Assembly: GCA_028280285.1 (NCBI GenBank)
Contig: JANQMA010000017.1
Location: forward strand, 993 to 64,992
DNA length: 64,000 nt
Direction of reading: 5' to 3'
Source of the DNA: Candidatus Omnitrophota bacterium
GTDB lineage: Bacteria > Omnitrophota > Gorgyraeia > Zapsychrales > Zapsychraceae
Part shown: positions 1 to 64,000 of the stretch, piece by piece
How positions within the stretch are numbered: the stretch's first letter is position 1
Layout of the letters: every line of letters starts with the position of its first letter
The notes under the pieces: model-generated
The model's database searches: none
What the model was told of the DNA's origin: nothing
Seen by the model: the letters and a program-made list of their open reading frames with translations, nothing else
Made by a program: the position numbers and the translations under genes

Positions 1-2983
1 TGCTATTGATAATTTTTTTGGGAGAGGCATGTGGTTTGCAGTCGGGTGATTGTGGAAGAGTGCCGGAACAGCTGAGATTAATGGTTTCGCGTAAAAGCAT
101 TGAGGGATCAATTTTTATATTTTTTGATTTTGAAACGATGACATCATTGATTTTCGGGGCAGCCTGAAAATTATAATTTTTTTCAAAGTCCATCCAGCCG
201 TTGACACCGATATTGATGATATCACTAAACAGTTCGCCATCACTTGTAATAAGTCGTCCGTTGGCCAGAAAGAAGTTTGCCTGCGCGTCGGTAAAATGGG
301 CTTCTTTATAGTAAGGGATAACTTGACCTAAATAACCGTTTGTAACGGCAAGGTAGCCTTTGCCTTCGATGTCGCCGCGTCTTTTATATGGACCGAATCC
401 GTCAAAATAAAAGGTGAGCTGTCCGCTTAAATGCGGATGTTTTACAAGATTTTTGGCCTTGCGGTATTCCGCTAAATCAAGATTAGTTATTTTTCCATTG
501 AGTTTAAACGGCAGATCCGGGTGGGCTGCTTCAAAATTTGATAATAATACAATGGAACCTTTATAAAGCGAAGCAGTTAATTCCACTTGCGATTTATTGC
601 CTTTTTCCTGAGCGTATCCTAGATCAACAAAAATAAACGGCAAATCGTAAATTGAGAGTTCATCTGATTGAATGGCCGCCGTGATATTCCAGTTTTTCCA
701 ATCTTTAAGGGCTCCTGCCATAGAGGCCTTGATGCGCGCCTTGCCGCTTAACTTAAGATCTTTCATATGTTCTGCTATAGGTGTGATTTTGGCCAGATCG
801 GTTGTGTCCAATTGGATTTGACCGTCGAGGTTTATATTCGGATCGCGTAAATCTTTGGTTGATAAGCCTTTGGCCGTAAAGTGTGATTCATAAAAATGGC
901 CGGCAAGTCTTTGGATTTTAATATTATCTTTATGAAATTCCAGATCAGTAGCGGCTTTAAATATTGGGGAATCGAGTGTGCTTGTCAGTGTTGGTGTTTC
1001 GCCGTTTTGGAATGTGGCATTGAGTTGGTAGCGCTGGAAGTTATGATCTGTTGTTAAATTTTCGATCAGTAAACCCGATTTATCAAATGTAATTTTTCCA
1101 TTTAATTTTTCAAAAGGGTTTTTAAAAGAGGGAAGTGTCAGTGTGGCATATTTCGGTTCGAGTGTGACTTTTATGGTTGCATCTTTATAAGATTTCAGCC
1201 GGCCGATAAAATTCACACTTGCCTCGCCGACGCCATTGATCGATAGATTATCTATATTGTTTAAAACCGGCGCATATGGTTTTGCCATGGCCAAGGCTTG
1301 GGTCAAATTTAATTCTTTCGTCGATATATTAGCTTTTATATTTGGATTTTTAAAATCATTAAGATCACCATAAATGTTCAATCGCGTATTTTGTGTGATT
1401 AAGGACAGGTTTTTGGTGGTTAATTTATCGTTGGTGATACTTATCTCTCCATCAATATCGCTGATGCTCTCAACAATAGCGACGCCGTTTATAGAAGAAT
1501 TATTGGGCTTAATTTCTCCTTCATAGCTCAGGCTTTTGCCATAAGTAACTTGGCCATTTATCATCGGGCTTCCAGTTAATGTTAACTCCTCCGTCAGCTT
1601 GGCGGTAATATCAGATGCTTTAAGTGCGGCGGCTACACTCAAGCCGGTTCTACCATAGGAGATGTTAAGATTGTCAGAAGAAATGTCACCTGTAAGTACG
1701 GATTGTGCTTTATTCATTAATGTGGTGTTGTGCGAAACAAACTGGCTATTGGCTGTCACACCGCTTTTCTTCATTTCCAGATTAAGTTTATTCAGTGTTA
1801 GATCGCCGGTGTATTGCATCTGATCGTAGGTCATATCGCTTCGGTCGAGTTTGTAGTCGCCGGTTATGCTATAAGTATTTTTATCTTTGAGAAAAGATAA
1901 ATTCGTTGCGTATAGATTCGTTGTGATACGGTTATTTTCCGACGGGGTAAAGATAAGATTTTTAACAATGAGATTATTAGAAGAAACTTTGACAGTTTCT
2001 TTATTTACGGTGACTTCAGATAAAGTGCCTTTGATGTCTCCTGTCAGCCGGTTCATACCTTGCTCTGCATAATTAAATTTTTTTAAATCGATTAAAGCCT
2101 TGGCGGATATACCATTTGCATTTATGCGCAAATCAATACCGCTTATATTCAATGCGCTGCTTATAAATGAATCTTTGATTAGCGCAGTCAATTCATCGGT
2201 TATGAGTGAACCTTTTAGATCCAACTCTTTGTTTTTATAAACAAATGTAATGGCGGCCTCACGAATAAGTGCGTTTTCTAAAACGGGGGCCGACGTTGAT
2301 TTTAAATATTGCATATATTGATCGATCAAAATGTTTTTGATGTTGAGATTTCCTTCTACTATATGTGTTGCCAAATCATAACTTCCCGTTAGCTTAAGAG
2401 AAGAGCCTTTTTGAGATGTGAGTGTGTCTCCATCGAATGTAATTTTTTTATTGAGTGACAAAGATATTTCCAGATTCAAATCACTCAAGGTTTCGGTTAT
2501 TTCATTATAGTGATCAGTGAAAGTTATTTTCCCGTTTTTGATGATCAGTTTTTTAAGGATAACTGAATATTGTTTTTCTCCGCTTGGGCGTTTCAGGTGT
2601 TCAACCAAGTCGGAAAAGTTGAATGTCATATCTTCATGATAGACGATGGGAATAACAGGCCCGTTAATGTGTATGGTGGGGATGATAATGGTCTTAGTCT
2701 TGATCACATCGGCAAAGATAATATTGAAAGATAGATGGGGAATAACAAATTCCGGCACGTTTTCATCATCTTTTTTATGGAGAAAGATGTTATGAACGGC
2801 AAAACCTTTAAGAAGATCAAAGTCGATTTTCTCGACTGAGACCTTACGTCCGAGTTGTGTGCCGGCGGCCTCTTCAATGTAGGCTTTTACTTTAACAGGA
2901 AGGAAAATCTTGTTTACGTAAAAGTAGGCGATGGCGCCTAACATTATGATAGCCAACAAGATAAAGAAAATCCGACGCTTCAT
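1..2983 (-). CDS. AsmA-family/DUF748-like envelope assembly protein (partial; C-terminus runs off the window start)
   Basis: Minus-strand ORF from ATG at 2983-2981 (MKRRIFFILLAIIMLGAIAYFYVNKIFLPVKVKAY..., N-terminal signal-anchor), with an in-frame TGA 5 codons upstream. No complete ORF is listed in 1-1886 on either strand, consistent with one long ORF running off the edge. The product is repetitive beta-rich sequence typical of AsmA/TamB-like proteins. The family assignment is from motif-level resemblance only. Confidence 0.5.
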   Translation of the reverse strand, partial: MKRRIFFILLAIIMLGAIAYFYVNKIFLPVKVKAYIEEAAGTQLGRKVSVEKIDFDLLKGFAVHNIFLHKKDDENVPEFVIPHLSFNIIFADVIKTKTIIIPTIHINGPVIPIVYHEDMTFNFSDLVEHLKRPSGEKQYSVILKKLIIKNGKITFTDHYNEITETLSDLNLEISLSLNKKITFDGDTLTSQKGSSLKLTGSYDLATHIVEGNLNIKNILIDQYMQYLKSTSAPVLENALIREAAITFVYKNKELDLKGSLITDELTALIKDSFISSALNISGIDLRINANGISAKALIDLKKFNYAEQGMNRLTGDIKGTLSEVTVNKETVKVSSNNLIVKNLIFTPSENNRITTNLYATNLSFLKDKNTYSITGDYKLDRSDMTYDQMQYTGDLTLNKLNLEMKKSGVTANSQFVSHNTTLMNKAQSVLTGDISSDNLNISYGRTGLSVAAALKASDITAKLTEELTLTGSPMINGQVTYGKSLSYEGEIKPNNSSINGVAIVESISDIDGEISITNDKLTTKNLSLITQNTRLNIYGDLNDFKNPNIKANISTKELNLTQALAMAKPYAPVLNNIDNLSINGVGEASVNFIGRLKSYKDATIKVTLEPKYATLTLPSFKNPFEKLNGKITFDKSGLLIENLTTDHNFQRYQLNATFQNGETPTLTSTLDSPIFKAATDLEFHKDNIKIQRLAGHFYESHFTAKGLSTKDLRDPNINLDGQIQLDTTDLAKITPIAEHMKDLKLSGKARIKASMAGALKDWKNWNITAAIQSDELSIYDLPFIFVDLGYAQEKGNKSQVELTASLYKGSIVLLSNFEAAHPDLPFKLNGKITNLDLAEYRKAKNLVKHPHLSGQLTFYFDGFGPYKRRGDIEGKGYLAVTNGYLGQVIPYYKEAHFTDAQANFFLANGRLITSDGELFSDIINIGVNGWMDFEKNYNFQAAPKINDVIVSKSKNIKIDPSMLLRETINLSCSGTLPQSPDCKPHASPKKIINS

Positions 2984-3155
2984 GCCCAATAGTATATATC
3001 AACACATCTTTACGATCAATGTATAGTTTTATAACCTGTCTTCCAAAACAACCTACGAGGTTTAATAGGTAAAGCCCTATCGTAACCTCGTAGGTTTGCA
3101 AAGGGCCCTTGCAAATTTAAAGGTCCCATGATATTATTACTGCTCAAATTTCATT

Positions 3156-3232
3156 CGGGAAGTGGCGCAGCTGGCTAGCGTACGTGCTTTGGGAGCATGG
3201 GGTCGCGGGTTCGAATCCCGCCTTCCCGACCA
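3156..3232 (+). tRNA. tRNA-Pro (anticodon UGG)
   Basis: 77-nt cloverleaf read directly from sequence. Acceptor stem CGGGAAG/CTTCCCG, D-arm GCGC-AGCTGGCTA-GCGT, anticodon arm CGTGC-TTTGGGA-GCATG (positions 34-36 = TGG), T-arm GCGGG-TTCGAAT-CCCGC, discriminator A, encoded CCA. Confidence 0.9.
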
Positions 3233-3240
3233 TTTACCCC

Positions 3241-3283
3241 CCCGGTTGCTTTGCGGATAAGCGAAGCAGCCGGGTTTTTTTAT
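3241..3283 (+). terminator. Rho-independent terminator hairpin after tRNA-Pro (first of two in tandem)
   Basis: CCCGGTTGCTTTGCGG-loop-CGAAGCAGCCGGG stem followed by TTTTTTT. Confidence 0.6.
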
Positions 3284-3300
3284 TTCCGTTATATCACTAA

Positions 3301-3334
3301 GCGGGCAGTTCATTTGGAACTGTCCGCTTTTTTT
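3301..3334 (+). terminator. Second tandem terminator hairpin
   Basis: GCGGGCAGTTC-attt-GGAACTGTCCGC followed by TTTTTTT. Confidence 0.6.
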
Positions 3335-3718
3335 ATATTGGCGCTTTAAAAAAAGATGAAAATTGTTTTGAAACGAAAAATTTTATTACTATAATAACAT
3401 CATATTTTACGTAAATAGTTGAAAATAAAGAAGATAGAAAAAAGTTAGTCAATAGTAGAAATAAGTTAGTTTTGCTAAATTTCAGTTCTTTTTAGTTGTC
3501 CTCTGCTATATAAGTATTTAAACCGTCGAGAAGCAGAATTGTCCAGAGTTTTCGGGCAAGCTATCCTCACTTTTTCCTCGACGGTTTAAGTGCGGCTTTT
3601 CGATTGATGTTTGACATTAATAGAAAAGAGCTTGCCCCCAAATCTCCGGGCAGGCAATCATCTTTGGATCAAGCCTTTAATTACGCGTGAGTCAAGAATG
3701 AGAATACAAGAGGAAAAA

Positions 3719-4462
3719 ATGGTGAAAAGAACTTTATTATTATTAATTACTTATATTTTTATTGTTTCGGCGGCTTTTGCAGCAGAAGACAATACGCAGT
3801 GGGGTTATGAAGGAGAGACCGGCCCAGAGTACTGGGCTGAGCTTGATCCGAAGTTCTCTGGCTGCAAAGGTTTTAACCAATCCCCCATTAACATCTCCAA
3901 TACAACACGCGCCTTATTATCTGATATTACATTTGATTACCATGATGTTGTTTTCAACATGCTTAATAATGGGCATACGATTCAACTGAATTATGCCGGG
4001 GGAAGCTCTATCAGTGTTGACGGGCGCATATTTGATTTACAGCAATTTCATTTTCATTCTCCCAGCGAAAATCATATTAACGGGATGAGTTATCCCATGG
4101 AAGTTCAATTAGTTCATAAAGATGCGGATGGCAACTTAGGTGTTATCGGGGTTATGTTCAAAGAAGGGGCTGAAAACCCAATGATCAAAGGTCTATGGGG
4201 GCATTTGAAAGAGGCTGTCGTGGGGCAGGATCTTGTTAAGGAAGGTATTCAAATTAATGCATATGGCATACTTCCGAGTAATAAGGAATATTATCGTTTC
4301 AACGGGTCTTTAACCACACCACCTTGCTCTGAAGGAGTGATGTGGATGGTTATGAAAGAGCCGTTAGAAATATCTTCGAGGCAGGTGAGGCAATTTGTTA
4401 ATTTAATCGGACGCAATAACCGCCCTATACAATCGGTTAATGCGCGACCGATTCTTAGATGA
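3719..4462 (+). CDS. alpha-class carbonic anhydrase with N-terminal signal peptide
   Basis: MVKRTLLLLITYIFIVSAAFAA signal peptide. Alpha-CA hallmarks QFHFHSPSE(N)H (zinc histidines), LVH, and SLTTPPCSEGV(MW). GAGGA Shine-Dalgarno 8 nt upstream of the ATG at 3719. I reject the upstream in-frame extension from 3611. Confidence 0.85.
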   Translation: MVKRTLLLLITYIFIVSAAFAAEDNTQWGYEGETGPEYWAELDPKFSGCKGFNQSPINISNTTRALLSDITFDYHDVVFNMLNNGHTIQLNYAGGSSISVDGRIFDLQQFHFHSPSENHINGMSYPMEVQLVHKDADGNLGVIGVMFKEGAENPMIKGLWGHLKEAVVGQDLVKEGIQINAYGILPSNKEYYRFNGSLTTPPCSEGVMWMVMKEPLEISSRQVRQFVNLIGRNNRPIQSVNARPILR

Positions 4463-4508
4463 ATTTAGTTATAGATTTACATGAATGAGGAAAAACCGGG
4501 AGACAAAA

Positions 4509-7046
4509 ATGAAATTCTTTAAATTATCAGTGAGCGTCTTTGTTGCAGCGCTATTGTGTTTGGTTTGTTCAAATTTAGCCATGGCCGACAACGGTCAAGT
4601 TGCCCGGATTATCGGAAACGGAATGGGCTATAAACAGTTAAACGCACCTACAACCTTTACGGAAAATAATGAACGTGTTGCAAATAAAGTTCGTGAGGTC
4701 CATGTAAACCACGCGCCAATACAAAGTTCTCCTGAGATTATTCAACTCAGTGCACTGGATAGCGGTCGCACACAACACAATGCGAGTGTGCCATCAAATA
4801 CAGCTTCCTATTCTTCCCGACGTGCTTCTTCCCAAAAACGCGATATTCCCGGAACGCCTGTTTCTTTAATTGATTTGCATCGTTTAAAAGAACTTGATCA
4901 AAAACGCACATATCAAGTCAATGACGAGCCTTTTGTAAAAATCGGACGACCAAGTGCCGGTTTAGTGGGGTCGTTTAAAATAGCGGCCATAGTTTTAGGC
5001 CTTTTTGTTGTGCTTGGTTTTTTTCTCTATAAATCAGGTATTGTGGATAATTGGGGTATTCGCACCAAACTTTATTTTGGTTTCGGCCTGCTTATTGTCT
5101 TGGCGATTACTTTGGGTCTGATCGATCAACGTTCTTTAAATAGTACGACGGCCCAAGCACAGATTGTTAAAGAGCTGCTTTTGGCACATTCTCTTGGGAT
5201 TAAATTAGAGTCTTATCAGAATGAATTTCTTTTAGTTGGCATAGAAGGTAGAGAAAAAGTAGAGGGCATATTAAAAAAACGCCAAGAGAGTGTAGAGGAG
5301 TTGGCCCGGTTACTTCAAAAGTTTAAAAACGAAAAAATAGAACCAAAGATCATAGAAGGGGTCGACAAGATTATCGAAAGAAATGTCCGCTACGAGGCTC
5401 TGTTTAGTGGCATTGTGGAAAAGTATCGGGCTATTCGTGTCGAAAAACAAACTTTAGATGAACAGGCAACGAACATTGAACGTAATGTTGAGCAGCTGTT
5501 GCATGAGCATGAGGCTGATTTAGAAAGCTTACGGGTATCGGGAGCTTCGGATGATGAAATTGGTCTGCAAATTAGATTGATTGAAGAGTTGACGGCAATG
5601 GAGGCGTTAATCCTCAAATTAAGTCATGATCAAGTTGAATTTATGCTCGATAAACGAACAGCCCGGATTGATGAGATGGGACAGTATTTGGGAGGAATTT
5701 ATTATTATCTGGAAGAAGCAAATTATCTTATCGGACAGTCTTCAGCGAATAGTGTAAAGAAGGCCAATGATTTAAGGATGCTTAAGGCAGTGGAAGGAGA
5801 CTTGAAACAGCTTTCTACCGGTTTGACGGATGTTATTGAAAATCAACTCATTGTTGAAGCAGATAATGTTGAATCGAGTGAGATTGTTAAAAGAATGGGC
5901 GCAACACTCGAAGCCTCTGTGCAATATATTCAAGAAAAAGCCTCTCAATTGCAAGCCGCGACCGAGAAAACATCGATGATGATGATCGGTTTTGTGCTGC
6001 TGTTGGGTGCTGCGGCTTCTTATATTGTAGCCGGTGGCATTGCAGCACCTCTGCAAAAAGCTATTGATGATCTTACTAAGGGCTCGGACCAGGTGGCTTC
6101 AGTATCTAATCAAATTTCCAATGCAAGCCAACAATTATCTGAGGGAGCGACCGAACAAGCATCGAGCTTGGAGGAAACGTCGAGCTCGCTCGATGAACTA
6201 TCTTCGATGACGAAAAGCAATGCGGATAGTGCTGCGAAAGCTAATCAAATGGCTGTTGCATCTCGCAGTGAGGCTGAACAAGGTGATAAAGCTATGAAAG
6301 AAATGCAAGAAGCCATGCATGGCATCAGAGAATCATCGGATAAGATCGGAAAGATTATTAAAACGATCGAGGAAATTGCTTTTCAAACAAACTTGCTTGC
6401 GCTTAATGCCGCTGTTGAGGCCGCACGTGCCGGGGAGCACGGAAAAGGTTTTGCTGTTGTGGCTGATGAGGTTCGCAATTTGGCTCAGCGTTCCGCTGTG
6501 GCTGCGAAGGATACAGCCCAGTTGATTGAAGAGAATATTGAAAAAGCAAGAAACGGTTCAGAGATCAGTGATAAGGCAGGTAAGGCATTGACCGAAATCA
6601 TGGACAGCTCTAAAAAGGTAGCAGATGTTGTGACAGAAATAGCCACCGCCTGTAAAGAACAGGCCGAAGGGATTAGTCAGATTTCCAATGCGGTTAGTCA
6701 ATTAGATCAAGTGACGCAACGTAACGCAGCCAATGCGGAAGAAAGCGCCGCCTCATCACAAGAGCTTAATACCCAAGCAGGAACGCTTAAAGATACAGTG
6801 GGTGAATTAATTTCTTTAGTCGGTGGAGCTAATGGCAACTATCGGCAAATGTTAATTACAGATAAAAGGGCTGATGCGAATAAAGCGAGTCGTAATATTG
6901 GAAACCGTCGCGCAGCCCCAAACAAGGCGGGTGGCGTGCAGGAAACGGCCGGACATGCTCATACAACAGGAAGGCTTCCCGAGGGGCCGCAAGTAAAAAA
7001 TGCCGAAGATGTTATTCCGCTTGATGATGATTTTAAAGATTTTTAA
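4509..7046 (+). CDS. methyl-accepting chemotaxis protein (MCP) with two TM segments and a periplasmic sensor region
   Basis: [18 protein letters not shown] signal/TM, second TM ([17 protein letters not shown]), and the highly conserved MCP signalling-domain core [46 protein letters not shown] Shine-Dalgarno before the ATG at 4509; the ORF also opens at 4485. Confidence 0.9.
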
Positions 7047-7061
7047 TGCAACACATTAACT

Positions 7062-9800
7062 ATGAATATTAACGAACTCGAAGAAGCGATAAATAAATTG
7101 GCGGCAGATTTGATTCTGCTTGATTCTTTTTCTAAAGAATCGATGGATGCCTTTTCAGGAACCCTCAATATTTTAAAGACGGCTTATGAAGGGGCGCATA
7201 GTGATGTTTTTCAAAGTATCACCACAACAAGTCAACAGATTTTATCTGACATTGCCGATGAGACAGATAAGAAAACTTCTGTGATTTTGGCATGTATTGT
7301 CAGTTCACTGCAGAATCTTATTAAAGATATTAAGCAAGACGCCGATGTTTCCGGGCATGTCGATCGTTTCAAAAAGGATATCAATGCGCTTATGGGTGGC
7401 GATAATCCGGCTGAACCCCCTCAAACTAATATGGCTGAATCACAGACTAAAGCCATACCAGAATTTATTTCTAACACACAGACTTTACTCGAGGAGATCG
7501 AGGCCGATCTTTTGGATATTGAAAAAAGCGAAAATCCTCAAGATAAAGTTAACAATATATTCAGAGCGTTTCATACCCTTAAGGGTGAGTCGAATCTACT
7601 CAATTTTAAAAACCTCAATACTCTGGCACATAAAGCCGAGGATTTGCTCGAATGCATTAGATTCAATACATTGTGTGTCGATGACAATATTAACACGGTT
7701 TTATTGAAGACGGTTGATGCTGTTAAACAATTTGTTAAGGCGCTTTCCTCTGATCCTTCTTTAGCGGTCAACATAGATTTATCTGATGTGACCGCAGAAA
7801 TTGAAAATATTATCACATCAAAATTTGAGGACAATTCTGATGAAACAGAGGAAGTACAAATAATTGAAAATGAAGTACAAAAAGAAGACCAACCGGTTGA
7901 AGAAGTGTCGCTAGAGCCACAAGAGCCGCAAGAGAGTGAAGAGAAAACAGAGGAGATTGAAATAGAACCATTTACCGCTAAAGTTCCTGAGCTTGATTTA
8001 TCTGAAGGAACAGATATTCTCTCAGAATTTCTGACGGAAGCCACAGAGGATCATTTGAATAATATTGAAGACGGGATCATGACTTTAGAAAAAGATCCTC
8101 AAGATAAAGAAGCGGTTGATGCCGTCTTTAGGGCGTTTCATACCATAAAGGGTCTGGCAGGATTTTTAGAGCTCGAAGATATTCGTACGCTTGCGCATGA
8201 TTCCGAGACAATGCTTGATATGGTTCGCAAAGGCACGCTCGGGTTTGACGGCATTGTGGTTGATCTTACCTTTGAGTCGGTGGATTGTTTGAAAAAATTG
8301 TTTGAACTGCTTTCTGAACAATTGGCCAATGGCGGCGAGCTGCAAAGTCCATATTTTGATGTCGGTCGTCAAATTCAGCGACTAAGAGAAGTTATTGCAG
8401 GCAAAGTGCCTGTGTCAACAAAACCTATTGGTGAAATTTTGGTCGAGGAGGGGGATATCACATCCGACGAGTTAGAAAAGGCACTTGAAATTCAAAACAA
8501 AGAACATCCGGAGAAAAAGGTTGGCGAAATCTTACAGGATAATAATGCGGCAAGTGCCAAGGATGTTAAAAAGGCCGTGAATATTCAAAAAGGTGCGGTT
8601 GAAAATTCGATTAAAATTCGCGTGGATAAGCTTGATGCCTTGATTGATCTTGTGGGTGAATTGGTTATTAGTGAAACACAGGTGGTTCAAAATCCGGTTA
8701 TTAAACAAATAGATAATCAACGTATTGCGAAAGATTTGGCGGAAGTGGATCGCATTACACGCCGGCTGCAAGAAGTGGCGATGGGGATGCGGCTTATTCC
8801 GGTTAAGCAAACTTTTCAGAAAATGCAGCGTATTATCCGTGATCTTTCTAAAAAGTCCAACAAAGACATCGATGTGGTGTTAATCGGGGAGGATACAGAG
8901 ATCGATAAGAATATGGTCGAGCTTATTAGTGATCCGCTGGTGCATATGGTGCGTAATTCTTGTGATCATGGCATTGAGGTCGGTGATGTGAGAGAGGCGA
9001 AAGGAAAACCAAGAGCCGGTAATGTCCAGTTGGCGGCTTTCCATAAGGGTGGCAATGTTGTGATTGAAATCCGCGATGATGGAGCCGGTTTAAATAAAGA
9101 TAAGATTTTGCAAAAGGCGATTGATCGGGGATTGGTTAAGGAAGGCGAAAAGGTTCCTGATAATCGTATTTGTCATATGATTTTTGAGCCGGGCTTTTCG
9201 ACCGCTGATCAAGTGACGGACATTTCAGGACGCGGTGTAGGTATGGATGTGGTTAAGCGTAATATCGAGCAGTTAAGAGGCAAGATTGATATTACAACGG
9301 AACAAGATAAAGGATCTGTGTTTGCGATACAACTGCCCATTACGCTGGCGATTATTGAAGGGATTGTTATTTTGGTTGGCGGGGAGCGTTATATTTTGCC
9401 TATTCATTCTATATTGGAGTTTGTCCAGCCTTTGCCGAAAAACCTGATTAATATTGTCGATAAAGGAGATATTTATAAGGTGCATGAGGAAGTCTATCCT
9501 TTGGTCCGTATGGATCATTTTTTTGGGGTCTCGTCTAAGGTTAGTGATTTTGAAGAAAAGGTGATTTGTTTAGTCGAATCGGATTATGGGCGGGCTTGTT
9601 TGCTTGTTGATGAACTGCTCGGTCAACAGCAAGTGGTGATCAAAAGCCTAGGGGAGAGGTTTAAAGACGTTAGTGGGATTAGTGGTGGAGCGATTTTGGG
9701 CGACGGACAGGTGGGCCTTATTTTAGATGTCAACGGTGTTATATCCCGTGCGCGTGAAGGTTTTTCGCAGGAGGCTGAATACGCCGAGGCGTCTGTCTAA
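7062..9800 (+). CDS. cheA: chemotaxis histidine kinase CheA, apparently with two Hpt domains
   Basis: Two Hpt-like motifs (FRAFHTLKGESNLL and FRAFHTIKGLAGFLEL), a dimerisation region, an HATPase core (HGIE..., IRDDGAGL, GRGVGMDVV) and a C-terminal CheW-like domain. Confidence 0.92.
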   Translation: MNINELEEAINKLAADLILLDSFSKESMDAFSGTLNILKTAYEGAHSDVFQSITTTSQQILSDIADETDKKTSVILACIVSSLQNLIKDIKQDADVSGHVDRFKKDINALMGGDNPAEPPQTNMAESQTKAIPEFISNTQTLLEEIEADLLDIEKSENPQDKVNNIFRAFHTLKGESNLLNFKNLNTLAHKAEDLLECIRFNTLCVDDNINTVLLKTVDAVKQFVKALSSDPSLAVNIDLSDVTAEIENIITSKFEDNSDETEEVQIIENEVQKEDQPVEEVSLEPQEPQESEEKTEEIEIEPFTAKVPELDLSEGTDILSEFLTEATEDHLNNIEDGIMTLEKDPQDKEAVDAVFRAFHTIKGLAGFLELEDIRTLAHDSETMLDMVRKGTLGFDGIVVDLTFESVDCLKKLFELLSEQLANGGELQSPYFDVGRQIQRLREVIAGKVPVSTKPIGEILVEEGDITSDELEKALEIQNKEHPEKKVGEILQDNNAASAKDVKKAVNIQKGAVENSIKIRVDKLDALIDLVGELVISETQVVQNPVIKQIDNQRIAKDLAEVDRITRRLQEVAMGMRLIPVKQTFQKMQRIIRDLSKKSNKDIDVVLIGEDTEIDKNMVELISDPLVHMVRNSCDHGIEVGDVREAKGKPRAGNVQLAAFHKGGNVVIEIRDDGAGLNKDKILQKAIDRGLVKEGEKVPDNRICHMIFEPGFSTADQVTDISGRGVGMDVVKRNIEQLRGKIDITTEQDKGSVFAIQLPITLAIIEGIVILVGGERYILPIHSILEFVQPLPKNLINIVDKGDIYKVHEEVYPLVRMDHFFGVSSKVSDFEEKVICLVESDYGRACLLVDELLGQQQVVIKSLGERFKDVSGISGGAILGDGQVGLILDVNGVISRAREGFSQEAEYAEASV

Positions 9801-9824
9801 GAGTAAGTTAAGGAGAATTATGTA

Positions 9825-10328
9825 ATGCCTGATGAAAATAATGTGCAAACAAGTGCTGTGTCACAGACATCAAATCACGAAGGAAAATACCTGACCTTTG
9901 CTTTGGGCAAAGAGGATTATGGGATTGAAATACTTAAAGTGCGGGAGATTATCGGCATGATGAGTATTACCCATGTGCCGCAAGTACCTAATTATATAAA
10001 AGGGGTTATTAACCTTCGTGGCAAAGTTATTCCTATTATCAATTTGCGTGCGAAGTTCAATATGGATGAAATTGAGCACACAGCAGAAACATGTATCATT
10101 GTGGTTGATATCGATGGCATTCTCATCGGCCTTTTAATTGATAAAGTCAATGATGTGCTGAACATTAACGGTGAGAGCATTGAACCTCCACCTCAATTTG
10201 GTTCGACAATTGACACCGATTTTATTTTGGGGATCGGTAAGGTTTCGGAAAACATGAAGATTTTGCTTAATATTAACAAGGTTCTTAAGGAAGATGTCGC
10301 CGTTGCTGTTGATATAGCTAATAAGTGA
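9825..10328 (+). CDS. cheW: chemotaxis coupling protein CheW
   Basis: 167-aa single CheW-like domain (LTFALGKEDYGIEILKVREI...VINLRGKVIPIINLR) immediately after cheA. Confidence 0.9.
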   Translation: MPDENNVQTSAVSQTSNHEGKYLTFALGKEDYGIEILKVREIIGMMSITHVPQVPNYIKGVINLRGKVIPIINLRAKFNMDEIEHTAETCIIVVDIDGILIGLLIDKVNDVLNINGESIEPPPQFGSTIDTDFILGIGKVSENMKILLNINKVLKEDVAVAVDIANK

Positions 10329-10831
10329 GTAACACAAATAAAAAACTAGAATACTATAATTGCTTTATTCAACCTGGACAGGTGGTTTACAGCCAGGATC
10401 CATCATTAATTTGTGCCGTGTGTGGCAATGGTGTTGTGATTGTGTTGCATGATCGTATTAAAAAGATTGGAGGAGCAGTGCATTGTGTTTATCCTAAATT
10501 AGGACGGGGTCAAAGAGCGAGTAATTATCATGTCGATAGTGCGATTACATCTTTAGTGCAAAGCCTCAAGTCTCTTAAGGCTTCTGCAAGAAGCCTTGAG
10601 GCACAATTATTCGGTGGCGGATGTTACCGTGGGTATGAAAAAAAACGCGCGGAGAAGGTTGTCCTACGCGTCAGAAAAATTTTAAAGGGGCTTAAAATCA
10701 ACATTGTTTCGGAAGATATAGGAGGAGTCCTCGGAAGGAAGGTCGTTTTTAACACGCGCTCAGGAGAGGTTGTTGTGCATAAAACGCGAAAGGTCCGGAA
10801 AACAGATTGGATGCCTGAGTGCCTGCTTTAG
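10325..10831 (+). CDS. cheD: chemoreceptor glutamine deamidase CheD
   Basis: 168-aa CheD-family sequence (LICAVCGNGVVIVLHD...GGAVHCVYP...KVVFNTRSGEVVV). Start overlaps the cheW stop. Confidence 0.8.
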   Translation: MSNTNKKLEYYNCFIQPGQVVYSQDPSLICAVCGNGVVIVLHDRIKKIGGAVHCVYPKLGRGQRASNYHVDSAITSLVQSLKSLKASARSLEAQLFGGGCYRGYEKKRAEKVVLRVRKILKGLKINIVSEDIGGVLGRKVVFNTRSGEVVVHKTRKVRKTDWMPECLL

Positions 10832-11676
10832 AGCTAAACGATAATATATACCGGTTATTTGCAGATTTTATTTATCAGAAAAGCGGAATCGACCTGGGAG
10901 CAAATAAAAAAGGTCTGTTGAAGACGAGACTTCAAAAGCGGATCAGTGCTCTTGGGCTTAGTTCTTTTGAAGAATATTACGAGTTGGTTGTTGAGCAGAA
11001 AGATAGCGAAGAGTTAGTCGGAATGCTTGATGTGGTCTCAACGAACTATACGTTTTTCTTTAGAGAAAGGGATCATTTTGATTTTCTACTTAATGAGGGT
11101 ATTGGATGTATTGCGGAACGTAAAAATGAAACAGGCATTAAACAGCTTAGGGCATGGTGTGCGGCTTCTTCGACCGGTGAGGAAGCATATTCGATTATGA
11201 TTTGCCTTTTGGAGAAAATAAATCCAAGCCTCGGGTGGGATATTAAGATGCTGGCAACAGATATCTCGACGCAAGTGTTAGAAAAGGCAAAGAGAGGAGT
11301 TTACGGGGAAAATCAAGTTCAGAAAATGCCGAAGGCATTTGTCCATAAATATCTTGATACAGTGACTAACAAAGATAATAACCAAGCGTATCGCGTAAAA
11401 CCGATTTTGAATAATTATATTACCTATAGAAGACTTAATCTGATGAATCAGCGATTTCCTTTTAAGGGTAAATTTGATTTTATCTTCTGCCGTAATGTCA
11501 TGATTTATTTTGATCGCCCAACGCAAGAAATGCTTATTAAGAAAATGGCCTCATATTTAGAGGACGACGGGTATCTTTTTATAGGACATTCAGAGGCGCT
11601 GCCTGTTTCTTGTAAAAAGTATTTAAAGACTTTAGGGTCGGCACTTTTTCAGAAAATAAAAGGTGTTGATTTATAA
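10819..11676 (+). CDS. cheR: chemotaxis protein methyltransferase CheR
   Basis: N-terminal CheR all-alpha region plus SAM-dependent MTase motifs (ALELNDNIYRLFADFIYQKSGIDL...RAWCAASSTGEEAYSIMI...FDFIFCRNVMIYFD). Confidence 0.9.
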   Translation: MPALELNDNIYRLFADFIYQKSGIDLGANKKGLLKTRLQKRISALGLSSFEEYYELVVEQKDSEELVGMLDVVSTNYTFFFRERDHFDFLLNEGIGCIAERKNETGIKQLRAWCAASSTGEEAYSIMICLLEKINPSLGWDIKMLATDISTQVLEKAKRGVYGENQVQKMPKAFVHKYLDTVTNKDNNQAYRVKPILNNYITYRRLNLMNQRFPFKGKFDFIFCRNVMIYFDRPTQEMLIKKMASYLEDDGYLFIGHSEALPVSCKKYLKTLGSALFQKIKGVDL

Positions 11677-11696
11677 AGGGGTTAAATAAAAACACT

Positions 11697-13085
11697 ATGC
11701 GATTTTATAAAAGAATTGTTTTAGGGATGTTTTTTCTGGCGGTGCTTATGATGTATGCGTTTTATCTAGACTTTTCGATATTTCTTGAAAATAAAGAAAA
11801 TTATCAAACGACGATCGAGCAAAATAACACCGGTTGGCGTGAGATTCAAGTAATGAAGAAGGATGTGCTGGCGATAAAAACGGCCATGTATCAACTGGTA
11901 GATTGGGATGTAGCGGCTGATGCTGATTTTCGTAAAAAAGCAATTCTATCAACAATAATGGTGAAATTGCGTGATTCTCATAATCAACTACATTTGTTTT
12001 CGCTTAATGATCAAGGCCTATATGCCTCTTTAGAAAATCAAGTTTACGATCTTTTTAAGATTCGGGAAAACTCTTTTTATTACCAAAGTTTGATTGGTGG
12101 CACAAGCATACAACAAGGTGGGGAACAGATCAGTGTCTATTTACAACACCTCATGTGGGAAAATGAAAAGTGGTGGCAGGCTGCAGAGAAAAGTTTGAGC
12201 GATAACCGGGTTATAGAAACTCAGTGGCCACTCGAGCCCTTAATGACGCGCTATTTTTCCGGGGCGAAGCGGGATGAAGGGCTTATAGACTTGTTTGACC
12301 GCCTTAAAAAAAGTCGCGGTCTTATCTATCAGATGGTTGAATCGATGGAGAGAGAAGATTCCTTTACGCAGAAAGAGAATATTTTTCGCGACAATGAGTC
12401 TGTAAAACAACAGACTCACCAGGCACTTGTTGATCTGCGGGATTATTGGATGAGTCGGCAAAGCGAGTTGCAGCAAAGATGGACACTGCAATCTTCTCTG
12501 GCATTTGACTTAATTAATCAAATCGATCTATGGCTTGATGAACTGCTGGCCCAAAGAAATCAATTATTGGCTGATCAGATTATGACCAGTCAATCAGCCG
12601 ATAAAACGATCAATGAGCTTGAGCTGGGCATTACAGTATTAAATATTCTTATCATCGTCCTCATGTCTATTTTGATTATCCGGTTTTCAACGAAGTTTTT
12701 GTTTAGGTTGGATAATCTTAATGAGGGCACGCGTCAAATATGTAATGCCGCACAAGACCTTTATCAAAAGCAAATTGATGATATCCATGATATGGCGGAT
12801 GCCGTAAGCAGAAATGAACCATATATTGGTGAAAGGACCGATAGTTTAAAAAAGGACATTCGGATGACTAATAATTTGGTTGAGAATGTTGAGCTTCTCA
12901 ATGAATTGGTTTTGGATGTTAATCAAGCTGCTGGACGTAAAATGTTTTTTTTAGATCAGGACAATCATCGTGGTCCTGAGAGGCGAGGTGAGCGCGTTAA
13001 TAATAATCAACTCGAGGCATACTTTGAGAATTTAATAGGTGCTAAACAGCCACAAAAAATCCAAGCAATGCACGACGATAGGTGA
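11697..13085 (+). CDS. membrane sensor-like protein: two TM helices flanking a periplasmic domain of about 280 aa, with a short cytoplasmic tail and no recognisable output domain
   Basis: TM1 LGMFFLAVLMMYAFYL and TM2 ITVLNILIIVLMSILII read from the translation. No MCP signalling core or kinase motifs. Embedded between cheR and cheB. Confidence 0.55.
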   Translation: MRFYKRIVLGMFFLAVLMMYAFYLDFSIFLENKENYQTTIEQNNTGWREIQVMKKDVLAIKTAMYQLVDWDVAADADFRKKAILSTIMVKLRDSHNQLHLFSLNDQGLYASLENQVYDLFKIRENSFYYQSLIGGTSIQQGGEQISVYLQHLMWENEKWWQAAEKSLSDNRVIETQWPLEPLMTRYFSGAKRDEGLIDLFDRLKKSRGLIYQMVESMEREDSFTQKENIFRDNESVKQQTHQALVDLRDYWMSRQSELQQRWTLQSSLAFDLINQIDLWLDELLAQRNQLLADQIMTSQSADKTINELELGITVLNILIIVLMSILIIRFSTKFLFRLDNLNEGTRQICNAAQDLYQKQIDDIHDMADAVSRNEPYIGERTDSLKKDIRMTNNLVENVELLNELVLDVNQAAGRKMFFLDQDNHRGPERRGERVNNNQLEAYFENLIGAKQPQKIQAMHDDR

Positions 13086-13089
13086 ATAG

Positions 13090-14142
<1,053 letters not shown>

Positions 14143-14154
14143 AGGAATGTATAT

Positions 14155-14550
14155 ATGTTTCCTATTAAAAATATCATGACCAAAGATGTCGTTTCGGTTA
14201 CATCGGATACACCTATTTATGAGGCTATTGAGCAACTGGTCGTCAATAGGATCAGCGGTGTGCCGGTTGTAACGCACGATATGCGGCTGGTCGGTGTTTT
14301 AAGTGAGTGGGATGTTTTACAGTTATTAACGGAAAAGGAAGTTGGTAAAGAACGTACAGTCGAAAGCTATATGACTAAGGAAGTCATTAGTTTTGATGAA
14401 AATGAAAGCGCACTTAAAGTATGCGAATTTTTTAAAGACAGTTATAAGCGGCGTGCTCCTGTGATTAGAGATGGCAAGTTGGTTGGCGTTGTTAGTCGCC
14501 ATGATGTGATTGAATTAATTTTAAGAATACGAAGAAAGATTTCAAGATAG
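14155..14550 (+). CDS. CBS-pair domain protein
   Basis: 131 aa with two CBS motifs (IMTKDVVSV...VNRISGVPVV and MTKEVISF...RRAPVIRDGKLVGVVSRHDV). Confidence 0.75.
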   Translation: MFPIKNIMTKDVVSVTSDTPIYEAIEQLVVNRISGVPVVTHDMRLVGVLSEWDVLQLLTEKEVGKERTVESYMTKEVISFDENESALKVCEFFKDSYKRRAPVIRDGKLVGVVSRHDVIELILRIRRKISR

Positions 14551-14564
14551 AAAGGAATGGGATT

Positions 14565-14975
14565 ATGTGGAGAATTTTAGTGGTTGATGACAGTTTCACT
14601 AATCGTCAGCTTATTTTAGAAATTTTACGTGGCAAGGCAGAGTGTGATATGGCGGCCAATGGTATGGAGGCGATGACGGCGTATAAAGATTCATTAAATA
14701 ATAAACCGTACGATCTTATTTTGTTAGATGTGGCCATGCCGGAGATAAGCGGTACCGAGTTTTTAGGTCAACTAAGGGAACACGAGAAAACATCAGGCAT
14801 TGATTTAGGCGACGGCATACCGGTTATTATGGTAACGGCCTATGATAAACCTGTAATCGAGTCTTTCAATAAAGGGTGCGATGATTATATTTTAAAACCT
14901 GTGGACCCGGATGAATTACTGAGAAAAGTTGAGGATAAATTAGGCAAGGTTTCGAGCACTAATCAGGAAGAGTGA
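14565..14975 (+). CDS. CheY-like single-domain response regulator
   Basis: REC domain with the acidic pocket (VVDDS), phospho-acceptor Asp (LILLDVAMP), the T (VIMVTA) and the K (ILKP). Confidence 0.85.
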   Translation: MWRILVVDDSFTNRQLILEILRGKAECDMAANGMEAMTAYKDSLNNKPYDLILLDVAMPEISGTEFLGQLREHEKTSGIDLGDGIPVIMVTAYDKPVIESFNKGCDDYILKPVDPDELLRKVEDKLGKVSSTNQEE

Positions 14976-15907
14976 ATATGGAAGCAGAGCCGGTCGGTCC
15001 AACTGACCTTGAACGGGTTTTTCTTCTTCCGGGCGAGTATCATGTGACAGAAAAACCAAAATTTTTAGCGACACTTTTAGGATCATGTGTCGCGGTATGC
15101 CTTTATAACAAGCATAACGGGAGTGCTGCGTTGAATCATTTTGTGCGGGACAGATCATCAGCCGGTGACAATGATATAGGCCGGTTCGGAGACCTTTCGA
15201 TTAAACATATTGTCAAAGGTTTAAAAGCCTTTGATCCGGATCCTTCCCATTATGAGGCCAAAATATACGGCGGAGGTAATGTGGTTGGGCATTTGAACTT
15301 TGGTGTGAATATAGGCGCGCAAAATATTTCTGTAGCCAAAGAAGTATTGGGTGAGTTGCGTATCCCTATTGTGGAAGATGATACCGGTGGAGGACGGGGC
15401 AGAAAGATTTATTTTAACACATCTAATTTTGATGTCATGACCCGTTTTATGGGTCAGGAGAAAAGAGATTTTAGTAAGCAAGACGTCCGGGTTTTAATCG
15501 TCGATGATTCTATGCTTGTGCGTAGTGTTTTGCGTGGTGTGATTGAACAAACCCCAGGCATGAAAGTTGTTGCAGAGGCATCTGATGCTTTTGAAGCGCG
15601 CGATCTTATTATATCGACGGATCCTGATGTGATCAGTTTGGATATTGTGATGCCAAAAATCGATGGCCTTAAGTTTTTGGAAAAAATTATGGGGCATTAC
15701 CCAAAACCGGTGGTGATTGTTTCAACGATTGCCAAAAACAACTCTGATATAACGAAAAAAGCCCAGAAGCTGGGTGCTGTGGGTGTTGTCGACAAAGATG
15801 TCTTGGAGATTTATAAAGGACAGGAACGGGCCAAAAAAGAGTATATTCCCCTTTTGCGTATGGCAGCGGATCGAAAGGTTGAGAAAACAGTTAAGTATGA
15901 GCGTTAA
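14972..15907 (+). CDS. CheD-receiver fusion (N-terminal CheD domain fused to a C-terminal CheB-like REC domain)
   Basis: N-terminus HVTEKPKFLATLLGSCVAVCLYNK...IYGGGNV...GRKIYFNTSNFDV is CheD-like. C-terminus VRVLIVDDSMLVRSVL...VISLDIVMPKIDGLKFLEKIM...VVIVST is a receiver domain. Second cheD paralog in the cluster. Confidence 0.75.
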   Translation: MNMEAEPVGPTDLERVFLLPGEYHVTEKPKFLATLLGSCVAVCLYNKHNGSAALNHFVRDRSSAGDNDIGRFGDLSIKHIVKGLKAFDPDPSHYEAKIYGGGNVVGHLNFGVNIGAQNISVAKEVLGELRIPIVEDDTGGGRGRKIYFNTSNFDVMTRFMGQEKRDFSKQDVRVLIVDDSMLVRSVLRGVIEQTPGMKVVAEASDAFEARDLIISTDPDVISLDIVMPKIDGLKFLEKIMGHYPKPVVIVSTIAKNNSDITKKAQKLGAVGVVDKDVLEIYKGQERAKKEYIPLLRMAADRKVEKTVKYER

Positions 15908-16841
15908 TAAAATTCTTATTTATGAAGAAGTGGCCGATGATGTGGCCATGATCGAGTATCTTTGCAAGCAGCATGAGATGGAGCCGCATCTTGCACGTGA
16001 TTTTAGCGAGGCCGAGCATATTCTTAAAAGAGAGGATATTAGTGTTGCGGTAATTAATTACGCCCTTGAAAAGTTGACCTTAAAAAGTGATATCGCGGTT
16101 GTAGCGACAGGAGAATCAAGGCTGGAGGCCAGTATGAAGATTATTGGCTACAATCCCGTCTGTTTTATTCCTAAGCCTTTGACTTTTGCGACGATTTCAT
16201 TAGGGTTGACCAAGGCGGCCAAATCATTGTGTGAGACCAAAAGTTATCCTTCTAATGTTGTTAATGTGTTTATGATTTTAGGGGAAATGGAGGCAAAGCT
16301 TATAGCCTTAACAAAAGATGAGCATCACAATATGACTTTAAGTGAACTGGTTAAAGATCATTGTGAGGAGCATTGTCCGTTTGCATGCACCGGAAGCCAG
16401 ATGAGCCAAGACGATGAAAATGAGTATGAGGTGCTTAATTATTTTACATCCCGTGGGGCCTTATTTTGTAAACGTAAAAATATTTGTGAGCTATGGCGTT
16501 TTCATGACTGGTTGGCTGAGGATTATCCGCATCTTGTCAGTGAGCGTCCAACGGATTTGTTGCGGTGTGATTCGTTGAGTGAAGAAAAGATTGGTTTTAT
16601 GGACGGTCTGACACGGGTGATTCAAAAATATAATGACAAGATCAATTTGCTTTATGAGTTGAAGTTTGAGTATGACATGAAAAAATGTGACGCCAAAAAG
16701 GAAGGACTAGAGTTTCAAAAAGGAGATCATCTTTTTTCCAAGGCAGATGAAATTATGAATTGCACTAATTGTGCGTATTGCACAGAGCATGAATGCCCCT
16801 TGGATAAATTCTTTGAAATTTTTAAAAGGAAAGTTATTTAA
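15897..16841 (+). CDS. hypothetical protein with a degenerate REC-like N-terminus and Cys-rich C-terminal motifs
   Basis: Start reassigned to the ATG at 15897 (MSVNKILIYEE), overlapping the upstream stop. The 15774 start would overlap the upstream gene by 130 nt. Cys motifs HCEEHCPFAC and CTNCAYCTEHECP (C-x2-C-x2-C-x4-C-P, ferredoxin-like spacing but with x4). Confidence 0.5.
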   Translation: MSVNKILIYEEVADDVAMIEYLCKQHEMEPHLARDFSEAEHILKREDISVAVINYALEKLTLKSDIAVVATGESRLEASMKIIGYNPVCFIPKPLTFATISLGLTKAAKSLCETKSYPSNVVNVFMILGEMEAKLIALTKDEHHNMTLSELVKDHCEEHCPFACTGSQMSQDDENEYEVLNYFTSRGALFCKRKNICELWRFHDWLAEDYPHLVSERPTDLLRCDSLSEEKIGFMDGLTRVIQKYNDKINLLYELKFEYDMKKCDAKKEGLEFQKGDHLFSKADEIMNCTNCAYCTEHECPLDKFFEIFKRKVI

Positions 16842-16844
16842 TCA

Positions 16845-18032
16845 ATGAAAAAAATACTTATTGTCGACGACGACCCAAATACAAGAAACCTCATGAAACA
16901 AGCCCTTAAAGGTAATGAGTTTATGGAGGCCGAAAACGGCATCAAGGCGCTCGAAGTGGTGGAAGACTTCGATCCCGATCTTATATTGCTTGATCAGAGA
17001 ATGCCCGAGATGGATGGCATTATGACGCTCGATGAGCTCAATAAAAAAGGCATTGAGTTTTATTGCATTATGGTGACGGCTGAAGGGACTGTGCAGTTGG
17101 CAACCGAATCGCTTAAAAGAGGTGCGATTGATTTTATTCAAAAGCCCTTTGATATTTTTGCCTTCCAGCATGTGGTGGAAAGATCCCTGCAGTATGTAGA
17201 AGTAGAAAAAGAGCGTAAACAAGCTCAAGAGGAGTTGGTTCGTCATAAAAATCATCTCGAAGAATTGGTTAAAGAAAGAACAGCCGAGGCCGATAGGGCA
17301 AGGCTCGCTGCCGAAGATGCCAATCAGGCTAAATCGGAGTTTTTGGCGAATATGAGTCATGAGCTACGCACACCGATGCATGCGATTCTAAGTTTTGCCA
17401 AGTTTGGCGATGACCGTATCGATAAAGTAGAAAAGGAAAAACTACACACATACTTTAAAGAAATACGCGGCAGCGGGGAGAGGCTGCTGAGGCTGCTTAA
17501 TGATCTTCTCGATCTTTCTAAATTGGAGGCCGGTCAGACAACATATGAAATGAAACAAGAAAAACTCTCTATTCTTATGCAAAGAGTTATCTTGGAGCTT
17601 TCATCTGTCTGTGAAGAAAAGAAAGTTTCCGTGGTATTTCAGGAGCCGGGCTTTGATGATCAAGTTTATGCTGATGCCAGCAAAATTATTCAGGTAATGG
17701 TTAATCTATTATCCAATGCCGTTAAGTTTTCTCCGGAGGGAGAAAGCATTACGATTGATTTACAAGATGATGGGGACAACATTATATATGCCGTAATTGA
17801 TAAAGGTGTGGGTATTCCGAAAGATGAGTTAGAGCATGTGTTTGATAAGTTCGTTCAAAGTAGTAAAACAAAATCCGGAGCCGGGGGAACAGGTCTTGGG
17901 TTGGCTATTGCCAAAAAGATTGTCGTTGATCATGACGGAACGATTTGGGCTGAGGAAAATCCAGAAGGAGGTGCGATCTTTAAAATGCGTCTTCCTAAGA
18001 AAAAGCCGGAGAGTGATTTCTCAGCATCATAG
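16845..18032 (+). CDS. hybrid response regulator-histidine kinase (REC-HisKA-HATPase)
   Basis: REC (ILIVDDDPNTRN...LILLDQRMPEMDG), canonical H-box ANMSHELRTPMHAIL, N box LLSNAVKFS, G1 DKGVGI, G2 GGTGLGLAI. Confidence 0.88.
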   Translation: MKKILIVDDDPNTRNLMKQALKGNEFMEAENGIKALEVVEDFDPDLILLDQRMPEMDGIMTLDELNKKGIEFYCIMVTAEGTVQLATESLKRGAIDFIQKPFDIFAFQHVVERSLQYVEVEKERKQAQEELVRHKNHLEELVKERTAEADRARLAAEDANQAKSEFLANMSHELRTPMHAILSFAKFGDDRIDKVEKEKLHTYFKEIRGSGERLLRLLNDLLDLSKLEAGQTTYEMKQEKLSILMQRVILELSSVCEEKKVSVVFQEPGFDDQVYADASKIIQVMVNLLSNAVKFSPEGESITIDLQDDGDNIIYAVIDKGVGIPKDELEHVFDKFVQSSKTKSGAGGTGLGLAIAKKIVVDHDGTIWAEENPEGGAIFKMRLPKKKPESDFSAS

Positions 18033-18053
18033 GTAACATAAGGAGAATAAACA

Positions 18054-19136
18054 GTGCCAGATAATCATTCACGCATTCTCATTGTCGATGATGAACCGTC
18101 TAATATTGCTGTTTTAGAAAATATTTTTGAAGGAGAGTTTGTCCTTAAGTCTGTGTCTTCGGGCAAAGAAGCGCTTGAGGCGATAGAGGATTTTTATCCA
18201 GACATTGTCTTACTTGACATTATGATGCCCGGGCTTGACGGGTATGAAGTCTGCCAAAGGCTTCGTGACAGAGAAGAAACGCGCTTTACAAAAATTATAT
18301 TTGTCAGCGCCAAAGAAAAGACAGAAGACAGGCTTAAAGGTTACGGTACGGGGGCGGATGATTATATCACCAAGCCTTTTGATGCCGATGAAATAGCGGC
18401 TAAGGTGCGTATTTTTTTAAAGCTCAAATATGTCGAAGAAGTTGATGAGATCAAAAATGAATTTTTAAATATGTTTGTTAAGGAAAAAAAGACGCCTTTG
18501 CGCGAGATTTTGGGGTTTGCTTCTCTTTTAAAAAAGAGTGTCTTGCCGTCTTTTGCGGATCAGGTTTCGGTTGATGAAATCATTGAACGCGGTAATCACT
18601 TATGGGAGCTTTCTAAAAAAACAAAACTTTTGTGTGAGCTTAAACACAACAAACCATTAACGCAGCAACACCAGGAGATTAATTCCCTGATTGATATGGC
18701 TGTGGAAAATGCCAAGGCTAGATGTAAAAACAAAGATATTTCGTTTCATATACCGAATGGATTTAAACAAGAGGTTTTTCTCGATCCTTCTCTATTTGCG
18801 AAGGCTTTAGCGTATGTGATTGAGAATGCTATTGAGCATTCTCAATCCGGGGGAGAAATAACCGTTTTTTGTGAAGAGGCGGATGAACGATTTTCAGTGA
18901 AAGTTAAAGATCAAGGGCAGCGCATTGACAATAAAAATATGCGAAATATTTTTAATGAATTTGCCACGTCTAATGATAATGCTCCAGAACGTCGTGGAGG
19001 GATCAACTTAACGATTGCCAGAAGAATTGCTTGGCTTCATCAAGGGGATTTTAACATTAGCAATAATGAACATGAGGGTGTCACGTTTGAGTTTAGTTTG
19101 CCTAAAACCGTCGAAAGAGGCAGTTTAACGGATTAA
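18054..19136 (+). CDS. REC-containing histidine-kinase-like protein with degenerate H-box and G2 box (likely pseudokinase)
   Basis: REC domain intact (ILIVDDEPSNIAV...[13 protein letters not shown]). The H-box reads LNMFVKEKKTPLREILGF, where the phospho-accepting His is replaced. The ATP-lid G2 reads RRGGINLT instead of GxGxG. Start GTG at 18054 with AAGGAG Shine-Dalgarno. Confidence 0.8.
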   Translation: MPDNHSRILIVDDEPSNIAVLENIFEGEFVLKSVSSGKEALEAIEDFYPDIVLLDIMMPGLDGYEVCQRLRDREETRFTKIIFVSAKEKTEDRLKGYGTGADDYITKPFDADEIAAKVRIFLKLKYVEEVDEIKNEFLNMFVKEKKTPLREILGFASLLKKSVLPSFADQVSVDEIIERGNHLWELSKKTKLLCELKHNKPLTQQHQEINSLIDMAVENAKARCKNKDISFHIPNGFKQEVFLDPSLFAKALAYVIENAIEHSQSGGEITVFCEEADERFSVKVKDQGQRIDNKNMRNIFNEFATSNDNAPERRGGINLTIARRIAWLHQGDFNISNNEHEGVTFEFSLPKTVERGSLTD

Positions 19137-19159
19137 CGTATCTTTGGGGGAATCGACTT

Positions 19160-20248
19160 ATGGACAGCCATAATCATAGAACCAAAATTTTGGCGGTGGA
19201 TGATGAGCCGACCAACATAACGATTTTCGAAAACATCTTTGAAGATAAAAAACGCTTTGAGTTAAGAACAGCTTCTTCAGGAGAAGAGGCTTTGGGTGTG
19301 ATGCCGGTGTTCAGACCGGATGTTGTTCTTTTGGATATCATGATGCCCGGCATAGACGGTTATGAAGTTTGTCAGAAAATAAGAGATGATGAAAACCTTC
19401 GTTTTACAAAGACCATTATGGTTTCCGCGAAAGCCATGCATGAGGAGAGAATTAGAGGCTATGAGTGTGGGGCCAATGATTATGTCACCAAACCATTTGA
19501 TGAAGATGAACTTCTTATGAAAGTTGAAAGTTTCTTTCAACTGAAATTTGCTAGTGAAATTAGTCAAGTGAAAGAAAATTTGATTAAGCTTGTTTCTCAT
19601 GAGTTGCGCACCCCACTTAACGGTATTTTGGGTTTTAGTGCCTTGCTTGATAAAAGTAATACGATAGGCGAAAGCGAAAAAAGATATATCCATCAGGTGA
19701 TGGAATGCGGTAATCAGCTGCTTGAGTTTTCGCAGAAAGCCTTATTGTTGTGTGATCTAAGATCAGGCAAAGCGCTCACCAAACAGTGGTGTTCGCTTAA
19801 TGAGATTATCACAAAGATTATTGCCAAACTGAAAGTCAAAGCCTCTGAATCGAATATAACTTTTTCTTATGAGGACAAAATCGATGAAGCGGTTTTAGGT
19901 GATTCTGTTCTTATTGAGCAGGCCTTAACATTTGTTATTGAAAATGCGGTTAAATTTTCCCCGGCCAATGGGGAGGTGTCCATACTGGCACAAAGTACCG
20001 GTCATGAGTGCATCATCCATGTGCAGGATCAAGGAGAGGGGATTGATGAAAGGCGGGTCGATGAGATATTTGAGGAAATGTCGCTCGATAATATGGATAA
20101 TCACCAGGAAGGCCAAGGCCTAAGCCTTGCTATTGCACAAAGTATTATGCAGTTACATGGCGGAACATTACAGTTATCGGAAAATTCTAAAGAGGGGTGT
20201 ACGTTTACGTTTAAATTTCCACCGTCGAAAGATAGCACTGTTAAGTAG
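19160..20248 (+). CDS. hybrid response regulator-histidine kinase, paralog of 18054..19136
   Basis: Same architecture and roughly 50% identical N-terminus as the upstream gene, but with the canonical H-box [15 protein letters not shown] plus DQGEGI and GQGLSLAI. Confidence 0.85.
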
Positions 20249-20262
20249 AAATTAGGGGAAAA

Positions 20263-23118
20263 ATGAATTATTTTACGAAATATTCCGGACTTCATAAATA
20301 TGCAGGTAACAAGTACAGTATTTCGGTTATTTTGATGGTTTTAAGCGGGTTTGCCTTAACAGTCTTTGGTCTTGATATGACAAAGAAGTTTGAAAGAGAA
20401 TGGGTTAAAAAGACATTTACAAACAGGGCTCTTGAATTAAGCATGGCGATCAAAGAAGAGATTGATCTTGATTTAGAAAATCTGAACTCTATCAAAGCGT
20501 TTTACGCATCAACCGGTTATGTGAACAGGATTGAATTTAAAGAATTTACTCAACCTATTTTGGAGCGTCATCCGAGTATTCGTGCCTTGGAATGGATCCC
20601 GCGGATGACCGATGAGAACCGCGAAGAATACATCGCCAAAGCGCACGTTGACGGTCATCGCGATTTTCGCATTTTCAAAGTTACTGAGGAGGGTAATTTT
20701 ATTGAGGCCAAAGCCGGTGGAGAATACTTTCCCATCTATTATGTGGAGCCTTTTGAAGATAATAAAAAGGTTTTTGGGTTCGATGTTTCTTCAAGCCCTG
20801 TGCGCTGGAGAAGTTTGATTAAATCACTTAATACCGGCCGTATGACGGCCACCGCTCCGCTTCGCCTTTTGCAAGACGATTTCAATGAATTCGGCATTTT
20901 GGTTTTTAACCCCATTTATCAAAAGAAAACTTCGGCAAGCTTTGCGGAAGAGCGTTATAAGAATATCAAGGGCTTTGTGGTAGGGGTTTTTCATATCGCC
21001 GGTATGATTGAAGGGGTGCTGACAACGTTACAAACGCAAGGGCTTAATATTTATTTGTTTGATAGTATGGCACGAATGAAAGAACAGTTATTCTATCGTT
21101 ACGAACCGGACTTCACATCAGGTGAACAACCTGAACGTTTAGACCAATCCGCTTTGGCTATAGATGTTAAAGATTTAAGATCAGGAACATTTTACGAAGA
21201 ACATTTTCGTGTAGGCGATCACACCTGGACCATTATTTGTAAGCCATCAGAAAGTTTTATAGCTTCTTTAAAAACAAATCAGTCATGGATTCCACTGTCT
21301 ATTGCTGTGTTACTCATAGCTCTTCTCATTATATATTTTATCAGTCATACTCAAAAGTCGTCTCTGGTTGAAAACATTGTCGAGGATAGGACCAAGGAAT
21401 TGTCGGTTGTTAATGATCGCCTGGAGGAGGAGGTGGAGGAGCGCAGGGCAACGGCAGAAAATTTGGCTAGAACAATCAAGGATTTGGAGAAGGCCAAAAA
21501 AGCAGCCATGAACATTATGCGGGATTTCAGAATAGAAAAGGATAAGGCTCAGGCATTAGCGCATCAAGCCCAGGCGGCGGCTCAGGCCAAAAGCGAATTT
21601 TTAGCGAACATGTCGCATGAAATCCGCACACCGATGAATTCGATACTCGGTTTTAGTAAGCTTCTCAAGCAAACAGACCTTGATGAGGAGCAAATGGATT
21701 TTATATTGACGGTTGAATCAAGCGGGGAAGTGCTGTTGGAGTTGATCAATGATATTTTAGACTTTTCTAAAATCGAAGCCGGTAAGGTGGAGTTAGAGAA
21801 AATTGATTTTGATTTAGAGCCGCTGATTGTTGATGTTTTTAAGATGATGACATCGAAGTTCGGGGGTAAAGACATTGAAACCTATATTGATATTGCCGAT
21901 AATGTGCCTGCCCGTATTAAGGGGGATACGACACGGTTAAGACAAGTGCTTATGAATTTTTTAAGCAATGCGATTAAATTTACCTCCCAGGGAGAAATTG
22001 GAATTAAGATCAATCTTGAAGAAGAACGGGAAGATGTGTCTGCACTGCGTTTTTCTGTCAATGACACAGGGATCGGAATACCCGAGGATAAACGGGAGGA
22101 AATATTTGAGTCGTTCAGCCAGGCGGATATGTCGACCAGCCGCAAGTTTGGCGGCACTGGTCTGGGGCTTGCGATTTCCAAGGCTTTAATCACGGCTATG
22201 CAGGGAAAAGTCTGGATTGAGTCAGAGGTTGGTGTCGGTAGTAGTTTTATATTTACAGGATGTTTTGGTAAAGCAGAACCGGTTGAGACAACGGCAATTA
22301 AAAAACGCGATCTGACCGGAACAAAGATTATGATTGTCGACGATAGCGTTATGTCGCAGAAGATTTCCCAGAGACTTTGTGAGCGCTTGAAACTGGATGT
22401 TTTATCTGTGGCTGATAGCGCACCGGCGGCCTTACAGAAAATAGATGAGTTGGCCGCCGGTGACAATCTTCCTGATATTATTTTAAGCGATATCATGATG
22501 CCGCAGATGAATGGCTATGCCTTGATGAAAAAAATTAAAAGCCATACAAAGTGTGATTCTGTGAGAGTGATTGCGATGACACATAACCTTGAGCTCGGCA
22601 TTGCTAAAAAAGCTAAAGAGGAAGGCTTTGACGGGTTTTTACATAAACCTTTGGTCAAAAGTGAGCTGGAAAAAGAAATCATCACAACGTTAAGTGAAAG
22701 TCAAACAGAACTAAAGAGAACTGTTTCTTCGACCGATGAACAAGGAGCCGCGCGGGATATCAGGATTCTTGTTGTCGAAGATAATATTGCCAATCAAAAG
22801 TTGCTTAAGATTCAATTGAATAAATGGGGGTATGACAGCGACTATGTCTTTAACGGGCAAGAAGCGATTGATAAGCTTAAGGAAGATGATCAGTATGATA
22901 TTTGTCTTATGGATCTGCAAATGCCTGTGATGGGTGGCGAGGAGGCCTCGCGGATTATCCGCAAGGACGTTGATAAAGAGATTCCGATCATCGCTTTAAC
23001 GGCTAAGATTGTTGATAATGTAGAAGACGAATGCCGGGAAGCGGGCATGAATGATTATGTCAGCAAACCGATTGATGCGGATGATTTAAAGGAAAAGATT
23101 TTAAAATATACAGCGTAA
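20263..23118 (+). CDS. CHASE-domain hybrid sensor histidine kinase with two C-terminal receiver domains
   Basis: TM, periplasmic CHASE-like region ([21 protein letters not shown]...[19 protein letters not shown]...[15 protein letters not shown]), second TM, coiled coil, H-box [17 protein letters not shown], HATPase ([15 protein letters not shown]), REC1 ([11 protein letters not shown]...[12 protein letters not shown]) and REC2 ([11 protein letters not shown]...[12 protein letters not shown]). Confidence 0.88.
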
Positions 23119-23161
23119 AGCATTTACTTAAAAAATGTAAGGCAAAAGGGGAGACTGCTCT

Positions 23162-23830
23162 ATGTTACATGCACCGATACCGGAAAATGAAGTTGAACGG
23201 CTCGAATCACTCAAAAAATTAAATATTCTTGATACAGCACCGGAAGAACGTTTTGATCGCATCACGCGCTGTGCGCAAAGACTGTTTGATGTGCCTATTT
23301 CAACGATCAGTTTAGTCGACACTAATCGCGAATGGTTTAAATCATGCCAGGGGACCGACGTGACAAAAGGCGACCGGTCTATTTCTTTTTGCGGTCATGC
23401 GATGCTCGCTGATGATTTGCTGGTGATTCCCGATACACATCAGGATGAGCGTTTTAAGGATAATCCAATGGTTGTGGGAGAGCCGCACTTACGTTTTTAT
23501 GCCGGGCAGTCCTTGCGCGGGCCCGGGGCGCATCGTATAGGCACATTTTGTATTAAGGATCAGAAGCCACGGAATATGACCGATAAGGAGAAAGAAAATT
23601 TAAAAGACTTGGCTGCCTGGGTTGAATTGGAGCTTAATGCCTCTGATTTAAGTTTGGCATTGGACGAACGCAATCAAACGCTAGACAAATTAAAACACAA
23701 TAATCAGGAATTGGAAGAGATGAATGAGCTGATGATGGATCGCGAGATACGCATGGTTGAGCTAAAGACAGAAATTAACGATTTGTGCGAAAAATTAGGA
23801 GAAAAATCACGCTACGAAGTGCAAGACTAA
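23162..23830 (+). CDS. GAF-domain protein with a C-terminal coiled coil
   Basis: GAF-like N-terminus (EVERLESLKKLNILDTAPEERFDRITRCAQRLFDVPISTISLVD...FCGHAM...FYAG) and a coiled-coil tail. Confidence 0.7.
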   Translation: MLHAPIPENEVERLESLKKLNILDTAPEERFDRITRCAQRLFDVPISTISLVDTNREWFKSCQGTDVTKGDRSISFCGHAMLADDLLVIPDTHQDERFKDNPMVVGEPHLRFYAGQSLRGPGAHRIGTFCIKDQKPRNMTDKEKENLKDLAAWVELELNASDLSLALDERNQTLDKLKHNNQELEEMNELMMDREIRMVELKTEINDLCEKLGEKSRYEVQD

Positions 23831-23929
23831 ACCCGCCTGTCTTCGGTCTGGTTGTTCTGGACTTTTCTTTCCTCATCTGTTATAACGTATTAATATTTTT
23901 ACTATTATTTTAAAAATTACAAGACCACT

Positions 23930-24006
23930 GCGCCCGTAGCTCAGCTGGATAGAGCATTTGCCTTCTAAGCAAAGGGTCGCACGTTCGAATCGTGCCGGGC
24001 GCGCCA
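23930..24006 (+). tRNA. tRNA-Arg (anticodon UCU)
   Basis: Acceptor stem GCGCCCG/CGGGCGC, D-arm GCTC-AGCTGGATA-GAGC, anticodon arm TTTGC-CTTCTAA-GCAAA (positions 34-36 = TCT), T-arm GCACG-TTCGAAT-CGTGC, discriminator G, CCA. Confidence 0.9.
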
Positions 24007-24019
24007 TTCTTTTTTTCTA

Positions 24020-24976
24020 ATGAAATTTATCGGACGGATTATAACCGTTATTGCCACATTTATCCTCATCGCGTTTCTGGGCGCGATGTTTTATTTTAAT
24101 GTCTATGGTAAAGATTTTCTCACTAAATCCTTAACCGAAGCTTTTGGCCATCCGGTTGAGTTTGAAAGTATTGTTGTTAAGCCGCCGTTTGTTTTTCATC
24201 TGATTAATTTTAATATGGGTGAGAACATTAAGGCTAACAGAGTGGATATCTACCCGCGTTTCAGTTCTTTTTTTGGTAGTGCGTTTTCCATTAATCGCCT
24301 AGTCCTCAAAGAAGCAGTTATTAATTTTGTTGAGGAAAGTTTTAGCGCGCAGGATATGTTTAATCCACAGACTGTTTTAGAGCCACAAGTGTTGTTGGAT
24401 GAAGATGCGCCGAAACCTCAGCCCATTGTTCCCAGAAAAATAACAGATACCTCCGGGACATCGATTCTGTTGCAACATCTTTTTTTCGAAAACTCGACGG
24501 TGAATTACAAGGGTGCCGGGGGCCTTAGCTTTACTTTAACGAATGTTGAATTAGATGCGCAAAATATTATGCTTCCGGAGTTGGATAAGGATGTCTTTTT
24601 TAAATTAACGTCTATTTTACATGCAGAGAGAAAGCAGCTCAACAATGGACGAGTTATAGCTGAAGGGTGGCTTAATTGGAACTTGCGGAATATGCAGGCG
24701 ACACTTAAAGTTCAGGATAAAAAGCAAAAAGACGCTTTGACGGCTATTTTGAGCTCCAAAGACAATGAATTAGCGGTTAAAGGGGAGATTGTGATTAAAG
24801 ATTTTGGTATTCAGATTAAAGATGAAGAGGGGGAAGATAAATCTATTCAGAACCTTTTATCTGATGTGCTGTCAACGGTTGGGATTGATGTGGGAGCTAA
24901 ATTTAATTTTGTCACGCAAATGGATAACTTTGAAATCACCAATGTTGTTTTTTCCGGAAGCATTGTCTCGCACTAG
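24020..24976 (+). CDS. hypothetical membrane-anchored protein (N-terminal TM; possibly a small AsmA-like N-domain protein)
   Basis: 318-aa ORF with N-terminal TM IITVIATFILIAFLGAMFYF. No catalytic motifs recognised. Confidence 0.45.
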   Translation: MKFIGRIITVIATFILIAFLGAMFYFNVYGKDFLTKSLTEAFGHPVEFESIVVKPPFVFHLINFNMGENIKANRVDIYPRFSSFFGSAFSINRLVLKEAVINFVEESFSAQDMFNPQTVLEPQVLLDEDAPKPQPIVPRKITDTSGTSILLQHLFFENSTVNYKGAGGLSFTLTNVELDAQNIMLPELDKDVFFKLTSILHAERKQLNNGRVIAEGWLNWNLRNMQATLKVQDKKQKDALTAILSSKDNELAVKGEIVIKDFGIQIKDEEGEDKSIQNLLSDVLSTVGIDVGAKFNFVTQMDNFEITNVVFSGSIVSH

Positions 24977-25085
24977 GCGTCCACGGCTGTATTTTCTCCC
25001 TTGCGGGAGGATGATTTTGTGCTAAAATTATCGCTCCTTAAACATACTTTTTAATTTTTACTTTTCATTTTTCAGTTTGCTTTGT

Positions 25086-25161
25086 GGTGGCTGTGGCGCA
25101 GTGGTAGCGCATCTGATTGTGGTTCAGATGGTCGCGGGTTCGAACCCCGTCAGCCACCCCA
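25086..25161 (+). tRNA. tRNA-His (anticodon GUG) with the extra 5' G(-1)
   Basis: G(-1) + GTGGCTG acceptor stem/CAGCCAC + discriminator C + CCA. Anticodon arm TCTGA-TTGTGGT-TCAGA (positions 34-36 = GTG). T-arm GCGGG-TTCGAAC-CCCGT. Confidence 0.9.
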
Positions 25162-25172
25162 GTTGTGACACT

Positions 25173-25210
25173 CAGCGAACAGTTCTTTATTGAGCTGTTC
25201 GCTGTTTTTT
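25173..25210. terminator. Bidirectional terminator hairpin between tRNA-His (+) and the HEPN gene (-)
   Basis: AGCGAACAG...CTGTTCGCT stem followed by GTTTTTT. Confidence 0.55.
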
Positions 25211-25217
25211 ATAGGGT

Positions 25218-25451
25218 TTAACTTTGGAGTAGTTCTTCAGTTTTTTCGAGGAACGTTTGGGCTTTCGCTACTAGAGTTTCCGCACTTGATTTAGAAAATT
25301 CATTTTCATAGTCAGCATTTTCTCGAAGCGTTTTTGCCATTTGCATGGCTTCAACAAGACGGCCATCGAGCAGTTTCTCGGCAACAAAGAGCGTCTTTAA
25401 CGCAACAATGAGACAGTCTTTAAAATCTTTATCGTTTAAACTTTTTGCCAC
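25218..25451 (-). CDS. HEPN-domain protein (toxin-like partner of the adjacent nucleotidyltransferase)
   Basis: 77-aa helical protein overlapping the upstream MNT gene by 16 nt. This HEPN/MNT pair organisation matches known HEPN-MNT modules. Confidence 0.55.
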   Translation of the reverse strand: MAKSLNDKDFKDCLIVALKTLFVAEKLLDGRLVEAMQMAKTLRENADYENEFSKSSAETLVAKAQTFLEKTEELLQS

Positions 25452-25969
25452 AACGGTGTGCCTTTTTCAATTTCTTGGAAGAATACAGGTTCTTTTTTCT
25501 CCAGGCTTACATACTCTTGAGGACTTTTAAGTATTAGCTGAAGTTTGTTTTTATTTTTAAATTTATCAATAATCTCAGTCACATTTGCTTTTTGACTGCT
25601 AACCACCAGTAAATCAATATCGCTATCCTCATTGTTCGTGCCTTCAGCACAGCTCCCAAACAAAACAACTTTTTCGGCGTATGGCTGTAGCTTCTTTACA
25701 AGCGGATTAAGTAATAGTATAGTACGAAATACCTTAAATTGTCTAATGATAGCAGAGCTGTTATCTACTTGATAGAACGTCATGCGACCCTTTTTTTCAC
25801 TTTTAAGCAGATTGTTCTTTTTCAATAGATGTAGAGATTGATTGACTCCGCCAATGCTTAGACCCGTTTTTTTTGCGATTTGACTACTATAAAACGAGTC
25901 GTTTGGATGCTCACAGAGAAATTCCAGTATTTTCTGATTCATTTTTGATGAGAGTATGTCATCATTCAT
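25436..25969 (-). CDS. wHTH plus minimal nucleotidyltransferase (MNT) domain protein
   Basis: N-terminal winged-helix-like segment followed by the MNT signature LFGSCAEGTNNEDSDIDLLVV (G-S...D-x-D). Confidence 0.7.
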   Translation of the reverse strand: MNDDILSSKMNQKILEFLCEHPNDSFYSSQIAKKTGLSIGGVNQSLHLLKKNNLLKSEKKGRMTFYQVDNSSAIIRQFKVFRTILLLNPLVKKLQPYAEKVVLFGSCAEGTNNEDSDIDLLVVSSQKANVTEIIDKFKNKNKLQLILKSPQEYVSLEKKEPVFFQEIEKGTPLWQKV

Positions 25970-26198
25970 TGGTTAGCCTTTATTTTCATATATGTGAAAT
26001 TGATTTCATTAATATGAACAATAAAAATATAACGTATTTTGCGCTGAATGTCAAGCTCTGCTGCTTCGGTCAGTTTATAGTCCCCATTTAGACACCAAAC
26101 CTGTCAAATGGATTAAACAATATATTGCAGGAGTTGTAAGTGCTTGCTACTGAATAAGAAATAAGATAAAATACCCAAAATGAATTAAAAGAAAAGCC

Positions 26199-26414
26199 AT
26201 GAGAAAAGAATACGATCTGTCAAAAATGAAGTTCCGACGAAACCCTTATGCAAGCCGTTTAAAAAAGCCTGTCACTATGCGTTTAGGACAGGATGTGATC
26301 GACTATTTTAAATCTTTAGCGGCTGAGCAGGGGGTTCCTTATCAGCAGCTGATTAATATGTATTTGCGTGATTGTGTTCAGACACATCGCAAGCCCGAAT
26401 GGGTATCGCATTAG
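26199..26414 (+). CDS. BrnA-like (CopG/RHH-type) antitoxin, apparently orphan
   Basis: 71 aa. KKPVTMRLGQDVIDYFKSLAAEQGVPYQQLINMYLRD matches the BrnA/COG3514 pattern. No BrnT-like ORF is found upstream in any frame. Confidence 0.6.
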   Translation: MRKEYDLSKMKFRRNPYASRLKKPVTMRLGQDVIDYFKSLAAEQGVPYQQLINMYLRDCVQTHRKPEWVSH

Positions 26415-26416
26415 AA

Positions 26417-26941
26417 ATGATTTTATTTGAACTTTTTATTGTGTTTTTGCGTATCGGGCTTTTTGCCATCGGCGGCGCGTATTCGTTCCTGCCGCTTTTG
26501 CAAAAAGAGGTGGTTGAAAGCTACGCCTGGCTCACCAAAGAAGAGTTCCTCGAGGTTCTGGGGGTGGTTAAGATATTCCCCGGAGCAATTTCCATTAAAT
26601 TTGCGACCTACACCGGCTATAAAATGGCCGGCATTCCAGGAGCGGTGGTGGCCAATATCGCCAATTTGCTTTCTCCGGCTTTGCTTATTTTCCTGGCCAC
26701 TTTTCTCTATAATAACTATAAGAATACCCCGCAGGTCAAAGGCGCTTTTGAAATGGTTCAGGTGGCAGTGTTTGCGATGATTATTGCCGTGGCCTTTCAG
26801 TCGCTTAATGTGCATGAGCTCATCAAATGGCGCAATTTGCTTGTTATTGTGGCCGCTTTTTGCCTGTTTCTCTTTACTAAAGTCCATCCGGCCTTTATTA
26901 TTATTGGAGCCGCCCTGATCGGTAGTCTTTTTGTAAAGTAG
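26417..26941 (+). CDS. chromate transporter ChrA-family protein (short single-domain form)
   Basis: MILFELFIVFLRIGLFAIGGAYSFLPLLQKEVVESYAWLTKEEFLE matches the ChrA half-transporter N-terminal motif. Start at 26417 rather than 26372. Confidence 0.7.
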   Translation: MILFELFIVFLRIGLFAIGGAYSFLPLLQKEVVESYAWLTKEEFLEVLGVVKIFPGAISIKFATYTGYKMAGIPGAVVANIANLLSPALLIFLATFLYNNYKNTPQVKGAFEMVQVAVFAMIIAVAFQSLNVHELIKWRNLLVIVAAFCLFLFTKVHPAFIIIGAALIGSLFVK

Positions 26942-27131
26942 GGGTGGCCCCTGTTTTTTATCTTGTCTGTAAGGCGTCTTATGTTATAATGCAGACAAAA
27001 TTAAGGCCTTTTTCTCCGACGCCAGAAAGCTATACTAAGAGTATGGCTTTCTGGCGTCGGAGCCTCGTAAATGAAGAATCTATTAATGTAAGTTTGCGAG
27101 GCGTCACTGTAACCTCCAGGAGAATAGACAG

Positions 27132-27479
27132 TTGGAATTTTCCCATTATGATGAGAAGCGGGCGTATAAGCGTTTTACCAATAAGGAGCCTATACGTATT
27201 GAATTTAAGGATTGTGAGTTCTCTGCAGGTTGTCTGAGCTATGATCTCAGTGAGGGAGGCGTTAAGTTTCAACATAATGACTTTATCCCTTTGGGACAGA
27301 AAGTTCATTTAGAGGTTGGATTAAGTAATAAAGAAGTGGTTTATTGCACAGGGCGTGTGGCCTGGGTTCAAAAAATGCCCCATTCCCACCGGTATCAAAT
27401 TGGTGTTCAATTTATGGATGACAGTCTGATTTATGATGCAAGATCACGTATTCATGCCTTTTTTCAAGAGGATGAGTAA
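27132..27479 (+). CDS. PilZ-domain protein
   Basis: KRFTNKEPIRIE...(D)LSEGGVKF matches the PilZ RxxxR ... D/NxSxGG c-di-GMP-binding pattern. Confidence 0.6.
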   Translation: MEFSHYDEKRAYKRFTNKEPIRIEFKDCEFSAGCLSYDLSEGGVKFQHNDFIPLGQKVHLEVGLSNKEVVYCTGRVAWVQKMPHSHRYQIGVQFMDDSLIYDARSRIHAFFQEDE

Positions 27480-27603
27480 AAAGTAATATGGAAGTCCCTC
27501 GCAACTGAGAATTAATAGATGGTTGCTCGGGATAAATTCGCACTTATCAGTTATGTTCGCGTGTTTACGCTCCATAACTGATGTGCTCATTTAAGGAGCA
27601 AAA

Positions 27604-27798
27604 ATGGCAGACAAAAAAGATGATGATTTCGGCAAAAAATGTGCTGGAACTAAAAAACCTATTGATCGTGCGCGAAGATACTACCGTGACGGTAATTATT
27701 TTGCTAACAAAACGGCGTATATAGGCTGGCGTAATAAAGCGCGTAAAAAAGCAGCGGAAGAAGCAGCAGCAGCGCAAGAAGAGAAGCAAGAAGCTTAA
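27604..27798 (+). CDS. small basic hypothetical protein (64 aa) with a Lys/Ala/Glu-rich tail
   Basis: GGAGCA Shine-Dalgarno 7 nt upstream of the ATG. Preceded by a 10-bp-stem hairpin (27546-27582) and followed directly by the AAGTCC palindromic element. Confidence 0.45.
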   Translation: MADKKDDDFGKKCAGTKKPIDRARRYYRDGNYFANKTAYIGWRNKARKKAAEEAAAAQEEKQEA

Positions 27799-27801
27799 TT
27801 C

Positions 27802-27875
27802 GTACTTGGTACTTAGGACTTCGGACTTGGTGGAAAATATCCTAAGTACTAAGTCCCAAGTCCCAAGTCCTAGGT
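27802..27875. repeat. AAGTCC/GGACTT-family palindromic element, copy 1
   Basis: GTACTTGGTACTTAGGACTTCGGACTTGG ... CCTAAGTACTAAGTCCCAAGTCCCAAGTCCTAGG. Confidence 0.8.
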
Positions 27876-27897
27876 CCAATACAATTAATAATAAGAT

Positions 27898-28272
27898 ATG
27901 ACAAACTCCCCACAAGGTTCAGAAAGAAGAAGAGATCCCCGCCTCGAAAATAGCATTCCGCTTAAGATTGTCCAAAAAGGCATCAATATCTCGACTAATA
28001 CAGTGAATGTCAGCCGTTCCGGCGCCTATTGTACTGTTGATCAATATATCGAACCAATGACCAAGATGAAAATTGATCTTATGGTTCCTGTCCGGCAAAA
28101 CGGCAAATTTGTCAGTAAAAAGATTTCATGTGACGGCGTGGTTGTGCGTGCGGAGGAATGTGAAGATGGCAAAAGTCATAATATTGCGATCTTTTTTAAT
28201 GATATCGCGCAGAAAGATGCCGAACGTATTGCCGAATATGTGAATTCTTATCTAAAGAATGAATCGAATTGA
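27898..28272 (+). CDS. PilZ-domain protein (second paralog)
   Basis: RRRDPRLENSIPLKI ... NVSRSGAYC matches the PilZ pattern. Confidence 0.6.
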   Translation: MTNSPQGSERRRDPRLENSIPLKIVQKGINISTNTVNVSRSGAYCTVDQYIEPMTKMKIDLMVPVRQNGKFVSKKISCDGVVVRAEECEDGKSHNIAIFFNDIAQKDAERIAEYVNSYLKNESN

Positions 28273-28955
28273 GTTTATCCAGATCCACTAAAAAACCGGT
28301 TCCGGTGCTTTTTGAAAATCAGCATTTTATCGTCTTTAATAAACCCGCCAGGCTTCTTGTCATCCCGTCACCGACCGAGAAAAATAATACATTAGTTAAT
28401 ATTGTGAATCGTCAGTATGCACGTAATGATGGATCGGCCAAGCTTCATCCATGCCACCGGTTGGACAAAGACACATCCGGGGCTATTTTGTTTGCCAAGG
28501 GTAAGGCCAACCAAAAGGTGATGATGGAGGAGTTTAAAGACAGGGAAATTAAAAAAGTCTATGAGGCCTTTGTGCATGGACACCCTAAAAGAAAAAAGGC
28601 ATCGATCAGTAAGCCGATCAAGTCACTGGATCAGAAGAAATTTAAGCAAACGCGGGCCAAGCCGGCTTTAACGAATTATCAAGTGAAGAAAACCTGTGAA
28701 CACTTTAGTGTCGTCGAGGCAGAGCCTGTGACCGGACGTGCTAATCAAATACGTATTCATTTCAAAGATATCGGCCATCCGCTTGTGGGGGAGCGCAAAT
28801 ACGCCATTGCGCGGGATTATCCGGTCAAATTTAAACGTGTTGCGCTTCATGCCAGCCGTTTGGAGTTTATTGATCCACATTCGCAACAGCATGTTATTGT
28901 GGATGCTCCTCTGGCGGAAGATATGAGAGAATTTTTGGAAAAAAGTGGTCCGTGA
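28269..28955 (+). CDS. RluA-family pseudouridine synthase
   Basis: HRLDKDTSGAILFAK (catalytic Asp motif), TGRANQIRIHF and HPLVGERKYA. The last three codons and the TGA stop lie inside a GTGGTC-family palindromic element. Confidence 0.8.
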   Translation: MSLSRSTKKPVPVLFENQHFIVFNKPARLLVIPSPTEKNNTLVNIVNRQYARNDGSAKLHPCHRLDKDTSGAILFAKGKANQKVMMEEFKDREIKKVYEAFVHGHPKRKKASISKPIKSLDQKKFKQTRAKPALTNYQVKKTCEHFSVVEAEPVTGRANQIRIHFKDIGHPLVGERKYAIARDYPVKFKRVALHASRLEFIDPHSQQHVIVDAPLAEDMREFLEKSGP

Positions 28956-29012
28956 TCCGTGGTCAGTGGTCGTTTTTATGTTTGATCACAGAACACAGAC
29001 CACAGATCACTA
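28944..29012. repeat. GTGGTCYGTG-family palindromic element, copy 1 (overlaps rluA stop)
   Basis: Left arm GTGGTCCGTGATCCGTGGTCAGTGGTC, right arm GATCACAGAACACAGACCACAGATCAC. Confidence 0.85.
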
Positions 29013-29030
29013 AAATAAAGGAGGCACAAG

Positions 29031-29348
29031 GTGACAGAAGCAACTACAGAACAAGGTAAAACACTCAGTGAATTATGTGAATACTGTCATGGGATTGCAC
29101 GTGAAAAAGGTTTTTGGGATAAAGAGCGCAATGTCGGTGAGGCATTGATGCTTGTGGTTACCGAAATCGCCGAGGCCATGGAAGGTTATCGTCATGAGGA
29201 TCACGATAATTTTCGCGAGGAGATTGCCGATGCCTTTATCCGTCTTTTTGATTTCTGTGGAGGGATGGGCATTGATATCGAAGCAGAAATTATGAAAAAA
29301 TGTGCTGTTAATAAAAAACGGCCATACAAACACGGGAAAATTTGTTGA
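29031..29348 (+). CDS. MazG-like nucleotide pyrophosphohydrolase (small single-domain)
   Basis: GTG start with AAGGAGG Shine-Dalgarno. EALMLVVTEIAEAMEGYR...FREEIADAFIRLFDF is the MazG/NTP-PPase EExxE/D helix motif. Confidence 0.65.
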   Translation: MTEATTEQGKTLSELCEYCHGIAREKGFWDKERNVGEALMLVVTEIAEAMEGYRHEDHDNFREEIADAFIRLFDFCGGMGIDIEAEIMKKCAVNKKRPYKHGKIC

Positions 29349-29412
29349 TACCGAAAACAAGTGCCGGGTGCGCAGGCACCCGGTGCTTGTGACGGTTATA
29401 AGGAAATAATAG

Positions 29413-29874
29413 ATGACTATGAAAAAATTATTTTTATTATTACTCGCTTTTGTTTTAACTGGATGTTCAACCGTCAAGATTCCTGAATACATTCAGGATG
29501 AAAATCCCTACACCAAAAACTTTTTTTCTAGTTATCCTGCGACTTTAAAGGCGGTGCAAGAAGTGCTTTCTGACCTTGGCTGGGTCATTGAAGAGTTAAA
29601 AGATCCTTCCGTTTATGAAAGAAGTGAGGGCTTAGACGATCCTTTTTCTGAAAAAGTGCTTCTTATCACAGAAGTGAAGGAAAAAGCCTTTGTCGTCGGT
29701 ACACGCTACAGCCGGCTCAATGTGTATGTCTCCTCCATCGAACAAGACAAAACAGTTGTTGAGGTGCGTTTTCTCACAGTGACTGCCATGCCGTATAGCA
29801 GCATACGCAGCTATGAGCACGAGTTTAGTGCCGAGCGGATACTTAAAAAAATTGAGGAAAAATTGAGTGAATAG
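29413..29874 (+). CDS. putative lipoprotein
   Basis: Signal peptide MTMKKLFLLLLAFVLTGC with lipobox LTGC. Confidence 0.55.
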   Translation: MTMKKLFLLLLAFVLTGCSTVKIPEYIQDENPYTKNFFSSYPATLKAVQEVLSDLGWVIEELKDPSVYERSEGLDDPFSEKVLLITEVKEKAFVVGTRYSRLNVYVSSIEQDKTVVEVRFLTVTAMPYSSIRSYEHEFSAERILKKIEEKLSE

Positions 29875-29949
29875 AATTAAGGGGACACATCACTTAATTC
29901 GAAAGTAATAATTTTAAATTAATTAAGTAATGTGTCCCCTTAATTCACC

Positions 29950-31974
29950 ATGGATCAATTCAAACTAGTTTCAAAATTCAAACCTGTCACCGAACAGCTG
30001 GATGCGGTCGATAAGCTCGTTCAAAACATTAAGGGCGGCACAAAAGATCAGGTTCTCCTCGGGGTAACCGGGAGCGGTAAAACATTCACCCTCGCCAATG
30101 TGATTGAGAAGATCAACCGTCCGACGCTCGTTATAAGCCACAATAAAACCCTTGCCGCTCAACTCTATAGCGAATTTAAAGAATTCTTTCCCCATAATGC
30201 GGTTGAGTATTTCGTGAGTTATTACGACTATTATCAACCGGAAGCCTATGTTCCCCAAACCGATATTTATATCGAGAAGGATGCTTCGATCAATGACCGG
30301 CTGGACCGTCTGCGTCTTGCGTCAACCACATCGCTTATGACCAGACGTGATGTTATTATTGTGGCGAGCGTTTCTTGTATTTACAATCTTGGTTCGCCTG
30401 AAGATTATGCACAGTTTTTACTTTATTTGAATGTTGGTGATGAAATTGAGCGCGATCAGGTGCTGGAGAAGCTGGTCGACATACAGTATGAACGCAGCGA
30501 TATGGATTTTAGGCGCGGTTCTTTCCGCGTGCGTGGGGATGTGGTCGAGGTTTATCCGGCATACCGGCAGGACGGCCTTAGAATTGAATTTTTCGGGGAT
30601 GAGATTGAAAAGATCAAACAAATTCATCCGCTGACAGGTGATGTGATTGCCGAACTTGATAAAATTGCCGTGTATCCGGCGAAACATTTTATCATCGGTC
30701 ATGAGCGCATTGACGCGGCCATGGTTGAAATCGAAACAGAACTGAAAGAACAACTTAAAGTATTAAATAAAAAAGGCAAGCTCGCCGAGGCGCAAAGACT
30801 TGAGTCGCGCACGAAATACGATATGGAAATGATGAAAGAGATGGGCTATTGCAACGGGATTGAAAACTATTCACGTGTCTTATCCGGCCGCCCACCGGGG
30901 TCCAGGCCGTATTCGCTCATTGATTATTTCCCGGACGATTTTGTAACGCTGATTGATGAGTCGCATGTAACCGTTCCACAGGTTAACGGGATGTATAACG
31001 GCGACCGCGCGCGTAAAACAACGCTTGTTGATTATGGTTTCCGTCTGCCGTCGTGTTTGGATAATCGTCCGCTTAAATTTGCTGAATTTGAAAAATTAAT
31101 CAGTCAGACTATTTATGTCTCCGCTACACCCGGGCCTTATGAGCAGAAAAAAGGCAAAGGAAATCTGGTCGAGCAGATTATCCGTCCGACGGGGATTGTT
31201 GATCCGCCGATTGAAGTGCGCAAGACCGAAGGGCAAATCGATGATTTGATGAATGAAATCAAAAAGCGGGCCAAGGCCAATGAGCGTGTGCTGGTTACAA
31301 CGCTGACCAAACGAATGTCGGAAGATTTAACGGAGTATCTGCAGGATAACAGTATTAAGGTAAAATATTTGCATTCCGACATTGAAACCATTGATCGTAC
31401 GAAAATCCTGCAGGATCTGCGGCTTAAAAAATATGACTGCCTTGTCGGGGTTAACCTTTTGCGTGAAGGTTTGGATTTGCCGGAAGTCTCTCTTGTGGCG
31501 ATACTCGATGCGGATAAGCAAGGCTTTTTACGTTCGCAGACTTCACTCATTCAAACAGCCGGGCGCGCTGCGCGTAATGTCAACGGCATTGTTATTATGT
31601 ATGCCGATACGATAAGCCAAGCGATGAAAGATACGATGGCCGAGTGTGAGCGCCGGCGTAAGATCCAACTCGCGTTTAATAAAAAGCATAATGTCACACC
31701 GCAGACGATTAAGCGGGCTATCCGCCAGGGAATTGAAGTGTTGGCCGACGAGGTCGAAGAAGTGGTGCTTGATGCGGCCGGCCAGGACAAAGAAGAGTTT
31801 GCTTTTGCCAATTCAATTGCCGCACTTGAACGGGAAATGGAAAATGCGGCGCGCAATTTACAATTTGAGAAAGCCGCCAAGTTTCGTGATAGAATAAAAG
31901 CATTACAGGAAAGCCTCGGGGAGCCGTTGGCCGAGCCGAGCGTGCGTAGGCGAAGAAAGAAATCTAAAAAGTGA
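29950..31974 (+). CDS. uvrB: excinuclease ABC subunit B
   Basis: Walker [10 protein letters not shown], helicase motifs, the UvrB beta-hairpin region and a C-terminal UVR domain ([27 protein letters not shown]). The stop codon lies inside a palindromic element. Confidence 0.95.
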
Positions 31975-32030
31975 TCAGTGGTCTGTGATCACAAATATTA
32001 ACTGACCACAGAACACAGACAACAGACCAC
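31969..32030. repeat. GTGGTCYGTG-family palindromic element, copy 2 (contains the uvrB stop codon)
   Basis: GTGATCAGTGGTCTGTGATCAC ... GACCACAGAACACAGACAACAGACCAC. Confidence 0.85.
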
Positions 32031-32037
32031 AAATATT

Positions 32038-32802
32038 ATGAATATTTTAGCCATCGACATAGGCAATACCACCATTCAATCCGCGATTGTGAGCAAACGC
32101 TCGGTTAAACCGCTCACGCCTGTTAATACGAATCTTTCTGCAGCTGTGCTCAAGACAAAGCTAACCTCCGTTGCCCGTCAAGCCAAGCGGCAAGGGGGCA
32201 ATATCAAAGAAGTTATTATCTGCAGTGTTGTGCCAAAGGCATCGCAAATCGTTAAGCGCATTATGCATCAAACACTAGGTATTCAAGTCAATATTGTCGG
32301 GATCGATATGCGGGTCCCGATTAAAAACAATTACCGTCCGCAAAAAGCAGTCGGTCAAGATCGGTTGGTCGGGGCGTTTGCGGCCCAGGCTATTTACGGC
32401 ACACCGGCGATTGTCATCGATTTAGGGACGGCTATTACCTTTGATGTGATTAACAAAAAAGGCATTTATGAAGGTGGCATCATTGTGCCGGGCATTCGCC
32501 TGTCAGCCGAAAGCCTGTTTAACAAAACAGCGCTCCTTCCGAGTATAAACACCATTGAAGCCCCACGCAGCTTAATCGGACAAAGCACCAAAGAAAGTAT
32601 TCTCAGTGGTGTTTTTCATGGCTATGGCGCCATGTGCTCCGGGTTGATCGATCAGCTCAGGGCCAAAAAGTACAAAAAAGCCAAAGTCATTGTCACCGGC
32701 GGACATACCAAGCTCATGCAAAAATATATCTCGGCCAAGATCAATGTGATTGATGAACATCTGGTCTTTAAAGGGCTGTATTTGCTTTCCAAGCGCAGTT
32801 AA
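32038..32802 (+). CDS. coaX: type III pantothenate kinase
   Basis: MNILAIDIGNTTIQ... ASKHA-fold N-terminus and GGHTKLM. Confidence 0.85.
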   Translation: MNILAIDIGNTTIQSAIVSKRSVKPLTPVNTNLSAAVLKTKLTSVARQAKRQGGNIKEVIICSVVPKASQIVKRIMHQTLGIQVNIVGIDMRVPIKNNYRPQKAVGQDRLVGAFAAQAIYGTPAIVIDLGTAITFDVINKKGIYEGGIIVPGIRLSAESLFNKTALLPSINTIEAPRSLIGQSTKESILSGVFHGYGAMCSGLIDQLRAKKYKKAKVIVTGGHTKLMQKYISAKINVIDEHLVFKGLYLLSKRS

Positions 32803-32873
32803 ATCAACCACTTACATTTCAATTTCAATTCTTCTGAAAATAACTCTTGACAAAAATTGAAAATTTTCTTAAA

Positions 32874-32900
32874 TTAGCACTTCAAAAATGAGAGTGCCAG
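32874..32900 (+). promoter_or_regulatory. CIRCE-like operator (HrcA binding site) upstream of groES
   Basis: TTAGCACTT-N9-GAGTGCCAG against the consensus TTAGCACTC-N9-GAGTGCTAA. Preceded by a sigma70-like CTTGACA (32846-32852). Confidence 0.7.
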
Positions 32901-32907
32901 TTTAACT

Positions 32908-32975
32908 TTGGTACTTAGTACATGGGCCCTGGGACTTGGGTTTACCAAGTCCTAAGTCCCAAGTTCTAAGTCCAG
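32908..32975. repeat. AAGTCC/GGACTT-family palindromic element, copy 2 (in the groESL 5' UTR between CIRCE and the Shine-Dalgarno)
   Basis: GGTACTTAGTACATGGGCCCTGGGACTTGGG ... CCAAGTCCTAAGTCCCAAGTTCTAAGTCC. Confidence 0.8.
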
Positions 32976-33026
32976 TTCACCCATTACAGACCAAAATTAT
33001 TTCCAAAATAAGAAGGAGGAAGTAAA

Positions 33027-33314
33027 GTGAAAATCAAACCATTAGGAGACAGAGTATTAATCGAGCCTTTCGCGGCGGAAGAAATTACGGCGGGTGGCAT
33101 TGTTTTGCCTGATACGGCAAAAGAAAAACGTGCTGAAGGTAAAGTGATTGCTGTCGGCGCAGGGAAAACAACAGAAGACGGAAAAACAGTTCCTGTTGCA
33201 GTGAAGGTTGGCGATAAAGTGATTTACAGCCAATACGGCGGTAATGAAATTAAAGCCGATGGTAAAGATTTATTGATCGTCCGTGAAGATGATATCTACG
33301 CAGTAGTAGGTTAA
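33027..33314 (+). CDS. groES: co-chaperonin GroES
   Basis: GTG start with GGAGGA Shine-Dalgarno. [13 protein letters not shown]...GGIVLPD...GKVIAVG is a classic Cpn10. Confidence 0.95.
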
Positions 33315-33322
33315 TTATATAA

Positions 33323-34987
<1,665 letters not shown>

Positions 34988-35011
34988 TTCCTTGCGCAGG
35001 AAATAGATAAA

Positions 35012-35083
35012 TGGTGGTCTGTGTTCTGTGGTCTGTGTTCAGTTAAATGAACGACTGATCACAGATCACGGACCACAGATCAC
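35012..35083. repeat. GTGGTCYGTG-family palindromic element, copy 3 (intergenic, after groEL)
   Basis: GGTGGTCTGTGTTCTGTGGTCTGTGTTC ... GATCACAGATCACGGACCACAGATCAC. Confidence 0.85.
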
Positions 35084-35242
35084 ATAATATCACTAAAACC
35101 AGTCATTCTCGTGGCTGGTTTTATTTATATATTGACTTTTCAAAAAAATACGGTATCATATATGCTTATAATTTAGACTTAGGTTTTCTCTATATTAGAG
35201 ACTTAAGTTTATATATATCAATGGTTTAGAAAGGATTCACCC

Positions 35243-36403
35243 ATGGCCGAATGGATCGGCATTGATCGCCGGGCAAGGCGTTGTTACGGATTTGATGAAG
35301 TTTCGCTTGTCCCGGGCATGACCAGTATCAACCCGAACGAAGTTGATACCAGCTGTGAGATTGCGGGTATTAAATTCAAGGTTCCGATTCTGGCGGCGGC
35401 TATGGATGGTGTGGTCGATGTCAAATTTGCGATCGCTATGGGCAAACTTGGCGGCATCGCCGTTCTCAATCTGGACGGCGTGCAGACACGCTATGCTGAT
35501 CCCAATGAAATTTTGGGTGAAATCGTTGAGGCAACACCCGAAAAGGCCACAGAACTTCTTCAAAAGCTTTATCAACCAAAAGTCAAAACAGATTTAATCG
35601 CCAAGCGTGTCGAGGAAATTAAAAAAGCTAAGGTGCCGGCGGTTGTCAGCTGTATTCCTCAAAACGCCGAGAAGTTTTCTAAAATCGCGGCAGAGGCCGG
35701 AGCGGATTTATTTATCGTCCAGTCACAAGTATCATCCCCAACACATATCTCGACGGAATACAAGGTTGTTGATTACGGAAAATTATGCAAGGCAAGCAGT
35801 GTGCCGATTGCTATCGGTAATGCGGTTACCTATAAAATGTCACTCGAGTTGATGGAGCTTGGGGCCAGCGCGATTCTCATCGGTGTCGGGCCGGGTGCGG
35901 CGTGTACAACACGCGGTGTTTTAGGTATCGGTGTTCCGCAAATTACAGCGACGGTGGATTCGGCTGCGGCACGCGATCATTTTTATAAAAAGACAGGGAA
36001 ATACGTTCCGATTATCACCGACGGCGGTATGCGTATCGGTGGGGAGATTTGTAAAGCGTTTGCGTCGGGGGCTGACTCTGTTATGGTCGGCTCAGCGTTT
36101 GCACGGGCCGAAGAAGCGCCGGGACGCGGCTATCATTGGGGTATGGCCACATCGCATGCGAACCTGCCGCGCGGCACACGTATTTATGTGGGGACAACCG
36201 GAACAGTGGAAGAGATTTTATTTGGCCCGGCCAAGGTGGATGACGGGTCGCAGAATTTGGTTGGGGCGCTTCAGACATCCATGGGATCTTTAGGGGCAGC
36301 CAACATCAAAGCAATGCATGATGTGGAAATGATTATTGCACCATCCATACAGACCGAGGGAAAAGTTTTCCAAAAAGGTCAAGGCGTTGGGATGGGCAAG
36401 TAA
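35243..36403 (+). CDS. guaB: IMP dehydrogenase-family protein lacking the CBS subdomain
   Basis: Catalytic loop [20 protein letters not shown] with the active-site Cys. 386 aa, with no CBS pair. Immediately upstream of guaA. Confidence 0.75.
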
Positions 36404-36422
36404 AATACAAACAGGTGGTAAA

Positions 36423-38273
36423 ATGGTAAAAAAAGCGACAAAGAAAAAGGCAGTAAAAGCAAAAAAGGCTGTAAAAACCAAAGCAGCTAAACGGACAGCA
36501 GCCAAAAAGGTAGCGCCAAAGAAGACGGTTAAGACGGTAGCGAAGAAAAAAGCGGTTAAGAAGGCAGCGAAAAAGGTGGCAAAGAAGGCGCCGGCTAAAA
36601 AAACAAAACAAAAATCCGTCTCAGGTCTTAAGACACGTTTCCGTGTTAATCCTAAAAAGCGCATTGGAAAACTGCCAAAACTCAAATCCGTTAAGTCGCG
36701 TATCGGAACAACGATTAAGATTCGCAAGATCCGCAATAAAGATGTAATTATCATTCTTGATTTTGGTTCGCAATACACACAACTGATTGCCCGTCGTATT
36801 CGCGAGAATAAAGTTTATTCCAAAATCGTTCCTTATAATATTACACCGGAAGAAATACAAGAAATAAAACCAAAGGGGATTATTCTTTCCGGGGGGCCAA
36901 TTAGTGTTTATGACGAGAATGCCCCGCGTCCTAATCCGGGGATCTTTGAACTTGATTTGCCTGTACTTGGTATTTGCTACGGCATGCAGGTGATTACAGA
37001 GATGTTTAACGGTAAGGTTAAGAAAAGTGCCGAGCGGGAGTTTGGCCGCGCCGAGCTTTTTATCGACAGTAATAAAGATCTATTCCAAAATCTGCCGTCG
37101 AATTTGACATGCTGGATGAGCCATAGCGATGAGCTTAAGAAAATGCCAGACGGGTTTGTTAAGCTGGCGCATACGCTTAATGCAGATTGTGCGGCCTTTG
37201 CCAATCGCCGTAAAAAGATTTATGGTGTTCAGTTTCATCCGGAAGTTGTGCATACACAACGCGGCGAGCAAATCCTCAACAACTTTGTTTTTTCTATTTG
37301 TGGATCGCTGCCTCGCTGGACCATGGACCGTTTTATTAATGCAACGGTTAAACAGATTAAAGAAAAGGTAGGCAATAAAAAAGTCGTGCTTGGTTTAAGC
37401 GGCGGGGTGGATTCATCGGTGGCGGCTGTTCTGTTGCAAAGGGCCATTGGTAAAAAGCTGTATTGTATTTTTGTCGACAATGGATTATTGCGTAAAGGCG
37501 AGGTGGAGAAGGTCACCAAGACGTTTAAAGAGAACTTTAAAATGAATTTAACGGTGGCCAATGCCGAGAAAGGATTTTTAAAACGTCTGGCGGGCATCGA
37601 AGATCCGGAAGAAAAACGCAAAATTATCGGCGATGAATTTGTTAAAGTTTTTCTTGAAAAATCCAAGCGCGTTAAAAACGTTGGGTTTCTCGGGCAAGGT
37701 ACTTTGTATCCGGATGTGATTGAGTCGATTTCACCGACGGGCGGACCTTCGGCGGTCATCAAATCGCATCATAATGTTGGCGGTCTGCCGAAAGATTTAA
37801 AGCTCGAGTTAATCGAGCCTTTCCGTGAGTTGTTTAAAGATGAAGTACGTGCCATCGGTAAAAAAATCGATGTGCCGGAGTCCATCATTAATCGTCAACC
37901 GTTTCCAGGCCCCGGGCTTGCTGTCCGTATTCTCGGCGAGGTCACCAAAGAGCGTCTTGATATTCTGCGTGAGGCTGATCAGCGGTTCCTCGATGAGATT
38001 AAAAAGGCTGGACTTTACGATGAGATCTGGCAGGCCTTTGCCGTGCTTCTGCCGGTTAAGACAGTCGGGGTGATGGGGGATCAACGTACGTATGAAAATG
38101 TGATTGCGCTGCGCGCGGTCACATCGGTCGACGGGATGACAGCTGACTGGGCGCAGATTCCGCATGAAACACTTGCCAAAGTTTCCAACCGCATTATCAA
38201 TGAAGTGCCCGGTGTCAACCGTGTGGTCTATGATATCAGCTCCAAACCACCAGCGACGATTGAGTGGGAGTAA
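36423..38273 (+). CDS. guaA: GMP synthase (glutamine-hydrolysing) with an in-frame N-terminal Lys/Ala-rich histone-H1-like extension of about 95 aa
   Basis: GATase ([20 protein letters not shown]...CYGMQ...HPE), ATP-PPase ([10 protein letters not shown]) and the C-terminal dimerisation domain (..PATIEWE). The only upstream in-frame start is the ATG at 36423 ([15 protein letters not shown]...). There is no ATG/GTG/TTG between the KA-rich repeat and the GATase N-terminus, so the extension is translationally fused. Confidence 0.8.
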
Positions 38274-38519
38274 CTTAGTGAACAGTGAACAGAAGGGGAA
38301 TACTTCTATTCACTAGCTGTTCCCTGTTCCCTAACACATCTCTTTTCCCATCCCATTATTTTTTGCATTAATATTAATATATGTAATACTTGCAATATTA
38401 ATGAGCATTTAATTTACACGACCATAAGGAAGTGTAAATTAGAAATGCGAATTAATCCCGAGTTGCTCTCGCTAAATGTCTGCAACGAGGGATCTTACAA
38501 TCAATAAGGATTAATATTC

Positions 38520-41500
38520 GTGAAACGCACTCACTGGACATATAGATGCATTGCACTTGTCGTAAGCTGTTTATTTACAGTTACTTCGATAAATCCCGTC
38601 TATGCCCAGATGCAACCTACCCAGGCCATTGCTCCTAAACCATTGCCTTTAAATGTGTTAAGTCAACCCTATGAACCGATTTTGATCAAAGGCCTTAAGG
38701 TCAATCAGACCAATCCATTTGAGATGGAGTTTATTGTAAGTGATCCGTGGTCCGTGGTCCGTGGTCAGCGGAATACTGATCACAGACCACAGAGCACAGA
38801 CCACCTAGAGCAGGAGTCTACTCAATTAATTAAATACTTCCTTGCCGCTTTAACCACTCCCGAGCAAGACATGTGGGTCAACCTATCCCCGTATGAGAAG
38901 AATCGGATTATTCCAGAGTCATTTGGTCGGACAGAAATGGGACGGGAGCTGCTTGTACAGGACTATCTTTTAAAACAGGTTACAGCATCATTGCTTCATC
39001 CGGATGGGGAGTATGGACAAGAGTTTTGGAGTAAAATAGCAACCCAAACATCGGAGGACATACCATTAGAATTATTCAATAAGGTCTGGATCATGCCGGA
39101 TAAAGCGGTGGTGTATGAGAATGAAGGGATAGCGTATGTGGTAGAGGCGAGTCTTAAGGTTATGTTGGAGGAAGATTACCTTGCGCAGCAAAAGAGTGGT
39201 CCGTGGTCCGTGGTCAGTGATCTGTCAAAAAATACGACCACAGATCACAGAACACAGACCACACAAATCATTCGTGAAACAATCATTCCCGCTATCGAAA
39301 CCGAGGTCAACAATAGCAAGAATTTCGCCAAGCTCCGCCAGATCTATCACAGCCTCATCCTGGCGACATGGTACAAGAAAAAGATGCAAAACGCGATTTT
39401 AACCCAAGTCTATGCCGATCAAAACAAGACTAATGGTGTAAGCCACAATGATCCTAAAGCAGCTGAAAAAATCTGGCAAGAGTACACCAAGACATTTAAA
39501 GAAGGGGCGTATAACTTTATCAAAGAAGAATACGATCCACAGACTCAGCAAATCGTTCCACGGAAGTATTTCAGCGGGGGGATGGCGATGGAGGTTGTGC
39601 TATCAGAACCGGCAGCGCTTACATCACAACAACAAGAGACTATTCCCGACAACGCCTACCTCGTCCGTGTTGCGTTAAACGAATTGACTCCCGATTCTGA
39701 TAGCGCGGCAATGGTTAAGAAAAAATCAGCGGATGATTTTAAATATAATGTCAATATAAGGACCCCCAAATTACAGGATCAACTCCCAGGGTTAGCAAAA
39801 AAACGGGAACAGACAAAGAAGGCACTTATTGGTTATTTCAATCAAATGATACATCATAATCCATTTGAAATGCCGAAATTTAATGTGAATTATAATCGAA
39901 TCATGCATTTACTACGACATATGATAGGGTTTGATGCTATTGGATTCTCATTTTCTGAACAAGATCCTGATGGCTTTATTACAAAAGCTGCGGTTTCTAA
40001 TGTGCTTATCCCTTTAATTGAACAAACAAAATTTCCTTTGTCTGTTGACCGTATGACACAATTTGTATTAGAGGCAAATTTAGATAATGAACGTCAGTTT
40101 AAATATATCGAAGCGCTTAATGATTTTAAAGTTTTTGCTACTTCTTATTCGGAAGGCGCCGAAAACGCAGCGTTGACAGCGCCCGCTCCCGACCCCGCCG
40201 TGATGACGCAAGAGGAACAACTTTCTATCGATCCGGCATCACTTGCTGAGTTAGCATTGGCTATGACTGAAAAGGATGTTCAAGATATCGCTGAAGTAGC
40301 CCGGTTGATAAAACAGAACTCCGATCATTATGCAAAAATATTGCTCAAAGAATATAACCAAACCAAAGACCAATTCAAAAATCGAGAAGAAATAATAAAG
40401 ATTGACGCTGTTGTAGACGATCCGACAATCCAGAAATTAATAAAAATATTTAAACGGATAAGCCGTAAAACAGGGAAAGAAAACAGCCGTAATGTTTCGC
40501 GTAGTTTAATGGGCTTAATTTATTTCTATAAATATATAACATATTTATATAAGCCCAAATATCAAATGGATGTTATAAGTGACATATCATTAAATATACT
40601 TTTGGGGGATATAATTAGGGAAAGCAATACTAAGAGAGGCCTTAAATCTTCCACCATTCCTATAGAAGATCAAATGCGCAATGTTGTTTTAGATTTTGCC
40701 GATAATTTAGGCAATTTGGTTGGGCGGATCAATGCACTGCCAAAAGCGAACACTACAGAGTTTGCACAAGTGTGGGCCTCTATGATTAATGAGGATAATT
40801 TTACCAGGGCAGATCTTTATCAGAACATAAAATCTTTTGGCAGGGTTTTAGAAGCGCGACGCGGGCGTTTTTTAACATTCTTAAGAGCAGACCGCAGCTT
40901 AACACGTGAAGCAAAAGAAACGTTGATTCTAAAAGCGCTTGCAATGAATCAAGAAGGGAAGGATCCAAAGGCAATTGTGGATGAATTAATGCAAGTGTGG
41001 ATTCCTCAATTTAAACGCAGTGAAGCAATATATGGTGTGCTAAGGATGACCGGCTGGGAATCAGAAATTCATAGATACCAATGGGGTGAATATGCAAAAT
41101 ATGCCCCTTTTCCTGTTCGGGAAATCACCAATGTCTACCGGGATATTGTTGGTATGCATTTAGATCCTCATATTTCCTCACATGATTGGACAGAGTATGT
41201 CGGACGTCCGGCACTCTCCTGGTTTGTTCAGTGGAAAAAAATAGAAGCCATGACTCAATTGAGTTTTATACCACTTGAAGATCCGGATGGTAATTTGATT
41301 TACAATGATTTGCAGGTTAATGGGGTTATCCCCGAGGAAATTTTAAAACTTGTTTATAAGGACGTTCATCCGCTGGCAACTATTTCCGGTACAGAAGATA
41401 AAAAGTGGAGGACGGAACGATGGCAGTTATATAAGGGCCATTACTATCCACCACTCGAAAGTGAATGGATAGAGTTTGTCAAAATGCTGCTCTATTCCTC

Positions 41501-44500
41501 CCAAAATCGCTTGAAGAGTAGACGAGGCAATCATGATGCTGTCATTGTAAAGCACGCTTATAATTTAAAAATAGGCAACCTTCGTTATGATCTGTATCAG
41601 TCAAATAATTTATGGAGGCTGCAGTATCCGTATGGAGATATATCTGATCTTCCATTTTCTGATTATGGGAAGAGCCTGCAGACAGCACAAGTTCTACATG
41701 GCTTGATGATGCATCATCTTGTTGTTAAGTATGGTCTCATTAATAATGCTCCGGCTGAACATCATGATTTTATTATGCGTTTATCTGATATGTGGCAAAG
41801 TTTTGAAAACGATCTTGAGGAAACTCTTCAAAACCGGGGTTATACGCGAGAGAATTTGCGTTTGCATGTTTTGTCGAATGCTCATGGAGTCGATGGTATT
41901 AAATATCTTAGGGAATTGTTTATTAATCGTATATTTCGATTACGTGAAAAGAAAGTTACTGAGGAAATACGTAATCTTGTCGAGTCGACCCTCACTGAAG
42001 TGGATGATGTTTTAACGGAAGAATATGAAAAGAGAAAGGACGTCGAAAACGCGGCATTGATTAAACAGCGTCCAGCGTTGAGCGTAGAGCGTATAGCGGA
42101 TAGTGATATTAATCTAACCGCTAAACGCCATCCGCTAGACACTAAAACCGACCCCGCCGCGATGGTGAAACAAAATTTGGCGAACATTGACCAAAATATT
42201 TATGAGGATATTGTAGACCATCTTCTATGGCATAAGCCAAATGTGATTGTAAAAGATCATTATCGCGATATTTTAGCGCGGTTTATTCACGATAATAGAA
42301 AAAAAGAAAAAAAATTCTGGTCTCGTGAGGGTAAAAAAATATTTTCCAAAGAGCAGGTGCGCACTTTATTGGAATCTTGGCCCGGAAATAATATGCAATA
42401 TAAAGCACATGTTAATTCTTCGGGGAATAGAGAAATATCAATCATATTGCATCAAAAAATTAAACCGACTTTTACTATTGATCTTACATTTAAGAGAGAC
42501 GGACAGGTTAAGCTAGGTAAACAGTTTAAATCGCATCAAAACTATATAGTGGATAGATTAGAAGAGAGTTATGGGATCGACCGTATTGAAGCCCGTGTGA
42601 TTGCACAAATAGCACGTCGTTATTGGTTTAAAAGTGTTTTTATCCCTATGCTGCGCGAGATGGAAATTGACCATCTGCATGGTAAAAAAATAGATGAAAA
42701 ATCAACATTTTTCGCAGAGATGGGTTTTAAAGACGGTGTTTTATCTGTCGACCCCGCCGCGATGGCGGAGCAGGAGCAAGAGTCCAAAAAAGATCAATCC
42801 GCTCCGGTGTCTTTCAATGTTGGCGATGAATTGAGGAGGATTTATCATAATACAACACGTCCTAAAATTTTCAAAGTAGAAAAATGGCCTGGGCAGGCTA
42901 TACAACTACGAATGGAAGAGGATCCTCTTCCACGAGATAAACCGCCTAATTCTATTACTGATGAGGATTTGACATATCGCATATACGCATCGGTCACACA
43001 TGGGAAATCCGCGTTCTACTATCCTGTAGCGATGCGTTCGGGTATTTTTTACAAAAATGATATTGTTGATTTAACAAAAGGCTGGCAAATTACTTATAAT
43101 TACCCGGCCGTCTATAAGCTTATTCAAAACTACCGAGATAAGAATGGATATGCAAGTTATTTGGAGGCGATTGATCATCTATTAGAAAACGATGAAGAAA
43201 CCCGTAAATATGAGAAACATTTAATTAACCAAATCATTTCTTTGTTTCCGATTTTGCAAATTTTTTATGGGTTTTCATCAGATGAGCAAGTGGATGAGTA
43301 TTTTAACCAGGCCCCTCAACAATTAGAAAATAAAGGTATTGCCTCGGCTTTACTTGAATATTTAGGAAGTTATTTACCGGTTGGAACAAAAGTCAAAATT
43401 ATCGGAGCGAATCGGCCGACCGTAGAAGCTCTTAATAAGGGAACGGTATTTGAAGATACATTGCTCGGGAAAATGTATACGCGTATCGGATTTAAAGTTT
43501 TATCTATTGAACAAAAAGACGGACAAAATCCAATTGTTGTTTTCCAGAAGACAAAAAATGTAAAACCACGCGCTAAGTGGAAAGATGTAACGAAGTTAGG
43601 AGGTCACGTTTTATCCGTAGAGAGCGGTGTCGTTTCTGATTCCGAAGGTGTCGAAAACGCTGCATTGAGCAAAGTTGTCCCTGACTCTGCCGTAATGGTC
43701 GGTTTGAAAACGGATCCAATAGAGTTATCCATGGTGGAAGAAAACTATATTAGACTTTTAATAGAAAATAATTACCAGAAACAAACTTTTCAGGTGATGA
43801 TTAACGATATTAAAGATCCTGATCGAATTCACCAGCTTATGACGGAAGTCTTAAAGCGAAAAGGGTATTATCGACCAGAGATCAATAATTTTAATGATAG
43901 AAGTAGGTTTCCTTTGGAGGTTCCAGGTGATAGAGGGCTTATTTTAACGTCTATGGGTGATGGTAATGAAGATATTTTAAGATTTACGGTTGAAAGTAAT
44001 AATGTGATTATGTGGAAGCGTCCTAAAATTGGTGGTTCAAAATTGGGTGTTGCACCGGTTGCCTATGTTTGGTGGGCAACTCATCCAGAAATTAGAAAAG
44101 AGTTGTCCGGGAAGCCAATGAAGGGGTATAAGGCAGATTATAGGCAGGGGAGGGCTCTTGAAAAAGCATGGATTTTTAAAATTGCCTTACCCGATGGAGC
44201 TAAAGATTGGAACAAATATGATTATTCAGGTTCTTTTCCTGTTTGGCAAAAAGATTTAAAACAAAACGTCGAAAACGCGGCGTTGACAGAGCCTGCTCCC
44301 GATCCCGCCGCGATGGCGAAGCAGGAATTTGAACGGACTGATTCAGCGGTAGTTGCAGATCAGGAAGGACAATATATTATCCCTGGTTTTGATATTATAA
44401 AATATTCGGTTGATTCTTATGATCAAGAAAATCGAGAAGCAAGAGAAAGTCGAGAGGCAAGATATGAATTGAATGATTGGCAAGAAGGTGTTGTATTGGC

Positions 44501-46034
44501 TCAAATTGAAAATATCATTATGCAGGCACAAGAAATTGGCGATATAGATATGGAAAATTATTTAATATATGTTTTGGAACAAGGAGTTAAAAAATTTATT
44601 AAATCTGATACGTCAGAATATATTCAGGCAGTAGGTAAAACAAAAATGGACGGTCGTGAAGTTGTTTCAATAGCCGAGGAATTACTTAATCAATCAAGAT
44701 CTGATGATGACGTGAAATTATTGGTTAAATTGGTTTTAATCCATGAATTTAATCATATTCTTGATCACAAATTAAATCGTTTATCATTAAACATTATGAA
44801 ATTAGTTGACATAAATCTTATAGAACGTTCGGCCTTGATTCGTTCAGCTGCATATTTTGATGGATTTATAAAGAAAGAAGGCGATGGATTAAATGATTTT
44901 ATTGTCATGTACCGATTTGATGGCGATAAAATTATGGCTTATACTTCAACAAATTCGGAAATATCTTCTGTGAAATCAGATTATCAAAAGCCACCTGTTA
45001 TCATGCCTGGGGAAAATCGGTATACATATTATGATCAATTAGCTAGAAAAGGAAATATTGTAACGTCTGAAGAAACTGGGTCTATATATTATTATGAGTC
45101 ATATAGAAAAGGGGGTGATGACACTACACTGGAAAAAAATGGTGTCGTTTCTGAAAAAAATGGTGTCGTTTCTGATTCCGAAGGTGTTGAAAACGCTACG
45201 TTGGCAAAGGGCGCTTCCGACAATGCCGCGATGGCGGATAATTCAGATAGTGATGAGGTTTTTATAGAACAAGATAATTATACTTTTAAATATCGACGAC
45301 CAACACAAATAGCAATGGCTTCGGTAACAGTGATGAATCCCAAAGGAGTTCATGGTGGTCCTTCACAATATATAACGGGTTTGGTTAAATCGTATCAAGA
45401 TATTTGGCCACTAACGATTAAAATGAAATTTAAGGGTGAATACATTGATACGAATGATGTGAAAAATATTATGGAATTGAAAATAAAACAAGGTGATGTA
45501 TTGGAAATAGAGATGTTTGGGAGTGAAGAAGGGGCTTTAAAGTTTGTGCAAAGTATGGCCGCAAGGGTAGCTGATTCTGAAACACGTAAAAAGTATGAAG
45601 CGAAAATCACAAGACAGCCATTAAATGAGGATGACGCAGCATTGACTAAAGGTGGTATAGACTTCGACGCCTCCAAAATGGATCTAGAGATTCGGACGGA
45701 ACAAAGCCAGATGCTCGATGCTCGCCCGCCCCGCCGCTTCGCGGCGGAAGCTGCGGGCCGGGGATGCTCGATGCTAGAGGACGAAGAGTTGCGAAAAGAG
45801 TGCCTTACTAACACCTCTAGTGGTATACAGTTTAAGTTTACTCCCCAACAGATTGAGGGGATGCGCCAGAATATTACGGGCTTTAATCCGGTGATTATTA
45901 ATATCCAGCCGATTGTGAACTTGCCGTTGTTTTTGGGGTTGAATGATATTGAGGACGCGCCGGATGAGACAGAAACGGTAGAGGCAGATGGTCAGGATCT
46001 TTTAGCAAGAATGGAGGAGTATTCATATAACTAG
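38520..46034 (+). CDS. giant secreted protein (2504 aa) of unknown function, with repeated ENAAL..PAPDPAAM modules and an HEFNH motif
   Basis: Uninterrupted 7.5-kb ORF in an AT-rich genome. Signal peptide MKRTHWTYRCIALVVSCLFTVTSINPVYA-Q. HExxH at about nt 44745 (LVLIHEFNHILDH). Contains three in-frame palindromic-element insertions and 6-7 GC-rich repeat modules. Confidence 0.8.
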   Translation: MKRTHWTYRCIALVVSCLFTVTSINPVYAQMQPTQAIAPKPLPLNVLSQPYEPILIKGLKVNQTNPFEMEFIVSDPWSVVRGQRNTDHRPQSTDHLEQESTQLIKYFLAALTTPEQDMWVNLSPYEKNRIIPESFGRTEMGRELLVQDYLLKQVTASLLHPDGEYGQEFWSKIATQTSEDIPLELFNKVWIMPDKAVVYENEGIAYVVEASLKVMLEEDYLAQQKSGPWSVVSDLSKNTTTDHRTQTTQIIRETIIPAIETEVNNSKNFAKLRQIYHSLILATWYKKKMQNAILTQVYADQNKTNGVSHNDPKAAEKIWQEYTKTFKEGAYNFIKEEYDPQTQQIVPRKYFSGGMAMEVVLSEPAALTSQQQETIPDNAYLVRVALNELTPDSDSAAMVKKKSADDFKYNVNIRTPKLQDQLPGLAKKREQTKKALIGYFNQMIHHNPFEMPKFNVNYNRIMHLLRHMIGFDAIGFSFSEQDPDGFITKAAVSNVLIPLIEQTKFPLSVDRMTQFVLEANLDNERQFKYIEALNDFKVFATSYSEGAENAALTAPAPDPAVMTQEEQLSIDPASLAELALAMTEKDVQDIAEVARLIKQNSDHYAKILLKEYNQTKDQFKNREEIIKIDAVVDDPTIQKLIKIFKRISRKTGKENSRNVSRSLMGLIYFYKYITYLYKPKYQMDVISDISLNILLGDIIRESNTKRGLKSSTIPIEDQMRNVVLDFADNLGNLVGRINALPKANTTEFAQVWASMINEDNFTRADLYQNIKSFGRVLEARRGRFLTFLRADRSLTREAKETLILKALAMNQEGKDPKAIVDELMQVWIPQFKRSEAIYGVLRMTGWESEIHRYQWGEYAKYAPFPVREITNVYRDIVGMHLDPHISSHDWTEYVGRPALSWFVQWKKIEAMTQLSFIPLEDPDGNLIYNDLQVNGVIPEEILKLVYKDVHPLATISGTEDKKWRTERWQLYKGHYYPPLESEWIEFVKMLLYSSQNRLKSRRGNHDAVIVKHAYNLKIGNLRYDLYQSNNLWRLQYPYGDISDLPFSDYGKSLQTAQVLHGLMMHHLVVKYGLINNAPAEHHDFIMRLSDMWQSFENDLEETLQNRGYTRENLRLHVLSNAHGVDGIKYLRELFINRIFRLREKKVTEEIRNLVESTLTEVDDVLTEEYEKRKDVENAALIKQRPALSVERIADSDINLTAKRHPLDTKTDPAAMVKQNLANIDQNIYEDIVDHLLWHKPNVIVKDHYRDILARFIHDNRKKEKKFWSREGKKIFSKEQVRTLLESWPGNNMQYKAHVNSSGNREISIILHQKIKPTFTIDLTFKRDGQVKLGKQFKSHQNYIVDRLEESYGIDRIEARVIAQIARRYWFKSVFIPMLREMEIDHLHGKKIDEKSTFFAEMGFKDGVLSVDPAAMAEQEQESKKDQSAPVSFNVGDELRRIYHNTTRPKIFKVEKWPGQAIQLRMEEDPLPRDKPPNSITDEDLTYRIYASVTHGKSAFYYPVAMRSGIFYKNDIVDLTKGWQITYNYPAVYKLIQNYRDKNGYASYLEAIDHLLENDEETRKYEKHLINQIISLFPILQIFYGFSSDEQVDEYFNQAPQQLENKGIASALLEYLGSYLPVGTKVKIIGANRPTVEALNKGTVFEDTLLGKMYTRIGFKVLSIEQKDGQNPIVVFQKTKNVKPRAKWKDVTKLGGHVLSVESGVVSDSEGVENAALSKVVPDSAVMVGLKTDPIELSMVEENYIRLLIENNYQKQTFQVMINDIKDPDRIHQLMTEVLKRKGYYRPEINNFNDRSRFPLEVPGDRGLILTSMGDGNEDILRFTVESNNVIMWKRPKIGGSKLGVAPVAYVWWATHPEIRKELSGKPMKGYKADYRQGRALEKAWIFKIALPDGAKDWNKYDYSGSFPVWQKDLKQNVENAALTEPAPDPAAMAKQEFERTDSAVVADQEGQYIIPGFDIIKYSVDSYDQENREARESREARYELNDWQEGVVLAQIENIIMQAQEIGDIDMENYLIYVLEQGVKKFIKSDTSEYIQAVGKTKMDGREVVSIAEELLNQSRSDDDVKLLVKLVLIHEFNHILDHKLNRLSLNIMKLVDINLIERSALIRSAAYFDGFIKKEGDGLNDFIVMYRFDGDKIMAYTSTNSEISSVKSDYQKPPVIMPGENRYTYYDQLARKGNIVTSEETGSIYYYESYRKGGDDTTLEKNGVVSEKNGVVSDSEGVENATLAKGASDNAAMADNSDSDEVFIEQDNYTFKYRRPTQIAMASVTVMNPKGVHGGPSQYITGLVKSYQDIWPLTIKMKFKGEYIDTNDVKNIMELKIKQGDVLEIEMFGSEEGALKFVQSMAARVADSETRKKYEAKITRQPLNEDDAALTKGGIDFDASKMDLEIRTEQSQMLDARPPRRFAAEAAGRGCSMLEDEELRKECLTNTSSGIQFKFTPQQIEGMRQNITGFNPVIINIQPIVNLPLFLGLNDIEDAPDETETVEADGQDLLARMEEYSYN
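38741..38804. repeat. GTGGTCYGTG-family element, copy 4, in frame inside the giant ORF
   Basis: GATCCGTGGTCCGTGGTCCGTGGTCAGCGGAATACTGATCACAGACCACAGAGCACAGACCAC, translated as DPWSVVRGQRNTDHRPQSTDH. Confidence 0.85.
39196..39263. repeat. GTGGTCYGTG-family element, copy 5, in frame inside the giant ORF
   Basis: GTGGTCCGTGGTCCGTGGTCAGTGATCTG...GACCACAGATCACAGAACACAGACCAC, translated as SGPWSVVSDLSKNTTTDHRTQTTQ. Confidence 0.85.
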
Positions 46035-46066
46035 TGATAGAGTGATAAAGTGGTAGTAGTGATAGG
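46032..46066. repeat. GTGATAGAGTGATAAAGTGGTAG-family repeat copy directly after the giant-ORF stop
   Basis: CTAGTGATAGAGTGATAAAGTGGTAGTAGTGATAGG shares the tandem unit with 54638-54678. Confidence 0.65.
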
Positions 46067-46071
46067 TTGGT

Positions 46072-46278
46072 TTATTGGCTTGCTAGGAATTGTTTGACCT
46101 GATCGTGATTGCCAGCAAAGATTGCATAACAATTTGATTTATTTCTTTCAATCACAACGCGTAACTTTCCTTCAACACCTGCTTCATGAAACGGCTTTCT
46201 TAATTGTTTATAGAAGAATCGAGGTTCAGTTTGACGTGTTTTTTCCAAATTACAATTAGATTGATAATAGATTGTCAA
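46072..46278 (-). CDS. RelE/ParE-family toxin (annotated from its TTG start; the in-frame ORF extends upstream to 46373)
   Basis: The C-terminus GKLRVVIERNKSNCYAIFAGNHDQV resembles RelE/ParE. The upstream in-frame extension encodes ...LLYFSSFKRSLKKFDPNQIKVVQRTLKA, matching RelE/ParE N-termini, but it begins immediately after the antitoxin stop without an ATG/GTG/TTG. Confidence 0.45.
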   Translation of the reverse strand: MTIYYQSNCNLEKTRQTEPRFFYKQLRKPFHEAGVEGKLRVVIERNKSNCYAIFAGNHDQVKQFLASQ

Positions 46279-46373
46279 TGCTTTTAATGTACGTTGAACA
46301 ACTTTAATTTGATTGGGGTCAAATTTCTTAAGACTGCGCTTAAATGAAGAAAAATAGAGAAGAATTAAAGGTA

Positions 46374-46652
46374 TTACGTGGTTTCTTTTCCTAATTCATC
46401 AATAAATTTTTTTGTTACTTTTTTTGCTGTATGCCGTTCTTTTTTACAGATTTCTTCCATTTTTGCATATTCGGCATCGGTGTAAATTTTCTCTACCACT
46501 TCAACAGGAATAAGTTGAATTTTGTTACCTGTAATTTTTACATCAAACATGGCGCCTTCATTCAGTTCAAGGGCGGTGACGATTTTTTTAGGGATGGTGA
46601 TTTGGTTTTTGGATGTCATTGTTATGGTCATGATCAAACCCTCCTGAGACAA
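46374..46652 (-). CDS. AbrB/MazE-fold (SpoVT/AbrB) antitoxin
   Basis: MTITMTSKNQITIPKKIVTALELNEGAMFDVKITGNKIQLIPV is the swapped-hairpin AbrB pattern. Directly upstream of the RelE-like ORF. Confidence 0.65.
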   Translation of the reverse strand: MSQEGLIMTITMTSKNQITIPKKIVTALELNEGAMFDVKITGNKIQLIPVEVVEKIYTDAEYAKMEEICKKERHTAKKVTKKFIDELGKETT

Positions 46653-46798
46653 CGGTTAAATTTAACGGTCTAGATAAAGTATACCACATTTCCATAATTC
46701 CGTAAGTAAGGAAGTAAGGAATATATGATGAGCCGGGGGAACAACTGACGCAGTTGAATAGGTCCTGTTGCTATTTTGCTCTTTATATGCTATACTTT

Positions 46799-46845
46799 AT
46801 TCAGAATAATTCAGAATTACTGAATAATACTGAATTTCAGAAAAG
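46799..46845. promoter_or_regulatory. Operator-like array of ATTCAG/CTGAAT repeats in the divergent TA promoter region
   Basis: TTCAGAATAATTCAGAATTACTGAATAATACTGAATTTCAG, directly upstream of the AAGGAGA Shine-Dalgarno of the + strand antitoxin. A TATACT -10-like hexamer lies at about 46790. Confidence 0.5.
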
Positions 46846-46856
46846 GAGATAGGCCA

Positions 46857-47135
46857 ATGATTATGATACCGCCTAAATCAGTCAAATTGTGGGGACGCGG
46901 CCAGTTGACGATTCCCAAAGAGGTGCGGGAAGCTCTCAAGCTGGATGATGAGACCCAGTTAAACGTTTTTGCCGTTGGGCAGTGCCTTGTCTTGACACCC
47001 AAGCGTCTTATGCGTAAGCAGTTAGCCAAAGATGTGGCCAAGAGTATAAAAAAACAAGATCTTAAGCTTAATGATTTGTTAAGTGATCTTAAAAAGGAAC
47101 GCCGAAAATACGTTGATGAAAAATATGGAAAATAA
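46857..47135 (+). CDS. AbrB/SpoVT-family antitoxin
   Basis: LWGRGQLTIPKEVREALKLDDETQLNVFAVGQCLVLTP is the AbrB-like swapped-hairpin fold. Overlaps the downstream PIN gene. Confidence 0.65.
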   Translation: MIMIPPKSVKLWGRGQLTIPKEVREALKLDDETQLNVFAVGQCLVLTPKRLMRKQLAKDVAKSIKKQDLKLNDLLSDLKKERRKYVDEKYGK

Positions 47136-47577
47136 TCAATGGCATGTTTTTCTGGATACCAATGTTATTATTGCCGGTCTTATTTCTTCTAGAGGAGCAT
47201 CATCCGCCATTTTGGATCTAGGCGAAGCCGAAGAAATCCGTATTGTCATTAGTCAGCACGTTTTGGTTGAGGCTGACCGTGTTTTTCTTGCCAAATTTCC
47301 TGATTTGATTGTCCGGTTCCGTGAGTTTATTAAAAACTTATCTCCTTTGTTATTAGATGATCCTAGTCCTAAAGTCGTTCATGCAGCTAGTGAAGTTATT
47401 GAATCGGGCGACGCACCAATTTTAGCAGCTGTGAAGTCTGAAAATATCGATTATTTGGTAACGCTTGATACGAAACATTTCAAGACAAAAAAAGTGCGTG
47501 CATACGTCACAACCCCGATTGTTACGCCATCAGAGTTTCTTAAAGCGTTTAGAGAGTTTTGGGAAGAAGCGGGTTAA
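47116..47577 (+). CDS. PIN-domain (VapC-like) toxin
   Basis: VFLDTNVIIAG (first acidic motif) and LVTLDTKHF (distal Asp). The start overlaps the antitoxin stop. Confidence 0.65.
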   Translation: MKNMENNQWHVFLDTNVIIAGLISSRGASSAILDLGEAEEIRIVISQHVLVEADRVFLAKFPDLIVRFREFIKNLSPLLLDDPSPKVVHAASEVIESGDAPILAAVKSENIDYLVTLDTKHFKTKKVRAYVTTPIVTPSEFLKAFREFWEEAG

Positions 47578-47624
47578 TCTAAATAGTTGCCAGCCCGCAA
47601 GGGCTTTGTTATAATCCTTCCACA

Positions 47625-50600
47625 ATGAACCAAAGCAAGTTTGTCCACCTTCATGTCCACACGCAGTACAGCCTCCTCGATGGGGCCTGCCGCATTAAAG
47701 AATTAATCAAAAAGGCCAAAGAGTATGACATGCCGGCACTCGCCATCACCGATCATGGCAATATGTTCGGCGCGGTTGAGTTTTATAGGGCATGCCAAAG
47801 CGAAGGCATTAAACCGATCATCGGCTGTGAGGTGTATGTGGCGATGAACGGCTCACGGCTTGAGAAAACGCCGGCCAACCGGGCCACCAATCACCTGACA
47901 CTTTTTGTCAAAGACTTTGAAGGGTATAAAAACCTGCTTAAACTCGTCTCGACGGCCTCGATCGACGGTTTTTATTATTTCCCGCGTATTGATAAAGAGC
48001 TTCTCGCTCAGCATTCCAAAGGACTGATCTGTTCTTCCGGTTGCCTTAAAGGCGAAGTGGCCTGGCATTTGCGCGATAGCAATTACAATGCGGCGCTTAA
48101 GGCGGCCGATGAGCACCTGCGTATTTTCGGCAAAGACAATTACTACATTGAGATGATGAACCACGGCATTGATGTGCAAAAAGAGGTTAATGAGGGGCTT
48201 ATGAAAATCGCCCGCGAACTTGATGTGCCGGTGATCGCGACCAATGATGTGCATTATTTAGAGAAAAAACACGCCAAGGCCCACGAAGCATTACTTTGTA
48301 TTCAAACCCAGACCACGCTTGATGATCCGCGCCGCATGCGGCTTAATGCCGATGAGTATTATTTCAAATCAGCCGAAGAAATGACAAAACTCTTTGACTG
48401 GTGTCCCGCGGCTGTTTCTAACACTGTCAAACTTGCCGATAAATGTAACTTTGATTTTGATTTCGACACCTTTCACATGCCCAACTACACGCCACCGGGC
48501 GGCAAATCGCAGAGTGAATTCTTGCGTGAATTATGTGAAGAGGGCATTAAGACACGTTACGGCCAAGAAACCGAAGAGATCCGCGAGCGCCTTGAATACG
48601 AGTTTTCGGTGATCGAGAAGATGGGATTCATCAGTTATTTTATTATCACCTGGGATTTTATTCATTATGCCAAGGAGCACGGCATTCCGGTCGGCCCGGG
48701 CCGTGGTTCGGCCGCGGGGAGTATCGTCAGTTATCTGATCGGCATCACTGACCTTGATCCGCTTAAATATGGGCTTCTGTTTGAACGTTTTCTCAATCCT
48801 GATCGCGCCGGTATGCCGGATATCGATATCGACTTTTGTTATGAGCGCCGTCCGGAAGTTATTGAATATGTGAATCAAAAATACAGTAAAGAAAATGTCG
48901 CGCAGATCATTACGTTTGGAACGCTTCAGGCGCGCGCGGCGATCCGCGATGTCGGACGCGTTATGGGCGCCAGCTACAGTGATGTCGACCGCATCGCGAA
49001 ACTCATTCCAAACGATCTCGGCATCACCATTGATGAGGCGCTTGCCAAAGAGCCGCAGCTGCCTGATCTTATGAAAAAGGACCGCCAGGTCCGCGATATT
49101 GTGGAGATGGCCCGCACATTGGAAGGGCTTAATCGTCACACCTCCATGCATGCGGCCGGCGTTGTGATTGCCGATAAAAACCTGGTCGAATACTGTCCGA
49201 TTGTCAAAACCAATGATGGGCATATGACCACCGGCTATTCCATGAAATGGGTCGCTGAAATCGGTCTTTTGAAAATGGATTTTCTCGGCCTGCGTACACT
49301 AACCGTTATTGATGATGCGATTAAGCTTGTTAAAAAACGGCATAACATCGATATTAATCCGCAGGAAATTCCTCTCGATGATAAGAAGACGTATGACATG
49401 CTTTCCCGCGCGCGCAGTTTTGGTGTGTTCCAGCTGGAAAGTGCCGGGATGCGTGAGCTTTTAAAGAAAGTTAAACCGTCTGATTTTGAAGACATCATCT
49501 CGGTTCTTGCGCTTTATCGCCCCGGGCCGATGGGAAGCGGCATGCTTGATGATTTTATTAAGCGTAAAAGCGGGCGCGTGGCCTTTGAGTATGATCATCC
49601 CAAACTCGAGCCGGTCTTAAAAGATACTTACGGCATTATTATTTACCAAGAGCAGGTTATGCAGATTCCGGTGGTCCTTGCAGGTTTTACCCTGACACAA
49701 GCCGATCACCTGCGCCGGGCGATGAGTAAAAAGATTCAAAGCGTTATGGACCGGATGCGTACGGATTTTGTGAAGGGGTGTGTGAAGCATAGCCAGATGA
49801 CCGAGGCCAAGGCGAATGATCTTTTTGATTTGATCGATTATTTCTCCGGCTATGGCTTTAACCGCAGCCATTCAGCGGCCTATGCCTTTATTACGTTTCA
49901 AACCGCGTATCTTAAAGCCAACTATCCGGTGGAATGCATGTGCGCGATTCTTAACAGTGAGCTTAACAATACCGATAAGGTCGTTGAATATGTCAAAGAG
50001 TGTGAGGTTATGGGGATTAAAGTCTTGCCACCGGATATTAATGAAAGTTTTAAACAGTTTCATGTGGTTGATGACACAACAATCCGTTTTGGACTTCTGG
50101 CGGTTAAAAATGTTGGGTCAAGCGCCATTGATTCAATTGTGGACGGTCGCAAGGACGGAACCTATACATCGATTCAGGATGTTTGCGACAGAGTTGATTT
50201 GAGGCAAGTGAACAAAAAGGTCTTTGAAAGTTTGATTAAATCCGGCGCGGCCGACTCTTTGCAAGGATTTAGATCGCAGAAGCTGGCGATTTTAGAACGC
50301 AGCTTGGAGCTTGGCGGTAAAACGCAAAAAGAAAAGGCTGCAGGCCAAGTATCTTTTTTTGATATGATGGATGATTCGGGTGGATTTGATACGGAAACCG
50401 AAAAATTGCCTGATCTCGCGGAATGGGAAGATAATCAAAAACTTTCGTTTGAAAAAGAAGTCCTCGGATTTTATGTGAGCGGCCATCCTTTGTCGCATTA
50501 TCAAGTGGAGATTAAAGAATTTACCAATCTTACGTCCAAGTCTTTGGACCAAACGCGTGATGGCGCGGATGTGCGCATTGTCGGGATGATTTCGGCGGTT

Positions 50601-51059
50601 AAATTGACTAACACGCGTAAAAACAATGAACGCATGGCGATTATCAGGGTTGAAGATTTGGATGGGGAGGTGGAAGTTGTTATTTTTCCATCTGATTATG
50701 TGCAGCTTTCGAGTCACTTAATCGTTGGCGAGGTTGTGTTTTTGACAGGTAAGGTCAATATCCGTAATGACCGGGCGAGCATTGTTGCCTCTGATCTCAA
50801 ACGTGTGCAGGATGTTTATGATTCGATCAAGGCGATTAATGTTGATCTAAGTACCATAGATGATACTCATTTAGGAAAACTTAAGGGTAAACTCACATCT
50901 CATCCGGGGCGTGTGCCTGTTTTTCTTAATGTGCATACCAATGAACACAAAAGTGTCCAAATCCTTGTCGGAGAAGACCTTCATGTCTCGCCTAATGAAA
51001 GTTTGATGAACGAAATCAAGTCTATTGTCGGTCGTGAAAACTTTTCGGTTACGTTCTAA
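47625..51059 (+). CDS. dnaE: DNA polymerase III alpha subunit
   Basis: PHP domain (FVHLHVHTQYSLLDGA), polymerase core (GFISYFIITWDFIHYAK...PGRGSAAGS), fingers and an OB-fold C-terminus. 1144 aa. Confidence 0.97.
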   Translation: MNQSKFVHLHVHTQYSLLDGACRIKELIKKAKEYDMPALAITDHGNMFGAVEFYRACQSEGIKPIIGCEVYVAMNGSRLEKTPANRATNHLTLFVKDFEGYKNLLKLVSTASIDGFYYFPRIDKELLAQHSKGLICSSGCLKGEVAWHLRDSNYNAALKAADEHLRIFGKDNYYIEMMNHGIDVQKEVNEGLMKIARELDVPVIATNDVHYLEKKHAKAHEALLCIQTQTTLDDPRRMRLNADEYYFKSAEEMTKLFDWCPAAVSNTVKLADKCNFDFDFDTFHMPNYTPPGGKSQSEFLRELCEEGIKTRYGQETEEIRERLEYEFSVIEKMGFISYFIITWDFIHYAKEHGIPVGPGRGSAAGSIVSYLIGITDLDPLKYGLLFERFLNPDRAGMPDIDIDFCYERRPEVIEYVNQKYSKENVAQIITFGTLQARAAIRDVGRVMGASYSDVDRIAKLIPNDLGITIDEALAKEPQLPDLMKKDRQVRDIVEMARTLEGLNRHTSMHAAGVVIADKNLVEYCPIVKTNDGHMTTGYSMKWVAEIGLLKMDFLGLRTLTVIDDAIKLVKKRHNIDINPQEIPLDDKKTYDMLSRARSFGVFQLESAGMRELLKKVKPSDFEDIISVLALYRPGPMGSGMLDDFIKRKSGRVAFEYDHPKLEPVLKDTYGIIIYQEQVMQIPVVLAGFTLTQADHLRRAMSKKIQSVMDRMRTDFVKGCVKHSQMTEAKANDLFDLIDYFSGYGFNRSHSAAYAFITFQTAYLKANYPVECMCAILNSELNNTDKVVEYVKECEVMGIKVLPPDINESFKQFHVVDDTTIRFGLLAVKNVGSSAIDSIVDGRKDGTYTSIQDVCDRVDLRQVNKKVFESLIKSGAADSLQGFRSQKLAILERSLELGGKTQKEKAAGQVSFFDMMDDSGGFDTETEKLPDLAEWEDNQKLSFEKEVLGFYVSGHPLSHYQVEIKEFTNLTSKSLDQTRDGADVRIVGMISAVKLTNTRKNNERMAIIRVEDLDGEVEVVIFPSDYVQLSSHLIVGEVVFLTGKVNIRNDRASIVASDLKRVQDVYDSIKAINVDLSTIDDTHLGKLKGKLTSHPGRVPVFLNVHTNEHKSVQILVGEDLHVSPNESLMNEIKSIVGRENFSVTF

Positions 51060-51087
51060 GAGAAATAAAAGTGGTTGTAATAAATTA

Positions 51088-51172
51088 GGTTAAAGGTTTT
51101 AGGTATTAGGTTTTAGTAAAACAAATGGCTAACACCCAACGCCTGAAACCTAAAACCTTCTGTCATTTAACC
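51088..51172. repeat. GGTTAAAGGTTTTAGGT-family palindromic element, copy 1 (after dnaE)
   Basis: GGTTAAAGGTTTTAGGTATTAGGTTTTAG ... CTGAAACCTAAAACCTTC ... TTAACC. Confidence 0.75.
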
Positions 51173-51302
51173 AATCCTTGCTCCCATATTTTCCCTTGAC
51201 ACCTTAAACCATTGTTGTTACGATACTTAGCATTGATCCCCGCTTTGCCCACTTACAGCTGCGCAATGAGAATCCGGCAAAGCGAGAACAGGAGGAAATA
51301 CG

Positions 51303-51575
51303 ATGACCAAAAAGGACATTGTTCTAAAAATCACGGATATGACTGGGATTAAACAAGTTGACGTAAAACGCATAGTGCAGAAGACTTTTGATGTTATCGT
51401 CGAAAGCCTTGTCAGAGACGAAAAAGTGGAATTGCGTAACTTTGGTGTGTTTAAAATCAAAGAACGTAAAGCCCGTTTCGGACGCAACCCGCGTACTGGG
51501 GAAAGCGTACCTGTGCCGCCGCGTAAAGTCGTTATCTTTAAGCCCGGTTTAGAGATGAAACAGCGTATTAAGTAA
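51303..51575 (+). CDS. HU/IHF-family DNA-binding protein
   Basis: MTKKDIV..., the beta-arm GRNPRTGESVPVPPRKVV and FKPG. 90 aa. A TTGACA -35-like hexamer at 51198. Confidence 0.85.
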   Translation: MTKKDIVLKITDMTGIKQVDVKRIVQKTFDVIVESLVRDEKVELRNFGVFKIKERKARFGRNPRTGESVPVPPRKVVIFKPGLEMKQRIK

Positions 51576-51681
51576 TTTGGCTTAAAGGCTATTACTTACG
51601 TAAATATATCTTATTTAATAGGTTATGAAAATACCCCGCCATTTCTAAGAGTGTAGAAAGGGCGGGGTATTAAGGTTTTTT

Positions 51682-52956
51682 ATGGGTAAAAGTTTTAGTT
51701 TACCAAGAGGAACCGCCGATATTCTTCCATCTGATATTACCGCTTGGCGGTATTTGGAGTCTAGCGCGCGTCAATTTTTCTCTGTTTACAATTACAAGGA
51801 AATCAGGACACCCAACTTTGAGGAAACCGAGCTGTTTGCCCGCTCCATGGGACAGAGTAGCGATGTTGTGCAAAAGCAGATTCTGTCGCTTCGGTCCCAA
51901 AAGGCTGATGCCGCTGAAGACAGCGGGTTGGCGCTCAGACCCGAAGGCACGGCGTCTGTGGTCCGTTCCTATATCCAGAATAATGTGGACCGCAAGGAGT
52001 CTTTAAGTAAATATTTCTATATCGGGCCGATGTTTCGCGGTGAACGTCCGCAAAAGGGGCGCTTGCGCCAGTTTCATCAAATGGGTGTTGAGGCGATCGG
52101 GCCTGATTCAGCCTCTCCTTATCTGGATGCCGAGGTTATTGCCCTGGCGGTTAATCTGCTTAAAGGTTTGGGTCTTAAAGGGTTTACACTTAAGATCAAT
52201 ACATTAGGCTCAAAAGAAGATAAAGAGGCCTTTTCTAAGAAATTAAGAGAAGATTTAAAGCCGCATTTGGCCAAATTGTCCGATGAGTCCAAGCAGCGTT
52301 ATGAACGTAATGTTTTTCGTATCTTAGACAGCAAATCTAAAGAAGATAAAGCAATTGTAAAGAACTTAAAGCTTGATCATTCGTATCTTTCCAAAGAAAG
52401 TTTGGATTATTACACCAAGGTCAAAGAAAATTTAACGGCGCTGGGTGTTGCGTTTGAAGAATCGGTTGATTTGGTACGCGGACTTGATTATTACACGCAT
52501 ACAGTGTTTGAAATTTGTGATTCGTCACTTGGTGCGCAGGATGCGCTTGGAGCCGGCGGGCGTTACGGGACGCTGGTTGCGCAGCTTGGCGGCAGCGATA
52601 ATGTGGAAGCGATCGGTTTTGCGCTTGGCATGGAGCGAATACTGCTTGCTTTGGGCAAAGTGGATATTAAGCAAAGTGCACTAGATACCTTTGTGATCGC
52701 CATGGATGATGCAGCGGTGTCCTATGCCTTTCATGTATTAAATAAATTGCGTGCAAGCAATATCAGTGCCGATATGCATTTTAAAGGCGGTTCGGCGAAA
52801 AGCCAGATGCGAATCGCTAATAAGTCCGGCGCACGTTTTACAGTGATTATCGGTGCACAAGAAGTTCAAAATAAAACCGTAACCTTGAAGGATATGGATT
52901 CGGGGGAGCAGGAAGAACTCGCGCTACAGGAAGCGATAAGTAAAATAAAAAGTTAA
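51682..52956 (+). CDS. hisS: histidine--tRNA ligase
   Basis: Class II motifs (RGTADILP, FRGERPQKGRLRQFHQ, GGGRYG) and a C-terminal anticodon-binding domain. Confidence 0.92.
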   Translation: MGKSFSLPRGTADILPSDITAWRYLESSARQFFSVYNYKEIRTPNFEETELFARSMGQSSDVVQKQILSLRSQKADAAEDSGLALRPEGTASVVRSYIQNNVDRKESLSKYFYIGPMFRGERPQKGRLRQFHQMGVEAIGPDSASPYLDAEVIALAVNLLKGLGLKGFTLKINTLGSKEDKEAFSKKLREDLKPHLAKLSDESKQRYERNVFRILDSKSKEDKAIVKNLKLDHSYLSKESLDYYTKVKENLTALGVAFEESVDLVRGLDYYTHTVFEICDSSLGAQDALGAGGRYGTLVAQLGGSDNVEAIGFALGMERILLALGKVDIKQSALDTFVIAMDDAAVSYAFHVLNKLRASNISADMHFKGGSAKSQMRIANKSGARFTVIIGAQEVQNKTVTLKDMDSGEQEELALQEAISKIKS

Positions 52957-53228
52957 AAGTAAAAATTAAAAAAGAAAATTTAAAATTTAAAGAAACTGAG
53001 AAATAAAAAATAAATTAAAAATTGTATTTGGTAATTGGTATTTAGTAATTGGAGGTTAATGATTTATAAATTAGTTTCATAACGAAAACATGATTTCGAA
53101 AAATTCTATTTCAATGCTTTTATTAACTAATTACCAATTACTAACGACCAAATACAATTTTAATTTTTAAATTTATTTAACTTTTAAATTTTCTTTTTTA
53201 ATTTTTATTTCTCATTTTTAAATTATTT
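52957..53228. repeat. Long (about 270 bp) AT-rich imperfect palindrome (MITE-like) filling the hisS-aspS intergenic region
   Basis: Outer arms AAAATTAAAAAAGAAAATTTAAAA / TTTTAAATTTTCTTTTTTAATTTT. Inner arms AAAATTGTATTTGGTAATTGGTATTTAGTAATTGG / CCAATTACTAACGACCAAATACAATTTT. Confidence 0.75.
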
Positions 53229-53246
53229 AGAGAGGATTCAAGTAAG

Positions 53247-54635
53247 ATGTTAAGAACACACACCTGTGGAGAACTAAGAAAAGAACACGCCGATCAAGAG
53301 GTTACTTTGTGCGGATGGGTTGACGGACGCCGTGATCATGGAAAATTGATCTTTATTGATATCCGTGACCGATATGGCAAAACACAAGTGGTGTTTGTCC
53401 CGGCTGTCAGTAAAGAAGCGCACGCGGTGGCCGAAAAGTTAGGCCCTGAATATGTGGTGAAGATCACCGGTAAGGTTGTGGCGCGTCCGGACAAGCTAGT
53501 GAATAAAGACTTATCAACAGGCGAAGTTGAACTTTGCGCCGAAGGTTTAGAAATTCTAAATGAAAGTAAAACGCCGGTTTTTGAAATCAATGATGATGTT
53601 GATGTCGGTGAAGAACACCGCTTGACCTATCGCTATTTGGATTTGCGTCGTTCGAAAGTATTACAAGCATTAGAATTGCGTCACAGACTATGCGCTGCGA
53701 TTCACACATTTCTTGATCAAGAAGGATTTTTTGAAATTGAAACACCGGTTTTAACCAAATCAACGCCGGAAGGCGCGCGCGACTTTTTGGTGCCGGCCCG
53801 TCTCAATCCGGGCAGTTTTTATGCGCTGCCGCAGTCACCACAGCTTTTTAAACAAATGCTCATGGTTTCCGGTCTTGATAAATATTATCAAATTGTAAAG
53901 TGTTTCCGCGATGAGGACCTGCGGGCCGACCGTCAGCCGGAGTTCACACAGCTTGATATGGAGATGTCCTTTGTTAATGAAGAAGATATTTTTGATGTGA
54001 CTGAACGTATGTATAAGGCAATTTTTAAAGAAGTTAAGGGGATCGATATTCCGACGCCTTTCCCGCGCATGACGCATGCTGAGGCCATGGCCAAATACAA
54101 TTCCGATAAACCGGATTTACGCAAAGACACAAACGATGTCAATGAGTTTGCCTTTGTTTGGATTACGGAGTTTCCGATGTTTTTTAAAGACGAGGATTCC
54201 GGCCGCTGGGTGAGCGAGCATCATCCGTTTACGTCTCCTTCGGTTGAGGATATCGCAGAACTGGATCGCGAGGATAAAAGCAATATTCCGTCACGCGCTT
54301 ATGATTTGGTACTTAATGGGAACGAGATTGGCAGTGGTTCGGTGCGTATTCATAAAAAAGAACTGCAGCAGAAAATATTTGATATAATAGGTCTCGATGG
54401 GGAAGAGGCCGAAAAACGTTTCGGCTTTCTCTTAAGAGCATTTGAATACGGTGCTCCGCCGCATGCGGGTGTTGCTTACGGGGTCGACAGACTCGTTGCG
54501 ATTTTATCAGGCCTTGATTCGATCCGGGATACGATTGCTTTTCCAAAGACGCAAAAGGGAAGCTGTTTGGTAACTGATGCGCCGAGTGATGTGGATGGCG
54601 GACAATTAAAAGATCTTGGGTTAAGAACGTTATAA
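53247..54635 (+). CDS. aspS: aspartate--tRNA ligase (compact 462-aa form lacking the bacterial GAD insertion)
   Basis: N-terminal OB fold (MLRTHTCGELR...GWV...GKLIFIDIRD), class II motifs (FRDEDLRADRQPEFTQLDME, GSGSVRIH, GGVAYGVDRL). Confidence 0.88.
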   Translation: MLRTHTCGELRKEHADQEVTLCGWVDGRRDHGKLIFIDIRDRYGKTQVVFVPAVSKEAHAVAEKLGPEYVVKITGKVVARPDKLVNKDLSTGEVELCAEGLEILNESKTPVFEINDDVDVGEEHRLTYRYLDLRRSKVLQALELRHRLCAAIHTFLDQEGFFEIETPVLTKSTPEGARDFLVPARLNPGSFYALPQSPQLFKQMLMVSGLDKYYQIVKCFRDEDLRADRQPEFTQLDMEMSFVNEEDIFDVTERMYKAIFKEVKGIDIPTPFPRMTHAEAMAKYNSDKPDLRKDTNDVNEFAFVWITEFPMFFKDEDSGRWVSEHHPFTSPSVEDIAELDREDKSNIPSRAYDLVLNGNEIGSGSVRIHKKELQQKIFDIIGLDGEEAEKRFGFLLRAFEYGAPPHAGVAYGVDRLVAILSGLDSIRDTIAFPKTQKGSCLVTDAPSDVDGGQLKDLGLRTL

Positions 54636-54637
54636 AA

Positions 54638-54843
54638 AGTGATAAAGTGATAAAGTGATAAAGTGGTAGAGTGATAAAAAGGTTAAAGGTTTTAGGTTAG
54701 AGGTGAAAATAAATTTTTATTTTAACCCTTCACCTTCAACCTTTAACCAACAGTATTATTTTGATCTTTATTGTTTTTAAATTTTTTACTAGCACTTTAT
54801 CACCAATTGTTACTTTACTTATGAGTATCACTCTATCACTAAT
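54638..54843. repeat. Composite nested palindrome after aspS: GTGATAAAGTG tandem-repeat arms flanking a GGTTAAAGGTTTTAGGT-family element
   Basis: 54638-54678 (GTGATAAAGTGATAAAGTGATAAAGTGGTAGAGTGATAAAA), then 54680-54748 (GGTTAAAGGTTTTAGGTTAGAGGTG ... CACCTTCAACCTTTAACC), then 54792-54843 (CACTTTATCACC ... ATCACTCTATCACT, inverted). Confidence 0.75.
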
Positions 54844-54873
54844 CATTGTTTATTATTCAATAAGGAGCTCACT

Positions 54874-55455
54874 ATGCGGAATAAATTTTTTTTACTGCTA
54901 ATATCTATTGTGTGTATAGGTGCTTTAGCGCAGGGATGTAGTTATGTGCGCGAAGATACAGAGGTGAAACATTATCTGCAAGATAAAAAGCGTGTCGATT
55001 TAGGGATGCACGGCAATGCCGGCTATCTTCAGGGGCGACCGGCTGAAGTGTCCGGTCCGACCAAAGATACACGTAAAGTATATGTGGTTGAATTCACCAA
55101 GCCTGGCCCTGATTTAGGTTTGGACGAAGACGGCACGGTCACAAAAACAACGGTTGTTGATGATGGTGTAACTCAGGAAACAGAGGTGCGCGTGGTGGAC
55201 AGCCGTCCGAAAGTTAATATTCCGACCTTTGAAGACGAAGAAACGCCTTGGGGGATGGAAGATGATGAAATGAACGAGATTGTGAACTTTACCGAATACA
55301 CCGTCGAGAAAAACGATACCTTGCAGAAAATATCCAAAAAATTCTACAACTCCTACAGTAAATGGCCGAAAATTTATGATGTCAATCGTGAGGTCATCAA
55401 AGATCCGAATTTTGTTAAACCCGGAACAGTAATTAAAATACCTGATATTCAATAA
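54874..55455 (+). CDS. LysM-domain lipoprotein
   Basis: Lipobox LAQGCS. C-terminal LysM (YTVEKNDTLQKISKKFY...WPKIYDVNR..IKDPNFVKPGTVIKIP). Confidence 0.75.
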   Translation: MRNKFFLLLISIVCIGALAQGCSYVREDTEVKHYLQDKKRVDLGMHGNAGYLQGRPAEVSGPTKDTRKVYVVEFTKPGPDLGLDEDGTVTKTTVVDDGVTQETEVRVVDSRPKVNIPTFEDEETPWGMEDDEMNEIVNFTEYTVEKNDTLQKISKKFYNSYSKWPKIYDVNREVIKDPNFVKPGTVIKIPDIQ

Positions 55456-55456
55456 G

Positions 55457-55513
55457 CAGTTGCTCGTTGCTGGTTGCTCGTTGCTAGCAACTAGCATCAA
55501 GCAACTAGCAACT
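55457..55513. repeat. GTTGCTCGTTGCT / AGCAACTAGCAAC palindromic element after the LysM gene
   Basis: GCAGTTGCTCGTTGCTGGTTGCTCGTTGCTAGCAACTAGCATCAAGCAACTAGCAACT. Confidence 0.7.
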
Positions 55514-55523
55514 ATACATAAGC

Positions 55524-56471
55524 ATGAGCACATTAATTCAATTCGAAAGTAACAAAGACCTGCAGTCTATCTTTGGTCAGTTTGATAAAAATATTAAGCT
55601 TGTTGAAAAAGAGTTTGGTGTTGCTATTGTCCGCAAAGACACAGGTATCAAGATCAGCGGGGAAAAAGCTGATGTGGCCAACGCTACAAAACTTTTTGAA
55701 TATCTTCAAGATTTAATCGCCGATGGCTCAGGTATTAAATATCGCGATGTGGTGTATGCGATTAAGTTGTTTCAGTCTAAAGAACCGATTGATGTTCAAA
55801 AGCTTGCCAAAGGAAAAATCGAAGTTCCTATTCAAGGAACGCTTGTCACACCTAAAACAAAGGGACAGATTGAATACGTTGAAGCGATTAAGACCAATGA
55901 TATTGTCTTTGGCTGCGGACCGGCAGGGACAGGAAAGACGTATTTAGCTATGGCCATGGCGGTTAATGCCTTTAAGCGCGGGCTTGTGCGGCGTATTATT
56001 CTCACGCGTCCGGCGATTGAGGCCGGCGAAAGCCTTGGGTTCTTGCCGGGAGATATGGCCGAGAAGGTTTCGCCTTATGTGCGTCCACTGTATGATGCGC
56101 TCTATGACATGATGGATGCTGCGAAAGTTGAGGAGCTTACAGAAAAGGGTATTATTGAAGTTGCCCCGCTTGCTTTTATGCGCGGACGGACGCTTAATGA
56201 TGCCTTTGTGGTCCTTGATGAGGCGCAAAACTCAACACCGTTTCAGATGAAGATGTTTTTAACACGTCTCGGGTTTGATTCTAAAACAGTTATTACCGGG
56301 GATGTGACCCAAAGTGATTTGCCTAAAGGCACACCGAACGGCCTGGAAGATGCCTGCCGTATTCTAAAAAACATGGAAGGTATTCAATTTATTGAATTGA
56401 CCGGCGAGGATGTTGTCCGCCATGAGCTTGTCCAACGCATAATTGAGGCTTATGAACATGACGACAGTTGA
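55524..56471 (+). CDS. phoH: PhoH-like ATPase (PhoH/YbeZ)
   Basis: Walker A GPAGTGKTYLA and Walker B FVVLDEAQN. Confidence 0.9.
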   Translation: MSTLIQFESNKDLQSIFGQFDKNIKLVEKEFGVAIVRKDTGIKISGEKADVANATKLFEYLQDLIADGSGIKYRDVVYAIKLFQSKEPIDVQKLAKGKIEVPIQGTLVTPKTKGQIEYVEAIKTNDIVFGCGPAGTGKTYLAMAMAVNAFKRGLVRRIILTRPAIEAGESLGFLPGDMAEKVSPYVRPLYDALYDMMDAAKVEELTEKGIIEVAPLAFMRGRTLNDAFVVLDEAQNSTPFQMKMFLTRLGFDSKTVITGDVTQSDLPKGTPNGLEDACRILKNMEGIQFIELTGEDVVRHELVQRIIEAYEHDDS

Positions 56472-57900
56472 GACCACCAAATCACATGAGCAAATAACAA
56501 GATACGTGACAGCCACCTTTTTAGGAATTTTGTTTGTTGCTTTTTGTTATTTGATGAACTACTCATTAATACTTCCGTTGTTGGTCATACTGATGGGCGC
56601 TCATTTGCGTCTTTCGCGTAATATCAATTCGCGTATGCTGCTTAATCTTGGCTTATTATTCATGGTCATTGTGGCACTCGCGTATTTCATACAATATAAA
56701 TTTCCCAACACAACATTTGTGATCCCTGTTGCCAGTATTGGTATGTTAACGATGCTTTTATTTAATAGCTATCGATTAACATTGATTATGTCATTTGTGA
56801 CGAGTGTGTTTGTCGGCAATATGCTCGATGGTGGTTTTGGCATGATGATTATGTTTTTTTCTGGCGCTATGGTCGGTGGATATGCCGTTTATGAAGCACG
56901 GACACGAGGGCAGTTATTTACAGCGGGGCTTTTTGCCAGTGCAATACAAACTATTGCTTTAATTTTGATGTACCCTGACTCACAGAAAATTCTAGCCGGG
57001 GAGTTTATGAGTGAATATCTTTATCCGACTGTTGCCAATGGTTTTCTTTCTGCGCTTTTTGTTGTTGCGACACTAAAAATATTTGAGTCAATTTGTGGCG
57101 TTTTGACGAACTTCAGCTTGCTGGAATTATCCGACTTTAATAATCCGCTTCTTAAACGTATGATTATGGAGGCGCCGGGCACCTATCATCACAGTTTGGT
57201 TGTCAGTAACCTAGCCGAGGCTGCGTCGAATGAGATCGGGGCGAATGGACTTTTGACGCGTGTAGGTGCGTACTATCATGATATCGGCAAAATGTCGAAG
57301 CCTGAATACTTCACGGAAAATCAATTGATGGGCGGCAATAAACATGATGCGATTGAACCATCGATGAGCCGATTGGTTATTATTAATCATGTGAAAGAAG
57401 GAATTGAACTTGCTAAGAAGCATAAGTTAAATCAGGCTATCATTGATTTTATTCCGCAGCATCACGGGACATCGCTTATTTTCTATTTTCATCAAAAGGC
57501 GATTGAAGGGGCCGGTGATGTGCGTGAAGTTGATGAGGAAAATTACCGTTATCCCGGACCTAAACCGCAGACACGTGAGACCGCGATCACACTTTTGGCG
57601 GATTCGGTGGAAGGGGCCACGCGCGCGCTTGATGAGCATACACCAAGCAGTATTCAAGAGACAGTGCAGAAGGTTATCAATAATAAATTTATCGACGGGC
57701 AGCTGGATGAATGTCCACTGACACTCAAGGAAATTGACCGGATTGCTAAAACATTTACCCGCATCTTAAGCGCGATGTATCACGGACGCGTTAAATATCC
57801 TGAAAAGAAAAAAGAGAATGGACATTCAAATAGAAAATCTTCAGAAAAAGATAATTCTGAAACCAATTCCGATCAAGAACCTGGTCCAAACGGTTCTTAA
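56443..57900 (+). CDS. 7TM receptor with intracellular HD hydrolase (YqfF/PgpH-like)
   Basis: Multiple TM helices followed by the HD domain (HSLVVSNLAE...YYHDIGK...QHHGT). Confidence 0.85.
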   Translation: MRLMNMTTVETTKSHEQITRYVTATFLGILFVAFCYLMNYSLILPLLVILMGAHLRLSRNINSRMLLNLGLLFMVIVALAYFIQYKFPNTTFVIPVASIGMLTMLLFNSYRLTLIMSFVTSVFVGNMLDGGFGMMIMFFSGAMVGGYAVYEARTRGQLFTAGLFASAIQTIALILMYPDSQKILAGEFMSEYLYPTVANGFLSALFVVATLKIFESICGVLTNFSLLELSDFNNPLLKRMIMEAPGTYHHSLVVSNLAEAASNEIGANGLLTRVGAYYHDIGKMSKPEYFTENQLMGGNKHDAIEPSMSRLVIINHVKEGIELAKKHKLNQAIIDFIPQHHGTSLIFYFHQKAIEGAGDVREVDEENYRYPGPKPQTRETAITLLADSVEGATRALDEHTPSSIQETVQKVINNKFIDGQLDECPLTLKEIDRIAKTFTRILSAMYHGRVKYPEKKKENGHSNRKSSEKDNSETNSDQEPGPNGS

Positions 57901-58318
57901 AGGCGAAGGGATAAAAAGCGCTGCGCTTGATCTTGCCTTCGTTACCGCACAAAAGATACGTTCGATTAATAGCAAATATTTAAATCATCATTATGTGACG
58001 GATGTTATTACGTTTGATTACGGTGGTCCGTGGTCTGTGGTCCGTGGTCGGAGTCCTAAAATTAATACACAGAAAACAGACCACAGAAAACAGACCACTT
58101 TAAATGGTGAAATTATTATTTCCACCGATGCGGTCAGGCAGAATGCGCGCAAGTTTAAAACCAGTGAGGCATATGAGCTTGCGCTTTATCTCGTGCATGG
58201 CATTTTGCATTTGTTGGGGTATGATGATAAGACAGTGAAAGATAAGGCGGTCATGCGTGAGGCGGAGGAGAGGGTAATGGGGTATTTGGGTAAAAAAATA
58301 GATAAGGTAAACGCATGA
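57818..58318 (+). CDS. ybeY: rRNA maturation endoribonuclease YbeY carrying an in-frame palindromic-element insertion of about 25 aa
   Basis: Zinc-binding HGILHLLGYDD motif. Insert GGPWSVVRGRSPKINTQKTDHRKQTTLNG lies between VITFDY and EIIISTDAV. Confidence 0.85.
   Translation: MDIQIENLQKKIILKPIPIKNLVQTVLKGEGIKSAALDLAFVTAQKIRSINSKYLNHHYVTDVITFDYGGPWSVVRGRSPKINTQKTDHRKQTTLNGEIIISTDAVRQNARKFKTSEAYELALYLVHGILHLLGYDDKTVKDKAVMREAEERVMGYLGKKIDKVNA
58023..58098. repeat. GTGGTCYGTG-family element, copy 6, in frame inside ybeY
   Basis: GGTGGTCCGTGGTCTGTGGTCCGTGGTCGGAG...CACAGAAAACAGACCACAGAAAACAGACCAC. Confidence 0.85.
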
Positions 58319-59055
58319 TCATCACCACCCAAGGCATTGTCCTTAAATCATTCGACTTTCGTGAAACGAGTAGGATTGCGACGCTTTTTTCTAAAGACTA
58401 CGGCAAGGTCAGTGGTATCCTTAAAGGTATACGGACGGATCCGCGTAAATTCGGAAGTTCTTTAGATAAATTTTCGCTCAATGATTTTGTCTATTACAAA
58501 TACAGCCGTACAGATTTGCATCTCATCAGTCAGTGTGATTTGAAGCAATTTTATTTTCCGATCCGTCAGGATTACAAGCGTAATCTGGCTGCCAATTATG
58601 CTGTCGAGCTCATTGATGTTGTGATGCCGCAGGAACAGGCTAATAGCGATATTTTTAAGCTCTTACTTAATTATCTTGAGTCACTTGAAAGTGTTGAGGA
58701 TATCGATAAGCTGGTTCATATTTTCCAAATTAAGATGTTGGTGTTGTCAGGCTTTCGCCCGCATTTAGATTCCTGTGTCAAAACAGGCCAAATGATTAAG
58801 GGCAAAGCCAAGTTTGATTTGCGTTCCGGTGGGCTGGTGAGTATGGATTATCCCTTAGAGGACGAAGATTGTGCGGTTATCTCTAAAGGGGCGGTATCAT
58901 CACTCCTTTTTATTGAACAAAATACGTGGGAAAAGAGTTTGCGTTTGGCTTTAACCCAGCAGGTTAAAAAAGAACTTAAGTATGTGCTGAATAATTTTTT
59001 GGTGTTTCATTTGGAGCGCAAGATTAAATCGGCACGTTTGTTGCAGGGAACATGA
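58315..59055 (+). CDS. recO: DNA repair protein RecO
   Basis: N-terminal OB fold (MIITTQGIVLKSFDFRETSRIATLFSKDYGKVSGILKG) and 246 aa, in the conserved position after ybeY. Confidence 0.85.
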   Translation: MIITTQGIVLKSFDFRETSRIATLFSKDYGKVSGILKGIRTDPRKFGSSLDKFSLNDFVYYKYSRTDLHLISQCDLKQFYFPIRQDYKRNLAANYAVELIDVVMPQEQANSDIFKLLLNYLESLESVEDIDKLVHIFQIKMLVLSGFRPHLDSCVKTGQMIKGKAKFDLRSGGLVSMDYPLEDEDCAVISKGAVSSLLFIEQNTWEKSLRLALTQQVKKELKYVLNNFLVFHLERKIKSARLLQGT

Positions 59056-59148
59056 TAAATTTTGGGCCGACACATTGGTCGGCCCGTACGGGATAATGAT
59101 GATAAAAATGTAGGGGCGGAGCAATGTCTCCGCCCAAAAGGGTATTGT

Positions 59149-59598
59149 ATGAAAATCATCATTCAACGCGTCAAACAGGCCCAAGTCGATGTCGACGGGA
59201 AAACCGTCGGTCAAATCGGGGGCGGGGTGCTTGTTTTTTTAGGGGTAGCGCAAAACGATACCCAAGACGATGCCGACTATCTTGTGCGTAAAGTTTCTGA
59301 GTTGCGTATGTTTGAAGATGATGAAGGTAAGATGAACTTATCGGCTCTTGATAAGAAAAGTGAATTTCTGATTATTTCCCAGTTCACCCTTTACGGTAAT
59401 TGCGATAAAGGCAGACGTCCGAGTTTTAATGACGCCGCCAAGCCTGATATTGCCATTCCATTGTATGAATATTTTGTTAAGCAATTGCGCGGATTAGATG
59501 TGAAAGTCGAAACCGGTGAGTTTCAAGCGATGATGGATGTTAAGCTTGTGAATGACGGGCCGGTTACGTTTATTATTGAGAGCAAGAGGGATAAATAA
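59149..59598 (+). CDS. dtd: D-aminoacyl-tRNA deacylase
   Basis: MKIIIQRVKQAQVDVDGKTVGQIGGGVLVFLGV...SQFTLYG and the C-terminal ...NDGPVTF. Confidence 0.88.
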   Translation: MKIIIQRVKQAQVDVDGKTVGQIGGGVLVFLGVAQNDTQDDADYLVRKVSELRMFEDDEGKMNLSALDKKSEFLIISQFTLYGNCDKGRRPSFNDAAKPDIAIPLYEYFVKQLRGLDVKVETGEFQAMMDVKLVNDGPVTFIIESKRDK

Positions 59599-59606
59599 AA
59601 TTATCA

Positions 59607-59672
59607 CGTAGGGGCGGCTCGTGAGCCGCCCTAAAATGTCGATGAATTAGGGTCGCTCACGAGCGCCCCCTA
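59607..59672. repeat. GC-rich palindromic element after dtd (GTAGGGGCGG family)
   Basis: GTAGGGGCGGCTCGTGAGCCGCCCTA ... TAGGGTCGCTCACGAGCGCCCCCTAC. Related hairpins GGGCCGACACATTGGTCGGCCC and GTAGGGGCGGAGCAATGTCTCCGCCC lie at 59064-59135. Confidence 0.7.
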
Positions 59673-59683
59673 CAGGAATATTA

Positions 59684-60457
59684 ATGGGCATTATTGACAC
59701 CCATTGTCATTTGGACCAAATTGAGAATTTAGACGATGTTCTCCAACGGGCGACAGAGGCTAACGTTGAGGCCATTGTAGCGATTGCGATGAACCTTGAA
59801 TCGTCTAAAAATATTCTCGCTTTAAAAGAGAAGATTCAAACGCCGCAAATATGCATCGGCCTTGGCATGCATCCTGCCGAGACGAATCTTGACGAGCTCG
59901 ATGAACTGAAAACATTAATCTACGATAATAAGGATAGGCTTCATGCTATTGGTGAGATCGGCCTTGATTATTGGTACAAATGGGTGCGCAACGATGAGGC
60001 AAAAAAAGAAGAGCAGCGCAGGGCCTTTCGCGCACTTCTTGAAGTGGCACGTGATTTGGACCTTCCGGTGGTGGTTCACTCTCGAGGCGCCTGGCAAGAT
60101 GCGTATGATATGGTGTGTGATGTCGGTGTTAAAAAGTGCGTGTTTCATTGGTATGACGGATCTTTATCGGTTCTTCAAAATATTATGAAAGACGGTTATT
60201 TTGTTTCCACGACCCCTAATTTGGGTTACAATGCCAATGCGCAAGCAGCCATTAGCCAGGCGAATATCAAGCAGCTTTTAATCGAAACAGATTCTCCTGT
60301 TTATTTTTTGAACCGTAAGACGGATGAAGGATTTAAGGCCGAACCCAAAGAAGTCTGGCGCACGCTTAAGGCCTATGCCAATCTTAAAAACATAAATCAA
60401 CAAGAGGCGCTGGCCATTTTTAATGCCAATGCTAGATCGTTTTTTAATATTATTTAA
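59684..60457 (+). CDS. TatD-family metal-dependent hydrolase
   Basis: IDTHCHLD, EIGLDYW and HSR match the TatD motifs. Confidence 0.88.
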   Translation: MGIIDTHCHLDQIENLDDVLQRATEANVEAIVAIAMNLESSKNILALKEKIQTPQICIGLGMHPAETNLDELDELKTLIYDNKDRLHAIGEIGLDYWYKWVRNDEAKKEEQRRAFRALLEVARDLDLPVVVHSRGAWQDAYDMVCDVGVKKCVFHWYDGSLSVLQNIMKDGYFVSTTPNLGYNANAQAAISQANIKQLLIETDSPVYFLNRKTDEGFKAEPKEVWRTLKAYANLKNINQQEALAIFNANARSFFNII

Positions 60458-60469
60458 CCGGAGTACTGC

Positions 60470-62452
60470 ATGAAAAAAATTTTATTGATTATTTTAGTGA
60501 TCACGCTTTTAGGCGGAGGCACTTATTTGTATTTACAAAAGAGCTCACCCGCAAGTGACTTTGAAAGCATTGTGCCCGATGGACCGATCGCCTACATCGA
60601 AGTAACAGATGCCGAGAAGAATTTAAACCGTTTTATGTCTTCTCAATTTTTTGAAAGCTTGGCCAACTTGGATCCCGGGGAAGTCTCGCCGGTTAGTAAT
60701 CCCCTAAAACAGTTTAGAGAGGCTTTAGAATCGGATGAATCGATCAAATCGTTTATGACGATTGTCAAACATAAGGTTGCCTTGGTGGTCTATGATATCA
60801 ACATTGATTTTGCCCAGACAATGAAGACAACGGAATTTCCTTTGGATCAGATGTTTAAGGTGCTTGAGAGTTTTTATGTGCTCATCGAACTTGATGCTGG
60901 CATGAAGGCGGCCGAAATTATTGCCAGTGCCTTGCAGGCATTTGGCGACGGGGTAAGTGTCGAAAAAAAAGAGCATAGCGGGCACACATATCAAGTTGTT
61001 ACAGCCGGAGTGGATCAGCCGAGCATTTCTTACACACGTTTGGGTAATGTCTTGGTTGTGACCCTTGCTGAAAATGCGATGAGAAAAGCGATTGATGTCA
61101 AAAACGGTGCTCAAACTTCTTTGGCGAGTGATGCCAAGTTTCAGGCAGCGCGCAAAGACACAGCGGGAGATATTTTTGGATATTACAGTTTTGATCATCT
61201 CACGCAGCTGATGGAAACTATGTTTGCATCTGTTCCGGATGATATTGTTAAAAACCAGGCACAAAAGCAATTAACTTTTTTTGAAGGTCTGAATTATGGG
61301 GTGTTTTCCTCCGATTGGGATGAGTTTATCTCAATGCATTGGATTATAGATTATGATAGCGCCAAATTACATAAAGATTATGTCGATAATTACGAGAGTT
61401 GCGTAGGAGAGCAGAATAAGACAATCAAGTTTGTTCCGCAAGATGTGTTGGGATATTATTGGGCCGGATGTATTGACTGGAGGCAAATGCTCGAAGAAGT
61501 CAAACAAGGACTCGGACAAATCCAGAATTCTGCTGCGACCGGTGCAATGGCATTTGCCGAACCGTATCTAAACATATTGGGTAGCGACATGGGCGGATTT
61601 TTAACCGACATTGAACAAGGTGTGTTTCCTATTCCGAATTTAATGCTTTTTATCGGGTTAAATGATGTTGAAGCGGTGCAAACAATGATTGCGCCCTTTT
61701 TAGAAAGTCCGTTTGCCCGTATCGAAGCACTTGACTATGAAGGGCAAAAAGTGTTCAAGGTGCAGCTGCCGGTGAATGTGATCATGCCGGGATACGCCTT
61801 TATCGACAAGCATCTTGTTATTGCCACACACGTGAGTCAGCTACAAGAATCTATTGCTTTATCTAAAGGTAAAGGCAAGTCTCTTACTGATAATGATACA
61901 TACAAAAATATTGGGCTTGGTTCGTCGAAAGATGGCAATAGCGCACAATATTTTGAATTAAGCCGTTTAATGACAAAGTTGTTGGCTTATGAAGATTTTT
62001 CTAAAAGTATGCTCCGTCAGCAAGAAGAAAAAAAGCAAGCGTTTATGGAAGGCAGTGTTAGAAGACTTGAGGATATCCAAACGCGTATTAACCGTAAGCA
62101 AGAGGAGCTTAAGAAACAAGAAGATGAAGTTACTGCCTTGGAAGACGCCCTATTTCTTGATGAAACCAAAGGCCTTGATGTATCGGTCCAAAGGCGGACA
62201 ATTGAAGACCTGCAAAGTGATATGGCAACATTGAAAACGGATATTGAAGTTGCCCGTGAGCAAGAGGCAGACACACAGGCTATTCTTGATTCTTACACAG
62301 ATACTGTTGGTCAAACCGCATCAATAGAGGCCACATTGGATCATGTGGCAGTGCCTTTGCTCAATGCATTAAAAAACATAGATGTCTTTGCCGGAAAGGC
62401 AACCACGACCAAAGACAAGACGAAAACAAAATTCATTTTAAAGGTAAAATAA
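60470..62452 (+). CDS. hypothetical membrane-anchored protein with a C-terminal coiled coil (660 aa)
   Basis: N-terminal TM ILLIILVITLLGGGTYLYL. A long heptad-like region (EEKKQAFMEGSVRRLEDIQTRINRKQEELKKQEDEV...). Confidence 0.5.
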   Translation: MKKILLIILVITLLGGGTYLYLQKSSPASDFESIVPDGPIAYIEVTDAEKNLNRFMSSQFFESLANLDPGEVSPVSNPLKQFREALESDESIKSFMTIVKHKVALVVYDINIDFAQTMKTTEFPLDQMFKVLESFYVLIELDAGMKAAEIIASALQAFGDGVSVEKKEHSGHTYQVVTAGVDQPSISYTRLGNVLVVTLAENAMRKAIDVKNGAQTSLASDAKFQAARKDTAGDIFGYYSFDHLTQLMETMFASVPDDIVKNQAQKQLTFFEGLNYGVFSSDWDEFISMHWIIDYDSAKLHKDYVDNYESCVGEQNKTIKFVPQDVLGYYWAGCIDWRQMLEEVKQGLGQIQNSAATGAMAFAEPYLNILGSDMGGFLTDIEQGVFPIPNLMLFIGLNDVEAVQTMIAPFLESPFARIEALDYEGQKVFKVQLPVNVIMPGYAFIDKHLVIATHVSQLQESIALSKGKGKSLTDNDTYKNIGLGSSKDGNSAQYFELSRLMTKLLAYEDFSKSMLRQQEEKKQAFMEGSVRRLEDIQTRINRKQEELKKQEDEVTALEDALFLDETKGLDVSVQRRTIEDLQSDMATLKTDIEVAREQEADTQAILDSYTDTVGQTASIEATLDHVAVPLLNALKNIDVFAGKATTTKDKTKTKFILKVK

Positions 62453-62841
62453 TGACGCAGTCCCGTTACGATAAGGGGTGGGAGACGCTTGGCAATATTA
62501 ATAGTGAAGCGGGCGAACGCATCCTTAATATGCTTAAAGATATCAGTCCTGATATGGCCAAGCTTGTCATTGAGTTTCCCTATGGCGATATCTGGTCGAG
62601 AAAAGGCCTTGATATTAAAACGCGGGAATTGATTACCATTGCATCGTTGACAACATTGGGATTCCCCAAAGATCAGCTTAAGGCACATACGCACAATGCC
62701 CTTAATGCGGGTTGCAGTAAAGAAGAGATCATTGAGGTGGTTATGCAGATGAGTGTTTATGCGGGATTTCCGGCGGCGCTTAATGCGATGTTTGTGGTGA
62801 AGGAGGTCCTGGAGAGCAGGGGCTTGCTTGAGAATAGCTAA
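62452..62841 (+). CDS. carboxymuconolactone decarboxylase (AhpD-like) family protein
   Basis: TRELITIASLTTLGFPKDQLKAHTHNALNAGCSKEEIIEVVMQMSVYAGFP matches the CMD-family core. The start overlaps the upstream stop by 1 nt. Confidence 0.7.
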   Translation: MTQSRYDKGWETLGNINSEAGERILNMLKDISPDMAKLVIEFPYGDIWSRKGLDIKTRELITIASLTTLGFPKDQLKAHTHNALNAGCSKEEIIEVVMQMSVYAGFPAALNAMFVVKEVLESRGLLENS

Positions 62842-62842
62842 T

Positions 62843-62913
62843 GGTGGTCTGTGTTCCGTGTTCTGTGTTCTGTATCGTTCCAAGATGACCACTGACCACA
62901 GATCACAGACCAC
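62843..62913. repeat. GTGGTCYGTG-family palindromic element, copy 7 (intergenic, after the CMD gene)
   Basis: GGTGGTCTGTGTTCCGTGTTCTGTGTTCTG ... GACCACTGACCACAGATCACAGACCAC. Confidence 0.85.
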
Positions 62914-62936
62914 TATTATCTAGTTCATACAGCGAG

Positions 62937-63269
62937 ATGGAGCAAGGGATGGAATTTTCATACGGCCAAGGGGCATACAAAGAAGGCGCCAAAGATTTTA
63001 GCGGGCAGATTATCCTTGCCGAGCACAAACTGTTTTTAAGAGACGGGCAAACAGATATTTTAGAAACCTATGTTCCGCTTGAAAAGATTGAAGTTTTATG
63101 TAAAAAGGGAAGCGCAATGACCGTTTTTGTCCGTCCGTCACTTTATTTTCAATATGAGGCTATATTTTCCGGTGAGGCTAAGCATATTAATGAATTGGTG
63201 AAGGATATTGTGAAACGTAGAGGGTTAAAGAAGAAGTTTTGGAAGAGTGAATGGGTGGAAGTTAATTAA
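62937..63269 (+). CDS. hypothetical protein (110 aa)
   Basis: ORF only; no recognisable motifs. Confidence 0.35.
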   Translation: MEQGMEFSYGQGAYKEGAKDFSGQIILAEHKLFLRDGQTDILETYVPLEKIEVLCKKGSAMTVFVRPSLYFQYEAIFSGEAKHINELVKDIVKRRGLKKKFWKSEWVEVN

Positions 63270-63293
63270 TGATCACTTTTCAGCAAGGAATTT

Positions 63294-63479
63294 ATGACCA
63301 ATAAACGTTTAATTGTTCTACTCTTATTGCTTCTGCTCACCCAGCAAGGCTGCCTGGGGGCGCTGATCAATGCACCGTTTCAAATTATCGGTAATGTGTT
63401 TAATATGATCGGACAAATATTTGGTCTTATCGGAAAGATACCTAAGCCGCCGCCCGGCGTTATCCCAGGTGTTTTTTAG
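63294..63479 (+). CDS. small putative secreted/lipo-peptide (61 aa)
   Basis: MTNKRLIVLLLLLLLTQQGC signal-like N-terminus. Weak call. Confidence 0.3.
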   Translation: MTNKRLIVLLLLLLLTQQGCLGALINAPFQIIGNVFNMIGQIFGLIGKIPKPPPGVIPGVF

Positions 63480-63493
63480 CCGGTTAATGTTTT

Positions 63494-64000
63494 ATGTTTA
63501 AAATCACCGCCAAACAATTATTAAATCAAACCGTCCATAAAATTGAAGTTGTAGCGCCGGATATTGCGCGGCGGTTTTCAGCGGGTCAGTTTGTTACGCT
63601 CAGAGTAGAGCCGTCTTCTTATTCCGTGGCGCTGTCGACTGTCTATGTGGATCCGACTAAAGGAACTCTGGCGCTTGTTTTTGACGGGGGTCATCAAGCA
63701 TTTCAAAAGCTCGCCCGTTTAAAGATTGGTGATGAGATTTTTGCCGTACATGGACCGTTAGCACAGTCTTGCCTCCCGCTTAAATTCGGCAAAGTTTTAT
63801 GTGTCAGTGAGAATAATTTTCTTACTAATAATTTATCCCTATGCCGCGGGCTTAAAACGTTTGGTAATAAAGTTATCGGTGTAGCCGGTTTTGAAACCAA
63901 GGCGGATATTATTCTTGAACCGCAGCTTAGGGCTAATTGTGATGACGTGATGATTGTCACCAATGACGGCTCCTATGATCGTAAAGGAACATTGGTCGAT
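63494..64000 (+). CDS. PyrK-like FAD/NAD(P)-binding oxidoreductase subunit (partial; 3' end off-window)
   Basis: FAD-binding beta-barrel motif (FSAGQFVTLRV) and the start of the NAD fold (KVIGVAGFETKADII). Confidence 0.5.
   Translation, partial: MFKITAKQLLNQTVHKIEVVAPDIARRFSAGQFVTLRVEPSSYSVALSTVYVDPTKGTLALVFDGGHQAFQKLARLKIGDEIFAVHGPLAQSCLPLKFGKVLCVSENNFLTNNLSLCRGLKTFGNKVIGVAGFETKADIILEPQLRANCDDVMIVTNDGSYDRKGTLVD

What the first reader, a model, noticed from the sequence alone, without database searches (positions are those of the whole stretch)
38520..46034. 2504-aa secreted giant protein of unknown function with an HEFNH zincin-like motif
A 7.5-kb uninterrupted ORF with a clear Sec signal peptide (cleavage after VYA) and no recognisable globular domain families on inspection. 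The modular structure is punctuated by the ENAAL..PAAM repeats. One HExxH motif (LVLIHEFNHILDH, nt about 44745) could mark a metalloprotease module. Giant secreted proteins of this type are typical accessory or host-interaction factors in uncultivated lineages and are usually unannotated.
Basis: partly seen in the sequence, partly recalled or inferred. Interest (0 to 1): 0.6.

Follow-up and report, generated by a model that had tools for sequence, protein, structure and literature searches.

The report
Mosaic exported cassette protein of Omnitrophota
The 7.5-kb gene is real and belongs to a large, apparently undescribed Omnitrophota protein family in which a constant exported head and a constant tail bracket a changing string of unrelated protein modules, each preceded by the same four- or five-residue junction, so it looks like a bacterial polyprotein or cargo carrier rather than a simple secreted protease.

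Summary
The ORF (38520-46034, +, GTG start, 2504 aa) is confirmed. It has one stop in frame, against 113-257 in the other five frames. It has an N-terminal Sec-type signal and no later transmembrane segment.

It is not an orphan. At least 2147 proteins, almost all from Omnitrophota, share only two parts with it: a ~325-aa N-terminal domain (aa 30-354) and a ~100-aa C-terminal domain (aa 2378-2480, GGIDx...PVIINIxP...FLG). Neither domain matches Pfam, NCBIfam or PDB.

Between them lie seven modules. Each follows a junction, D-x-A-(A/V)-M, usually with ENAAL upstream. The motif occurs 7 times here against 0.3 expected. It is about 9-fold enriched across the family, while control motifs are not.

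Homologous modules in other members are bounded by the same junction. In some members the junction Met starts a complete Tat, Sec or lipoprotein signal peptide, so modules look like whole captured ORFs.

The HEFNH module is one such cassette. HExNHxxD plus a Glu 23 residues further on are invariant in its five homologues, and the predicted topology is zincin-like. No search gave a significant match to a known peptidase. Another module is HPr-like (Pfam E = 1e-5).

At the syntenic guaA-dnaE site, other genomes carry members with entirely different cargo.

Best reading: an exported mosaic polyprotein or cargo carrier, possibly processed at the junctions. The architecture is shown. Processing and function are inferred.

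The parts
38520..38606 (+). Start codon (GTG) and Sec-type signal peptide, aa 1-29, predicted cleavage VYA|Q
   Evidence: It is the only strongly hydrophobic window in the protein. The start position agrees with homologues P0002 and P0003. 100 of 110 family members have such a segment, and the other 10 look like truncated start calls.
38607..39581 (+). Constant N-terminal domain of the family (aa 30-354, ending KYFSGG)
   Evidence: It is 42-73% identical to the N-termini of 119 other proteins. The 26-sequence alignment A1 has 74 invariant columns and no invariant His or Cys. The AF2 model has pLDDT 71 and pTM 0.71. There is no Pfam, NCBIfam, PDB-sequence or Foldseek-PDB match.
38747..38805 (+). 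In-frame copy of a dispersed palindromic repeat inside an N-domain loop (about aa 77-96)
   Evidence: blastn finds the same element at five intergenic sites of the window. It falls in a lower-confidence part of the model.
39196..39262 (+). Second in-frame copy of the same palindromic repeat (about aa 226-248)
   Evidence: Found by the same searches. It coincides with the pLDDT<50 segment at model residues 198-210.
39606..39713 (+). Junction 1 (EPAAL ... DSAAM, aa 363-398)
   Evidence: Located. In the family, 73 of 119 members have a strict junction within 80 aa after FSGG, at a median of 14 aa.
39714..40154 (+). Module 1 (aa 399-545), no homologue found
   Evidence: No match.
40155..40205 (+). 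Junction 2 (ENAAL..DPAVM, aa 546-562)
   Evidence: Located.
40206..42041 (+). Module 2 (aa 563-1174). The same cassette occurs in P0004, P0005 and P0121, bounded there by DxAM or GGID.
   Evidence: BLASTP E 1e-80 and 4e-68. HMMER E 6.5e-84 to P0121.
42042..42164 (+). Junction 3 (ENAAL ... DPAAM, aa 1175-1215), lengthened by an in-frame palindromic insert (TAGCGGATAG...CCATCCGCTA)
   Evidence: Seen. The translated insert resembles N-domain loop inserts of P0007 and P0014.
42165..42749 (+). Module 3 (aa 1216-1410), no homologue in 1.84 billion representatives
   Evidence: No hit.
42750..42764 (+). Junction 4 (DPAAM only, aa 1411-1415)
   Evidence: Located.
42765..43649 (+). Module 4 (aa 1416-1710), about 18 representative homologues. 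These include P0008 and stand-alone ~300-aa proteins with their own hydrophobic N-terminus (P0125, P0126).
   Evidence: Found.
43650..43697 (+). Junction 5 (ENAAL..DSAVM, aa 1711-1726)
   Evidence: Located.
43698..44267 (+). Module 5 (aa 1727-1916), homologous to a duplicated unit in P0132
   Evidence: Found.
44268..44315 (+). Junction 6 (ENAAL..DPAAM, aa 1917-1932)
   Evidence: Located.
44316..45185 (+). Module 6 (aa 1933-2222), a putative zincin-like cassette. HEFNH is at nt 44742-44756, D2082 follows, and E2102 is at nt 44823-44825.
   Evidence: Five homologues, all inside family members and all bounded by junctions. H, E, N, H, D and E/S/R are invariant. The AF2 core has pLDDT 75-95 with sheet, HExxH helix and Glu helix. 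Only sub-threshold zincin hits were found, and no significant fold match.
45186..45233 (+). Junction 7 (ENATL..DNAAM, aa 2223-2238)
   Evidence: Located. Its first 34 nt are nearly identical to those of junction 5.
45234..45629 (+). Module 7 (aa 2239-2370), with an HPr-like domain at aa 2268-2338 (nt 45321-45533)
   Evidence: Pfam PF00381 E = 1e-5, above the gathering score. TIGR01003 is below its cut-off. The His15 equivalent is kept (GVHGGP), Arg17 is Gly and Ser46 is Asn.
45630..45650 (+). Last junction-like element (DDAAL-TK) directly before the C-domain
   Evidence: Located. In the family, 52 of 119 members have a strict junction within 60 aa before GGID, at a median of 7 aa.
45651..46034 (+). 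Constant C-terminal domain (GGIDF ... GFNPVIINIQP ... FLGL, aa 2378-2475), an acidic tail ending ...EEYSYN, and the stop codon
   Evidence: It aligns to the C-termini of family members. A GG[IV][DN] tail is present in essentially all 120 best hits. Profile A5 has no PDB or Pfam match.

Best explanation
SHOWN. The gene encodes one member of a large Omnitrophota-restricted family of mosaic proteins that carry a Sec-type signal peptide. Every member has four elements:
- a signal peptide;
- a strongly conserved ~325-aa N-terminal domain ending in KYFSGG;
- a variable string of unrelated modules;
- a conserved C-terminal domain beginning GGID and containing PVIINIxP...FLG.

Each module, and usually the C-domain too, is preceded by a short junction: D-x-A-M in most members, and D-x-A-(A/V)-M with an upstream ENAAL in this clade. 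Modules behave as exchangeable cassettes. The same module occurs in different members next to different partners, and it is bounded by the junction each time. In some members the junction Met is the first residue of a complete Tat, Sec or lipoprotein signal peptide, so modules look like whole ORFs captured from their initiator Met.

This protein carries seven modules. One is a conserved HExNHxxD...E cassette (putative gluzincin-like peptidase) and one is HPr-like.

INFERRED. The whole chain is translated as one polypeptide and exported by Sec. The constant head and tail provide the constant functions (export, anchoring, targeting, or the processing itself). The junctions are recognition sites at which the chain is cut, probably between the small residue and Met/Leu. 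Cutting would release modules with native-like N-termini. In other words, this would be a bacterial polyprotein or multi-cargo carrier used in the interaction of these small, reportedly host-dependent bacteria with other cells.
For: Architecture:
- 2147 hits share only about 14% of the query.
- BLAST maps the shared parts to aa 1-360 and aa 2375-2480 in all 119 other best hits.
- The GGID tail is present in essentially all of them, and 100 of 110 have a signal-like N-terminus.
Nearly all are Omnitrophota MAGs, with several per genome and tandem arrays.

One polypeptide: the ORF frame has 1 stop, against 113-257 in the other frames.

Junction motif:
- D.AM occurs 225 times against 25 shuffled in the middles of 121 proteins. 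E.AM, D.AL, K.AM and D.GM are not enriched. Median spacing is 307 aa.
- The flanks carry almost no information.
- Asp codon use equals the background, and there is no upstream SD-like signal, so selection is mainly on the peptide.
- The motif occurs 7 times against 0.3 expected in this protein, but only 5 against 2.4 in the other 35 ORFs of the window.
- It does not resemble the sequence upstream of ordinary gene starts in the window.

Cassette boundaries:
- All five module-6 homologues are bounded by DxAM on the N side and by DxAM or GGID on the C side.
- Starts of between-member homology lie nearer to junctions than random (median 49.5 against 142 aa; 23% against 6% within 10 aa).

Whole-ORF capture: Tat, Sec or lipoprotein signal peptides start exactly at the junction Met in P0007, P0073, P0104, P0032, P0115 and P0059.

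Cargo turnover: at the syntenic site guaB-guaA-[member(s)]-dnaE-hisS, locus L079 has two tandem members (753 and 1477 aa) that share only the N and C domains with this protein.

Cargo diversity: dozens of different Pfam families appear among the 120 best hits.
Against: - No cleavage has been observed, and no protease has been identified.
- No gene is conserved next to family members in 80 loci.
- The N-domain has no invariant His or Cys and no fold match, so its role is unknown.
- Many cargo domains are typical cytoplasmic, ATP- or cofactor-dependent enzymes (HPr, PEP-utilising enzymes, radical SAM, kinases). These make little sense outside a cytoplasm unless they are delivered into another cell.
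- At least one cargo domain is truncated: TIM in P0062 matches only profile positions 51-244. Some cargo may therefore be degenerate.
- Only 73 of 119 members have a strict junction after the N-domain, and 52 of 119 before the C-domain.
- The junction could simply be a structural cap. The C-domain itself contains DPAM at the start of a conserved stretch.
Confidence: 0.45

Rival explanations
1. Unprocessed multidomain surface or periplasmic protein. The chain stays intact after export and acts as an adhesin-like or multi-enzyme scaffold. The D-x-A-M element is only a structural joint, such as a helix cap, selected because it lets neighbouring modules fold independently.
For: No protease or cleavage evidence exists. 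The same DPAM occurs inside the conserved C-domain, where it is presumably structural. Omnitrophota giant ORFs have been proposed to act as adhesins or surface coats (PMC10066038). Junction regions tolerate in-frame repeat insertions, as linkers do.
Against: Flexible linkers are rarely fixed to an invariant D..AM with an obligatory Met while E.AM, D.AL and K.AM are not enriched. Complete Tat, Sec and lipoprotein signal peptides placed directly after the junction Met cannot work inside an uncut chain. The cargo modules are functionally unrelated to one another.
Confidence: 0.25
2. Stop-less operon. The junction ATGs are also, or mainly, internal translation starts. Modules would then be made as separate cytoplasmic, or individually exported, proteins, and the full-length read-through product would be secondary.
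For: Met is obligatory at the junction. Modules begin like native N-termini and sometimes carry their own signal peptides. The cargo is mostly of cytoplasmic type. There is a nucleotide bias just before the ATG: Ala is GCG in 54% of sites against 27% background. Six of the seven ENAAL-type Leu codons are TTG.
Against: No SD-like or other conserved sequence lies upstream of the junction ATG, whereas ordinary genes in the window do have purine-rich SD-like sequences. Independent cistrons would not need to stay in frame and free of stops for 2504 codons. D.AV and D.AL, which could hold GTG or TTG starts, are not enriched in the 4-residue type. The Asp requirement with free codon choice points to a peptide-level constraint.
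Confidence: 0.1
3. One reading: the protein is essentially a giant secreted zinc metalloprotease, with the HEFNH module as the functional core and the rest as accessory regions.
For: HExNHxxD and a Glu at +23 are invariant in six sequences. The predicted sheet, HExxH helix and Glu helix form a zincin-like topology. There are weak hits to Tox-MPTase3, Zincin_1 and eCIS_core.
Against: The module is one of seven cassettes and is absent from nearly all family members. No significant match to any peptidase family or structure was found. The features conserved across the family are the N and C domains, not this module.
Confidence: 0.1
4. Artefact: several genes fused by assembly or sequencing errors, or a decaying pseudogene.
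For: Some database relatives on nanopore contigs are clearly fragmented by frameshifts, so errors do occur in this family's gene calls.
Against: Errors break ORFs rather than fuse them. This ORF has a complete head-to-tail family architecture in a single frame. More than 100 independent assemblies give the same architecture.
Confidence: 0.02

Closest known systems
MARTX (multifunctional-autoprocessing RTX) toxins of Vibrio and relatives (comparison from established knowledge)
   Same: Both are large proteins in which constant N- and C-terminal regions bracket a variable, strain-specific set of unrelated effector modules. In MARTX the modules are released by cleavage at short sites in the inter-module linkers, after Leu. 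The cargo acts in another cell's cytoplasm.
   Different: MARTX toxins are exported by type I secretion without a Sec signal. Their constant regions are glycine-rich repeats, and they carry their own cysteine protease domain (Peptidase_C80). Here there is a Sec-type signal, non-repetitive constant domains with no Pfam match, and no protease domain common to the family.
Viral polyproteins (picornavirus, potyvirus, flavivirus type; comparison from established knowledge)
   Same: One long ORF encodes functionally unrelated units, separated by a short conserved motif in otherwise unconserved linkers.
   Different: Here the gene is cellular and chromosomal, sits among housekeeping genes, is exported, and its protease is unknown. 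The units are shuffled between paralogues.
Polymorphic toxin systems (Rhs, CdiA, MafB and similar) and type IX secretion cargo with a conserved C-terminal domain (comparison from established knowledge)
   Same: Constant trafficking parts are combined with highly variable cargo, there are many paralogues per genome, and cargo is exchanged rapidly. T9SS cargo also combines a Sec signal with a conserved ~80-aa C-terminal sorting domain.
   Different: Polymorphic toxins have a single variable C-terminal toxin with an adjacent immunity gene. Here several internal modules lie between two constant ends, and no conserved neighbour gene was found. No T9SS CTD model (TIGR04183/TIGR04131 in NCBIfam) or autotransporter model matches.
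Omnitrophota giant proteins: 'Archaeovorins' and dockerin-type giants (bioRxiv 10.1101/2023.11.21.568195; 10.64898/2026.06.07.730766)
   Same: They come from the same phylum. They contain a similar odd mix of enzyme domains (methyltransferases, radical SAM, NUDIX, HATPase, PPDK_N, HAD) in exported or membrane-associated proteins. Post-translational cleavage has been suspected for them.
   Different: Those proteins are 30,000-147,000 aa with many transmembrane helices and with SecA-like, C39 or S8 domains. The authors state that cleavage points are unknown. This protein is 2504 aa, has no internal TM helix and has none of those domains. The N/C-bracketed family and the junction motif were not mentioned in the papers searched.

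Membership tests
Unnamed Omnitrophota N/C-bracketed mosaic protein family (defined here) | N-terminal Sec-type signal peptide | tested here: met
   K/R followed by a hydrophobic stretch at aa 9-29 and VYA|Q. 100 of 110 members show the same.
Unnamed Omnitrophota N/C-bracketed mosaic protein family (defined here) | Conserved ~325-aa N-domain (LIKYFLA..WVNLSPYEK..TEMGR..KYFSGG) | tested here: met
   42-73% identity over aa 1-360 to 119 proteins, E <= 1e-90. 74 invariant columns in A1.
Unnamed Omnitrophota N/C-bracketed mosaic protein family (defined here) | Conserved C-domain (GGID...GF.PVIINI.P...FLG) at the extreme C-terminus | tested here: met
   aa 2378-2475 aligns to the C-termini of family members. 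This clade has an extra Cys-containing insert that is shared with P0002.
Unnamed Omnitrophota N/C-bracketed mosaic protein family (defined here) | D-x-A-(small)-M/L junction before each module | tested here: met
   Seven D.A[AV]M against 0.3 expected. The family-wide enrichment is about 9-fold.
Zincin / gluzincin metallopeptidases | HExxH on a helix | tested here: met
   HEFNH is at aa 2075-2079. H, E and H are invariant in 6 sequences. The motif lies in predicted helix 131-152 of the module model.
Zincin / gluzincin metallopeptidases | Third ligand Glu on the following helix, about 20-30 residues downstream | tested here: met
   E2102 is invariant, lies 23 residues after H2079, and falls in predicted helix 166-178. 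Ligand geometry could not be checked because no coordinates were returned.
Zincin / gluzincin metallopeptidases | Significant sequence or fold similarity to a known zincin family | tested here: not met
Zincin / gluzincin metallopeptidases | Zinc binding and peptidase activity | not testable with these tools
   This needs biochemistry.
HPr phosphocarrier family (PF00381 / TIGR01003) | Match to the family model above its curated threshold | tested here: inconclusive
   Pfam is above threshold at 25.9 bits against 23. NCBIfam TIGR01003 is below threshold at 21.6 bits against 47.9.
HPr phosphocarrier family (PF00381 / TIGR01003) | Active-site His15 with Arg17, and regulatory Ser46 | tested here: inconclusive
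   His is kept (GVHGGP against GIHARP).
MARTX toxins | RTX-type glycine-rich repeats, a cysteine protease domain and a type I secretion signal | tested here: not met
   No such Pfam or NCBIfam hits at E <= 1. A Sec-type N-terminal signal is present instead.
Type IX secretion cargo / autotransporters | T9SS C-terminal domain (TIGR04183/TIGR04131) or a C-terminal beta-barrel translocator | tested here: not met
   No NCBIfam or Pfam match for the whole protein or for the 26 C-domain sequences.
Archaeovorin / dockerin-type Omnitrophota giant proteins | More than 30,000 aa, many TM helices, and SecA-like, C39/S8 peptidase or dockerin/TSP3 domains | tested here: not met
   2504 aa, no internal TM-like window, and none of these domains. 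The definitions come from bioRxiv 10.1101/2023.11.21.568195.

The most novel reading that the evidence does not exclude
A phylum-wide bacterial polyprotein system. Whole ORFs are captured in frame from their initiator Met, sometimes still carrying their own Tat, Sec or lipoprotein signals. They sit between a constant exported head domain and a constant tail domain. A dedicated, still unidentified protease (possibly the head domain itself) cuts at the universal D-x-A|M junction and releases proteins with native N-termini, plausibly into or onto a host or prey cell. The same junction could also mark the unknown cleavage points of the far larger Omnitrophota giant proteins.
Probability: 0.25. Interest if true: 0.85.

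Novelty: new variant of a known kind. Interest (0 to 1): 0.62.

Why it matters
Omnitrophota are widespread, ultra-small and reportedly host-dependent or predatory bacteria. Their very long ORFs are a recognised puzzle, and published work states that no cleavage points are known for them.

This finding offers three things:
- a tractable, kilobase-scale family with more than 2000 members;
- a sharply defined junction motif;
- two constant domains of unknown fold.

Together these turn the question of how these modular exported proteins are built and processed into something directly testable, by N-terminomics or by expressing a 750-aa member. If the junctions are processing sites, this would be a cellular polyprotein strategy with gene-cassette capture, conceptually close to MARTX toxins but built from different parts.

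Two new domain families could also be added to the databases, since neither matches Pfam (2025 copy) or NCBIfam release 20.

Tried and rejected
- A Pfam and NCBIfam scan of the whole protein gave only the HPr hit.
- PDB profile searches with the N-domain, module 6 and the C-domain found nothing.
- Foldseek against PDB found nothing significant for the N-domain model or the module-6 model. Foldseek against BFVD for module 6 was not significant.
- PHROGs and NCBIfam scans of the module-6 sequences were uninformative.
- A word-indexed homology search with the middle region found only 2 relatives. The exhaustive search was needed to find more.
- A composite alignment, meant to fold module 6 together with the C-domain, was misaligned by MAFFT and abandoned. 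The C-domain was therefore never modelled.
- A search for a conserved neighbour gene (protease or transporter) in 80 loci gave only antisense ORF artefacts, generic histidine kinases and syntenic guaA.
- The idea that the junction is an internal ribosome-binding site was rejected. There is no upstream signal, and it does not resemble real gene starts.
- The idea that C-domain-only small proteins exist was rejected. The two examined are frameshift fragments of long genes.
- The promoter and terminator scan gave chance-level counts.
- The exact contigs for P0001, P0002 and P0003 are not on record, and no source names are available for them.
- Literature searches found no description of this family or motif.
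Full report
**Observation**

The ORF 38520-46034 (+) is real. It has 2504 codons and a GTG start, which is the first start codon after the in-frame stop at 38505. Its frame holds a single stop, against 113-257 in the other five frames of the same stretch at 39% GC. The two closest homologues start with Met at the same position.

The N-terminus has two basic residues, a hydrophobic stretch and VYA|Q. No other window of the protein is hydrophobic enough for a membrane helix.

The surroundings are ordinary chromosomal genes on the same strand. uvrB, coaX, groEL, an IMPDH-family gene and guaA lie upstream. A PIN-domain gene, dnaE, hisS and aspS lie downstream.

**Anatomy**

After the signal peptide comes a domain of about 325 aa (aa 30-354, ending KYFSGG). 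Seven modules of 130-610 aa follow, and then a C-terminal domain (aa 2378-2475: GGIDF...GFNPVIINIQP...FLGL) with an acidic tail.

Every module is preceded by D-[PSN]-A-[AV]-M. Five times this has V/A-ENAAL a few residues upstream. DDAAL precedes the C-domain. The motif D.A[AV]?M occurs 7 times against 0.3 expected by shuffling. The other 35 ORFs of the window (14,333 aa) have 5 against 2.4.

**Family**

A search of 5.8 billion proteins gave 2147 hits, each sharing about 14% of the query. BLAST places the shared parts at aa 1-360 (42-73% identity) and aa 2375-2480 in all 119 other best hits, with the middles unrelated. The GGID tail is present in essentially all of them, and 100 of 110 have a hydrophobic N-terminal segment. 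The other ten look like truncated start calls.

Named hits are almost all Candidatus Omnitrophota/Omnitrophica. There are several per genome and some tandem arrays. A few hits are labelled as other taxa (Lysobacterales, Desulfobulbaceae, Phenylobacterium, 'Planctomycetales' MAGs). These are probably binning or labelling issues, which I did not test.

The middles carry dozens of different Pfam families. They include methyltransferases, HATPase, PEP-utilising enzymes, TIM, malate synthase/ICL, radical SAM, PRTases, M48 peptidases, SNF2 helicases, DnaJ, receiver domains and HPr.

Neither constant domain matches Pfam, NCBIfam or PDB sequences. The N-domain model (pLDDT 71, pTM 0.71) is mostly long helices plus a long beta-hairpin. 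It has no Foldseek match in PDB. Its 74 invariant columns include no His or Cys.

Short database proteins that contain only the C-domain turned out to be frameshift fragments of long genes in the two cases examined.

**The junction**

- In the middles of 121 proteins, D.AM occurs 225 times against 25 after shuffling. E.AM, D.AL, K.AM and D.GM are not enriched. The median spacing is 307 aa.
- Flanking positions carry almost no information, apart from a small residue two positions after the Met.
- In 101 sites from 91 family ORFs with DNA, Asp codon use equals the background, and there is no SD-like or other upstream signal. The Ala codon is GCG in 54% of sites against 27% background.
- Real gene starts in the window look quite different. 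The constraint is therefore mainly on the peptide.
- The junction delimits cassettes. Module 6 has five homologues, all inside family members with different neighbours. Each is bounded by DxAM on the N side and by DxAM or GGID on the C side. Modules 2 and 4 behave in the same way.
- Starts of between-member homology lie nearer to junctions than random: median 49.5 against 142 aa, and 23% against 6% within 10 aa.
- A strict junction follows the N-domain within 80 aa in 73 of 119 members, and precedes the C-domain within 60 aa in 52 of 119.
- In several members the junction Met is the first residue of a complete signal peptide. Examples are the twin-arginine type (P0007 DPAAM-NRRKFVKTAVSAAGALALGVDAQA; also P0073 and P0104), the lipoprotein type (P0032) and the Sec type (P0115, P0059). 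Modules therefore look like whole ORFs taken from their initiator codon.

**Modules of this protein**

- Modules 1 and 3 have no detectable relatives. For module 3 this holds even among 1.84 billion representatives.
- Module 2 recurs in P0004, P0005 and P0121.
- Module 4 recurs in about 18 representatives. These include stand-alone ~300-aa proteins with their own hydrophobic N-terminus.
- Module 5 matches a duplicated unit in P0132.
- Module 6 carries HEFNH. H, E, N, H, D(+3) and E-x-S...R (E at +23) are invariant in six sequences. The model core is confident (pLDDT 75-95). It shows a three-stranded sheet, a helix bearing HExxH and a second helix bearing the Glu, which is the usual zincin order. 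All similarity searches stayed below significance, however.
- Module 7 is HPr-like (Pfam E = 1e-5). The His15 equivalent is kept, but Arg17 is Gly and Ser46 is Asn.

**Synteny**

Locus L079 has guaB-guaA-[two tandem members, 753 and 1477 aa]-dnaE-hisS, and L060 has guaB-guaA-[member]. GuaA is 67-70% identical to the window's. Only the N and C domains of these members match this protein. Cargo and copy number therefore turn over at a fixed chromosomal site. No other gene is conserved next to members in 80 loci.

**Mechanism**

Three things are shown:
- a single selected reading frame;
- an export-type N-terminus;
- constant ends, with cassettes delimited by a peptide-level motif.

The rest is inferred. 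I favour a polyprotein or cargo-carrier model in which the junctions are processing sites, for three reasons. An invariant short motif in otherwise free linkers is what protease sites look like. The obligatory Met coincides with native N-termini, including signal peptides that need a free N-terminus. The cargo modules have no functional relation that would justify tethering them.

The pattern of a small residue followed by Met or Leu would suit a cut between them. This is speculation.

Several points weigh against the model. No protease is known. No cleavage data exist. Much of the cargo is of cytoplasmic type, which requires either delivery into another cell or loss of function. At least one cargo domain is truncated.

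The rivals are an uncut scaffold or adhesin, internal initiation at the junction ATGs, a plain secreted zincin, and an artefact. Each is weighed in its own section of this report.

**Comparison and novelty**

Functionally, the nearest analogues are MARTX toxins, viral polyproteins, polymorphic toxin systems and T9SS cargo. None of their defining domains is present.

The published Omnitrophota giants (Archaeovorins and the dockerin type) share the phylum and the odd mix of domains. They differ in size, in TM content and in their signature domains. Those papers state that cleavage points are unknown.

I found no description of this family or of its junction in the searchable literature. This is not proof that none exists.

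I rate the finding a new variant of a known kind (modular exported multi-cargo proteins). The most novel reading, a cellular ORF-capturing polyprotein system, is not excluded.

Noticed in passing
window 38747-38805 and 39196-39262 (inside the ORF); intergenic copies at about 28939-29006, 31970-32040, 35013-35086, 58023-58098 and 62844-62913: A dispersed palindromic repeat (arms GTGGTCCGTGGTC... / ...CACAGACCACAGA) is inserted in frame twice in loops of the N-domain. It also occurs at five intergenic sites. Homologues carry other translated REP-like inserts at the same two loops (for example VIPAKAGIQ and SLRGSEATEAIS).
   Followed up: partly
window about 42060-42150 (junction 3, aa 1181-1210): A second kind of palindrome (TAGCGGATAG...CCATCCGCTA) is inserted in frame in a junction, lengthening it to 41 aa. 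Its translation resembles inserts seen in N-domain loops of P0007 and P0014 (SEQRIADSS..SADNSLNA).
   Followed up: no
window junctions at 40155-40205, 42042-42164, 43650-43697, 44268-44315, 45186-45233 and 45630-45650: Six of the seven ENAAL-type Leu codons are TTG, against 26% TTG usage in the ORF (p about 0.002). Junctions 5 and 7 share a nearly identical 34-nt stretch. This could reflect shared ancestry, gene conversion or a nucleotide-level constraint. It remains unexplained.
   Followed up: partly
family ORFs in loci L001-L080 (101 junction sites): The Ala codon directly before the junction ATG is GCG in 54% of sites, against 27% background. The third base of the preceding codon is G in 56% of sites. 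The cause of this mild nucleotide bias is unknown.
   Followed up: no
C-termini of P0009, P0034, P0080, P0006 and P0002, and window 45960-46031: In a subset of members, an acidic extension after FLGL ends in a similar extreme C-terminal motif (...EKLSYLN, ...EKLSYLLN, ...EKISLLN, ...EEYSYN). This could be a second sorting or recognition signal.
   Followed up: no
P0062 aa 397-607 (homologue, not in the window): The triose-phosphate-isomerase cargo domain matches only Pfam profile positions 51-244 of 245, so it appears to lack the N-terminal part of the barrel. Some cargo enzymes may be degenerate.
   Followed up: no
window 46857-47135 and 47083-47577: A small ORF overlaps the start of a PIN-domain gene directly downstream of the giant gene. 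The arrangement looks like a VapBC-type toxin-antitoxin pair. The syntenic locus L079 has no PIN gene between the family members and dnaE.
   Followed up: partly
L021, L028 and L079 (related loci): Family members occur in head-to-tail tandem arrays: three in L021 and two each in L028 and L079. Complete members range from about 750 aa to more than 4300 aa, so large size is not a defining property of the family.
   Followed up: partly
P0007 and P0011 (homologues): Other cargo modules carry different HExxH-type motifs (YHETTHV, HEYVHTL, AHEFAHTL). Several members carry M48 peptidase domains (PF01435). Peptidase-like cassettes of more than one kind therefore recur in the family.
   Followed up: no

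What the first reader, a model, noticed from the sequence alone, without database searches (positions are those of the whole stretch)
45709..45776. GC-rich palindromic in-frame insertion flanked by an ATGCTCGATGCT direct repeat near the 3' end of the giant ORF
The sequence is ATGCTCGATGCTCG-CCCGCCCCGCCGCTTCGCGGCGGAAGCTGCGGGCCGGGG-ATGCTCGATGCTAG. The core is over 80% GC in an AT-rich gene. It contains the palindrome CCGCCGC-TTC-GCGGCGG and is bracketed by a 12-bp direct repeat that looks like a target-site duplication. It is translated as ...MLDARPPRRFAAEAAGRGCSMLED.... This is a different element family from the GTGGTC hairpins. The giant gene thus appears to be a sink for several kinds of frame-neutral insertions.
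Basis: seen in the sequence. Interest (0 to 1): 0.6.

Follow-up and report, generated by a model that had tools for sequence, protein, structure and literature searches.

The report
Tiny in-frame palindromic repeat element
A 42-base, GC-rich hairpin sequence that also turns up in other Omnitrophota genomes has landed, without breaking the reading frame, in a variable loop of a giant protein gene; it is a small selfish repeat of the kind known from Rickettsia, and the apparent target-site duplication around it is most likely a pre-existing run of 7-base repeats.

Summary
An 87% GC, 39-nt core at 45725-45763 is bracketed by ATGCTCGATGCT and read through by a 2504-aa Omnitrophota giant ORF. It is a discrete repeat unit, not a one-off. 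The same 42 nt (40/42 identical, sharp boundaries, unrelated flanks) lies in frame in a UvrD-like helicase gene of another Omnitrophota metagenome contig and gives the identical peptide RPPRRFAAEAAGRG. The closest giant-protein relative carries the reverse-strand reading (PPARGFSREAAGRA) at a different site. All three copies sit in variable linkers that homologues lack.

The family is rare: one copy in 64 kb, one strict-pattern hit in all JGI metagenomes, and two hits among 1.84 billion protein representatives.

The target-site-duplication reading is not supported. The repeat period is 53 nt, which is not divisible by 3. The helicase copy has no flanking repeat. The flanks are four heptamers (GATGCTC x3, GATGCTA) split by a 39-nt net insertion. 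The insert-free relative aligns without gaps to the reconstructed run.

The same protein loop holds other in-frame hairpin families in other giants, and a different hairpin family sits in frame in ybeY. Best reading: a new, low-copy, RPE-like in-frame palindromic element. How it moves is unknown.

The parts
45723..45764 (+). 42-nt (14-codon) GC-rich imperfect-palindrome repeat unit, CGCCCGCCCCGCCGCTTCGCGGCGGAAGCTGCGGGCCGGGGA, translated as RPPRRFAAEAAGRG
   Evidence: Boundaries were defined by comparison with L119: 40/42 identical, while the 60-nt flanks match at 16/60 and 17/60. blastn gives 95.2% identity, E = 1.4e-12, and this is the only similarity between the two sequences. nhmmer scores it at 32 bits. 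The peptide is identical in both hosts.
45724..45762 (+). 39-nt (13-codon) net insertion if the pre-insertion state was an intact run of four heptamers. The 3 boundary bases (C at 45723, GA at 45763-45764) can be assigned either to the element or to the heptamers.
   Evidence: Removing these 39 nt keeps the ORF open (2491 aa...QMLDARCSMLED...). The result aligns without gaps to P0002 ...PLLVASCSSLED....
45732..45748 (+). Inner perfect palindrome CCGCCGC-TTC-GCGGCGG. It forms the apical stem on the + strand in the window copy and carries one mismatch in the L119 copy.
   Evidence: Sequence; DNA folds.
45710..45723 (+). Left half of the heptamer run (GATGCTC GATGCTC).
   Evidence: The motif GWTGCTNGWTGCT occurs only here, at 45763 and in the 55458 hairpin.
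45763..45776 (+). Right half of the heptamer run (GATGCTC GATGCTA). This is the right 'direct repeat', read as (G)CSML. The Cys is the first of a conserved Cys...Cys pair.
45648..46031 (+). Conserved C-terminal module of the giant protein (KGGIDF ... IQFKF ... GFNPVIINIQP ... LPLFLG). The insert lies in its variable spacer.
   Evidence: The module is present in 115/120 relatives. The spacer is 31-34 aa in 93/112 relatives and 71 aa here, the longest.
38520..46034 (+). Host gene: a 2504-aa multidomain giant protein of the Omnitrophota family (signal-peptide-like N-terminus, conserved N-terminal domain, variable cargo including an HPr-like domain, conserved C-terminal module)
55458..55513 (.). 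Intergenic (GTTGCTN)4/(NAGCAAC)4 hairpin. It belongs to the same heptamer family as the flanks of the insert and is context for the origin of the 'direct repeat'.
   Evidence: Its arm TTGCTCGTTGCTAGC translates to LLVAS, the peptide found in P0002's spacer.

Best explanation
The feature is one copy of a rare, lineage-restricted family of 42-nt GC-rich imperfect palindromes found in Omnitrophota. On the reverse strand it forms a 14-bp stem with two conserved mismatches and a 6-nt loop. It behaves like a miniature selfish repeat. It appears at unrelated places in different genomes and in either orientation. The copies that persist are those whose length (14 codons) and stop-free reading let the host ORF read through, and that lie in variable, length-tolerant linkers of proteins, where they add a 14-residue Arg/Pro/Ala/Gly-rich peptide.

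In this window it landed in the middle of a pre-existing run of four heptamers (GATGCTC x3, GATGCTA) in the spacer of the giant protein's conserved C-terminal module. The two halves of that run now look like a 12-13-bp direct repeat. They are not a target-site duplication.

Shown: multiple copies, sharp boundaries, in-frame read-through, absence from homologues, and a permissive site. Inferred: that it is an insertion (from phylogenetic distribution), and that the heptamer run pre-dates it (protein-level comparison only). Not shown: how it moves. The hairpin structure and the absence of a duplication fit best with a single-strand hairpin route (HUH/IS200-IS605/RAYT-like) or with template switching at hairpins, but this is a guess.
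For: (1) A second DNA copy lies in L119, a JGI Omnitrophota contig of 46% GC. It is 40/42 identical, the flanks match at random level, and 14 of the 16 positions that the search pattern did not fix are identical.
(2) That copy sits inside a UvrD-like helicase ORF and encodes the identical RPPRRFAAEAAGRG. The closest helicase homologues (59-60% identity) lack it, and it lies in a variable linker.
(3) Four independent assemblies of the helicase contig encode the same protein.
(4) P0002, the closest giant-protein relative, carries PPARGFSREAAGRA at aa 93-106. This is the reverse-strand reading (13/14 to L119's reverse complement, 11/14 to ours) and it sits at a different site. A profile search gives it E = 8e-9.
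(5) None of the other 118 giant-protein relatives or 119 helicase relatives has it.
(6) The spacer that hosts it is 31-34 aa in 93/112 family members and 71 aa here. Other long spacers contain other hairpin families, verified at the DNA level in L124 and L125.
(7) A different hairpin family is read in frame in ybeY and twice in the giant ORF.
(8) On the heptamer run: the motif occurs only at the two flanks and in the 55458 hairpin. Removing 39 nt keeps the ORF open, and the result aligns without gaps to P0002. P0002's LLVASCSSL is compatible with 21/27 nt identity, a level reached by 21 of 366,525 control 9-mers.
(9) The L119 copy has no flanking repeat.
Against: Only three copies are known, and one of them only as a peptide. 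No transposase or other mobilising gene lies in the window, and no movement has been observed. The claim that the heptamer run is ancestral rests on a protein alignment in a variable spacer between proteins about 60% identical there; P0002's DNA could not be obtained. An exact 11-13-nt repeat directly abutting both ends of the unit is also what a target-site duplication looks like. Both nucleotide differences between the two DNA copies are synonymous in the frame used, and all three copies are read in the same codon phase. Neither observation is significant with n = 3, but both leave room for selection on the peptide. The structure model is too poor to confirm a surface loop.
Confidence: 0.62

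Rival explanations
1. A MITE-like element transposed into the gene and generated an 11-13-bp target-site duplication. A second small indel then restored the reading frame.
For: The exact repeat TGCTCGATGCT directly abuts both ends of the 42-nt unit as defined independently from L119. A 12-mer repeated exactly by chance is very unlikely.
Against: 42 + 11 = 53 nt is not a multiple of 3, yet the highly conserved C-terminal module downstream is in frame, so an extra compensating indel is needed within about 20 nt. The L119 copy has no flanking repeat of 6 bp or more. Each repeat copy is an internal tandem of a 7-mer (about 2e-4 by chance for a random target), and that motif belongs to another repeat family in this genome. 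The insert-free relative P0002 has counterparts of both copies.
Confidence: 0.12
2. This is not a mobile element in its own right. The same 42-nt hairpin was copied repeatedly as filler or templated-patch DNA during break repair or template switching. The common donor would be a plasmid, a phage, a larger mobile element or a structured RNA gene shared by these Omnitrophota.
For: Copy number is very low: one per 64 kb, a single strict-pattern hit in all JGI metagenomes and none in IMG/VR. The 86% GC unit sits in 42-46% GC hosts, which suggests a foreign or structurally constrained source. No transposase is nearby.
Against: The two DNA copies have identical end points to the base. That is expected for a defined unit and not for random captured fragments. 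No Rfam family matches. No donor has been identified.
Confidence: 0.15
3. The peptide, not the DNA, is what matters: a 14-residue basic Pro/Arg/Ala/Gly motif acquired and kept for a function in the protein.
For: Both nucleotide differences between the window and L119 copies are synonymous. All three copies are read in the phase that keeps TTC and GAA as codons.
Against: The hosts are unrelated proteins: a giant secreted-type protein and a cytoplasmic helicase. One copy is in the opposite orientation and gives a different peptide. The peptide is found in only 2 of 1.84 billion cluster representatives. The insertion sites are variable linkers that also collect unrelated hairpin repeats. With n = 3 the phase and synonymy statistics are not significant.
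Confidence: 0.05
4. Assembly chimera or sequencing artefact in the MAG.
For: The source is a metagenome assembly, and read support could not be inspected. The insert is short and compositionally alien.
Against: The insert keeps a 2504-aa ORF and its conserved C-terminal module in frame. The same 42 nt occurs in frame in a different gene that was assembled independently four times by different pipelines, and as a peptide in a third assembly. A 12-nt repeat is too short to cause de Bruijn mis-joins.
Confidence: 0.03

Closest known systems
Rickettsia palindromic elements (RPEs; Ogata et al. 2000 Science 290:347; 2002 Genome Res 12:808, as summarised in PMC10969869)
   Same: Short palindromic selfish repeats found inside unrelated protein-coding genes. 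They are inserted in frame and read through as an extra peptide. They occur in several families in one lineage and are tolerated at structurally permissive sites.
   Different: RPEs are about 100-150 bp, AT-rich like their hosts, and present in tens of copies per genome. This unit is 42 nt and 86% GC in a 42% GC genome. It is very low-copy as far as can be seen, has no sequence relation to RPEs, and belongs to a different phylum (Omnitrophota).
REP / REPIN elements mobilised by RAYT (IS200/IS605-like HUH) transposases
   Same: An imperfect palindrome 20-40 nt long with conserved mismatches and no target-site duplication. The same window holds a GTAG-headed, GC-rich REP-like doublet at 59599-59682.
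   Different: REPs are extragenic, usually number tens to hundreds per genome, and carry a conserved GT[AG]G head. This unit has no GTAG, all known copies are intragenic, and no RAYT gene is in the window.
Bacterial MITEs (Correia, ERIC, Nezha, Anabaena MITEs)
   Same: Small non-autonomous repeats that can create in-frame fusions with host ORFs.
   Different: MITEs have terminal inverted repeats related to a parent IS and make target-site duplications. Here the duplication test fails, no parent IS is known, and the size is well below typical MITEs.
Other Omnitrophota in-frame hairpin repeats seen here (GTGGTC-heptamer hairpins; the ATTCCCGC...GCGGGAAT 'MDSRFRGND' family)
   Same: The same behaviour in the same genomes and even in the same protein loop.
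   Different: Their sequences are unrelated. The GTGGTC family is abundant (7 copies in 64 kb, mostly at gene 3' ends), whereas this one is single-copy in the window.

Membership tests
RPE-like in-frame palindromic repeat elements (functional class) | The same sequence is repeated at unrelated loci | tested here: met
   There are three copies in three contexts: the window, L119 (40/42 nt) and the P0002 peptide. The number is small.
RPE-like in-frame palindromic repeat elements (functional class) | Palindromic; able to form a hairpin | tested here: met
   The stem is 4+5+5 bp with two conserved mismatches and a 6-nt loop. Reverse-strand DNA fold: -18.6 and -19.3 kcal/mol, z = -2.9 and -2.6.
RPE-like in-frame palindromic repeat elements (functional class) | Lies inside ORFs, preserves the frame, and is absent from homologues | tested here: met
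   14 codons with read-through in the giant ORF and in the helicase. Absent in 118 + 119 relatives. Translation itself was not demonstrated.
Rickettsia RPE families proper | Sequence homology to RPE-1..10, about 100-150 bp, Rickettsiales host | tested here: not met
   42 nt, 86% GC, Omnitrophota host. No direct sequence comparison with RPE consensus sequences was run.
MITE | Target-site duplication of fixed length flanking each copy | tested here: not met
   L119 has no flanking repeat of 6 bp or more. The repeat in the window is explained by a heptamer run, and 53 nt is out of frame.
MITE | Terminal inverted repeats matching a parent IS in the genome | not testable with these tools
   The whole unit is one hairpin. 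No IS or transposase lies in the window, and the rest of the genome was not available.
REP/REPIN (RAYT-associated) | Conserved 5' GT[AG]G head | tested here: not met
   The unit starts CGCCCG and ends CCGGGGA, with no GTAG on either strand.
REP/REPIN (RAYT-associated) | High copy number, extragenic location | tested here: not met
   One copy in 64 kb. All three known copies are intragenic. There is one strict-pattern hit in JGI metagenomes, although an exact pattern would miss diverged copies.
REP/REPIN (RAYT-associated) | A cognate RAYT/Y1 transposase gene in the genome | not testable with these tools
   None among the window's ORFs of 150 aa or more that were scanned.
CRISPR repeat | Match to a CRISPR-DR model; an array with spacers | tested here: not met
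   The best Rfam hit is CRISPR-DR20 at 14.2 bits against a gathering score of 42, E = 3.8. There is a single copy and no array.
Intrinsic terminator | GC-rich hairpin followed by a T-run, downstream of a gene | tested here: not met
   It lies inside an ORF and is followed by ATGCTCGATGCTAGAGG. The generic terminator hairpins picked up score 15.6 bits or less against the element model, versus 32 bits for true copies.

The most novel reading that the evidence does not exclude
Omnitrophota carry a set of codon-compatible selfish hairpins. These would be several unrelated families of short palindromes, including this 42-nt GC-rich one. They would spread within and between genomes by a mechanism that makes no target duplication, and would systematically colonise permissive loops of proteins, from giant proteins to housekeeping enzymes such as YbeY and a UvrD-like helicase. 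They would then be a continuing source of loop-length and sequence variation in proteins. The near-identity of this unit (95%) between genomes whose GC content differs by 4-5 points would reflect recent horizontal spread.
Probability: 0.2. Interest if true: 0.65.

Novelty: new member of a known kind. Interest (0 to 1): 0.4.

Why it matters
In-frame palindromic selfish DNA has been regarded as almost peculiar to Rickettsia. Here a 42-nt hairpin recurs in frame in unrelated genes of different Omnitrophota. Other hairpin families share the same protein loops, and one sits in a housekeeping gene, ybeY. This suggests that the phenomenon also shapes proteins in a phylum of ultra-small, host-dependent bacteria.

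In practice, such inserts inflate and diversify the linkers of the giant proteins that are a hallmark of the phylum. They can be mistaken for target-site-duplicating transposons or for assembly errors, and they can mislead domain-boundary and homology analyses. The specific element is rare, so its individual importance is modest.

Tried and rejected
1. The genome-contig scan with CCCGCNGCTTCN{4,8}GAAGCNGCGGG was too permissive.

2. The look-up of encoding contigs for P0001, P0002 and P0003: not on record. The listing of cluster members gave no accession or organism name.

3. A concatenated six-frame peptide query against 5.8 billion proteins: nothing at E <= 10, because a 14-residue match cannot reach significance there. 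The frame and orientation distribution of further copies therefore remains unknown.

4. Viral contigs, strict pattern: 0 hits.

5. Rfam on the region: only noise. The idea that it is a fragment of a known structured RNA or a CRISPR repeat has no support, although a 42-nt rRNA fragment might escape detection.

6. RNA folding of the 91-nt region is not better than shuffles (z = -1.34), so hairpin stability alone is not evidence.

7. AlphaFold2 of the C-terminal module with 45 sequences: pLDDT 66, pTM 0.24. This is too poor to place the insert on a surface loop, and no fold search was attempted.

8. Programmed frameshifting was considered because the two repeat copies are read in different frames. 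It was rejected: there is no slippery site, and a single continuous frame reproduces the conserved C-terminal module.

9. Relatedness of the two host genomes could not be measured, because L119 and the window share no orthologous gene.
Full report
**Observation**

The 39-nt core (45725-45763) is 87% GC, in a window that averages about 42% GC. It is the longest short GC-rich island in the 64 kb. ATGCTCGATGCT occurs exactly twice in the window, on either side of the core. The core has no second copy in the window at up to 3 mismatches or by a sensitive nhmmer search. ORF 38520-46034 (2504 aa) reads through it as ...MLDARPPRRFAAEAAGRGCSMLED....

One thing was missed. The two repeat copies start 53 nt apart, which is not a multiple of three. 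They are therefore read in different frames (MLDA and CSML). Deleting 'element plus one repeat' would truncate the ORF at 2412 aa.

**Host and context**

The neighbours are housekeeping genes: uvrB, groEL, IMPDH, guaA, dnaE, hisS, an Asp/Asn-tRNA synthetase, a chemotaxis cluster, ybeY, recO and others. So this is a bacterial chromosome.

The giant protein has 2147 relatives. Those that carry names are Omnitrophota (Omnitrophica), and most share only the N-terminal 13-20% of the query. The family also shares a C-terminal module, KGGID(F/L) ... I-x-F ... GF-x-PVI ... LPLFLG, present in 115 of 120 relatives. The insert lies in the variable spacer of that module.

**It is a discrete repeat unit**

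The reverse complement of the core translates to SPARSFRREAAGRA. P0002, the closest relative, carries PPARGFSREAAGRA at residues 93-106, a different place in the protein. None of the other 118 relatives has anything similar.

A strict two-arm DNA pattern found nothing in IMG/VR. It found exactly one hit in the JGI metagenome collection: L119, a 6.4-kb contig of 46% GC. There the sequence lies inside a 1063-aa UvrD-like helicase ORF and is translated ...GQPVSL-RPPRRFAAEAAGRG-VPSTAG..., the identical 14-residue peptide.

At the DNA level the shared unit is exactly 42 nt (window 45723-45764) and 40/42 identical, while the 60-nt flanks match at the random level, 16/60 and 17/60. blastn finds no other similarity between the contig and the window (E = 1.4e-12). 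Of the 16 positions that the search pattern left free, 14 are identical, so this is not a pattern-forced chance match.

The named helicase homologues are almost all Omnitrophota. The closest (59-60% identity) lack the segment, which falls in a variable linker. The helicase contig was assembled independently four times (NCBI MAG GCA_975109715.1, ENA, JGI, Logan), and all four encode the same protein. That excludes an assembly artefact for that copy and makes one unlikely here.

P0002's peptide matches the reverse reading of the L119 variant (13/14) better than that of the window variant (11/14), even though P0002 is the window protein's closest relative. If this holds at the DNA level, the variants do not track host relatedness.

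**Rarity**

A profile of the three peptides was searched against 1.84 billion cluster representatives. It returned only P0001 and P0002 at E <= 0.001. Together with the single metagenome hit and the single copy in 64 kb, this points to a low-copy family restricted to a few lineages. There are two caveats. An exact 26-base pattern misses diverged copies. The only genome-collection scan was wasted on a pattern that was too loose.

**Structure of the unit**

On the reverse strand both DNA copies fold into a 4+5+5-bp stem with two single mismatches at the same positions and a 6-nt loop (-18.6 and -19.3 kcal/mol, z = -2.9 and -2.6). The forward strand is unremarkable, as is the 91-nt RNA context. 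No Rfam family matches. All six frames are open in the window variant. The L119 variant has one stop, in frame +2.

**The 'target-site duplication'**

Four observations argue against it.

- 42 + 11 = 53 nt would frameshift a conserved C-terminal module that is in fact in frame.
- The L119 copy has no flanking direct repeat of 6 bp or more.
- Each repeat copy is itself two tandem heptamers. The region reads GATGCTC-GATGCTC | 39 nt | GATGCTC-GATGCTA. The motif GWTGCTNGWTGCT occurs in the window only at these two flanks and in an intergenic (GTTGCTN)4/(NAGCAAC)4 hairpin at 55458-55513 (8 matches against about 1 expected).
- Removing the 39 nt between heptamers 2 and 3 (45724-45762) keeps the ORF open (2491 aa) and gives ...QMLDARCSMLED.... 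This aligns without a gap to P0002's ...PLLVASCSSLED.... P0002's LLVASCSSL is compatible with 21/27 nucleotide identity to the reconstructed run, a level reached by only 21 of 366,525 control 9-mers. The hairpin arm TTGCTCGTTGCTAGC itself translates to LLVAS.

The most economical reading is that a four-heptamer tract, probably a relic of that other repeat family, was already in the spacer and the GC-rich unit landed in its middle. Three boundary bases (C...GA) can be assigned either to the unit or to the heptamers, so the net gain is 39 nt or 42 nt. Both are in frame. This step rests on a protein-level comparison, because P0002's DNA was not obtainable.

**Why it is tolerated**

The spacer between GGIDx and GFxPVI is 31-34 residues in 93 of 112 family members. 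It is 71 residues here, the longest, and 62 in P0002. Other long spacers carry peptides such as MDSRFRGND, SPTGTFGNDK and GGEISAKGGPASG. For two of them the DNA shows true hairpins in the same loop: ATTCCCGC-TTTC-GCGGGAAT in L124 and ATCCCCGA-N9-TCGGGGAT in L125.

In the window the abundant (GTGGTCN)n/(NGACCAC)n hairpin family has seven copies, with 42 motif matches against 1.6 expected. Three of the copies sit just 3' of genes, two are in frame in the giant ORF, and one is in frame in ybeY (TFDY[GGPWSVVRGRSPKINTQKTDHRKQTT]LNGE). One helicase homologue (P0140) has ...HSREGGNPEF... in the same linker as L119's insert.

So palindromic repeats read through in permissive loops are a general feature of these genomes. 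The structure model of the C-terminal module was too poor to say more (pLDDT 66).

**Mechanism**

What is shown: a defined unit recurs at unrelated sites and in both orientations, is absent from homologues, preserves the frame, and sits in variable linkers.

What is inferred: survivorship. Only copies compatible with translation in tolerant loops persist.

What is unknown: how it moves. No transposase lies in the window. The hairpin with conserved mismatches and the lack of a duplication would suit a single-strand, HUH-type (IS200/IS605/RAYT-like) route or hairpin-associated template switching, but neither was tested.

**Rivals**

The rivals are scored in the Rival explanations section: a duplication-making MITE with a compensating indel, templated filler DNA from a common donor, selection on the peptide, and an assembly artefact.

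**Comparison with known systems**

Functionally the closest system is the Rickettsia palindromic elements, the textbook case of selfish palindromes inserted in frame in unrelated genes (PMC10969869). This unit is much shorter, is GC-rich in an AT-rich host, is low-copy, and comes from a different phylum. It is not a member of those families.

It fails two defining REP features (the GTAG head, and high extragenic copy number) and the MITE duplication test. Papers on Omnitrophota giant genes do not mention palindromes, hairpins or in-frame elements.

**Verdict**

This is a real feature: a new, rare member of the known class of in-frame palindromic selfish repeats. The target-site-duplication interpretation is not. 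Interest is moderate. The single element is minor, but the wider pattern of several hairpin families colonising protein loops in Omnitrophota deserves a systematic census.

Noticed in passing
window 28945-29010, 31971-32030, 35014-35083, 38740-38804, 39196-39262, 58023-58098, 62844-62913: An abundant family of hairpins whose arms are tandem heptamers, (GTGGTCN)3-4 ... (NGACCAC)3-4: 42 motif matches against 1.6 expected. Three copies lie immediately 3' of genes (a pseudouridine synthase, uvrB, groEL), where they look terminator- or REP-like. Two lie inside the giant ORF.
   Followed up: partly
window 57818-58318 (ybeY), hairpin at 58023-58098: The GTGGTC hairpin is read through in frame in the housekeeping endoribonuclease gene ybeY, as TFDY[GGPWSVVRGRSPKINTQKTDHRKQTT]LNGE. 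The Pfam match spans 136 residues for 116 profile positions. The reading (PWSVV...TDH) is the same as in the two giant-ORF copies.
   Followed up: partly
window 59599-59682: An intergenic, GC-rich, GTAG-headed REP-like inverted doublet (CACGTAGGGGCGGCTCGTGAGCCGCCC ... GGGTCGCTCACGAGCGCCCCCTAC) between the D-Tyr-tRNA deacylase and TatD genes. It resembles a REPIN, which hints at a RAYT-type system somewhere in the genome.
   Followed up: no
window 55458-55513: An intergenic hairpin with heptamer arms, (GTTGCTN)4/(NAGCAAC)4, centred on GCTAGC. It uses the same heptamer motif as the flanks of the 42-nt insert. In P0002, peptides matching both arms (LLVAS ... QQATSN) bracket the Cys...Cys segment of the C-terminal spacer.
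   Followed up: partly
window 38520-46034 (giant ORF) and relatives P0002-P0120: The family is modular: a conserved signal-peptide-like N-terminus plus an N-terminal domain of about 350 aa, then unrelated cargo domains, then a conserved C-terminal module. In this protein and in the nine relatives read in full, modules are separated by a recurring short motif ending in (D/N)-x-A-(A)-M, for example ENAALTxPAPDPAAM in this ORF. This suggests either fused former start codons or a processing site in a polyprotein. Only an HPr-like domain (aa 2268-2338) is recognised by Pfam.
   Followed up: no
L124 (gene 201-4364) and L125 (gene 301-6252), C-terminal spacer: Other Omnitrophota giant genes carry a different in-frame hairpin family in the same loop: ATTCCCGC-TTTC-GCGGGAAT or ATCCCCGA-N9-TCGGGGAT, followed by GACAATGGAAGA, read as MDSRFRGNDNGR or SPTKAFGDDNGR. 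L125 also shows a 21-nt tandem duplication (GGATGACAATG(G)AAG twice).
   Followed up: partly
P0140 (helicase homologue), linker aligned with L119 insert: The peptide ...LLCHSREGGNPEF... sits in the same variable linker of the UvrD-like helicase. It looks like the reverse reading of the GGGAAT-type hairpin family, so this linker may also be a recurrent landing site.
   Followed up: no
L119 2090-2121 (right after the 42-nt unit in gene orientation): The helicase is about 23 residues longer than its closest homologues at this linker, but the unit accounts for only 14. The extra VPSTAGRSN is encoded by GTCCCATCAACGGCGGGACGAAGC, which contains a small hairpin (GTCCC...GGGAC) and a GC-rich stretch of unknown origin.
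   Followed up: no
window 27014-27062: A near-perfect hairpin with 23-nt arms (96% complementary) and a 3-nt loop, just downstream of the chromate-transporter-like ORF (26372-26941). It was not assigned to any of the repeat families above.
   Followed up: no

What the first reader, a model, noticed from the sequence alone, without database searches (positions are those of the whole stretch)
58023..58098. In-frame insertion of the palindromic element into the conserved housekeeping gene ybeY
The YbeY translation is standard (H-x-x-x-H-x-x-G-Y-D zinc site) except for a 25-30-aa segment GGPWSVVRGRSPKINTQKTDHRKQTTLNG between VITFDY and EIIISTDAV. That segment is encoded exactly by a GTGGTCYGTG hairpin element. 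The insert is a multiple of three and has no stop codon. It uses the same reading frame (PWSVVRG...TDH..QTT) as the two copies inside the giant ORF. A selfish element adding a peptide to an essential rRNA-maturation nuclease is notable. It implies selection on the element sequence for frame-neutrality.
Basis: seen in the sequence. Interest (0 to 1): 0.8.

Follow-up and report, generated by a model that had tools for sequence, protein, structure and literature searches.

The report
Heptad-repeat hairpin element inside ybeY
A 76-base hairpin built from 7-base repeats, one of at least seven copies in this stretch of an Omnitrophota genome, lies in frame inside the housekeeping gene ybeY and encodes a floppy 26-residue surface loop, a situation best known from Rickettsia.

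Summary
ybeY (57818-58318, +) is an intact 166-codon ORF. Its strand 3-strand 4 loop (58022-58099, 78 nt) consists almost entirely of a hairpin: 27 nt of GTGGTCY heptads, an 18-nt loop, then 31 nt of inverted heptads (58023-58098). Six more copies lie in the window. Two are in frame in a 2504-aa ORF and two supply the TGA stops of an rluA-like gene and uvrB. The two closest orthologues I could recover have unrelated 8- and 18-residue loops there. AlphaFold2 models a confident YbeY core with the insert disordered.

Because 7 and 3 share no factor, a heptad array gives the same cyclic peptide in every frame. About 39% of random heptads are stop-free in all six frames, so no selection for frame-neutrality is needed.

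Best reading: a dispersed heptad hairpin of unknown mobility entered a tolerant loop and is translated. It behaves like Rickettsia RPEs and is built like cyanobacterial STRR heptamers. Homologues of two protein families carry other repeat-like or palindromic segments at the same loops. One in-frame copy is far more conserved at third codon positions than its host gene, which remains unexplained.

Verdict: new variant of a known kind, moderate interest.

The parts
57818..58318 (+). ybeY ORF (166 aa), intact and in frame across the element
   Evidence: ORF list. Pfam YbeY E = 4.5e-28. The AF2 model matches the YbeY structures 7y7o, 1oz9 and 1xm5.
58022..58099 (+). Loop-coding segment, codons 69-94 (78 nt), GGPWSVVRGRSPKINTQKTDHRKQTT, between conserved FDY and LNGE
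   Evidence: Alignment with orthologues. The same loop is 54 nt in L003 and 24 nt in L002. Residues 72-88 have pLDDT below 50.
58023..58049 (+). Left arm: GTGGTCC GTGGTCT GTGGTCC GTGGTC, an exact 14-nt unit repeated 1.9 times
58050..58067 (+). Copy-specific hairpin loop GGAGTCCTAAAATTAATA
   Evidence: Loops of the seven copies share no similarity.
58068..58098 (+). Right arm: CACA GAAAACA GACCACA GAAAACA GACCAC. It is an exact 14-nt unit repeated 2.2 times. Two heptads are degenerate (CC>AA), giving Lys codons.
38740..38804 (+). Copy in frame in the 2504-aa ORF at 'site A' (SDPWSVVRGQRNTDHRPQSTDH). The nearest homologue P0157 has no such element here.
39196..39262 (+). Copy in frame in the 2504-aa ORF at 'site B' (SGPWSVVSDLSKNTTTDHRTQTT). 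The same element type sits at the same site and codon phase in seven homologues, the window's own protein included.
28945..29010 (+). Copy overlapping the 3' end of an rluA-like gene (28269-28955). It supplies the last codons (SGP) and the TGA stop, from a GTGATC heptad.
31971..32030 (+). Copy filling the uvrB-coaX spacer. Its first heptad, GTGATCA, supplies the uvrB TGA stop (31972-31974).
35014..35083 (+). Intergenic copy 27 nt downstream of groEL
62844..62913 (+). Intergenic copy downstream of ORF 60470-62452

Best explanation
The segment is one copy of a dispersed family of heptad-repeat hairpins. Each arm holds about four GTGRTCY heptads (27 nt), and the 11-18-nt loop differs between copies. 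The host is an Omnitrophota bacterium whose short intergenic spacers are full of such elements.

In this lineage a copy came to occupy the naturally variable loop between strands 3 and 4 of YbeY, replacing a shorter ancestral loop with a net length of 3n. The gene is still read through. The heptad arms hold no stop codon in any frame, and in the frame used they encode a hydrophilic, basic peptide. That peptide protrudes as a disordered surface loop from an otherwise normal metallo-nuclease fold.

The copy persists because it is tolerated, not because YbeY needs it.

Shown: repeat family membership, in-frame position, absence from the closest recoverable orthologues, conservation of both gene halves, predicted disorder.
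Inferred: insertion rather than local growth, translation, neutrality. The mobilisation mechanism is unknown.
For: - Family: 30 motif hits against 0.03 expected, forming seven hairpins of one architecture. All fold on either strand.
- In frame: 166-aa ORF with a Pfam YbeY match.
- Orthologues: the syntenic relatives L003 and L002 have FDY-SDGTDAPCSSIVTRNERK-LDGE and FDY-SDGGNILI-LDGE. Neither has a GTGNTC heptad pair in the 10 and 20 kb fetched. None of the 109 homologue loops extracted carries this peptide.
- Gene alive: the N-terminal part is 76.5% identical to L003 and the C-terminal part 63%, with many synonymous differences.
- Structure: mean pLDDT 84.7 and pTM 0.81. Only residues 72-88 fall below 50, between strands 63-67 and 94-102. 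The fold matches solved YbeY structures.
- Tolerance is intrinsic: the heptads are stop-free. The insert has GRAVY -1.5 and charge about +5.
- Hint of translation-level selection: heptad position 7 is C in 7 of 9 left-arm positions of the coding copies, giving Pro/Arg where T would give Leu/Cys. It is C in 0 of 9 positions in their right arms (Fisher p = 0.002).
- Parallel cases: two in-frame copies lie in a signal-peptide-bearing 2504-aa protein, and two copies donate stop codons.
- Literature analogues: Rickettsia RPEs and Coxiella QMITEs (PMC10969869; PMC5896051).
Against: - No empty site in a near-identical genome was available. The closest orthologue is only about 70% identical, so insertion cannot be separated from local origin, or from loss in the relatives.
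- No target-site duplication, transposase or RAYT gene was seen among the window ORFs scanned.
- Loops of the copies are unrelated. That is unusual for copies transposed from a master element.
- At site B of the large ORF the element is far better conserved at third codon positions than its host gene. This argues against simple neutral tolerance, at least for that copy.
- There is no expression or peptide evidence.
Confidence: 0.65

Rival explanations
1. Local origin. The hairpin was not inserted ready-made. It grew in place from a small palindromic or heptad-like seed in the loop, by replication slippage that duplicated heptad pairs in both arms.
For: - Both arms of the ybeY copy are exact 14-nt tandem duplications. 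So are arms at 35014 and 55459.
- The LysM-phoH spacer hairpin is orthologous in relative L003, with conserved outer arms GTTGCYCGTTGYT. Only the window has four heptads there, so arms do expand in place.
- Heptamers are the most slippage-prone repeat class reported in bacteria (Mrazek 2007, as summarised in PMC4679880).
- The ancestral loop begins AGTGATGG, which faintly resembles GTGATCC.
Against: - A 14-nt duplication in either arm, or in both (28 nt), would shift the reading frame of an essential gene. The 4+4 form therefore most likely predates its arrival in the ORF.
- The same heptad flavour at seven loci in 64 kb is hard to obtain by independent local growth.
- The orthologous loops in L003 and L002 show no heptads or palindrome.
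Confidence: 0.15
2. Maintained for a function. One possibility is nucleotide-level function: an mRNA or DNA hairpin, or an array of heptad sites for a binding protein, affecting ybeY-recO expression. Another is peptide-level function: a basic loop helping YbeY bind rRNA.
For: - At site B of the large ORF, third-position identity between the window and L129 is 74% (17 of 23) inside the element. It is 35% over the other 358 codons (p = 2.8e-4).
- Seven divergent homologues keep the element in the same phase.
- The two CC>AA changes in the ybeY right arm both create Lys and raise the charge.
- CspB-type proteins bind heptamer repeats, one protein per heptamer (PMC4679880).
Against: - The arms of a copy are no more complementary to each other (21.2 of 27) than to arms of other copies (22.6 of 27). 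There is therefore no covariation supporting a selected helix.
- The ybeY copy is the most degenerate hairpin of the seven.
- Close orthologues work without it.
- Homologues carry decayed versions at site B.
- There is no Rfam match and no terminator.
- The third-position signal can equally come from recent re-insertion or gene conversion. With the comparison limited to identical residues, it is not significant (p = 0.08).
Confidence: 0.15
3. Artefact or dying gene. Either the element was placed there by mis-assembly at a repeat, or ybeY is split and only the C-terminal 93-aa product held in the protein collection is made.
For: - The gene call on record starts at a GTG inside the element (P0001, 93 aa).
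- Repeats are classic mis-assembly sites.
- Read-level data were not available.
Against: - Two assemblies agree base for base over 6.6 kb.
- Both flanks are halves of the same gene, in frame and in conserved synteny: HD-domain membrane protein gene, ybeY, recO.
- The 27-nt arms are shorter than usual assembly k-mers.
- The N-terminal half is more conserved than the C-terminal half.
- The orthologue in L003, which has no element, was also called truncated (116 of 157 aa). ybeY overlaps the upstream gene by 83 nt there too, so the truncation is probably a gene-caller effect.
Confidence: 0.03

Closest known systems
Rickettsia palindromic elements (RPE; Ogata et al. 2000 Science, 2002 Genome Res; reviewed in PMC10969869)
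   Same: A dispersed palindromic repeat found in frame inside unrelated housekeeping genes. It adds a peptide at positions compatible with the protein fold, and the host gene stays functional.
   Different: RPEs are about 100-150 bp and their full-length consensus is conserved between copies. They are not built from heptads and are confined to Rickettsia. Here the element is 60-76 nt, only the heptad arms are shared, the loops are copy-specific, and the host is an Omnitrophota bacterium. No sequence relationship was tested or is expected.
Cyanobacterial STRR heptanucleotide repeats and bacterial long heptamer SSRs (Mazel 1990 from my own knowledge; Vioque 1997, cited in PMC2858038; Mrazek 2007, as summarised in PMC4679880)
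   Same: The unit is 7 nt. Several heptad 'flavours' coexist in one genome. [quoted passage not shown] Arms change by slippage.
   Different: The heptad sequences and the phylum differ. Here the arrays come as short inverted pairs (4+4 heptads) that form hairpins, and they are translated inside protein genes.
REP/BIME and REPIN elements mobilised by RAYT transposases (PMC3733652)
   Same: Short imperfect palindromes at high density in spacers between co-directional genes. They are probably transcribed within operons.
   Different: REPs are 20-40 bp, carry a GTAG or CGTC tag and are extragenic by definition. No RAYT gene was seen here, and the arms are heptad arrays. A separate GTAG-containing palindrome does exist in the window at 59599-59682.
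Bacterial MITEs that fuse with ORFs (Coxiella QMITE1/2, ERIC, Correia; PMC5896051, PMC3184786)
   Same: Copies overlap gene ends and donate stop codons or C-terminal residues, as copies 28945 and 31971 do. Occasional copies are in frame in mid-gene.
   Different: MITEs have terminal inverted repeats around a conserved core and are flanked by target-site duplications. Neither a conserved core nor duplications were found here.

Membership tests
YbeY endoribonuclease (host gene) | Pfam PF02130 match and YbeY fold | tested here: met
   E = 4.5e-28, 98 bits against a cut-off of 25. The AF2 model matches 7y7o, 1oz9 and 1xm5, with TM-score normalised to the target of 0.75-0.86.
YbeY endoribonuclease (host gene) | H-x3-H-x5-H metal site | tested here: inconclusive
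   H127 and H131 are present. The third position is D137, which is invariant in the 30-sequence alignment. The window protein and relatives L002 and L003 have no His at that position or the next. Asp may act as the ligand; this was not tested.
Rickettsia palindromic elements (RPE) | In-frame presence in conserved protein genes at fold-compatible positions | tested here: met
   The ybeY loop and two sites in the 2504-aa ORF.
Rickettsia palindromic elements (RPE) | Length of about 100-150 bp with a family consensus conserved along the whole element; Rickettsia host | tested here: not met
   Copies are 60-76 nt with unrelated loops. The best protein hits are Omnitrophota. RPE sizes are taken from PMC10969869. 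RPE consensus sequences were not compared directly.
REP / REPIN | 20-40 bp palindrome with a 5' GTAG or CGTC tag | tested here: not met
   The element starts GTGG/GTGA and its arms are 27 nt of heptads. The criterion is from PMC3733652.
REP / REPIN | Associated RAYT (Y1 transposase) gene in the genome | not testable with these tools
   Only 64 kb of the genome is visible. None of the 45 window ORFs scanned matches a transposase family.
MITE | Terminal inverted repeats | tested here: met
   The two heptad arms are inverted repeats, about 78% complementary.
MITE | Flanking target-site duplication and a conserved internal sequence | tested here: not met
   The flanks of the seven copies show no consistent direct repeat and are merely A/T-rich. 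The internal loops are unrelated.
STRR-type heptanucleotide repeats | Tandem 7-nt units, several unit types per genome, mainly intergenic | tested here: met
   TRF finds period-7 arrays of at least six further unit types in the window besides GTGGTCY, most of them paired as hairpins.
STRR-type heptanucleotide repeats | The specific STRR unit sequences of heterocystous cyanobacteria | not tested
   The units recalled from memory (CCCCAGT, TTGGTCA, CAACAGT) differ from those here, and the host is not a cyanobacterium. No STRR reference set was compared.

The most novel reading that the evidence does not exclude
Heptad-repeat hairpins are a distinct element class and not classical MITEs or REPs. 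Several heptad flavours coexist per genome. The arms are kept uniform at the nucleotide level, even inside ORFs, and the elements repeatedly occupy the same surface loops of conserved proteins across Omnitrophota. This would imply a sequence-periodic process, such as heptad-templated synthesis or repair, gene conversion, or a heptad-binding protein, that makes or maintains them. It would also make them a regular source of new protein loops well outside Rickettsia.
Probability: 0.25. Interest if true: 0.75.

Novelty: new variant of a known kind. Interest (0 to 1): 0.55.

Why it matters
In-frame palindromic repeats in housekeeping genes have been treated as largely a Rickettsia peculiarity. A 2024 review only says it is 'conceivable' that the same happens elsewhere (PMC10969869). 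Here the same outcome appears in an uncultivated phylum, with a structurally different element built from heptads.

The homologue comparisons suggest a wider pattern. The variable loops of YbeY and of a very large Omnitrophota protein family hold different repeat-like or palindromic segments in different lineages.

This has three consequences:
- Such repeats could be a recurrent source of loop variation in proteins.
- Annotation may suffer. The gene call on record here starts inside the element, although an overlap with the upstream gene probably contributes. Peptide searches also picked up many tiny spurious ORFs over heptad arrays.
- One in-frame copy is conserved at the nucleotide level beyond what protein coding requires. 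That gives a concrete way to ask what creates and maintains these arrays.

Tried and rejected
- Genome-contig scan with (GTGNTCN)x4. It returned 119 loci, mostly simple tandem GTGGTCA-type arrays in Acidobacteriota, Chloroflexota, Planctomycetota and Verrucomicrobiota. Only 3 had the hairpin form and no record title names Omnitrophota.
- Metagenome-contig scan with a hairpin-specific pattern. It gave 5 loci with 50-70% G+C and the same 4+4-heptad architecture. The four I translated all sit at ORF edges or in doubtful ORFs, not as mid-gene insertions.
- Viral-contig scan: 0 hits.
- Protein search with an element-peptide profile. It returned only 34-77-aa ORFs with no Pfam domain over (GACCACA)n-type arrays, and no real genes with inserts.
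- Extending the source contig beyond the window. One flanking protein was not on record and the other gave only a 1.2-kb Logan contig. P0157 and P0159 were not on record either.
- Known RNA family: none at the gathering threshold, and only sub-threshold miRNA-like hairpin hits. No intrinsic terminator.
- Rejected: 'same peptide means same frame'. The peptide is the same in any frame.
- Rejected: 'frame-neutrality was selected'. About 39% of random heptads are stop-free in all six frames.
- Rejected: homology between the hairpin loop and the ancestral ybeY loop DNA. By eye, about a third of positions match, which is chance level for AT-rich sequence.

Full report
**1. What is there**

Window 57818-58318 (+) is a 166-codon ORF. 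It matches Pfam YbeY (E = 4.5e-28). It lies in the order phoH, HD-domain membrane protein gene, ybeY, recO, dtd, tatD.

Best protein hits for YbeY and for the neighbouring 2504-aa ORF are named Candidatus Omnitrophica/Omnitrophota.

Between the conserved TDVITFDY and LNGEIIISTD lie 26 codons (58022-58099, 78 nt). Of these, 76 nt (58023-58098) form a hairpin:
- a 27-nt left arm, GTGGTCC GTGGTCT GTGGTCC GTGGTC
- an 18-nt loop
- a 31-nt right arm of inverted heptads, CACA GAAAACA GACCACA GAAAACA GACCAC

The hairpin folds at -32 kcal/mol, z = -4.1 against shuffles.

**2. It is a repeat family**

GTGGTCYGTGGTC with up to 1 mismatch occurs 30 times, against 0.03 expected. The hits form seven hairpins: 28945, 31971, 35014, 38740, 39196, 58023 and 62844. 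Each has arms of three or four GTGRTCY heptads and an 11-18-nt loop, and the loops are unrelated between copies.
- Two copies are in frame in a 2504-aa ORF. That ORF starts with a signal-peptide-like segment and belongs to a very large family, with 7792 representatives at E <= 0.001.
- Two copies overlap gene ends. A GTGATC heptad provides the TGA stop of an rluA-like gene and of uvrB.
- The other two copies lie in intergenic spacers downstream of groEL and of ORF 60470-62452.

No transposase family matched among the 45 window ORFs scanned. Rfam has nothing at these sites.

**3. Is it an insertion into a living gene?**

The two closest orthologues I could recover are syntenic:
- L003 (Logan SRR29340338) has FDY-SDGTDAPCSSIVTRNERK-LDGE.
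- L002 (ENA ERZ25072740) has FDY-SDGGNILI-LDGE.

Neither has a GTGNTC heptad pair in the 10 and 20 kb fetched. None of the 109 loops extracted from 119 homologues carries this peptide.

The 68 residues upstream of the insert are 76.5% identical to L003, with 20 synonymous and 16 non-synonymous codon differences. The downstream part is 63% identical. Both halves are therefore under purifying selection.

The 93-aa product on record (P0001) starts at a GTG inside the element. It is best read as a gene-caller truncation. The element-free orthologue in L003 is also truncated in the record, and in both genomes ybeY overlaps the upstream gene by 83 nt.

An independent Logan assembly reproduces the region exactly. 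Read-level proof is still missing.

**4. Structure**

AlphaFold2 with a 30-sequence alignment gives mean pLDDT 84.7 and pTM 0.81. Only residues 72-88 fall below 50, between strands 63-67 and 94-102. The model matches the YbeY crystal structures 7y7o, 1oz9 and 1xm5.

The loop is variable in the family, 9-34 residues. The insert is hydrophilic and basic, with GRAVY -1.5 and charge about +5.

**5. Frame-neutrality**

Because 7 and 3 share no factor, a heptad array read in any frame gives the same cyclic 7-residue peptide: GPWSVVR on one arm and TDHRPQT on the other. GTGGTCC and GTGGTCT have no stop in any of the six frames. Only the GTGATC variant creates a TGA, in one frame.

About 39% of random heptads at this composition are stop-free in all six frames. 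The property therefore needs no special selection. A filter on which insertions survive is enough.

All three coding copies, and the copy at the rluA-like gene end, do begin at codon position 2. With four loci this is only suggestive.

A possible sign of translation-level selection is heptad position 7. In the left arms of the coding copies it is C in 7 of 9 positions, giving Pro/Arg where T would give Leu/Cys. In their right arms it is C in 0 of 9 positions (p = 0.002). A subfamily effect cannot be excluded.

**6. The element class**

The window also holds heptad hairpins with other units: GTACTTG, AGTGAAC, TTAGGTT, AATTGGT, AAAGGTT and GTTGCTC. All are intergenic.

Several arms are exact 14-nt duplications. 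The LysM-phoH spacer hairpin is orthologous in L003 but has four heptads only in the window. Arms therefore grow in place by slippage.

The arms of a copy are no more complementary to each other than to arms of other copies, 21.2 against 22.6 of 27 positions. There is thus no covariation evidence for a selected helix.

The same 4+4 GTGGTCN architecture occurs in contigs with 50-70% G+C and in a Pyrinomonadaceae MAG. Simple GTGGTCA-type arrays are widespread. The build resembles cyanobacterial STRR heptamers and the heptamer SSRs that Mrazek et al. reported as the most abundant repeat class in most genomes (PMC4679880).

**7. Recurrence at the same protein loops**

In homologues of the large ORF's N-terminal domain, the two sites that carry elements in the window are variable loops. 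From the peptide sequences:
- Seven homologues, the window's own protein included, carry the GTGGTCN-type peptide at site B in the same phase. Others look like decayed versions of it.
- The nearest homologue, P0157 (80% identical with loops masked), appears to have a different heptad hairpin there (SSMLDAS...SSIQHPAS) and no such element at site A.
- Many others hold peptides I recognise, from my own experience of metagenome proteins, as translations of common palindromic repeats (VIPAKAGIH, VIARSEATKQS, SSPNVLIGDP, GEHIGSPLR).

DNA confirmed this for one case. L129 has GTGGTCA-flavour arms at site B, plus a second copy upstream of the gene.

In YbeY itself, a Verrucomicrobiia orthologue has an unrelated 78-nt palindrome (-42 kcal/mol) in the same loop. 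I found no second copy of it in that 20-kb locus.

**8. Unexplained**

Between the window and L129, third-codon-position identity is 74% (17 of 23) inside the site-B element. It is 35% over the other 358 aligned codons (p = 2.8e-4). Restricted to identical residues it is 9 of 13 against 42% (p = 0.08).

Possible causes are independent recent insertion at a hot spot, gene conversion among dispersed copies, or nucleotide-level selection. These data cannot separate them.

**9. Comparison and verdict**

Functionally this is the RPE situation: a palindromic repeat in frame in housekeeping genes (PMC10969869). The stop-codon donation resembles Coxiella QMITEs (PMC5896051). It is not a member of the RPE, REP or classical MITE families, on the grounds of size, tags, conserved core, target-site duplications and host. 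Architecturally it is closest to STRR-type heptamers.

I rate it a new variant of a known kind, with interest 0.55. The ybeY case alone is a tolerated loop insertion. The broader pattern and the nucleotide-level conservation are what deserve follow-up.

Noticed in passing
window 27802-27877, 32945-32973, 38277-38332, 51085-51159, 53020-53159, 54678-54748, 55459-55514: Intergenic period-7 arrays with other heptad units (GTACTTG, AAGTCCT, AGTGAAC, TTAGGTT, AATTGGT, AAAGGTT, GTTGCTC). Most are paired as hairpins. Several arms are exact 14-nt duplications.
   Followed up: partly
window 55459-55514 versus L003 7503-7561: The LysM-phoH spacer hairpin is orthologous in a relative, with conserved outer arms. 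Only the window has expanded it to four heptads per arm, so arms grow in place.
   Followed up: yes
window 28945-28955 and 31971-31974: Element heptads of the GTGATC type supply the TGA stop codons of an rluA-like pseudouridine synthase gene and of uvrB. For the former they also supply the last three codons.
   Followed up: partly
window 38740-38804 and 39196-39262; proteins P0155-P0411: Two variable loops in the N-terminal domain of the 2504-aa ORF family hold what look like different repeat-derived peptides in different lineages. These include other heptad flavours and common metagenomic 'repeat peptides'. Apart from the window and L129, this was judged from protein sequences only.
   Followed up: partly
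window 39196-39262 versus L129 1019-1105: The in-frame site-B element is 74% identical at third codon positions between two genes whose other codons are 35% identical there. This points to nucleotide-level maintenance, re-insertion or gene conversion.
   Followed up: partly
L131 10205-10288 (Verrucomicrobiia YbeY, P0067): An unrelated 78-nt palindrome (-42 kcal/mol) encodes the same YbeY loop (GVPPSGGLPRNFSQQTNRLKPELQT). Other long YbeY loops in the homologue set also look repeat-derived, judged by peptide only.
   Followed up: partly
window 59599-59682: A palindrome that is not heptad-based (ACGTAGGGGCGGCTCGTGAGCCGCCC...) fills the dtd-tatD spacer and contains a GTAG as REP elements do. L003 has similar GTAGGG palindromes at 3208-3275 and downstream of ybeY.
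   Followed up: no
window 58196-58231 (YbeY residues 127-138): The third metal-ligand position of the H-x3-H-x5-H motif is Asp (D137), invariant in the 30-sequence alignment. This protein and its two closest relatives also lack the His that most Omnitrophota homologues have one residue later.
   Followed up: no
window 57818-57900: ybeY overlaps the upstream HD-domain membrane protein gene by 83 nt. The overlap is also 83 nt in L003 and 44 nt in L002. This probably explains why gene callers truncated ybeY in the public records.
   Followed up: partly
window 54636-54678 and 46033-46065: Period-8 tandem arrays (AAAGTGAT x5.4 and AGTGATAG x4). The first adjoins a heptad hairpin and the second sits right after the stop of the 2504-aa ORF.
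   Followed up: no
loci L004-L122 (genome contigs): Tandem (GTGGTCA)n-like heptad arrays are common in Acidobacteriota, Chloroflexota, Planctomycetota and Verrucomicrobiota MAGs. One Caldilineaceae locus (L025) has an array long enough to give 34 overlapping matches to the four-heptad pattern.
   Followed up: no
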